DNA of 18,162 nucleotides from the NCBI GenBank assembly GCA_041497675.1, contig JBGQGY010000078.1:1-18162 (forward strand), in the 5' to 3' direction. The notes beneath the pieces were generated by a model. That model had not been told where the DNA came from. It was given only the letters and a program-made list of their open reading frames with translations, and did not search any database. Position 1 is the stretch's first letter. Each line of letters begins with the position of its first letter. The position numbers and the translations under genes were made by a program. Positions 1 to 18,162 of this stretch are shown here, one piece after another. The stretch is from a bacterium (GTDB lineage: Bacteria > Sysuimicrobiota > Sysuimicrobiia > Sysuimicrobiales > Humicultoraceae).

Positions 1-496
1 ACACCACCACAATGGCCATGATGACGTTGCGCAGCCCGGGTCCCAGCGCGGCGGCGATGCCGATCGCCAAGAGGATCGAGGGGAAGGCCAGCACGACGTC
101 CAGGACGCGCATCAGGACCTGGTCTGTGAGTCCGCCAAAATACCATGACGTCAGCCCAAGCGCGAGCCCGATACTGCCCGAGATGAGCACCGGGAAAAAG
201 GCCACCCACAGCGAGATACGACCGCCCCAGAGCAGCCGGCTGAGAATGTCGCGCCCAATATCGTCGGTGCCCAAGACGTAGCCGGGCGACCCGGGTGGGA
301 GCAGGCGCTCGGCAGAGCTGACCCGGTAGGGATCATGAGGCGCGAGGTACGGCGCGAAGATCGCGCTCAAGATGGCTGCGAGGACCACCGCGAGACCGAG
401 CAGAGCGAACCAGTCGCGCCGGAGGCTGCGGACGGCGATGGCGGCCTGGGAGGTGGCCGCGCCCCTGGCTGAGGGTGGAACGACGTGCTCGCTCAT
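1..496 (-). CDS. Peptide/nickel ABC transporter permease, DppC/OppC family (5' part; runs off the window edge)
   Basis: Not in the ORF track. Manual translation from ATG at 496: MSEHVVPP...LLGLAVVLAAILSAIFAPYLAPHDP...LGTDDIGRDILSRLLWGGRISLWVAF...YFGGLTDQVLMRVLDVVLAFPSILLAIGIAAALGPGLRNVIMAIVV. It has the typical LGTDxxGRD and FPxxLLA motifs. Confidence 0.93.
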   Translation of the reverse strand, partial: MSEHVVPPSARGAATSQAAIAVRSLRRDWFALLGLAVVLAAILSAIFAPYLAPHDPYRVSSAERLLPPGSPGYVLGTDDIGRDILSRLLWGGRISLWVAFFPVLISGSIGLALGLTSWYFGGLTDQVLMRVLDVVLAFPSILLAIGIAAALGPGLRNVIMAIVVV

Positions 497-567
497 CGGA
501 TGGCCTTGATCCGGGGGTCTTCACCACCTGGGGGGTCATCCCTCCAGGCCAGGAGGCGTGCAATCGA

Positions 568-596
568 TTGACACTCCACCGCGGTCGACCTAGAAT
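568..596 (+). promoter_or_regulatory. Sigma70/SigA promoter of the met operon
   Basis: TTGACA (568-573), 17 nt spacer, TAGAAT (591-596), immediately upstream of the T-box leader. Confidence 0.88.
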
Positions 597-614
597 AAAT
601 TGACTTCAAATATT

Positions 615-873
615 GGTGATGAGGAAGCGGGAGTAGGCGCCCGGACCGTCTGAGCGAGCCGGGTACGGTGCGAGCCGGTGACGAGATGGCGCCGAACATG
701 GCTTCCGAACCTTCAGGGGAACGCCGTACGCGGTCAGTAGCCTGAACGGGTGCTCCCGACATCGAGCAGGGGTGGTCATGCGGCCACTCCATGAGGCGCC
801 GAACCGCGAGGCCGGCGCGCAGCCTGGTGGTCACACGGAACAGACCTTCCGTCCAGTGGGACGGGGGGTTTTT
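615..873 (+). ncRNA. Met-specific T-box riboswitch (transcription attenuator)
   Basis: Stem I has a GGTGATGA/GAACC K-turn, a GGAAG/CTTCC base, an AGTA...GAA S-turn, an AGCGA bulge, a GGTG distal loop and specifier codon ATG at 698-700. Stem II carries an AGTA box. Antiterminator: CTGG-[TGGTCAC]-ACGGAA...TTCCGT-CCAG (824-856), overlapping a terminator. The downstream genes are Met-related. Confidence 0.9.
844..873 (+). terminator. Intrinsic terminator of the T-box leader
   Basis: ACCTTCCGTCC-agtg-GGACGGGGGGT followed by TTTT. Mutually exclusive with the antiterminator. Confidence 0.88.
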
Positions 874-908
874 GATTTGTGTTTCGATTTTCGCGTTCAG
901 GAGGGATT

Positions 909-1865
909 ATGCCGTTTGCACATCTCGTAGGGATTTTCCCGCGGTCCGAGCGGGTCGTGGAACTCAGCCGCGCCGTCGATCGAGGCCGCGCGACGGCGGA
1001 CGAACTCTCGGCTGCCATCGCGGACGACGAGCGCCGGATCATCGCGCTTCAGCAGGAGGCGGGGCTCGACTATATCGTCGACGGACAACTGCGCTGGCAG
1101 GATCTGCTCCGGCCGTTGAGCACCGGTATCCCCGGGATGCACCCCAACGGGATCTCGCGGTGGTTCGACAACAACTCGTTCTACCGGCGACCGGTGATTA
1201 CAGGGCCGCTGCAGCCGACCGGCAAGGCCGTGTTGGCGGTGCTTGGCCTGAAGGCGCTGGCCGGCACGCGGTGGAAGGCGGTGCTGCCCTCCCCGTCCGC
1301 GCTGGTGGCGTTGTCCGAGAACACGTCGGGTCGAAGCGCCGATGAGGTGCTGACCGACGCGGTCGCGGTGCTGCGCGCCGAAGCGCGGGCGCTGGCCGAT
1401 GCCGGATGCGCGTATGTGCAGTTCAGCGACCCGGTCCTGGTGACACGCGCGAGCCGAATCGACGTTGGACGGGCGCGGTCCGCTCTGGAGCAGGTGACCG
1501 ACGGCCTGCGCACGCGAACCGCGCTGCACACGTTCTTTGGAGATGCCGGGCCGCTGTTGGGTGAACTGGTGCGCTTTCCGGTCCACGAGATCGGTATCGA
1601 TCTGTACGCGTCCACCATTGATGGGACAAAGGCGCGGGCGGCCGGGAAAACCGTGCTGGCCGGCGCCGTCGACGGGCGGAACTCGCTGGTCGAAGACGTG
1701 AGCACGCTGGTGGATCAGGCGCTCCGGCTGCGCGATGCATTGGGGGCGGACGACGTGGCGCTGGTTCCGAACTGCGACCTGGAACTGTTGCCGTGGGAGT
1801 GCGCAGAGGCAAAAACGCGACGCCTGGGCGAGGCCGCGACCGCGCTCAAAGCGAACGCGAGGTGA
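909..1865 (+). CDS. Cobalamin-independent methionine synthase, N-terminal-half-like subunit (split MetE)
   Basis: RBS CAGGAGG, ATG at 909. Motifs QQEAGLDYIVDGQLRWQD, RWFDNNSFYRRP and GAVDGRNS. The Zn motifs are degenerate (HTFF, PNCDL). Confidence 0.85.
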   Translation: MPFAHLVGIFPRSERVVELSRAVDRGRATADELSAAIADDERRIIALQQEAGLDYIVDGQLRWQDLLRPLSTGIPGMHPNGISRWFDNNSFYRRPVITGPLQPTGKAVLAVLGLKALAGTRWKAVLPSPSALVALSENTSGRSADEVLTDAVAVLRAEARALADAGCAYVQFSDPVLVTRASRIDVGRARSALEQVTDGLRTRTALHTFFGDAGPLLGELVRFPVHEIGIDLYASTIDGTKARAAGKTVLAGAVDGRNSLVEDVSTLVDQALRLRDALGADDVALVPNCDLELLPWECAEAKTRRLGEAATALKANAR

Positions 1866-1870
1866 GCGGG

Positions 1871-2983
1871 ATGAAGCTCTTTCCGACGCAGGAAATCGGG
1901 AGCATCGCCAAACCCGGCTGGCTGGTGAAGGCGACCCGGGGACAACGGCCCAATGCGGCCGACCTGGCCGACCTCGACCGCTGGGCCGAACGTCTGGGGA
2001 TCGACGGGACCGGCGAATTGAAGACGCTGCTGGCCGACGAGCACCACGACAAGGAGCGTGTCCGCGATTGGGGCGCGATCTTTGCCGTGCGCTTCTTTGA
2101 AGCGGCGGGTCTCGACGTCGTCTATGACGGTGAAGCGCGGCGGGTCGAGATGTACGAGTATCCGGTGCGCCGGATCGCGGGGTTCCACTTCTACGGCCAC
2201 GTGCGGTCGTTCGACAACAAGTACTATCGCAAGGCCGCGGTGGTCGACCGCGTGCGGTTGGTCGAACCGTTCCACATCGACGAGCTGAAGTTCGTGAAGT
2301 CGATTGCGCGGCGGCCGGTGAAGATCCCGATCACGGGGCCGTACACGCTGGCCGACTGGTCGTTTAATGAACACTACTTGAAGACCGTGGATGCGTCGGT
2401 CAAGGATCTTCGCAAGCGGTCCTATGCGGCCAAGCATGCGTTCACGCTCGATCTGGCGCGCGAGGTGCTGAACCCAACGCTGGAAGCGCTCGAAGCGGCG
2501 GGGGCCGACTGGATTCAGATCGATGAGCCGGCGGCCGCGACGCACCCCGATGAGGTGCCGATCCTCGTCGAGGCGTTCAACGAGTCTGTTCGCGGCATCA
2601 AGGCCAAGATCAGCATCCATATCTGCTACAGCAACTACCGCCTGCTCTACCCTGAGATGCTCAAGATGCGGGTGGACCACCTGGCGCTGGAGTTCAAGAA
2701 CACCGGCGATTTCAACGTGGTGCAGTTGTTCAAGGATCAGGGTGACCGGCGGGAACTCGGTCTCGGGGTGCTCGACGTCCACACCGACGTCATCGAGACG
2801 CCCGAAGAGATCAAGGACAAGATCCTCGAGGCCGCCCGGGTGTTGGGGCCGGAGAAGATCTGGGCGAACCCCGACTGTGGGTTGCGCACGCGCACGTGGG
2901 ACGTCGCGTTCACGAAATTGCGGAACCTGGTCGAGGGCGCGGGGCTGGCCCGCCAAGCGCTCAAAGGGCAGCCCGTAGGATAA
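1871..2983 (+). CDS. metE: Cobalamin-independent methionine synthase, catalytic C-terminal-half subunit
   Basis: PTQEIGS, GLDVVYDGEARR, ITGPYTLADWS, IQIDEPA, Zn ligands HICY...E and NPDCGL. ATG is 5 nt after the upstream stop. Confidence 0.92.
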   Translation: MKLFPTQEIGSIAKPGWLVKATRGQRPNAADLADLDRWAERLGIDGTGELKTLLADEHHDKERVRDWGAIFAVRFFEAAGLDVVYDGEARRVEMYEYPVRRIAGFHFYGHVRSFDNKYYRKAAVVDRVRLVEPFHIDELKFVKSIARRPVKIPITGPYTLADWSFNEHYLKTVDASVKDLRKRSYAAKHAFTLDLAREVLNPTLEALEAAGADWIQIDEPAAATHPDEVPILVEAFNESVRGIKAKISIHICYSNYRLLYPEMLKMRVDHLALEFKNTGDFNVVQLFKDQGDRRELGLGVLDVHTDVIETPEEIKDKILEAARVLGPEKIWANPDCGLRTRTWDVAFTKLRNLVEGAGLARQALKGQPVG

Positions 2984-2994
2984 ACGGGGGAGCT

Positions 2995-4917
2995 GTGCGC
3001 ACGTTCTTCATTACCACGGCAATCGACTACGTGAACGCCAGCCCGCATATCGGCCACGCGTACGAGAAGGTTCTGGCCGACGTGCTGGCGCGTTTCAACC
3101 GGCTCCGTGGCCGCGAGGTGTTCTACCTCACCGGCACCGACGAGCACGGGCAGAAGAACGCCAACTCGGCGCAGGCGGCCGGGAAGGGCGTGCGCGCCTT
3201 TGTCGACGACAACGCCGCGCGATACCGCGATCTGGCCGACCGGCTGAACCTCTCCATCGACGACTTCATCCGTACCACCGAGCCACGCCATGCGTTGGGC
3301 GTGAAGCAGATCTGGGAGCGTGTGGCCGCCGCGGGCGACTTCTACAAGAAGAACTACAAGGCGCTCTATTGCGTGGGGCACGAGGCCTTCGTCACGCTGA
3401 GCGATCTGGTCGACGGGAAATGCCCCGATCACGGCGTCCAGCCCATCGTGATCGAGGAGGAAAACTACTTCTTCCGGCTGTCCAAGTACCGGGCGCACCT
3501 GAAGCGTCTGTTCACCGATCGCCCCGACTTCGTCGTCCCGCAGGCGCGCTACAGCGAGATGCTGAACCTGATCGATACCCTCGAAGATATTTCAGTGTCG
3601 CGACCGGTCGAGAAGCTGTCGTGGGGCATTCCGGTGCCCGGCGATCCGTCACACGTCATCTACGTCTGGTTTGACGCGCTGACGAACTACATCACCGCGG
3701 TCGGGTACGGACGTGACGATGCGGCGTTTCATCGCCGGTGGCCGGCGCATCACGTGATCGGGAAGGATATCAACCGCTTTCACTCGCTTCTCTGGCCGGC
3801 CATGCTGATCTCGGCGGGTCTCGAACCGCCCCGGCAGGTCCTGGTCCACGGGTTCCTGACCGTGGAAGGGCAGAAGATGAGTAAGACGTTGGGCAACGTC
3901 ATCGATCCCCTCGCGCCCCCGCGCGATCTCAGCGAGGCATCGGGCGCCGATTTCGCGGTGTGTGTCGATGCGCTGCGCTACTACCTGCTGCGCGACATCC
4001 CATTTGGTGAGGACGGCGACTTCAGCCGGGCGGGTCTGATCGGGCGGTTCAACTCGGACCTGGCCAACGACTATGGCAACCTCCTCAACCGGACGCTGGC
4101 ACTGGTGACGCGCGACTTCGGGGGGGGCGTGCCCGAACGGCGCGAGGAGGACGGTACCGACGCGGGCCTGCGACAGATCTCGCTGGAGGCGGCCGGAACT
4201 GCGGACGCGTGCATTGACCGGCAGGATTTCCGCGGCGCGTTGGACGCTGTCTGGAGGGTGCTGGCCGCGGCAAACAAGTACATCGATGAGGAAGCGCCCT
4301 GGTCGGCGATCAAGAAGGGCAGGTCTGAGCGCGCGGGCACGATCCTCTACAACACGCTAGACGCCGTGCGGATCGCGACGATTCTCCTGTCGCCGGTGCT
4401 GCCGACGGCGGGGGCGCGTGTGTGGGACCAGCTGGGGATTGCCCAGCCGTTGTCCGGCCAGCGGCTGGACGACGCACGTCGATGGGGCGCCTTGCCGAGC
4501 GGCGTCCCGGTGAAGCCGGGCGTGCCCGTGTTTCCGAGGATCGACACCAGACCCAAAGTCGCGACGCCGGCAGGCGCGCAGGGAGATCAGGTGGACGAGA
4601 TCACGATCGACGAATTCAGAAGGCTTGATATCCGGGTCGGTGAAATCACCGCCGCCGAGCGCGTCCAAGGCACCGACAAGCTCGTGAAGCTCACGGTGGA
4701 TATCGGTGACGAGGTGCGCACGGTGGTCGCCGGCATCGCGACGCACTATCAGCCGGCGGATCTGGTGGGCCGGCGCATCGTCGTGCTGGCGAACCTCAAA
4801 CCCCGGCAGGTCCGTGGCGTGGAGTCGCGTGGGATGATGCTCGCGGCGACCTGGGGTAACGACGTCGCCATCCTGACGGTGGATCGCTCCGCGCCCAAGG
4901 GCTCGAAGATCTCTTAG
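2995..4917 (+). CDS. metG: Methionyl-tRNA synthetase with C-terminal tRNA-binding (Trbp111-like) domain
   Basis: GTG start after GGGGAG. Motifs FFITTAIDYVN, HIGH, GTDEHGQK, YVWFDAL, GKDINRFH and KMSKT. C-terminal LDIRVG...NLKPRQVRGVESRGM. Confidence 0.97.
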   Translation: MRTFFITTAIDYVNASPHIGHAYEKVLADVLARFNRLRGREVFYLTGTDEHGQKNANSAQAAGKGVRAFVDDNAARYRDLADRLNLSIDDFIRTTEPRHALGVKQIWERVAAAGDFYKKNYKALYCVGHEAFVTLSDLVDGKCPDHGVQPIVIEEENYFFRLSKYRAHLKRLFTDRPDFVVPQARYSEMLNLIDTLEDISVSRPVEKLSWGIPVPGDPSHVIYVWFDALTNYITAVGYGRDDAAFHRRWPAHHVIGKDINRFHSLLWPAMLISAGLEPPRQVLVHGFLTVEGQKMSKTLGNVIDPLAPPRDLSEASGADFAVCVDALRYYLLRDIPFGEDGDFSRAGLIGRFNSDLANDYGNLLNRTLALVTRDFGGGVPERREEDGTDAGLRQISLEAAGTADACIDRQDFRGALDAVWRVLAAANKYIDEEAPWSAIKKGRSERAGTILYNTLDAVRIATILLSPVLPTAGARVWDQLGIAQPLSGQRLDDARRWGALPSGVPVKPGVPVFPRIDTRPKVATPAGAQGDQVDEITIDEFRRLDIRVGEITAAERVQGTDKLVKLTVDIGDEVRTVVAGIATHYQPADLVGRRIVVLANLKPRQVRGVESRGMMLAATWGNDVAILTVDRSAPKGSKIS

Positions 4918-4953
4918 TCAGATTTCCAATACGCCGCGCCCCTCCCGGGGCAC

Positions 4954-4978
4954 GTTTGGCCCGCCCGCACGGGGGTAA
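4954..4978 (+). promoter_or_regulatory. SigB-type promoter of csbD
   Basis: GTTT-N15-GGGTAA, about 40 nt upstream of the ATG. Confidence 0.8.
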
Positions 4979-5018
4979 AACGTTGTTGCAAGGAAACCCC
5001 GTGCCAGGAGGTGCGCGA

Positions 5019-5234
5019 ATGAACAGTGACATGCTCATGGGCAGATGGAAGCAGCTGCGCGGTCGGATCAAGGCCAAGTGGGGCCAGCTGACCGACGACG
5101 AGTTGAACGAGGTCGAGGGCAACTACGAGATGCTCGTCGGCAAGATCCAGGAGAAGTACGGTACGACCCGCGCGCAAATCGAGCGCGAGCTCGACGCGTT
5201 CGCGTCGCAGGAGCCCGCACAGAAGCCGCGTTGA
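5019..5234 (+). CDS. csbD: CsbD/YjbJ family general stress protein
   Basis: RBS AGGAGG. MNSDMLMGRWKQLRGRIKAKWGQLTDDEL...GKIQEKYG is the YjbJ-type signature. Confidence 0.93.
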   Translation: MNSDMLMGRWKQLRGRIKAKWGQLTDDELNEVEGNYEMLVGKIQEKYGTTRAQIERELDAFASQEPAQKPR

Positions 5235-5265
5235 CCGGCCAGGTCGCAGGCGTGTGCGGGAAGCA

Positions 5266-5294
5266 CCGGGGGTCCTCCGTCCGGGGATCCCCGG
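5266..5294. terminator. GC-rich hairpin between convergent genes
   Basis: CCGGGGGTCCTC-cgtcc-GGGGATCCCCGG, a 12 bp stem including G-U pairs. No U tract. Confidence 0.5.
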
Positions 5295-5309
5295 ACTCTA
5301 TTGCGGCGG

Positions 5310-5585
5310 TCAATCTGTCCGGCCGGTCGCAGGTCGGGTGGCCTCGCGCAGCATGTCCAGCGTAGCTTCAAGCGTCTTGATCCGAAGTTTGCGGTCGTTG
5401 ATGAGCTTCTCCGGAGCCACACTGAGCCCGACGAAGTCCAAAAGTGCCAGATCATCGAGGTCCACGGAGATCGGAACGATCTGACCGGTGAGAAGACCAA
5501 CGTCACGCCGATAGCGGTCGATGGTCCGCTCGACGCGGGCCATCGCTGCTGTTCGCCCATCGACTGTCCGTCGTCCTCTCCCCAT
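5310..5585 (-). CDS. Hypothetical protein (alternative start ATG at 5543)
   Basis: 91 aa ORF with protein-like composition, directly downstream of a SigB-type promoter. Confidence 0.55.
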   Translation of the reverse strand: MGRGRRTVDGRTAAMARVERTIDRYRRDVGLLTGQIVPISVDLDDLALLDFVGLSVAPEKLINDRKLRIKTLEATLDMLREATRPATGRTD

Positions 5586-5597
5586 CCTTCGCTTTTG

Positions 5598-5623
5598 TTA
5601 CCCAGATCGGACATCGCTCAAAC
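5598..5623 (-). promoter_or_regulatory. SigB-type promoter
   Basis: GTTT-N16-GGGTAA on the minus strand. Confidence 0.75.
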
Positions 5624-5674
5624 GGGCGCATGAATCGCAGGCGCACAGGCCTCCATCTCCGGCTCTGCCGACAG

Positions 5675-5701
5675 GTTTGACGAAGCGGCCGCTCGGGGAA
5701 A
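5675..5701 (+). promoter_or_regulatory. SigB-type promoter of rsbW-sigB (putative autoregulation)
   Basis: GTTT-N17-GGGAAA. Confidence 0.65.
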
Positions 5702-5823
5702 AAACAGTGAGCGGGCTGAGATGGCGGAGGAGCAAGAGGTCGAGGACGAGAAGGCAGATGAAACCGGGACGAGGCATTCATCAGGTGCGTCACCTGACCA
5801 GTCACTTGACGCGAGGAGCGGCC

Positions 5824-6228
5824 GTGGAGTCCGACACGCCTTCTTTTCAGCCGGGCGTCCGCCAGGATCAGATCGAGCTGACGATTCCGGCTCGCGCCGA
5901 GTACGTGGCAGTAGTCCGGTTGACAATCGCCGGCGTCGCGGGCCGGATGTCGTTTTCCTACGACGCTAGTGAGGACCTGAAAGTCGCCGTCAGCGAGGCC
6001 TGCACAGTGGCTGTCCTTTCAGGCGGGCCAAAAGTGCAAGTCCGGCTTGAGATGGCCTCCGACCGGTTGGGCGTTCGCGTCACCTACCAGGCATCGGGAC
6101 GTTCCGACGAGCGTGGCCAGGAGCGCGAGCTCGCCATGCTCTTGATCGGCTGCCTGATGGATGAGGTTCGGACGGAGCGGCGCGGGCCTCAGCACGTCAT
6201 CTGGATGACGAAGAGACTTCAACGGTAG
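5824..6228 (+). CDS. rsbW: RsbW-family anti-sigma factor with degenerate ATP-binding motifs (alternative start ATG 5758)
   Basis: RBS AGGAG plus GTG. IELTIPARAEYVAVVRLTIAGVAGRMSFSYDASEDLKVAVSEACT...LMDEV...MTK closely resembles RsbW. Located directly upstream of the sigma gene. Confidence 0.88.
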   Translation: MESDTPSFQPGVRQDQIELTIPARAEYVAVVRLTIAGVAGRMSFSYDASEDLKVAVSEACTVAVLSGGPKVQVRLEMASDRLGVRVTYQASGRSDERGQERELAMLLIGCLMDEVRTERRGPQHVIWMTKRLQR

Positions 6229-6232
6229 GCTC

Positions 6233-7015
6233 GTGACTGGTCGCCCTAAACAGAAGCCGCGGGGCCAGCGCGTCCCGCGCGAGCTCTTCGTCGAGTACGC
6301 GCGCACCCGCGATCCGGCGATCCGCGAGCAACTCCTGCTGGCTCACTCGGCGCTTGCGGCCTATTTTGCTCGCCGGTTCGCGTATCGTGGAGAACCTCTG
6401 GAAGATCTCGCGCAGGTGGCTCATCTCGGCCTCCTCCAAGCGATCGATCGCTATGATCCTACACGGGAAGTCGAGTTCAGCACCTATGCGTCGGCGACGA
6501 TCGTTGGCGAGATCAAGCGATACTTCCGTGACAAGACGTGGTCCGTTCACGTGCCGCGCCGGTTGCGGGAGCGCAACAACGCGTTGATGCGGACTCTCGA
6601 TACTCTCACGGCGAAGCTGGGTCGTTCACCGACCATTCAGGAACTGGCCGAGGCGACGGGCGTTTCGTTCGAGAATGTCGTGGAGACCCTGGAGGTCGGA
6701 CTTGCCTACAATCCGGCGTCGCTCGACGCAGAGGTGCGCAACACTGAAGAGGACGATTCGTCCTCACTGCTCGAGTACCTTGGGACGGACGATCCGGCGC
6801 TGACGCACACGGAGGATCGGCACACGATCGAAGAGGCGCTGCATTCGCTCCCCGGGCGGGAGCAGTTAATCATCTGGCTGCGCTACTATGAGAAGCGATC
6901 TCAAGCAGAGATCGCGGAGCGACTCGGCATCTCGCAGATGCACGTTTCGCGGCTTCAGCGGCAGGCCTTGCACCGTCTGCGCGCTGAGATCACCAGCGAG
7001 CATCTTGCTTCATGA
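6233..7015 (+). CDS. sigB: SigB/SigF/SigG family RNA polymerase sigma factor
   Basis: EDLAQVAHLGLLQAIDRYDP...FSTYA...GEIKRYFRDKTWSVHVPRRL, GRSPTIQELA, and region 4 SQAEIAERLGISQMHVSRL. Confidence 0.95.
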   Translation: MTGRPKQKPRGQRVPRELFVEYARTRDPAIREQLLLAHSALAAYFARRFAYRGEPLEDLAQVAHLGLLQAIDRYDPTREVEFSTYASATIVGEIKRYFRDKTWSVHVPRRLRERNNALMRTLDTLTAKLGRSPTIQELAEATGVSFENVVETLEVGLAYNPASLDAEVRNTEEDDSSSLLEYLGTDDPALTHTEDRHTIEEALHSLPGREQLIIWLRYYEKRSQAEIAERLGISQMHVSRLQRQALHRLRAEITSEHLAS

Positions 7016-10000
7016 GCCGGCCGGTACCGGTCGATCCAGCGTCCAACTGAGCTGCACCGTGGTCCCGCCCGGCGTGGTGAAGGTCTTCACTCCATCCGAA
7101 AATCTCTGCATGATACTTGTTCCACGGCCGCGGCCGCGTTCGACCTGCGGCCGCCACTGACCGAAGTCTCTGACGGTCACAGTGATCGCGTTCCCGGTCA
7201 GCTCTCCTCGGACCACGATATTGCCACGGATGCCACGGTAGGCGTGCTCAACGACATTGAGCGCGGCCTCGCCCACCGCGATGACAATTTCTTCGGCGCG
7301 TCCATCGGACATGCCGAGGCGTCGGACATAGGTACGAACAAGCCGGCGGATCCGGCCGAGGTTTTCGGGTGCGGCGGACAGCGTGGCCGAAGCTGGAGCG
7401 TCCACCGGCAGGACATCCAAAATCAGCAGCGCCACGTCGTCGTCCGGTTCTGCGCCTCCGAGCGCGTGTTCGACCACCGCGTCCACGGCGCGGTCCGCCG
7501 GACTGTCTTGCGTCGCGCGGATTGCCTCCAGCAACCGCCGCTCGCCAACGAGAACATCACGGGTCGCCTCGATGAGGCCGTCGGTGTATGCGACCAGCCG
7601 GCTCCCAGGTTCCAAGGTGGTGTGGGCCTCACGGTACGGCGCCGACAAGGAAACGCCCAACGGGGGACCAGTAGACTCTAGTTGTTCGACGCCGCGATTC
7701 GTCAAGGCGAGCGGGGGAGGGTGGCCGGCCCCGCTGTACACCAGATTTCCGGTGAATGGATCGAAGGCTGCGACCCATAGCGACACCTGCAGGCTGTCGG
7801 CCACGCTGCACAGCAGGCGATTGACGGTTGTAAGGATGCGTACCGGCGTCTGACCCTCGAAAGCGTACGCGCGCACGACGTGTCGCACCTGCCCCATCGC
7901 TGCGGCCGCGGCCATACCGTGGCCGGCCACGTCGCCGATGCTCAGCAGCAGCTGATCATCTGACAGCAAGATTGCGTCATACCAGTCGCCCCCCACCTTG
8001 ACCTCGGGATCCGCCGGACGGTACGTGGCCCCCAGACTCGCAAACGGTGTCTTTGGCAGATCGACGGGGAGCAGCGCTCGCTGTAGAGTTTCCGACAGCT
8101 CTCCGATGCGCCGCTGGGCCTGCTCGAGGAGCTGGAAGCGTGAGATCGTGATCGCGAGCTGATCGGCAATGGGTTGGACGAGCTTCACGTGCGCCTGCGA
8201 GTAGAAGCGGGGTTCATGATGCTCGAGTTTCAGCGTGCCGATGGGCTTTCCGCCCACGCTCATCGGCACAACCGCGTAGGAGCGAATGCCCGCGCTCGCC
8301 AGCACAACGTCTTCGCTAAACTCGTGGGTTTCGGTCGTGTCCTCACGGACGAACGGCGTTCCGGTGTCGAGGACCCAACCGCGCGCCGTCCCGGCCGTGG
8401 GACCCTCCAGGCTCTCGCGCGGTGCGCTCAGCCGGAGTCCCTTAGCGTAGGGCACAATGAGCGAGTTGCGGTCTGGACCGTACAGCGAGACCGCCAGACG
8501 GTCAAAAGGCAGCAGGAGCTGTAACGCCTCCGCGAACTCGTCGAAAGCTGCGCCGGGATCGAGCGAGGACGCGGCGATGGAGATGACACGACCTGCAGCG
8601 TTGACTCGTCGGGCCTCACGCTCGGCGTCCTCCAGCGCCCGGCGCTCGGACGCCGCCAGCCGCGCGTTCGTGATTGCGACCCCCGCGCGGTCCGCGATGA
8701 GTGATGCCAGCCGTTGCTCGTCATCGTCCCAGCCTCGTGCCGACTCGCTCATGACAGACAGAATGCCGAGCGGTTCGCCGCCCGTATAGATCGGCACAGC
8801 GAGCAGTTCGTGTACTCCGAGCGGGCCGAACATGCTGTCGGCCAGGGGGAGCTGTGCGCGGAGGTCCCCGATGTTCGGATCGTCGGCGGTCAACAAGAAC
8901 GGACGCCGGCCGTCGAACAAGGCGGTTGCGAACGGATGATCGACCGGGAGCGGCGCGGCGTCGAACGCGGACCGGAGACGCGTGATCTTTGAGGGATCCT
9001 TGTGGAAGATCGCGCCAAGCCGCGCCGACCGCGCGTCCGGATCGATCAGGGAGATCGCACACCATTCCCCGAAAGACTCGGCACAGCGTTTGGCGACCGT
9101 ATCGAGCAGCACTGCGAGGTCTCGTTGCGTGGCAAACTCGAGCATCATATCGGCAAGGAAGGCCGTGTGCCGCTCGCGTCGCCGTTGCTGGTCGCGGGCG
9201 CGAATCTGCTGCAAGGCAAGCGCGACGCGGTCGGCGGCCGCCCGCGCCACCGTCACGGTCTCATCGTCCCAGACGTGGCCCGGCTTCACGAAGATCGCCA
9301 GGATCCCCAGGGCATCGTCTCCTGCCAGCAGTGGCAGGAACAAGGCAGCGTCAAACTGGAAGCGCGCCAACCAATCGACCCACGCACGCACATCTTCTGG
9401 TACCGTCTCGATCGACTGATCTACCCGCAGCACCATCATTGGCTCAGCCGCTGCGAGCATGCGTCGCAGCAGCGGTCCGCCGTTGGCGAGCGACGCTTCT
9501 GCGAAGGCGGATGTCAGTCGTTCTCGCCCTGCTGTGTCGGTGGAGAAGAAGGCAGCGGGCTCAGGCACTCCCGTGCGCTGGCGGCTGAGAATGAGGCCGC
9601 ATGCGTCTCCCAAGGATTCCGTGAGTTTCTGGCAAACGGCTACCGCAAAATCCTTCCGCTCGGGTTGGAGCATCCGCAGCGTGGCCACTTCGGCGAGAAA
9701 CGTGTCGCGCTGTTTCTGGTGGCGGCTTCTTGCCAGGTCCTCACGCAGCCGCTCATGATACCTCGAGGTGTGCGTTCCCGCGAGCGCCATCAGCGCGCCG
9801 CTGAACAAAAATATCAGAGCCGGGAGGAGTTCGGTGCGCAGCCCGTCGAGGACGTTGCCCACGTGCGGGGTCGAGATGTAGCTGGCCAATACCGTACTGG
9901 CCAAGACGCTGACGAGCCCCGGCCACAGCCCTCCAAAATAGGAGACGAGGAACAGGCCGGGCATGTACAGGAAGAGGAACTGATAGGCGAACAGCTTCGC

Positions 10001-10117
10001 CAGGATCACGAGAATCAGCGAAACAAGGTAGGGGACGAGCACCGCTGCGAGGAACGCGAGGGCCGTCCTGACCGCTCGACGGCGAAGTCCTACTCCTTTG
10101 AAGCGACTTTCACCCAT
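7010..10117 (-). CDS. Membrane sensor: N-terminal TM bundle (DUF4118-like), three GAF domains, SpoIIE/PP2C phosphatase, C-terminal RsbW-like HATPase
   Basis: Hydrophobic N-terminus with GGLWPGL. GAF motifs LFLPL..LGIL, LLAVPI..LGIL and YAVVPM..IGTL. PP2C motifs LQRALLP, VGGDWYD, GDVAGHG, YTDGLIE and DDVALL. HATPase motifs EAALNVVEHAY, VRDFG and GRGRG. Confidence 0.93.
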   Translation of the reverse strand: MGESRFKGVGLRRRAVRTALAFLAAVLVPYLVSLILVILAKLFAYQFLFLYMPGLFLVSYFGGLWPGLVSVLASTVLASYISTPHVGNVLDGLRTELLPALIFLFSGALMALAGTHTSRYHERLREDLARSRHQKQRDTFLAEVATLRMLQPERKDFAVAVCQKLTESLGDACGLILSRQRTGVPEPAAFFSTDTAGRERLTSAFAEASLANGGPLLRRMLAAAEPMMVLRVDQSIETVPEDVRAWVDWLARFQFDAALFLPLLAGDDALGILAIFVKPGHVWDDETVTVARAAADRVALALQQIRARDQQRRRERHTAFLADMMLEFATQRDLAVLLDTVAKRCAESFGEWCAISLIDPDARSARLGAIFHKDPSKITRLRSAFDAAPLPVDHPFATALFDGRRPFLLTADDPNIGDLRAQLPLADSMFGPLGVHELLAVPIYTGGEPLGILSVMSESARGWDDDEQRLASLIADRAGVAITNARLAASERRALEDAEREARRVNAAGRVISIAASSLDPGAAFDEFAEALQLLLPFDRLAVSLYGPDRNSLIVPYAKGLRLSAPRESLEGPTAGTARGWVLDTGTPFVREDTTETHEFSEDVVLASAGIRSYAVVPMSVGGKPIGTLKLEHHEPRFYSQAHVKLVQPIADQLAITISRFQLLEQAQRRIGELSETLQRALLPVDLPKTPFASLGATYRPADPEVKVGGDWYDAILLSDDQLLLSIGDVAGHGMAAAAAMGQVRHVVRAYAFEGQTPVRILTTVNRLLCSVADSLQVSLWVAAFDPFTGNLVYSGAGHPPPLALTNRGVEQLESTGPPLGVSLSAPYREAHTTLEPGSRLVAYTDGLIEATRDVLVGERRLLEAIRATQDSPADRAVDAVVEHALGGAEPDDDVALLILDVLPVDAPASATLSAAPENLGRIRRLVRTYVRRLGMSDGRAEEIVIAVGEAALNVVEHAYRGIRGNIVVRGELTGNAITVTVRDFGQWRPQVERGRGRGTSIMQRFSDGVKTFTTPGGTTVQLSWTLDRPVPAGS

Positions 10118-10458
10118 GCCCTGGCTCCGGCCAGCGCCTCAGCCTGCGACACGAACGTAGGAAACACATCCTTCAGACCCGTAATCGTGAATATACGGTC
10201 GATCTGCGGTTGGTTGAAGACTAAGCCCAGCATGCCGCCGGCTCCCTGCACGTGCTTCAGCGCCGATGTCAGGATCGACAGCGCGGTGCTGTCCAAGTAG
10301 GTCGTGTCCAGCAGGTTTACCAGGAAGTGAACCTGCCCGGTCGCCAGGAGCTCATCCAGCGCCGCCTTCAACTTGGGCGAGGTGTAGAGGTCAATTTCCC
10401 CAGACACGTCGACGACCGGGACGACTCCATCGCGTCGCGTACTGATACTTGCTTCCAC
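10090..10458 (-). CDS. rsbV: STAS domain anti-sigma factor antagonist (RsbV/SpoIIAA family)
   Basis: RBS AGGAGG plus GTG. VSGEIDLYTSPKLK, YLDSTALSIL (phosphoacceptor Ser) and RIFTITGL. Confidence 0.92.
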   Translation of the reverse strand: MEASISTRRDGVVPVVDVSGEIDLYTSPKLKAALDELLATGQVHFLVNLLDTTYLDSTALSILTSALKHVQGAGGMLGLVFNQPQIDRIFTITGLKDVFPTFVSQAEALAGARAWVKVASKE

Positions 10459-10551
10459 GCGACCGTCACCTCCTGTAAGATGTGCCCCCGGCCTCATCAG
10501 CATAGCATAGTCGATGCACGGGTCTCATGTTGCACTCCCCTCTAAGAGCAC

Positions 10552-10594
10552 GTTCCCCTCCCGGTCCGGGTTTGAAACCCGAGCATCGAGGTAA
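10552..10594. promoter_or_regulatory. Overlapping divergent SigB-type promoters (rsbV operon and collagen-like gene)
   Basis: The palindrome GGGTTTgAAACCC (10568-10580) supplies GTTT on both strands. Plus strand: GTTT-N15-AGGTAA. Minus strand: GTTT-N17-GGGAAC. Confidence 0.6.
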
Positions 10595-10632
10595 AACATA
10601 GTCGATAGGCTTCAAAGGAGGGAGGATAGCCC

Positions 10633-10929
10633 ATGAGCAAGTTCGCAGCAGGTTTGATGCTCCTCATGCTCTTGACACCACTGGCCTTGGGCACCGTCGC
10701 GTTGGCCCAGGGCGATCCGCAGCAGCCGCCTCCAGGTCAGCCCGGGGCACCAGGAGCACCTGGGGCTCCCGGTGCGCCCGGCCCGCAGGGGTCGCCCGGC
10801 CCCGCGGGGCCATCGGTCCTCGGATTAGACCCGGCCTTCGTAGTGGTCATCGGAGCATTGTTGCTGCTGGTGATCGTCCTTGCCATCGTAGCGGTGTCCC
10901 GCGGCGGCGAACGGCCGACAACGTCCTGA
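10633..10929 (+). CDS. Small exported, membrane-anchored protein with a short collagen-like Gly-X-Y repeat
   Basis: RBS GGAGG. Signal peptide ending ALA-Q, then GQP-GAP-GAP-GAP-GAP-GPQ-GSP-GPA-GPS, then a C-terminal TM helix. Confidence 0.85.
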   Translation: MSKFAAGLMLLMLLTPLALGTVALAQGDPQQPPPGQPGAPGAPGAPGAPGPQGSPGPAGPSVLGLDPAFVVVIGALLLLVIVLAIVAVSRGGERPTTS

Positions 10930-11007
10930 CTTGACGGGGGCCGGGTTCGAGCCTCGGCCCGCGCCACGCCTTGCGGCTCTGTGTGTTCGCAGGGAGCAAT
11001 CATCAGA

Positions 11008-11257
11008 TCAGCTCGCCCCCCGATCCTTCAGAATCGTCATCGCGATCTTCTCACGGTCAGGCGTACCCCGCGCAAGGGATCGCACGAAATGCGTAAGCTG
11101 CTCCGCCGGCATCGGTAGCTCATAGGGGTCAACGACCGCTTCGATGAGTACAGGGGGCCTCGATCGTGACACCGGTTCCGCCGCATGCGTGCGCAAAGGC
11201 GGCGGAGTCGATCGGCTGCAACTCGCACCCGTACTCGGGGTTACCCAGGAACACCAT
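11008..11257 (-). pseudogene. Remnant of a TPP-dependent pyruvate oxidase/dehydrogenase (PoxB/YdaP-like) C-terminus
   Basis: One frame gives MVFLGNPEYGCELQPIDSAAFAHACGGTGVTIE. After a deletion/frameshift, another frame gives PVLIEAVVDPYELPMP...FVRSLARGTPDREKIAMTIL. The rest of the gene is absent. Confidence 0.75.
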
Positions 11258-11344
11258 TTACCTCCGACCATATCCACATCCCGGCCCGCTCCCACGTGGC
11301 GGCGTTCGTGTGGAAAACGCGTCAAGTGTGCCCGTCCGAACAGC

Positions 11345-11468
11345 AGAGAAAGAGAGAGCGCGCCGGTCTTGGCAGATCAAGTGAATGACCCCGTTGGCCG
11401 GGCGTTGACAGGATCAGTGACCTGATGTACCGGCGCGTCTCTCAGCGAAGGCCGGAGCTTCGCCAACG
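11345..11468 (-). ncRNA. Candidate SigB-dependent structured small RNA (no family recognised)
   Basis: Lies downstream of a GTTT-N15-GGGTAA promoter. It has a 5' hairpin plus a three-helix rod whose wobble pairs form only on the minus strand, and a pyrimidine tail. Confidence 0.5.
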
Positions 11469-11474
11469 CATCTT

Positions 11475-11499
11475 TTACCCGGGACGCTAAGCAGCAAAC
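11475..11499 (-). promoter_or_regulatory. SigB-type promoter with no intact CDS downstream
   Basis: GTTT-N15-GGGTAA on the minus strand. Confidence 0.72.
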
Positions 11500-11659
11500 A
11501 CGGTACAGGACAACTACACATGTGCGCGCTGCTACTCGGTACCCTGGGCAGTAGTAGGCCGCGAGGTCTGGATCCCGGCGGCGAGACAAGTCCTGTGACT
11601 TATCCTCACCTGCACCTCGGGTATGGAGCCCGAGTTGGCCTTCCGATTGGCTAGACAAC

Positions 11660-12004
11660 CTAGCCACCGCGATGGGGACGCTCGTAGAAGCTGGGTGCCA
11701 TTTCCGCCGGACTCACAAAGTCAAGAATGTCCACTCGTTGGGTACGTTCCGGGCTGGCTCGGCGAAGGTCGTCGTCCGTGACGACAACATACTGGTCTTC
11801 TTGGTATTCGTACCCTCGGACGATGTCCTCATTCGCCACGGGCTTTCCGGTGCGCTTATTGATCTTTTGATACCCGATTGGCGAAAAGTCCCGCTTGTCT
11901 AGTAGGGCGAAGTTCAGTTCATCACGGGTCTCGGCCGGGTAAAGCGTGACTGGGACGTTGACGAGCCCAAAACGGATGTGACCCTTCCAGATGGCTTGCG
12001 GCAT
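11660..12004 (-). pseudogene. ku: Truncated NHEJ Ku protein (114 aa N-terminal part)
   Basis: RBS AAGGAG. MPQAIWKGHIRFGLVNVPVTLYPA...IVRGYEY...VDILDFV...FYERP, after which similarity ends abruptly. Confidence 0.9.
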
Positions 12005-12036
12005 GATAACGGCTCCTTGGACTCTCAGTGTGCAAT

Positions 12037-12062
12037 TTACCGCCATTTGGGTCGCCGTAAAC
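12037..12062 (-). promoter_or_regulatory. SigB-type promoter of ku
   Basis: GTTT-N16-CGGTAA. Confidence 0.62.
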
Positions 12063-12147
12063 GCTGTGCGGGCGGGCGCATCTAGCGCGTCTAGGACGAA
12101 GCGACTCTGGAGAAAAGCGGGGTACTCTTCACAAGGAGGTTGGCGGG

Positions 12148-12351
12148 ATGGCTCGTTACGGGAAATCGGCGCAGAGATCTGTCGAGCGAGCGATGCGAAA
12201 ACGCAAGCACGGCACCTTGCGGAGCGGCCGCAGCGGCAAGAGCGTGACCAGCAAGAAACAGGCGATTGCGATCGGGCTATCAGAAGCGCGGAAGAAAGGC
12301 GGCAAGGTCCCGTCGAGATCACGAAGTCGAGCGAAAAGATCGAAGGGATAG
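12148..12351 (+). CDS. DUF6496-like small basic protein
   Basis: RBS AAGGAGG. GTLRSGRSGKSVTSKKQAIAIGLSEARKKG signature. Confidence 0.88.
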   Translation: MARYGKSAQRSVERAMRKRKHGTLRSGRSGKSVTSKKQAIAIGLSEARKKGGKVPSRSRSRAKRSKG

Positions 12352-12392
12352 CACATGTCTACCCCGAGGTTGGAGCGCGGCTCGACCATACT

Positions 12393-12539
12393 CTAGGCCG
12401 TGCGCCCGCCCGTGATGAAATTGTAGAGTAGAACGATCGCCGCAACGACGAGGAGCAGGTGAATGAGGCTTCCTGCCACATGGAGGCTGAAGCCAAGAAT
12501 CCACAAGACGAGAAGAACGACAAGCAGAGTCCACAGCAT
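12393..12539 (-). CDS. lmo0937-family (DUF5670) small membrane protein, copy 1 (48 aa)
   Basis: Not in the ORF track. RBS AAGGAG. MLWTLLVVLLVLWILGFSLHVAGSLIHLLLVVAAIVLLYNFITGGRTA. Confidence 0.9.
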   Translation of the reverse strand: MLWTLLVVLLVLWILGFSLHVAGSLIHLLLVVAAIVLLYNFITGGRTA

Positions 12540-12583
12540 CGCGTATCTCCTTTTGCGCTCGATTCTGCGCTATGCCCCAAGTT

Positions 12584-12609
12584 TTTCCCCGATCGTGCAG
12601 GCGATAAAC
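12584..12609 (-). promoter_or_regulatory. SigB-type promoter of lmo0937-family copy 1
   Basis: GTTT-N16-GGGAAA. Confidence 0.7.
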
Positions 12610-12649
12610 CAACCGTGTGGGCGCGTGGGAACCGAGCATCCCCTCGCGT

Positions 12650-12674
12650 GTTTGGCACTTCACAGAGCGGGACA
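12650..12674 (+). promoter_or_regulatory. SigB-type promoter of the yciF-like pseudogene
   Basis: GTTT-N15-GGGACA. Confidence 0.55.
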
Positions 12675-12718
12675 TAACCAAGACGCAGGTCCATTTCTCA
12701 CTCGTGAGGTGAAGGTCC

Positions 12719-13054
12719 ATGAAGATGTCGTCGTTGCGCGATTTGTTTTGTAGAGGAGCTCCGAGACCTCTACAATGCTGGGTCTCAGCTCGTGAAGGCG
12801 CTGCCCAAGATGGTGAAAGCGGCACAGAACGCCTGAAGCAGGCCTTCAAAGAGCATTTGGAACAAACCCGCGGCCACGTCCAGCGCATCGAGGAGATCTT
12901 TGAGGGTCTCGACGGGAGCCCGAAAGGCAAGAAGTGCGTCGGGATGGAGGGTCTCATCGCGTAGGGAAGCGAGTTAATGAAACAGGACGGAGAAGAGGCC
13001 GTGATCGACGCGGGATTGATTCTGGCCGCACAGAAGGTCGAGCATTACGAGATT
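12719..13054 (+). pseudogene. YciE/YciF (DUF892) ferritin-like pseudogene
   Basis: MKMSSLRDLF, then a +1 shift to VEELRDLYNAGSQLVKALPKMVKAA, then a shift back to LKQAFKEHLEQTRGHVQRIEEIF...CVGMEGLIA, then TAG at 12962-12964, then IDAGLILAAQKVEHYEI, then truncated. Confidence 0.9.
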
Positions 13055-13090
13055 CGCGGAGCGCAGACTAGCGAATCCGAAACAAGGAGC

Positions 13091-13116
13091 GTTTGGTCGA
13101 CGAAGCCCACGGGTAA
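13091..13116 (+). promoter_or_regulatory. SigB-type promoter of the intact DUF892 gene
   Basis: GTTT-N16-GGGTAA. Confidence 0.78.
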
Positions 13117-13169
13117 AATCGCAACGCAAATCAGCGTGACAGATTCCAAAAAAGGAGGGCGGAGAAGCC

Positions 13170-13847
13170 ATGGACGAGCGTCAGCCGCAATCTGACGAAC
13201 GTGAACAGCCAGGCCACCAGGACGACGATTGGGAGCGAGGGGGACGCCAGGCTCCAAAGCCGGGACCGGGGCACATGCCGGAAAGGAATCCACAACAGCC
13301 CGGCGGCGAGAGAATGCCGGATGCACCGGGAGTCCCGCGAGTGCGACGCCTTCTTACCACGTTACGAGATCTGTATGTTGTCGAGCTGCGAGACCTCCGG
13401 AGCGCTGAGGGTGCTGTCGAAGCGGCGTTTGCACAAATGGGACAAGGCGCGTCCACGGTCCCTCTTCAAGGGCTACTCACGCAGTGTGTTCAACAAGCCC
13501 GGCGCCACATTGGGGCGCTTGATGCCGTACTCGCCGAGACGAGACCGGCGAATCGTGATGACCAGAGTCAGGGGATGCAAGGAATTGCCGATGCGGGTAG
13601 CCGGCTCGTCCAGGAGCACCAGGCGTCTGTAGCGCTGGATGCCGCTCTGATCGGCGTCGCCCAAAAGGCGGCCCTCTACAAGATGGCGGGTTACGACTCG
13701 GCGCGCTGTTTTGCCGGTGTCCTTGGTGATGCCGAGACGCACCGCGTCTTGCAGGAGTGTCTGAACGACGAAGCGGATGCCGATCGCTGGCTGACGCGAC
13801 TTGCCGAGGACCTGGTCAATGTCCGCGCGCTCGCGCCGGAGCGTTGA
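13170..13847 (+). CDS. YciE/YciF (DUF892) ferritin-like protein with a low-complexity N-terminal extension
   Basis: RBS AAGGAGG. TLRDLYVVELRDLRSAE, GMQGI, LDAALIGVAQK, LNDEADADRWLTRLAE and VNVRA. Confidence 0.85.
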   Translation: MDERQPQSDEREQPGHQDDDWERGGRQAPKPGPGHMPERNPQQPGGERMPDAPGVPRVRRLLTTLRDLYVVELRDLRSAEGAVEAAFAQMGQGASTVPLQGLLTQCVQQARRHIGALDAVLAETRPANRDDQSQGMQGIADAGSRLVQEHQASVALDAALIGVAQKAALYKMAGYDSARCFAGVLGDAETHRVLQECLNDEADADRWLTRLAEDLVNVRALAPER

Positions 13848-13957
13848 CGTCCGCTTCGTGTGGTCTCGACGACCGGCCACGACGGCGCGAGCGCTGCAGC
13901 CCGGGCTTGCCTTCAAGCGAGCACTCTAGTGAGCGGAATGTGTGGAGGTGGCGCAGT

Positions 13958-14125
13958 ATGAGACAGGTGAAGAAAGTGTCCCCTCAGACCAAGCCCCGAA
14001 AGAGACGAGGGACGCAGATCGACGAGACGAAGGTGCGGGCGCCTTCGACACGCCCAGCCGGCAGAGTTCGGCGCGCGAAGGTTTCACCGGCTGCCCCGCC
14101 GCGCTGGGACGACCAGGCTCCTTGA
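13958..14125 (+). CDS. Small basic hypothetical protein (55 aa)
   Basis: GGAGGT RBS before ATG. K/R/P-rich. No family recognised. Confidence 0.4.
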   Translation: MRQVKKVSPQTKPRKRRGTQIDETKVRAPSTRPAGRVRRAKVSPAAPPRWDDQAP

Positions 14126-14154
14126 CTCAGGGCGCTTCGCTCGGTTGTCGCCCG

Positions 14155-14289
14155 TTATGACAGGCGAGACCGTGGCCGCAGTTCGCCCTCTACGTCAAAA
14201 ATCTCCGCGACCTCGATGACAACTCCAGCCTGTCGGTGGTTGAGGACGACCAGGAACGCTTCCCCCTGATCCATACCCTGCCAGATCAT
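14155..14289 (-). CDS. Possible small hypothetical protein (44 aa) or gene fragment
   Basis: GGGAGG just upstream. MIWQGMDQGEAFLVVLNHRQAGVVIEVAEIFDVEGELRPRSRLS. Confidence 0.3.
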   Translation of the reverse strand: MIWQGMDQGEAFLVVLNHRQAGVVIEVAEIFDVEGELRPRSRLS

Positions 14290-14381
14290 TCCTCCCGGTG
14301 CTCGCCAGACCTCGAAACTAGGCAATTGGGTCTCCCTCCCAGTCTAGTAGGATCACACGACGGACCGCGGGTGTGAGGGCC

Positions 14382-14561
14382 TTACGACACTCGAGCCTCT
14401 CGCGAGGCGATCAGGAAGGCAACACCGCCGGCAATCGCTAAGACGCCCAAAATTGGAGGGAGCGACGCCACCCCAAACGCGCCGCCCGCTCCGATCGCGT
14501 ATGCGACAGAGGCTATGCTTAGCGCAATCAAGAGCGTTGCGACCATCATCAGGCGCCGCAT
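14382..14561 (-). CDS. Small two-TM membrane protein (59 aa), shortened paralog of 15639-15869
   Basis: Not in the ORF track. MRRLMMVATLLIALSIASVAY...LPPILGVLAIAGGVAFLIASREARVS. Starts 16 nt after the upstream stop. Confidence 0.7.
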   Translation of the reverse strand: MRRLMMVATLLIALSIASVAYAIGAGGAFGVASLPPILGVLAIAGGVAFLIASREARVS

Positions 14562-14577
14562 CGTCGGTGGTCCGGCC

Positions 14578-14730
14578 TCAGATAGCCGGTCTTCGCCACT
14601 GAATGATGTTGATCACGAGAACGGCCAGCGCAATGACAAGAAGCAAGTGGATGAATCCACCGAGTGTGTAGGACGAGACCAAACCCAGCAGCCACAGCAC
14701 TAACAGGATTACAAAGATCGTCCAAAGCAT
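14578..14730 (-). CDS. lmo0937-family (DUF5670) small membrane protein, copy 2 (50 aa)
   Basis: Not in the ORF track. MLWTIFVILLVLWLLGLVSSYTLGGFIHLLLVIALAVLVINIIQWRRPAI. Confidence 0.9.
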   Translation of the reverse strand: MLWTIFVILLVLWLLGLVSSYTLGGFIHLLLVIALAVLVINIIQWRRPAI

Positions 14731-14775
14731 CTCCTGGCCCCTTTTTTAGGATTTGTCCTCAGAATTCGCGCCAAT

Positions 14776-14802
14776 TTTCCCCGCTGCCGCGTCGTTCAAA
14801 AC
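14776..14802 (-). promoter_or_regulatory. SigB-type promoter of lmo0937-family copy 2
   Basis: GTTT-N17-GGGAAA. Confidence 0.65.
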
Positions 14803-14845
14803 ATGTCGCCACTCGTATGCGCGACGATTATCCGTCGCCCCATTG

Positions 14846-14872
14846 GTTTCGGACCACGGCGCTCCGGGGAAA
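14846..14872 (+). promoter_or_regulatory. SigB-type promoter
   Basis: GTTT-N17-GGGAAA. Confidence 0.6.
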
Positions 14873-14928
14873 ATTCTCACGATCTTACCGTGCCCCGCAT
14901 TTCGAACATGGTGTTGGGGAGGCCACAA

Positions 14929-15057
14929 ATGAGCTCAAAGACAAACATGGGACGTGTGAAGCGCAATTTTATCGAATGCGCCTCAGCCCTTGGCCACGCC
15001 CACGGATCTGCGGTCCGAAAGCGTCCGGGCGGTTGCCGCGGCGGTGAGCCAGGCTGA
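14929..15057 (+). CDS. Small hypothetical protein (42 aa) or gene remnant
   Basis: GGGAGG RBS and an upstream SigB-type promoter. MSSKTNMGRVKRNFIECASALGHAHG... Confidence 0.35.
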   Translation: MSSKTNMGRVKRNFIECASALGHAHGSAVRKRPGGCRGGEPG

Positions 15058-15077
15058 TTGAATCGCACGTACAGCAT

Positions 15078-15103
15078 GTTTGAGCGACGGTGGCCTCGGG
15101 TAA
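15078..15103 (+). promoter_or_regulatory. SigB-type promoter
   Basis: GTTT-N16-GGGTAA. Confidence 0.75.
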
Positions 15104-15156
15104 AAGACAGCAGGCAGCTTGCGAACGGACTCTGGGAACTCAAAGGAGGGAGTCGC

Positions 15157-15397
15157 ATGATCCGGAGGGCTCATGATCGTAGCAACGACGCTGCTGGTCG
15201 CAAGTGCGGTGACGCCGGTACTGGCGCAGACGACGTATCCGGATGTCTCGAAACTCGATCCGTTCTCGGCCGAGTCCAACTTCATGTCGCTGCCAGGGTA
15301 CATTCGGTGGGTGACCTTCTAACAGACGAGCAACTGGCTTTCGTACGCCGAGGCGGCGCGGATCGTGGTCGAGCAAACCCGGACGGCTGAGCGGTAA
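15157..15397 (+). pseudogene. Small secreted protein gene with an internal stop and probable 5' frameshift
   Basis: The frame from ATG 15173 reads MIVATTLLVASAVTPVLA-QTTYPDVSKLDPFSAESNFMSLPGYIRWVTF*QTSNWLSYAEAARIVVEQTRTAER*, with TAA at 15320-15322. The strong RBS points to ATG 15157, which is in another frame. Confidence 0.6.
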
Positions 15398-15429
15398 GAG
15401 CCTGGGTACCGCTCCCGCACGAACGACGA

Positions 15430-15467
15430 CTGAGGCTGGCGAGCGAGTCGCCGGCCTCAGCGTTTTT
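15430..15467 (+). terminator. Intrinsic terminator
   Basis: CTGAGGCTGGCGA-gcgag-TCGCCGGCCTCAG followed by cgTTTTT, between convergent genes. Confidence 0.8.
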
Positions 15468-15475
15468 ACCGAGCC

Positions 15476-15616
15476 CTATTTAAAGAGCCCTAGGCCCAGA
15501 AGACCGACAATGATAAGGTAGATAGCCACGATGTAGTTCAGCAATCTGGGAATCACGAGAATGAGAATCCCGGCGATCAGTGCCACCATGGGTTGCAAGG
15601 CCGCATCGATCCGCAT
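15476..15616 (-). CDS. DUF3096-family small membrane protein (46 aa)
   Basis: RBS AGGAGAAGG. PMVALIAGILILVIPRLLNYIVAIYLIIVGLLGL signature. Confidence 0.9.
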   Translation of the reverse strand: MRIDAALQPMVALIAGILILVIPRLLNYIVAIYLIIVGLLGLGLFK

Positions 15617-15638
15617 GATACCTTCTCCTGATTGCAGA

Positions 15639-15869
15639 TTATGATGCGTGCATCGGCCGCGTGCCCGCGACCAACAGGGCAATGCCGGCCGCGAGCGACA
15701 ACCCGCCAAGCACCGGCGGGAGCGGGATCGTACGCTTCTCCTCGACCTGCGCCTTGATGGGACCGACGTTTAGTATCGTTTTGTTGCGGGTGTACGTGAT
15801 TCCTTGATAGGCGAGCGCGATGACCCCGAGGGCAATCAACAGAATTCCAAGCAACACCGACGCCTTCAC
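15639..15869 (-). CDS. Small two-TM membrane protein (DUF3185-like)
   Basis: GTG start after GAGGGGG. LGILLIALGVIALAYQGITYT...VGPI...KRTIPLPPVLGGLSLAAGIALLV. Confidence 0.85.
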   Translation of the reverse strand: MKASVLLGILLIALGVIALAYQGITYTRNKTILNVGPIKAQVEEKRTIPLPPVLGGLSLAAGIALLVAGTRPMHAS

Positions 15870-15905
15870 GACGATCGTCCCCCCTCAGCGGAAGATACCT
15901 CTATC

Positions 15906-15930
15906 TTACCCGATCGTGCCGGCGCGAAAT
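15906..15930 (-). promoter_or_regulatory. SigB-type promoter (variant -35)
   Basis: ATTT-N15-GGGTAA. Confidence 0.55.
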
Positions 15931-15979
15931 GCGCTCAGCTTCACGCACGTGACGGACGTCCCGCCCGCGCGGGGCCGTG

Positions 15980-16008
15980 TTGCAGCCCCCGGCCGCGTTG
16001 AGTAAACT
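15980..16008 (+). promoter_or_regulatory. Sigma70-type promoter for probably leaderless tatD
   Basis: TTGCAG-N17-TAAACT, ending 6 nt before the GTG. No SD sequence. Confidence 0.65.
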
Positions 16009-16014
16009 TGGGTT

Positions 16015-16803
16015 GTGACGCTTGAACTGTTCGATTCGCACCTCCATCTCGATGACGAGGCATTCGCCACCGACCTCGACGCCGTTCTGAACCGCGCGCG
16101 GGGCGCCGGCGTCCTCGGGTTCGTCACGGTTGGAACGTCACTGGCGTCCAGTCGGAGTGCGTTGGCCTTAGCAGAACGGTATACGGACGTCTACGCCGCC
16201 GTCGCGATCCACCCACACGACGCGGCCGATGCCACGGCCGACACGATGGAACTTTTGTCGATGCTGGCGCGTCATCCACGTGTGGTGGCCATTGGCGAGA
16301 CCGGGCTCGACTATCATCGCAACTTTGCGCCAAATGAGGTGCAACAGGAAGCCTTCCGCGCCCACCTCGCGCTGGCACGCACGTTGGATCTGCCGGTGAT
16401 CATCCACACCCGTGACGCGAACGCCGACGTGATGGGCATCCTGGCGGAAGTACCGCCCCGGTGCGTCATCATGCACTGCTTCTCGGGATCGTTGGAGATG
16501 GCGCACACGTGTCTCGACCGCGGGTATTTCCTGGGACTGGGTGGGCCGGTCACCTACCGCAACGCACGGCGCGCGCTGGATGTCGCGCGTTTCGTCCCGC
16601 CGGACCGGTTGCTGTTGGAGACCGACGCTCCATACCTCCCGCCGGAACCGCATCGGGGGAAGCGGAACGAACCCGCGTACCTGCCGCTGATGGCCTGGGC
16701 GATTGCGGATGTGCGGGGGGTCGCGGCCGGGACGGTGGCCGAACTGACAACCGCCAACGCGCGCCAGGTATTTGGTCTCGTCCGGGCCCCGGCGAGGGAA
16801 TGA
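16015..16803 (+). CDS. tatD: TatD family deoxyribonuclease
   Basis: DSHLHLD, IHPH, AIGETGLDY, PVIIHTRDA, MHCFSG, LLETDAPYL and NEP motifs. Confidence 0.96.
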   Translation: MTLELFDSHLHLDDEAFATDLDAVLNRARGAGVLGFVTVGTSLASSRSALALAERYTDVYAAVAIHPHDAADATADTMELLSMLARHPRVVAIGETGLDYHRNFAPNEVQQEAFRAHLALARTLDLPVIIHTRDANADVMGILAEVPPRCVIMHCFSGSLEMAHTCLDRGYFLGLGGPVTYRNARRALDVARFVPPDRLLLETDAPYLPPEPHRGKRNEPAYLPLMAWAIADVRGVAAGTVAELTTANARQVFGLVRAPARE

Positions 16804-16819
16804 ATCCTGAGGGAATGAT

Positions 16820-17923
16820 ATGAGGACGCATTCGCGCCGATCACGGACTGTGGTTCTGATCCTCCTGCTGCTCATCCCGGTGCTTGCAACGCCGTTTGCC
16901 GCGTCGGCCGCGCCGGCCGAGGACCGTGAGATCGCGCTGGGTCGCCAGGGCGCCGCATCGCTGGAGGCCCGGTTCCAGCTCGTGAAGGAAGGCCCGGCCG
17001 CCGAGCGCGTGAAGCGCATCGGTACGGCGATTGCCGTCGTGACCGAACGACCGCACCTGCCGTGGTCGTTCAAGGTCGTGAACATCGATCAGGTCAATGC
17101 GGTGGCGCTGCCGGGTGGCTTCGTCTACGTCACCACGGGCCTGCTGAATTTCGTGCGCAGCGATCACGAGCTGGCCGGTGTGATGGCGCACGAGGCTACG
17201 CACGCGGCGCACGGCCATGGCATGATCATGATGCAGCGGTCCAACCAGGCGTCGATCGCCATGATTCTGGTGGCGATCTTCACACGTGACCCGGCCTTGA
17301 TCCAAGGGACCAGCATCGTGTCCGGCGGGATGATCGCCGGCTACTCGCGCGAGATGGAGCGCGAGGCGGATCTCACCGCCATCAGCTATCTGAGCAAGAC
17401 CCCGTACAATCCCGTGGGCATGCTGACCTTGCTCGAGCGCCTCCTGCGCCTGGAGCAGATGAACCCGCAGCCTCAGGCGCGAGCGTTCGCGGACCATCCT
17501 TCGACCGCCGAGCGCGTCCAGTACGTCGAAGCCGAGTTGCGCGCGCGCCAGATCGCCCTCAACCGCCGCGCGCCGGCCAACTATCTGGTGCTGACCGTGC
17601 GCGAGGGCTCGGACGCCGGGGTGGTATACGGGGAGATCCTGATCAACAACCGGTCGATCGTCCGTCTGGCGGATCTTCCACGGATCAAGGATGCCGGCGA
17701 ACTCCTCGATCGTCTCTTCGACACGGATCTGGAACCGTACGAAATCGTCGCTCGCGAGACTGCCGACGGGTGGGGCCTCTTTGCCCGCGGGTGGGCGGTC
17801 TTGCGGCTGAGCGCATCGGATACGCCGCAGGGGAGCAGCGTGCGCGAGTTCGCGGTGACCATTTTGACCCGCCTGCGATTAGCCATCGACGAAGATATCC
17901 GTCGCCGGAGACTGCAGGGCTAG
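16820..17923 (+). CDS. Exported M48 family zinc metalloprotease
   Basis: Signal peptide, VNAVALPGG, ELAGVMAHEATH (HEXXH), YSREMEREAD and DHP..ER. It has a C-terminal extension. Confidence 0.92.
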   Translation: MRTHSRRSRTVVLILLLLIPVLATPFAASAAPAEDREIALGRQGAASLEARFQLVKEGPAAERVKRIGTAIAVVTERPHLPWSFKVVNIDQVNAVALPGGFVYVTTGLLNFVRSDHELAGVMAHEATHAAHGHGMIMMQRSNQASIAMILVAIFTRDPALIQGTSIVSGGMIAGYSREMEREADLTAISYLSKTPYNPVGMLTLLERLLRLEQMNPQPQARAFADHPSTAERVQYVEAELRARQIALNRRAPANYLVLTVREGSDAGVVYGEILINNRSIVRLADLPRIKDAGELLDRLFDTDLEPYEIVARETADGWGLFARGWAVLRLSASDTPQGSSVREFAVTILTRLRLAIDEDIRRRRLQG

Positions 17924-17931
17924 ATAAACTG

Positions 17932-18162
17932 TTGAGACGAACACCCGCGCTCTTCATCCTGGCGCTGACCCTCATGTTGATTCCCGTCGACCTGCATGAT
18001 GCCACTGCGCCTGAGGCGCTCGCGCAAAGCGATCCGGTCATCGCCGCGGCAGGGGATATCGCCTGCGACCCCGCCAATCCCGACTACAACCAGGGGAACG
18101 GCACGCCGAATACCTGCCGGATGGGTGCGACGGCAGAAATCATCGTCGCCCGGCGTCCGACG
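17932..18162 (+). CDS. Secreted metallophosphoesterase (5' part; runs off the window edge)
   Basis: Not in the ORF track. From TTG: MRRTPALFILALTLMLIP...ALAQSDPVIAAAGDIACDP...CRMGATAEII. AAGDIA is the first motif of calcineurin-like phosphoesterases. The start codon is uncertain. Confidence 0.75.
   Translation, partial: MRRTPALFILALTLMLIPVDLHDATAPEALAQSDPVIAAAGDIACDPANPDYNQGNGTPNTCRMGATAEIIVARRPT

Follow-up and report, generated by a model that had tools for sequence, protein, structure and literature searches.

In Bacillus, RsbW does two jobs alone: it is both the anti-sigma factor and the kinase of the STAS antagonist. The locus studied here, in the middle of a window of 18,162 nt (the whole stretch of DNA that was analysed), raises the question of how a switch of this kind could work when its RsbW-like protein has no recognizable ATP site and its membrane sensor carries both a phosphatase and an RsbW-like HATPase domain. 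A sequence-only reading had proposed that the RsbW-like protein only sequesters the sigma factor, while the sensor both writes and erases phosphate on the STAS protein.

Two operons converge at the locus. A gap of 4 nt separates the stop of the rsbW-like gene, whose GTG start lies 6–7 nt downstream of GAGGAG, from the sigma factor gene (sigB). On the opposite strand, the 3' end of the STAS gene lies over the start of the sensor gene with an overlap of 28 nt, and the sensor and sigB stops overlap by 6 nt. The features are collected in the table.

Table. Features of the partner-switch locus and its surroundings (positions in the window)
Feature	Position	Strand	Basis and remarks
SigB-type promoter-like motif ahead of CsbD-family gene	4954-4977	+	Pattern match
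csbD, CsbD-family general stress gene	5019-5234	+	PF05532, 59.4 bits (cut-off 40)
Small ORF, divergent from rsbW	5585-5310	-	SigB-type motif at 5623-5599
SigB-type promoter-like motif GTTTGA-N14-GGGGAA	5675..5700	+	124 nt upstream of rsbW-like start
rsbW-like gene, putative pseudokinase anti-sigma factor	5824..6228	+	134 aa; profile, alignment, model
SigB/SigF/SigG-family sigma factor gene	6233..7015	+	260 aa; TIGR02980
Membrane sensor gene	7010..10117	-	1035 aa; domain profiles
C-terminal RsbW-like HATPase_c_2 domain of sensor	7043..7378	-	aa 914-1025; 77.5 bits
SpoIIE-type PP2C phosphatase domain of sensor	7412..7960	-	aa 720-902; PF07228, 163.4 bits
Third, best-scoring GAF domain of three	8144..8560	-	aa 520-658
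Two other GAF matches	roughly 8561-9670 (approximate)	-	Profile matches
DUF4118 membrane domain of sensor	9752..10051	-	aa 23-122; PF13493, 30.7 bits (cut-off 28.4); hydrophobic
STAS anti-sigma-factor antagonist gene	10090..10458	-	122 aa; Asp56-Ser57-Thr58
SigB-type promoter-like motif GTTTCA-N14-GGGGAA	10553..10578	-	Upstream of STAS gene
Pro/Gly-rich small membrane protein	10633..10929	+	Divergent from STAS gene; weak collagen-repeat match

Loss of the ATP site in the RsbW-like protein

The RsbW-like protein matched the HATPase_c_2 profile PF13581 along its full length (positions 1-127 of 127) with 45.3 bits (cut-off 27.4), and thus has the Bergerat fold of the RsbW/SpoIIAB family, a class of ~140-160 aa. 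Over its N-terminal half it closely resembles RsbW of B. subtilis (phmmer E 3.9e-18). The more specific models were matched below their cut-offs, NF003144 (equivalog) with 88.1 vs 145 bits at model positions 4-90 of 161 only, and TIGR01924 with 83.7 vs 155.05 bits over the N-terminal half of the model only. When aligned residue by residue with RsbW of B. subtilis (6m36) in HMMER, the protein was confirmed to keep its N-terminal region and to have lost all three ATP-binding boxes, as the sequence-only reading had stated. The N-box Asn is replaced by Val (avseactvav vs avseactnav), G1 DxG is gone (vtyqa vs vadeg, i.e. TYQA vs ADEG), and G2 GGLG is gone (qerelamll vs seggLGLYL, with RELA in its place). 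Only 6 residues separate the G1 and G2 positions, vs 21 in two Bacillaceae RsbW proteins, and the ATP lid is ~15 residues shorter than that of Bacillaceae RsbW. The ATP site that marks the RsbW/SpoIIAB family (N-box Asn, G1, G2 GxxGxG and lid) is therefore absent.

The N-box Asn was missing from all 24 database orthologues (42-84% identity), which carry 7 different residues at this position, and was present in 8/8 canonical comparators. In the same uncultured phylum, 34 of 36 RsbW-like rows likewise lack it; the two exceptions are a fragment without the region and a paralogue that does not adjoin sigB. In families f1-f3 the lid is cut down to 5-6 residues. The earlier reading had allowed that close orthologues with intact boxes might reveal strain-specific decay. 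As the motif loss is conserved across clade and phylum, where it co-occurs with the fused sensor, it is not decay of that kind; rather, the ATP site appears to have been lost and to be now under relaxed selection. The rest of the protein is constrained, with 25 invariant columns across the clade; Glu58 of the N-box and Cys60 are both invariant. The gene adjoins sigB at 4 nt in every locus that extends to both genes, and the protein is predicted to bind the sigma factor.

The AlphaFold model of the RsbW-like protein (pLDDT 89.2) had as its best fold matches RsbW of B. subtilis (6m36; E 2e-12, TM 0.96 on target, 44% identity across the ordered residues) and mycobacterial UsfX (8ih8). The protein shares its motif loss with the kinase-negative class represented by UsfX and M. 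smegmatis RsbW1, and a kinase acting in trans would be assigned by elimination. As identity to UsfX is only 22-23%, we regard the protein as an analogue rather than an orthologue; set against the 44% identity to Bacillus RsbW, this value makes the kinase loss look independent of that in mycobacteria.

The STAS antagonist and the membrane sensor

The STAS protein scored 78.3 bits against TIGR00377 (cut-off 53.45). Its predicted phosphoacceptor, in YLDSTAL, is Ser57 when numbering begins with the GTG codon at 10458, ahead of which lies AGGAGG. The Asp56-Ser57-Thr58 triplet of the antagonist family, and with it the LDST serine noted earlier, is invariant in 14/14 orthologues. A complex of two RsbW-like chains and one STAS chain was modelled with a score of 0.77, the best of three controls scoring 0.00; 116 of 157 solved complexes attain the mark used, compared with 2 of 215 mismatched pairs. 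The runs agreed in at least 96% of contacts, with pLDDT of at least 90 for the partners. In the model, STAS Ser57 touches Glu58 and Thr61 of the RsbW-like protein, and invariant residues of both partners take part in the interface. The model supports binding of STAS by the RsbW-like protein, with the qualification that the predictor may be reproducing similar complexes that have been solved (6m36, 8ih8 and 1th8).

The sensor was described earlier as having an intact PP2C domain and an HATPase domain with intact N, G1 and G2 boxes, and this description held. The PP2C domain contains GGDWYD, GDVAGHG, TDGL and DDD, and the HATPase domain contains EAALNVVEH (N-box), DFG (G1) and GRGRG (G2). In 12/12 sensor orthologues (52-59% identity) the Asp motifs of PP2C are invariant, as are the N-box Glu, Asn and His, G1 DxG and G2 GRGRG. 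A SpoIIE-type PP2C with metal-binding Asp residues and, after it, an RsbW-like GHKL domain carrying the three boxes is the layout of PP2C-HATPase regulators, and a cognate STAS substrate is encoded alongside. The input end, DUF4118 and three GAF domains, departs from the REC or PAS input of HsbR/CrsR and Rv1364c. The best PDB sequence match of the HATPase domain was M. tuberculosis Rv1364c (3ke6, E 1.4e-10), which was also the best fold match of the PP2C and HATPase half (E 6.6e-25, 31% identity). The G1-G2 spacing is only ~9 residues, as in Rv1364c. Because the ATP lid is short and its loop was modelled at pLDDT < 50, kinase competence is not assured. The strict invariance of N, G1 and G2 nonetheless argues that nucleotide chemistry, and not only binding, has been retained, and we infer from these motifs that the sensor HATPase is probably the STAS kinase.

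Genome context, distribution and promoter motifs

The genome is 98.6% complete at 3.97 Mb, with the switch on a contig of ~18 kb. Profile searches of the genome found exactly one STAS match, exactly one SpoIIE-type PP2C (the domain of the sensor), no match to PP2C_2 and a single Hanks-type Ser/Thr kinase (Pkinase) gene. Among 16 HATPase_c_2 matches, the best two were the RsbW-like protein and the sensor domain, which are counted as the genome's two RsbW-type domains; four of the other 14 were checked, and each proved to be a histidine kinase that carries HisKA. The sigma factor matched Sigma70_r2, r3 and r4, and with 272.9 bits (cut-off 234.35) it is the only protein in the genome above the cut-off of TIGR02980, the SigB/F/G family. 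By these searches the locus is the organism's sole partner-switching module, and it would govern a general-stress sigma factor of the SigB type.

The compact pairing of the two operons, which the sequence-only reading had singled out, is common, not obligatory. The rsbW-sigB pair converges on the sensor in 10 of 18 related genomes, with STAS behind the sensor wherever the contig reaches. In four genomes (G044, G023, G054 and G055) no sensor lies between them and rsbW-sigB converges directly on STAS, and in G010 the two operons are on different contigs. The 28-nt overlap of the STAS and sensor genes recurs in L023, L024 and L028; in L037 and L038 the two genes overlap by 17 nt. Of 94 genomes surveyed in the phylum, which as kin are not independent, 43 carry the complete set of three parts, 12 an incomplete set and 39 no part at all. 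G020 (79% complete) has rsbW and a frameshifted sigB, with neither STAS nor sensor; G080 (100% complete) has fragments only. In family f4, matches to the PP2C-HATPase query number as many as 9 and STAS matches as many as 21.

Bacillus SigB promoters have a consensus of the type GTTT...GGGTA, and motifs of this type are concentrated around the switch. GTTT-N13-17-GGGGAA occurs 5 times in the window vs 0.11 expected. The broader pattern GTTT-N13-17-GGG(TA|GAA) has 57 matches in the 3.97-Mb genome, 10 of them in the 18-kb contig of the switch; the next-richest 18-kb tile holds 2. Similar motifs lie upstream of rsbW in four related loci (L021, L023, L024 and L034). All these motifs are pattern matches only, and some related loci have none ahead of rsbW or STAS. 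From the crowding of motifs on the contig the sigma factor looks active, and the CsbD-family gene, preceded by such a motif, is likely a member of its regulon.

A proposed division of the switch, its precedents and its rivals

The explanation that we favor, at a little better than even, is that the jobs of Bacillus RsbW are divided here between a pseudokinase anti-sigma factor and a bifunctional sensor. The RsbW-like protein would keep the dimeric Bergerat fold and the face for the sigma factor and STAS. Unable to bind ATP, it would therefore be only a stoichiometric anti-sigma factor. Unphosphorylated STAS would bind the pseudokinase and free the sigma factor, which STAS phosphorylated on Ser57 could not do. 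The sensor HATPase would phosphorylate Ser57 and the sensor PP2C would remove the phosphate, the balance being set by signals that the sensor receives at DUF4118, in the membrane, and at its three GAF domains. The free sigma factor would then transcribe genes behind GTTT-N14-15-GGG(T/G)A promoters; predicted targets on the same contig are the csbD, DUF892 and DUF5670 genes and probably both switch operons. The gene coordinates and all the sequence observations of the sequence-only reading were borne out. Its proposal has partial support, from the elimination of other candidates in the genome and from the modelled RsbW-STAS interface, with the kinase role of the sensor still predicted from its motifs.

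Designs of this kind have already been shown in mycobacteria and Pseudomonas, and the switch is a variant of them. The system that supplies the nearest relative of the small protein, RsbV-RsbW-SigB of B. subtilis, also has the rsbW-sigB gene order and a D-S-T phospho-site in its antagonist. It differs in that the present RsbW has no N-box Asn, G1, G2 or lid, and in that the present STAS gene is not upstream of rsbW, being in a convergent operon with the sensor. No stressosome STAS proteins, RsbU, RsbP or RsbX were found in the genome, whose only STAS and only SpoIIE PP2C are those of this locus. In V. fischeri, the SypE protein has the domain order kinase-REC-PP2C, unlike the present sensor, and the output of SypE-SypA is biofilm control; we know of no sigma factor and no pseudokinase partner in that system. 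SypE, a multidomain protein with an RsbW-like kinase and PP2C, is described as acting on the single-domain STAS protein SypA (PMC10120452, PMC3610818).

Separation of anti-sigma and kinase functions is not a new idea, since it has been shown experimentally in M. smegmatis and P. aeruginosa. As described for M. smegmatis, RsbW1 binds SigF without phosphorylating RsfB, RsbW2 is the sole RsfB kinase, and the PP2C protein RsfR dephosphorylates the STAS protein RsfB (PMC7693655, PMC10950880). This division of labor is the one proposed here, and the solved UsfX-RsfB (8ih8) and SigF-UsfX (8jzt) complexes both match the RsbW-like model. In the mycobacterial SigF system, however, kinase and phosphatase are separate instead of fused, the input is two-component (RsfR, REC-PP2C) instead of a TM-GAF module, and there are several antagonists instead of one. 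Among solved structures, M. tuberculosis Rv1364c (PAS-PP2C-kinase-STAS) matches the sensor half best and has the same short G1-G2 spacing; its STAS domain is fused, whereas the present one is a separate overlapping gene, and its input is PAS. Rv1364c reportedly phosphorylates and dephosphorylates its own STAS domain (Greenstein 2009), although a paper of Sachdeva (2008) is titled 'Loss of kinase activity in ... Rv1364c' (as cited in PMC7693655 and PMC9138534). The earlier reading placed such precedents in Actinobacteria, which M. smegmatis bears out, but they are not confined to them. According to PMC6482189, P. aeruginosa HsbR (REC-PP2C-kinase) phosphorylates and dephosphorylates HsbA, a separate STAS protein, which when unphosphorylated binds FlgM, a non-kinase anti-sigma factor; in HsbR and in CrsR, of the S. 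oneidensis CrsR-CrsA-RpoS system, the HATPase domain also serves directly as an anti-sigma factor of RpoS. One PP2C-HATPase protein writing and erasing phosphate on a separate STAS protein is also the activity predicted for the present sensor. HsbR and CrsR differ in their receiver-domain input and in the sequestration of RpoS by their HATPase domain, and FlgM is unrelated in fold to RsbW.

These precedents suggest an alternative that is unlikely, in which the HATPase domain of the membrane sensor acts as the chief anti-sigma factor, or at least as a sink for STAS. A sigma factor, of the SigB type or another, would be released when dephosphorylated STAS binds, the pseudokinase would be an auxiliary anti-sigma factor or buffer, and the kinase activity of the sensor might or might not persist. 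HsbR/CrsR, in which REC-PP2C-HATPase proteins combine RpoS anti-sigma and STAS kinase functions (PMC6482189), point this way, as do the match of the sensor half to Rv1364c and the reported interaction of Rv1364c with SigF (cited in PMC7693655). A dedicated anti-sigma gene 4 nt upstream of sigB, retained across the phylum with a strongly conserved sigma- and STAS-binding half, argues against it, as does the strict invariance of the sensor boxes. That invariance, like that of the STAS triplet, also counts against the less probable reading that the sensor is mainly a phosphatase, with its HATPase an intramolecular regulator that acts as RsbT does on RsbU, and with a different kinase, for example the lone Hanks-type enzyme, phosphorylating STAS, if it is phosphorylated at all. 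The short, poorly modelled lid would suit this reading, as would a Pkinase gene that could act on STAS; M. tuberculosis PknD is described as phosphorylating a STAS homologue (PMC1847690). Also against it are the 28-nt overlap of the STAS and sensor genes and the identity of the other HATPase_c_2 matches checked (4 of 14) as histidine kinases.

We consider it very unlikely that the operons are independent neighbors, with the RsbW-like protein decaying or otherwise regulated (for example by redox through invariant Cys60) and the STAS-sensor pair controlling something other than the sigma factor. The separate contigs of G010, the partial set of G020 and the fragments of G080 would fit such independence. 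However, the RsbW-like gene is intact, conserved and confidently modelled, STAS stays by rsbW-sigB even where the sensor has moved, the three parts are mostly present or absent together, each partner contributes invariant residues to the modelled interface, and the genome has no second STAS or anti-sigma antagonist. Least probable of all, and barely to be expected, is phosphorylation of STAS by the RsbW-like protein through a non-canonical nucleotide site. Invariant Glu58, modelled beside Ser57, could be read in its favor, but the Asn that holds Mg-ATP has been replaced by 7 different residues, neither G1 nor G2 is left, and in families f1-f3 the lid is minimal. M. smegmatis RsbW1, which groups with kinase-negative anti-sigma factors, is reported to be inactive on RsfB in vitro (PMC7693655).

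Beyond the division of labor between pseudokinase and sensor, we tentatively suggest, at somewhat less than even, that the ATP site of the SigB-linked RsbW, of Bacillus-type ancestry, was lost at or near the root of the phylum and that STAS phosphorylation was handed wholly to PP2C-HATPase sensors. If so, sensors could come and go while the anti-sigma core stayed as it is, with one in the present genome and up to 9 query matches in f4. The sigma output would read the state of the sensor only, insulated from the ATP-dependent reset of Bacillus RsbW. Stop-overlapping convergent operons, each behind a SigB-type motif, might add mutual antisense or feedback control.

Two further genes accompany the switch. 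The Pro/Gly-rich membrane protein is a conserved neighbor: in 9 related loci a homologue adjoins STAS or the sensor. The small ORF divergent from rsbW has homologues in rsbW loci of 5 other genomes; in G045 its homologue (49% identity over 80 aa) is fused to an RsbW-like protein with canonical motifs.

The RsbW-like protein and its putative partners

The locus comprises two convergent operons on contig C78, whose 18,162 bases make up the entire window; it is one of 272 contigs of a 3.97-Mb genome rated 98.6% complete. The stop codons of the convergent sigB and sensor genes overlap by 6 nt (window 7010-7015), and the STAS gene overlaps the sensor gene by 28 nt. As there is no room for terminators at the sigB/sensor junction, the transcript of each operon would read antisense into the other. 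In related loci the two genes overlap at this junction by up to 14 nt or lie up to 57 nt apart. A longer rsbW reading frame starting at position 5521 was rejected because its extension is Arg/Pro-rich and without a homologue, and because the alignment with orthologues begins at about residue 1 of the form starting at GTG-5824.

Features of the window, with profile scores where a family was matched
Feature	Position	Strand	Product	Evidence or remark
metG	2896-4917			One flank of the two convergent operons
CsbD-family general stress gene	5019-5234	+	71 aa	PF05532, 59.4 bits
rsbW-like	5824-6228	+	134 aa	HATPase_c_2, 45.3 bits
sigB	6233-7015	+	260 aa	4 nt after rsbW-like; TIGR02980 (SigB/F/G), 272.9 bits, above cut-off
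Sensor	10117-7010	-	1035 aa	DUF4118, three GAF, SpoIIE PP2C (163.4 bits), HATPase_c_2 (77.5 bits)
STAS	10458-10090	-	122 aa	GTG start with upstream AGGAGG; TIGR00377, 78.3 bits, above cut-off
DUF5670 small membrane protein	14578-14730	-		56.5 bits; just downstream of a SigB-type motif
DUF3096 small membrane protein	15476-15709	-		62.1 bits
tatD/M48	16015-17923			Other flank of the two convergent operons
SigB-type motifs	4954+, 5623-, 5675+, 10578-, 11499-, 12609-, 13091+, 14802-, 14846+, 15078+			Pattern matches

A sequence-only reading of this locus had described an RsbW-like protein with all three ATP-binding boxes lost, next to a sensor and a STAS protein with intact motifs. These statements were all borne out by a HMMER alignment to B. 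subtilis RsbW (6m36) and by the sensor and STAS sequences. The N-box of the RsbW-like protein reads 'avseactvav' opposite 'avseactnav', G1 reads 'vtyqa' opposite 'vadeg', and G2 reads 'qerelamll' opposite 'seggLGLYL'. The stretch from G1 to G2 is 6 residues long, compared to 21 in two Bacillaceae RsbW proteins. Of the curated RsbW equivalog model, only the first half was matched (88.1 bits, far under the cut-off of 145). The RsbW-like protein is very likely catalytically dead, and the label 'serine/threonine-protein kinase RsbW' that one source gives to such proteins is probably wrong. The sensor contains the PP2C motifs GGDWYD, GDVAGHG, TDGL and DDD and the HATPase motifs EAALNVVEH, DFG and GRGRG, and the STAS phospho-site motif is D56-S57-T58. 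Every catalytic motif was retained in 12 of 12 sensor orthologues and the D-S-T motif in 14 of 14 STAS orthologues. The sensor HATPase has a G1-G2 spacing of about 9 residues, a feature shared with Rv1364c that the sequence-only reading had not mentioned; in the structure model this loop has a pLDDT below 50.

The sequence-only reading had left it to an alignment of RsbW orthologues to decide whether the motif loss is conserved, and it is. A search of 5.8 billion proteins with the RsbW-like protein gave 193 matches with a step, the top 24 having E values of at most 4e-24 and the remainder of at least 3.5e-15. We aligned the window protein and the 23 database matches closest to it beside 8 canonical comparators. 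The N-box Asn was missing in 24 of the 24 (position 62 is V, Q, A, D, E, T or S), and in every one of them the lid is deleted and G2 is degenerate. All 8 comparators kept the Asn. Across the fetched loci of the phylum, the Asn was missing in 34 of 36 distinct RsbW-like rows, a tally in which identical sequences are merged and which includes two loci of unpublished genomes (L005 of G024 and L009 of G017). One exception (G080) is a C-terminal fragment lacking the Asn region; the other (G045:C238) has the Asn, a DxG and a Gly-rich G2, and does not adjoin a sigB. The lid is 5-6 residues long in families f1-f3 and 12-19 in family f4, in which G2 reads 'EGRLG/ESRLG'; decay thus comes in two grades.

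The RsbW-like protein was modelled with good confidence (pLDDT 89.2, pTM 0.83). Its best fold match was RsbW in the RsbV-RsbW complex 6m36 (E 2e-12, 44% identity), followed by UsfX in UsfX-RsfB (8ih8, 23% identity), SigF-UsfX (8jzt) and SpoIIAB. By descent the protein would belong with Bacillus RsbW rather than with the actinobacterial type, and, judged by identity figures, its origin would be independent of actinobacterial UsfX. The PP2C-HATPase half of the sensor (pLDDT 87.6) best matched the RsbU-RsbW domains of Rv1364c (3ke6, E 6.6e-25, 31% identity). A complex model of two RsbW-like chains with STAS scored 0.77 (0.76, 0.77 and 0.77 in separate runs) against 0.00 for the best control, a mark that 116 of 157 solved complexes attained, as did 2 of 215 mismatched pairs; as similar complexes have already been solved, the model shows likeness and is no proof of binding. 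The runs agreed in at least 96% of contacts, with partner pLDDT of at least 90. The modelled interface involves RsbW-like residues 24-32, 47-65 and 99-111 and STAS residues 21-25, 54-61 and 84-93, and places STAS Ser57 next to RsbW-like Glu58 and Thr61. Nine of 25 clade-invariant residues (R24, E26, R32, D47, E50, K53, E58, C60 and L111) lie within it.

Distribution and gene order in the phylum

The phylum is small and uncultured, with 94 species genomes in a single order that carry public titles such as 'bacterium', 'Armatimonadota bacterium' and 'Bacillati bacterium ANGP1'. RsbW-like proteins were present in 46 of the 94 genomes, matches to the PP2C-HATPase query in 47 and STAS proteins in 51. 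All three occurred together in 43 genomes, none in 39 and some in 12; these tallies include the unpublished G017 and G024, and related genomes are not independent observations. Three genomes had an RsbW-like protein without STAS and PP2C-HATPase: G021 (91% complete), whose contig stops just past rsbW; G020 (79% complete), whose sigB is frameshifted; and G080 (100% complete), which has only fragments.

We compared gene order with loci from 18 other genomes. In 10 of these (G034, G025, G016, G045, G040, G048, G051, G043, G041 and G042) rsbW-sigB converges on the sensor gene, with STAS behind the sensor in 8; the contigs of G034 and G040 end before that point. STAS converges directly on sigB, with no sensor between, in a further 4 (G044, G023, G054 and G055), and G023 has an orthologous sensor on another contig. 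The two operons lie on different contigs in G010, neither sensor nor STAS is present in G020, and the loci of G021 and G056 are cut by contig ends. Judged from coordinates alone, the convergent arrangement also holds for two unpublished genomes, for sensor and rsbW in G017 and for sensor, STAS and rsbW in G024.

In G020 (C132, L022) rsbW-sigB lies about 0.9 kb from tatD-M48, with sigB in two frames. The interval between sigB and tatD in the window spans 9 kb and holds the genes for the sensor, STAS, Ku, DUF892 and small membrane proteins; either G020 has undergone a deletion or the window an insertion. What genome G080 (family f5) retains is a pair of RsbW-like fragments, a sigB match of 56 residues and an N-terminal sensor fragment (L045, G080:C1:697000-707000), and neither STAS nor PP2C-HATPase was found anywhere in this genome; here the entire module has decayed together. 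Genomes of family f4 (G057-G079) have up to 9 PP2C-HATPase query matches and up to 21 STAS matches each, and some of the sensor matches contain in-frame stops or the PP2C part only. Despite this expansion, the sigB-linked RsbW of f4 lacks the N-box Asn. At G079:C312 a STAS-rsbW-sigB-STAS cluster lies beside a divergent STAS-sensor pair.

Proposed roles in the partner switch

Within the genome we found one STAS match, one SpoIIE PP2C match, one SigB/F/G match above cut-off, one Hanks-type kinase and no match to PP2C_2. HATPase_c_2 matched 16 times, the two top-scoring matches being at this locus; four of the other 14 were checked, and all four are HisKA histidine kinases. On these counts, with four of the 14 checked, the sensor alone has an RsbW-type domain whose ATP site is intact.

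As an explanation of the locus as a whole we lean slightly towards a split partner switch, in which the anti-sigma role is separated from the STAS kinase and phosphatase roles. The RsbW-like protein likely still holds the sigma factor, which would probably be displaced by unphosphorylated STAS. Dephosphorylation of STAS is likely the work of the sensor PP2C domain, and the sensor HATPase is the favoured candidate for the STAS kinase. The main rival takes its cue from HsbR of P. aeruginosa and CrsR of S. oneidensis: phosphorylation and dephosphorylation of HsbA and CrsA are described for these REC-PP2C-kinase proteins, as is binding of FlgM by unphosphorylated HsbA (PMC6482189). By that analogy the sensor HATPase would itself be an anti-sigma or STAS-sink domain, which we consider unlikely. 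For the split switch there are mycobacterial parallels. In M. smegmatis, the anti-SigF factor RsbW1 did not phosphorylate RsfB in vitro, and the sole RsfB kinase is RsbW2, which retains N, G1 and G2 (PMC7693655). RsfB is dephosphorylated by the REC-PP2C protein RsfR (PMC10950880), and Rv1364c is described as both kinase and phosphatase for the Ser of its own STAS domain (PMC9138534).

The finding as a whole is real, conserved and coherent. It is not a new principle, the split concept having already been established by experiment in mycobacteria and Pseudomonas, and for a specialist it is therefore neat rather than surprising. Kinase activity of Rv1364c was reportedly shown by Greenstein in 2009, and a 2008 paper by Sachdeva reportedly describes its loss. 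OsaC of Streptomyces is a multidomain RsbW-like/PAS/GAF/PP2C regulator of SigB, and SypE-SypA is a further system to set beside this locus. In a library of open-access papers, searches on pseudokinase and kinase-negative anti-sigma factors found nothing on this phylum or this exact arrangement. New features are the pseudokinase's putative Bacillus-type ancestry and the loss of its ATP site throughout the phylum, together with the minimal one-of-each system, the TM-GAF input and operons packed tightly in convergent order next to clustered, putative SigB-type promoters. The locus would be a natural minimal split switch, with a single sigma factor, pseudokinase anti-sigma, STAS protein and bifunctional sensor, in an uncultured lineage that branches deeply. 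If this is true, loss of RsbW kinase activity and its hand-over to a PP2C-HATPase sensor would have arisen more than once, and the four proteins would offer a simple system for asking what RsbW kinase activity is for.

SigB-type motifs and neighbouring genes

The pattern GTTT-N13-17-GGGTA, which has the shape of a Bacillus-type SigB promoter, occurred 5 times in the window compared to 0.14 expected, and the variant ending GGGGAA 5 times compared to 0.11 expected. Genome-wide, GTTT-N13-17-GGG(TA|GAA) had 57 matches, 10 of them in this contig and at most 2 in any other 18-kb tile. Motifs lie upstream of rsbW (5675-5700) and STAS (10578-10553), and also precede the CsbD gene, the small ORF divergent from rsbW, the DUF892 gene and the DUF5670 membrane protein gene, among others. 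As judged by these patterns, the contig (4954-15102) looks like a SigB-regulon island. Among the related loci, 4 carry similar motifs ahead of rsbW and 1 ahead of STAS; the motifs are thus not universal.

At gathering thresholds Rfam gave no match in the whole window. Between 4800 and 11100, scans returned 1 sigma-70 promoter-like site (0.8 expected) and 6 terminator-like sites (3.3 expected), both uninformative, and neither kind of site between the convergent genes. Parts of rsbW, sensor and STAS were matched at 90-100% by contigs from RNA libraries X17, X19 and X20, plus the doubtful X18; X19 had 0 differences over 5865-6014 and X17 had 15 over 5723-6191. Since these are contigs and DNA carry-over is possible, the matches show neither transcription nor transcript ends, and empty bins are meaningless.

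No Pfam family was matched by the ORFs at 5310-5585, 11008-11325, 11377-11667, 12319-12957, 13757-14125, 14664-15047 and 15058-15390. A Ku ORF (11660-12322, minus strand, 220 aa) aligned only to positions 2-102 of the 190 of the Pfam Ku profile, at residues 118-215, and is flanked by two of these ORFs (11377-11667 and 12319-12957, minus strand). The Ku gene looks incomplete; a frameshift, splitting of the gene or a misassembly could account for this.

The CsbD gene, an unlisted gene in the gap between metG and rsbW, has an upstream AGGAGG and a GTTTGG-N14-GGGTA motif. The small ORF divergent from rsbW (5310-5585, minus strand) has its own SigB-type motif and homologues in the fetched rsbW loci of G021, G023, G024 (unpublished), G025 and G016; its best score in a protein atlas, 0.81, was under the meaningful level. 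Over 80 aa it shares 49% identity with the C-terminal extension of a canonical-motif RsbW-like protein in G045 (L052, G045:C238, 3981-4667), a fusion that may reflect a functional connection with RsbW-type proteins. Divergent from STAS, 10633-10929 (plus strand) encodes a small Pro/Gly-rich, collagen-repeat-like protein with hydrophobic ends. Homologues lie beside STAS or sensor genes in 9 related loci (L023, L025, L026, L030 and L034-L038), and the product is a possible partner for the sensor in the membrane.

Follow-up and report, generated by a model that had tools for sequence, protein, structure and literature searches.

A sigma-B-dependent sRNA has been reported in C. difficile (PMC13753753) and, as far as the available text of the respective reports goes, it follows the same logic as SbrA and SbrE of Listeria and RsaA of S. 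aureus, in that an alternative stress sigma factor drives a small non-coding RNA (PMC3377988, PMC9266662, PMC13753753). In the accessible part of its description, SfdS (F6) of M. tuberculosis is said to have a typical SigF promoter and to be conserved among mycobacteria; Northern blots detected it, and a sigF mutant lacks it (PMC8557902). Here we describe a candidate, found in a window of 18,162 nt (the whole stretch of DNA that was analysed), which shares with SfdS, as the latter is portrayed in that part of its description, a GTTT...GGGTA promoter without a coding sequence, a short RNA that is predicted to be structured, and partner-switch control of the stress sigma factor (PMC8557902). Unlike SfdS, the candidate sits in a deletion scar, is known from sequence alone and lacks homologues beyond its own population. 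Likewise, whereas the Bacillota sRNAs have mapped ends, terminators and targets according to the text available, the candidate would end in a long interrupted rod and a weak U-rich tail, and its C-rich loop varies between strains (PMC3377988, PMC9266662, PMC13753753). We lean towards the view that the locus is an orphan promoter without a gene in a deletion scar, and that its transcript would be a by-product of gene decay, or at most a very young RNA. By-product here expresses our judgement rather than anything measured, because promoter activity and RNA ends are both inferred.

The promoter is predicted from its sequence to be genuinely of the SigB/SigF type. On the minus strand it reads GTTT-N15-GGGTAA in its core form (11499-11476) and GTTTG-N14-GGGTAAA in its extended form (11474..11499), and the extended consensus GTTTG-N14-16-GGGTAAA is common to the orphan and six other sites of the contig. 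Perfect matches to this 12-base core number five in the 3.97-Mb genome, four of them in this 18-kb contig, whereas 30 block shuffles gave 0.33 on average and never more than 2; with one mismatch allowed, the contig holds seven distinct sites. Five of the six sister sites, all on the plus strand, precede a CsbD-like gene (4954..4979; ATG 5019; Pfam CsbD, 59.4 bits), an RsbW-like gene (5675..5701, one mismatch; ATG 5758), a 98-aa membrane protein (10570..10595, one mismatch; ATG 10633), a DUF892 gene (13091..13117; ATG 13170) and a small ORF followed by a canonical terminator at 15430-15460 (15078..15104), and each of these five has a Shine-Dalgarno sequence and an ATG 37-56 nt downstream. The sixth (5597..5623) is on the minus strand and has one mismatch (GGGTAAC). 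Behind the orphan promoter there is neither a Shine-Dalgarno sequence with an ATG start within 195 nt nor an intact coding sequence. A weaker motif with two mismatches to the consensus, GTTTA-N15-CGGTAAA, precedes the Ku fragment discussed below (12037..12062, minus strand), and transcripts starting from it could extend into the scar.

The likely reader of the motif, judging from family membership and position, is a SigB/SigF/SigG-family sigma factor encoded 4.5 kb from the orphan promoter (6233..7015, plus strand; NCBIfam TIGR02980, 272.9 bits against a cut-off of 234.35). A gene at least 90% identical to it occurs on JGI contigs, as P0012 on one of 14 kb and as P0018 on one of 10 kb. Orthologues of this sigma factor (E <= 1e-30) occur in 87 of the 93 other genomes of the phylum, and 39.3 kb of sequence around those of relatives (11 loci) contain six matches to the motif. 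As given in the available parts of the sources, the SigF consensus of M. smegmatis, GTTT-N14-19-GGGTA (PMC4694148), and the SigB consensus of B. subtilis, GTTTAA-N12-14-GGG(A/T)A(A/T) (PMC8346170), both agree with the contig motif. The likeness to the general stress regulons of these two organisms and of the S. coelicolor SigB homologues, again to the extent that the accessible text describes them, includes the pairing of a GTTT -35 element with a GGGTA -10 element (here spaced 14-16 nt), the clustering of the motif in front of stress genes of the CsbD, DUF892, RsbW and Ku types, and a site preceding a CsbD-like gene upstream of rsbW and the sigma gene, presumably as one operon (PMC4694148, PMC8346170). 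Unlike those regulons, the present one belongs to an uncultured lineage and includes an orphan copy without a gene. The original prediction of a SigB-type orphan promoter was borne out by the consensus shared with the six other sites, by the cognate-type sigma gene and by the lack of an intact coding sequence downstream.

The promoter, the hairpins and the tail all lie within a 415-nt scar (11258..11672) with exact breakpoints, at which contigs of related organisms diverge: past the junction of 11257 and 11258 they continue into oxidase sequence (NTLGQIKWEQ), and past that of 11672 and 11673 into Ku sequence (YLEPAPKNEK). The scar is not a chimeric assembly, because other metagenome contigs bridge the same junctions (record 14 of X19, covering 11000-11652, and record 10 of X18, covering 11200-11797). 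On one side lies a truncated Ku gene (11660..12004, minus strand) in which codons 1-111 are homologous (Pfam Ku profile positions 2-102 of 190) and whose frame enters the scar, with a stop at 11662-11660. Against the Ku protein of genome G019, the fragment shows 67% identity over residues 1-110 and no match beyond; a continuation of the Ku frame through 11660-11440 was rejected, since a permissive tblastn search with the full-length G019 protein found nothing past residue 110. A second, full-length Ku is encoded on contig C44. On the other side, 11020..11257 (minus strand) is the C-terminal remnant of a pyruvate oxidase / pyruvate dehydrogenase (quinone) gene, comprising residues 480-514 and 530-578 in two frames at 88-91% identity to P0001. 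No relative was found in the 40 nearest genomes, and the best other oxidase relatives, from the metagenome set and the species genomes, are 74-75% identical.

Between these two fragments, 30 nt upstream of the promoter, lies a 72-nt remnant of an IS21-family istA transposase gene (11530..11601, plus strand), about 24 codons including YSVPW..GREVWI. A 45-nt DNA match links it to istA of genome G016, and IS21-like contigs of runs X16 and X18 match as well. Scored with a profile of 13 IstA sequences, it reached 13.5 bits (E 7.4e-6 over six frames) against a best score of 11.3 bits among 3,000 random 415-nt segments of the genome, and Pfam PF22483 matched below threshold (E 0.001-0.003). The idea that istA extends under the hairpin, in the plus frame of YSVPW with a collinear PRWPGVDR, found no support beyond the 72 nt: the profile aligns to 11530-11601 only, and neither NCBIfam nor a search of 5.8 billion proteins returned a match. 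It seems that an accessory stress island lost the DNA between two genes, leaving a Ku gene that breaks off after codon 111 and roughly the final 100 codons of a pyruvate oxidase gene, and that an IS21 element once inserted at the site was itself almost wholly deleted, leaving the istA piece; the order of these deletions is inferred. Other strains have lost more of the locus, X18 contigs skipping 58, 61 and 187 nt. In the sister species G001, 12637 is followed immediately by 15473, on a contig that begins at window position 12189, outside the scar.

A small stress RNA may arise here because the promoter points into a hairpin-forming stretch. Under stress, RNA polymerase with the neighbouring SigB/F-family sigma factor would start about 6-8 nt past the -10 box and produce a short 5' hairpin followed by a 92-nt imperfect palindrome; the RNA would then stop at the weak U-rich tail, giving a transcript of ~120 nt (11345..11468, minus strand, both ends predicted), or continue into the oxidase remnant. 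In the minimum-free-energy fold of 11470-11345 (minus strand), the 5' hairpin (11444..11464) pairs GGCGAAG with CUUCGCU (11464-11458 with 11450-11444). The palindrome, or rod (11352..11443), forms three helices with 31 pairs, 11443-11429 with 11367-11352 (C 11358 bulged), 11424-11418 with 11379-11373, and 11416-11408 with 11394-11386, and is capped by a 13-nt apical loop, CAACGCCCGGCCA. The tail, UUUCUCU (11345..11351), is pyrimidine-rich, five of its seven bases being U, and makes a weak U-tract. Every helix and coordinate of the structure originally put forward was reproduced in this fold. From the model we regard a structured transcript from the orphan promoter as plausible, and a functional sRNA as improbable.

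A more generous reading is that of a genuine, very young, species-restricted SigB/F-dependent sRNA of ~120 nt, protected by its 5' hairpin, terminated by the rod and tail, and pairing with stress mRNAs by way of, say, its C-rich apical loop or the CUCC loop in the 5' hairpin. In S. aureus sRNAs, loops rich in C typically serve as seeds. We consider this reading possible but unlikely. It draws support from the reality of the promoter, from the fact that SigB/SigF-dependent sRNAs are a known kind, from a U-rich tail found on the minus strand only, and from the stability of the fold, which at -57.0 kcal/mol compares with -40.5 +/- 3.6 for 200 dinucleotide shuffles, none of which folded as well (z -4.54). 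Yet the plus strand reaches -54.9 kcal/mol (z -3.44), and the rod alone folds on either strand, at -46.5 kcal/mol (minus) versus -45.2 (plus), and is essentially a DNA palindrome. The strand specificity first claimed for the fold stands as regards the four G-U pairs (11464/11444, 11421/11376, 11413/11389 and 11410/11392), but these are worth only about 2 kcal/mol and the two strands are nearly equal. Against native sequence the fold is notable, not exceptional, ranking fifth among 3,608 GC-adjusted 126-nt windows of the contig (-2.8 sd), with three other places folding better. Nor does the rod look like a canonical terminator: a terminator scan did not call rod and tail, and they differ from the clear terminators of the contig (842-871 and 15430-15460), whose stems are compact, whose loops measure 4-5 nt and in which five or more consecutive T occur in the first nine bases after the stem.

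The search for homologues also weighs against a young sRNA, as does its setting, a deletion and insertion-sequence scar instead of a stable intergenic region. No homologue of the element was found in 40 relatives, nor, by BLAST or covariance model, in the 93 other genomes of the phylum, two of them of the same genus. Short BLAST matches in the phylum (E 0.005-0.1) were inspected in nine cases, all inside unrelated ORFs, and are read as chance. SfdS has its own Rfam family, and the window gave no Rfam match at gathering thresholds, the sole match at E <= 10 being an unrelated viral element (E 5.1). In three public collections, neither the apical region nor the promoter with the 5' hairpin had an exact match in pattern scans, and a plasmid collection yielded no DNA match and, at the protein level, one chance-level match (E 6). 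On the basis of these searches, the hairpin-forming stretch appears to be found in this species only. The proposal of a stress sRNA keeps its promoter and a plausible structured transcript, but has neither an Rfam family nor a homologue for covariation, and probably no canonical terminator.

Variation among strains cuts both ways. The locus is present in 19 DNA runs, three of which supplied contigs for alignment. Aligned contigs vary at 4 of 126 nt in the RNA stretch, at 5 of 345 nt on the side of the oxidase remnant and at 2 of 202 nt in 11471-11672, so that the putative RNA shows no more conservation than the pseudogene DNA around it. Two substitutions in helices of the X19 strain keep the minus-strand pairing (U-A to U-G at 11367 and U-G to C-G at 11410), and together they shift the minus strand to -59.5 kcal/mol and the plus strand to -53.4. 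These changes fit a selected minus-strand RNA, yet two such events would occur by chance about 1 time in 4 by our estimate, and they are the only helix changes known within the population, neither of them a double, compensatory change. The apical CCC is changed to CUC at 11401 in X16 and X19 contigs, which speaks against a young sRNA. A more divergent variant of the apical region was also seen in X16, on a loose end and a 179-nt contig. In X20, a soil RNA library made with oligo-dT in which 0.04 of the sampled words were present, two short contigs (79 and 275 nt) retain 11265-11318 and 11424-11551 at 97-100% identity between flanks that both differ, and this core could have been preserved as a unit, a point in favour of a young sRNA. 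The contig over 11424-11551 crosses the proposed start by 83 nt instead of beginning there, a point against a young sRNA; DNA carry-over is possible, and neither of the two contigs shows a start, an end or a strand.

It is rather doubtful, in our view, that we are dealing with a dead relic of a promoter and with a palindrome produced by rearrangement at the DNA level, for example as a fold-back or inverted duplication made during repair or as the leftover terminator of a lost gene, with no stable RNA of its own. The nearly equal folding of the two strands speaks for such an origin, and the surroundings are a patchwork of an istA piece and two truncated genes at a locus that keeps losing DNA in related strains. 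The palindrome is single-copy and neither arm matches elsewhere in the genome; this lack of a match has been counted for a relic, but it equally leaves a duplication without a source sequence for either arm. The promoter also looks too well kept: 12 of its 12 core bases are intact, and both hexamers are unchanged in the contigs of the three other strains X18, X19 and X20, that is, in every contig covering them, which would be unexpected for long-dead DNA, though the strains are close. Moreover, a matching sigma factor is encoded nearby and the motif recurs at six other sites of the contig.

New sRNAs and transcripts can originate in pseudogene or insertion-sequence debris. The candidate likewise has a promoter beside recent, non-coding, structured scar DNA, and its transcript is only predicted. 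A bolder version would see here an sRNA caught at birth, in which a promoter stranded by IS21-associated deletions drives a hairpin RNA from scar DNA, and the unit 11265-11551 is already kept intact despite diverged flanks; we hold this to be a long shot.

Two further explanations fare worse than these. The hairpin would very probably not be a MITE or other dispersed repeat, nor hairpin and promoter together a decayed stretch of Ku or IS21 istA coding sequence. Its imperfect inverted repeat, the istA piece just upstream and the presence of IS21 elements in 28 of the 93 other genomes of the phylum are in keeping with this idea, but the stretch is single-copy in its own genome and has no copy in those 93 genomes and no exact copy in the three public collections, the istA profile covers 11530-11601 only, Ku homology ends at 11672, and a 96-aa minus-strand ORF across the region matches no Pfam family. 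A coding remnant of mobile DNA, one of the outcomes named beforehand as refuting the sRNA, was encountered just upstream of the promoter (istA, 11530-11601) and not in the promoter or the hairpins. In B. subtilis, the SigB regulon includes ydaP, a pyruvate-oxidase-like gene. Despite this and a remnant downstream on the same strand, the suggestion that the RNA is a structured 5' leader of the decayed pyruvate oxidase gene can be rejected on sequence grounds as hardly credible, since homology begins abruptly at codon 480 (11257), exactly where intact-gene contigs diverge, nothing in 11258-11470 resembles an oxidase N-terminus even by permissive tblastn (E <= 10), and none of 160 loci with oxidase relatives contains anything like the scar.

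The value of the locus lies less in the candidate RNA than in its surroundings. The contig defines a working promoter consensus, GTTTG-N14-16-GGGTAAA, for the general-stress sigma factor of an uncultured lineage; seven sites lie within 18 kb, and the stress regulons of related genomes can be predicted from this consensus. As for the orphan copy, it illustrates that a promoter in a decaying accessory island can outlast its gene. If the transcript is not functional, the locus is a caution that a promoter and a strong hairpin in a pseudogene scar are insufficient for calling an sRNA. If it is functional, it would be a dated example of the birth of an sRNA and, should it prove to be scar-born, a rare natural case of de novo sRNA origin from the debris of gene decay in an uncultured phylum.

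The original prediction placed a minus-strand promoter, GTTT-N15-GGGTAA, at 11499-11476, and the motif is indeed present there. In the assembly that holds the window (contig C78; 3.97 Mb in 272 contigs), GTTT-N15/16-GGGTA occurs 12 times, 5 of them in the window contig, and the extended core GTTTG-N14-16-GGGTAAA five times, four of them in that contig, compared with 0.33 on average and never more than 2 in 30 shuffled genomes in which composition was kept in 1-kb blocks. The fifth perfect core, the only one outside the window, lies on contig C225 (433-406) with no obvious ORF behind it. When up to one mismatch is allowed, the window contig carries seven distinct sites (4954+, 5623-, 5675+, 10570+, 11499-, 13091+ and 15078+), and window 4954-15104 constitutes a SigB/F-regulon island, with seven GTTTG-N14-16-GGGTAAA sites in 18 kb. 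A Shine-Dalgarno site and an ATG follow 37-56 nt downstream at five of the six sites other than 11499; the genes preceded by the motif encode a CsbD-like protein (ATG 5019; Pfam CsbD, 59.4 bits), an RsbW-like protein (ATG 5758), a membrane protein of 98 aa that includes a collagen-like Gly-Pro run (10633), a DUF892 protein (13170) and a small ORF (15157/15173) with a textbook terminator at its end. As predicted, no intact coding sequence follows the 11499 promoter, the sole site of the seven that lacks a ribosome site with a start codon in the 195 nt that follow. A weaker copy, GTTTA-N15-CGGTAAA, lies ahead of the neighbouring Ku fragment.

A likely cognate sigma factor is encoded nearby: ORF 6233-7015 matches the NCBIfam SigB/SigF/SigG model at 272.9 bits (cut-off 234.35), and it is surrounded by genes for an RsbW-like protein, a GAF-SpoIIE-HATPase sensor and a STAS protein. 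Of the phylum's 93 other genomes, 87 carry an orthologue (E <= 1e-30), and 11 orthologous sigma loci (39.3 kb) hold six occurrences of the relaxed motif, four with the full GTTTG...GGGTAAA and one more with GGGTAAG. The window motif also fits the Mycobacterium smegmatis SigF consensus GTTT-N14-19-GGGTA, as given in excerpts from PMC4694148, and the Bacillus subtilis SigB consensus quoted in the accessible part of PMC8346170. Both hexamers of the 11499 promoter are invariant wherever strain contigs cover them. The 11499 site is very probably a real promoter that belongs to a stress regulon.

This promoter sits inside a scar between two broken genes. Of the 190 profile positions of the Pfam Ku domain, the Ku ORF (11660-12322) retains only 2-102, the first half; a full-length Ku from another genome (G019) aligns at 12004-11672 over residues 1-110 with 67% identity, and beyond residue 110 it finds no further alignment in the window. 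Downstream, a pyruvate oxidase/pyruvate dehydrogenase (quinone) remnant is split over two frames (11257-11153, residues 480-514; 11154-11020, residues 530-578) with 88-91% identity to the metagenome protein P0001, an oxidase with no counterpart among the 40 nearest genomes. When contigs of four public runs were compared with window 11000-12100, those with an intact oxidase departed at 11257|11258 (continuing NTLGQIKWEQ) and those with an intact Ku at 11672|11673 (continuing YLEPAPKNEK), so the 415 nt of 11258-11672 are foreign to both genes. The junctions are bridged by contigs of the DNA runs X19 (record 14, 11000-11652) and X18 (record 10, 11200-11797), which rules out an assembly artefact. 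The Ku of another genus (L005 in G011, contig C297, ORF 1141-2820 minus), the closest orthologue, has an in-frame gap of ~46 residues when compared with locus L006 (988-1812) and window 11672; it reads FYDRPH|SVLLLN against FYDRPYYLEP...DEVLVLN in G019, and the gap starts within one codon of the window's cut (FYERPH|). The breakpoint is therefore common to two lineages, and may mark a place where a mobile element inserted long ago, or one that is prone to deletion. A second Ku, 35% identical to the truncated copy, occupies a 308-aa open frame on contig C44 (14080-14400) of the same genome; end joining need not vanish with loss of the window's Ku.

Within the scar, 11531-11575 matches IS21 istA genes at 82-89%. 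A profile built on 13 of the phylum's IstA proteins matches the plus frame over 11530-11601 with 13.5 bits (E 7.4e-6 for six frames); the best of 3,000 random 415-nt stretches drawn from this genome reaches 11.3 bits. A Pfam PF22483 match falls below threshold. At E <= 1e-10 no IstA match is left in this genome, and one occurs in 28 of the 93 others. We propose a SigB/F-type promoter, working or very recently working, whose gene would have been lost through IS21-associated deletions. Under stress, transcription would start near 11467 and the transcript would fold into a 5' hairpin followed by the rod, ending at the weak U-tail or continuing into what is left of the oxidase gene; transcripts that begin at the Ku promoter and read through may contribute. 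On balance we favour, with some reserve, the view that any RNA product is a by-product of this decay.

RNAfold of 11470-11345 (minus) reproduced all the predicted helices: a 7-bp 5' hairpin (11464-11444) and a rod of helices 11443-11429/11367-11352, 11424-11418/11379-11373 and 11416-11408/11394-11386, with a 13-nt apical loop (CAACGCCCGGCCA) and the tail UUUCUCU. At -57.0 kcal/mol the minus-strand fold exceeds dinucleotide shuffles (-40.5 +/- 3.6; z -4.54; 0 of 200 as good), and among 3,608 native 126-nt windows (taken every 10 nt on each strand of the contig, energy regressed on G+C) it ranks fifth (-2.8 sd), with the better windows at 16991/17091, 15552 and 761; it is notable but not unique. 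The four G-U pairs said to make the element strand-specific are real, but the claim itself is weak because the plus strand folds nearly as well (-54.9 kcal/mol, z -3.44); for the rod alone, an imperfect DNA palindrome, the strands differ by 1.3 kcal/mol (-46.5 vs -45.2). The terminator scan did not call the rod, which is dissimilar to the contig's clear terminators (842-871 and 15430-15460), each of which has a compact G+C stem, a loop of 4-5 nt and five or more consecutive Ts among the nine bases that follow the stem.

A young functional sRNA is an unlikely alternative. Run X19 differs from the window at five positions, 11367, 11401, 11410, 11451 and, within the promoter spacer, 11491; both of its helix changes retain minus-strand pairing (U-A to U-G; U-G to C-G), and its four changes outside the spacer together give -59.5 (minus) and -53.4 (plus) kcal/mol. 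These two events lean towards a minus-strand RNA. The apical CCC is CUC (11401) in X19 and in X16, which differs there; X20 differs at 11451 and 11516, and X18 is identical over 11200-11797 except for two letters elsewhere. With four variable sites in the 126-nt stretch, five in 345 nt on the oxidase-remnant side and two in 202 nt of the remaining scar, the stretch shows no sign of added constraint. The closest known systems, in the available portions of the sources, are SfdS/F6 of Mycobacterium tuberculosis, which has a typical SigF promoter and is missing in a sigF mutant (PMC8557902), and the SigB-dependent sRNAs of Bacillota. The candidate resembles both on paper but shows neither conservation nor an Rfam family, the runnable tests for an established sRNA. 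Rfam gave no match at gathering thresholds in the window (one irrelevant match at E <= 10), and BLAST none in 40 relatives; elsewhere in the phylum (93 genomes) it gave only short matches (E >= 0.005), of which the nine inspected all lie inside unrelated ORFs. A single-sequence covariance model of the proposed structure recovered only itself in 94 genomes (next E 0.81 and 0.84), exact-pattern scans of metagenome, species-genome and viral collections found nothing, and its own genome holds no second copy. No route yielded a homologue, so the element is restricted to a single species-level population.

The only RNA-library run holding any of the region, X20 (soil, oligo-dT; 0.04 of words), yielded a 275-nt contig covering 11424-11551, which spans the proposed start and continues 83 nt further upstream, and a 79-nt contig covering 11265-11318; these carry no start, end or strand information and may reflect DNA carry-over. 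Together they keep the core 11265-11551 at 97-100% identity, with different sequence on both sides: to the left of 11265 is a loose end of 25 letters, and 11551 is separated from 11907 by 114 letters that differ from the window. This suggests a strain with different flanks either side of the core, one joint resting on 31 letters, and is the best pointer, a hint, to the core being kept as a unit. A dead promoter beside a purely DNA-level palindrome, for which the near-equal folding of the two strands could be cited and to which the invariant hexamers can be opposed, seems quite improbable. That the hairpins themselves are an oxidase leader, a repeat or a coding remnant is close to excluded.

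The scar locus continues to lose DNA: contigs of X18 skip 58, 61 and 187 nt relative to the window. Strain differences also fall in the pseudogene remnants (11103, 11141-11200 and 11797-11859); contigs of X16, X18 and X19 have an additional 12 bases at 11103 that put back the oxidase residues TVTT missing from the window. The sister species G001 (locus L152, contig C296) has sequence 97% identical to window 12189-12290 and 12390-12637, lacks 12291-12389, and joins 12637 directly to 15473, resuming over 15473-16697; ~2.8 kb of the stress island, including DUF892 and two promoters, is therefore absent. In the window itself a second DUF892 gene (12719-13195) is frameshifted, with profile positions 31-78 in ORF 12719-12964 and 88-111 in ORF 12977-13195; it immediately precedes the intact DUF892 gene with its promoter. 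The solid gain is the promoter consensus together with the stress island.
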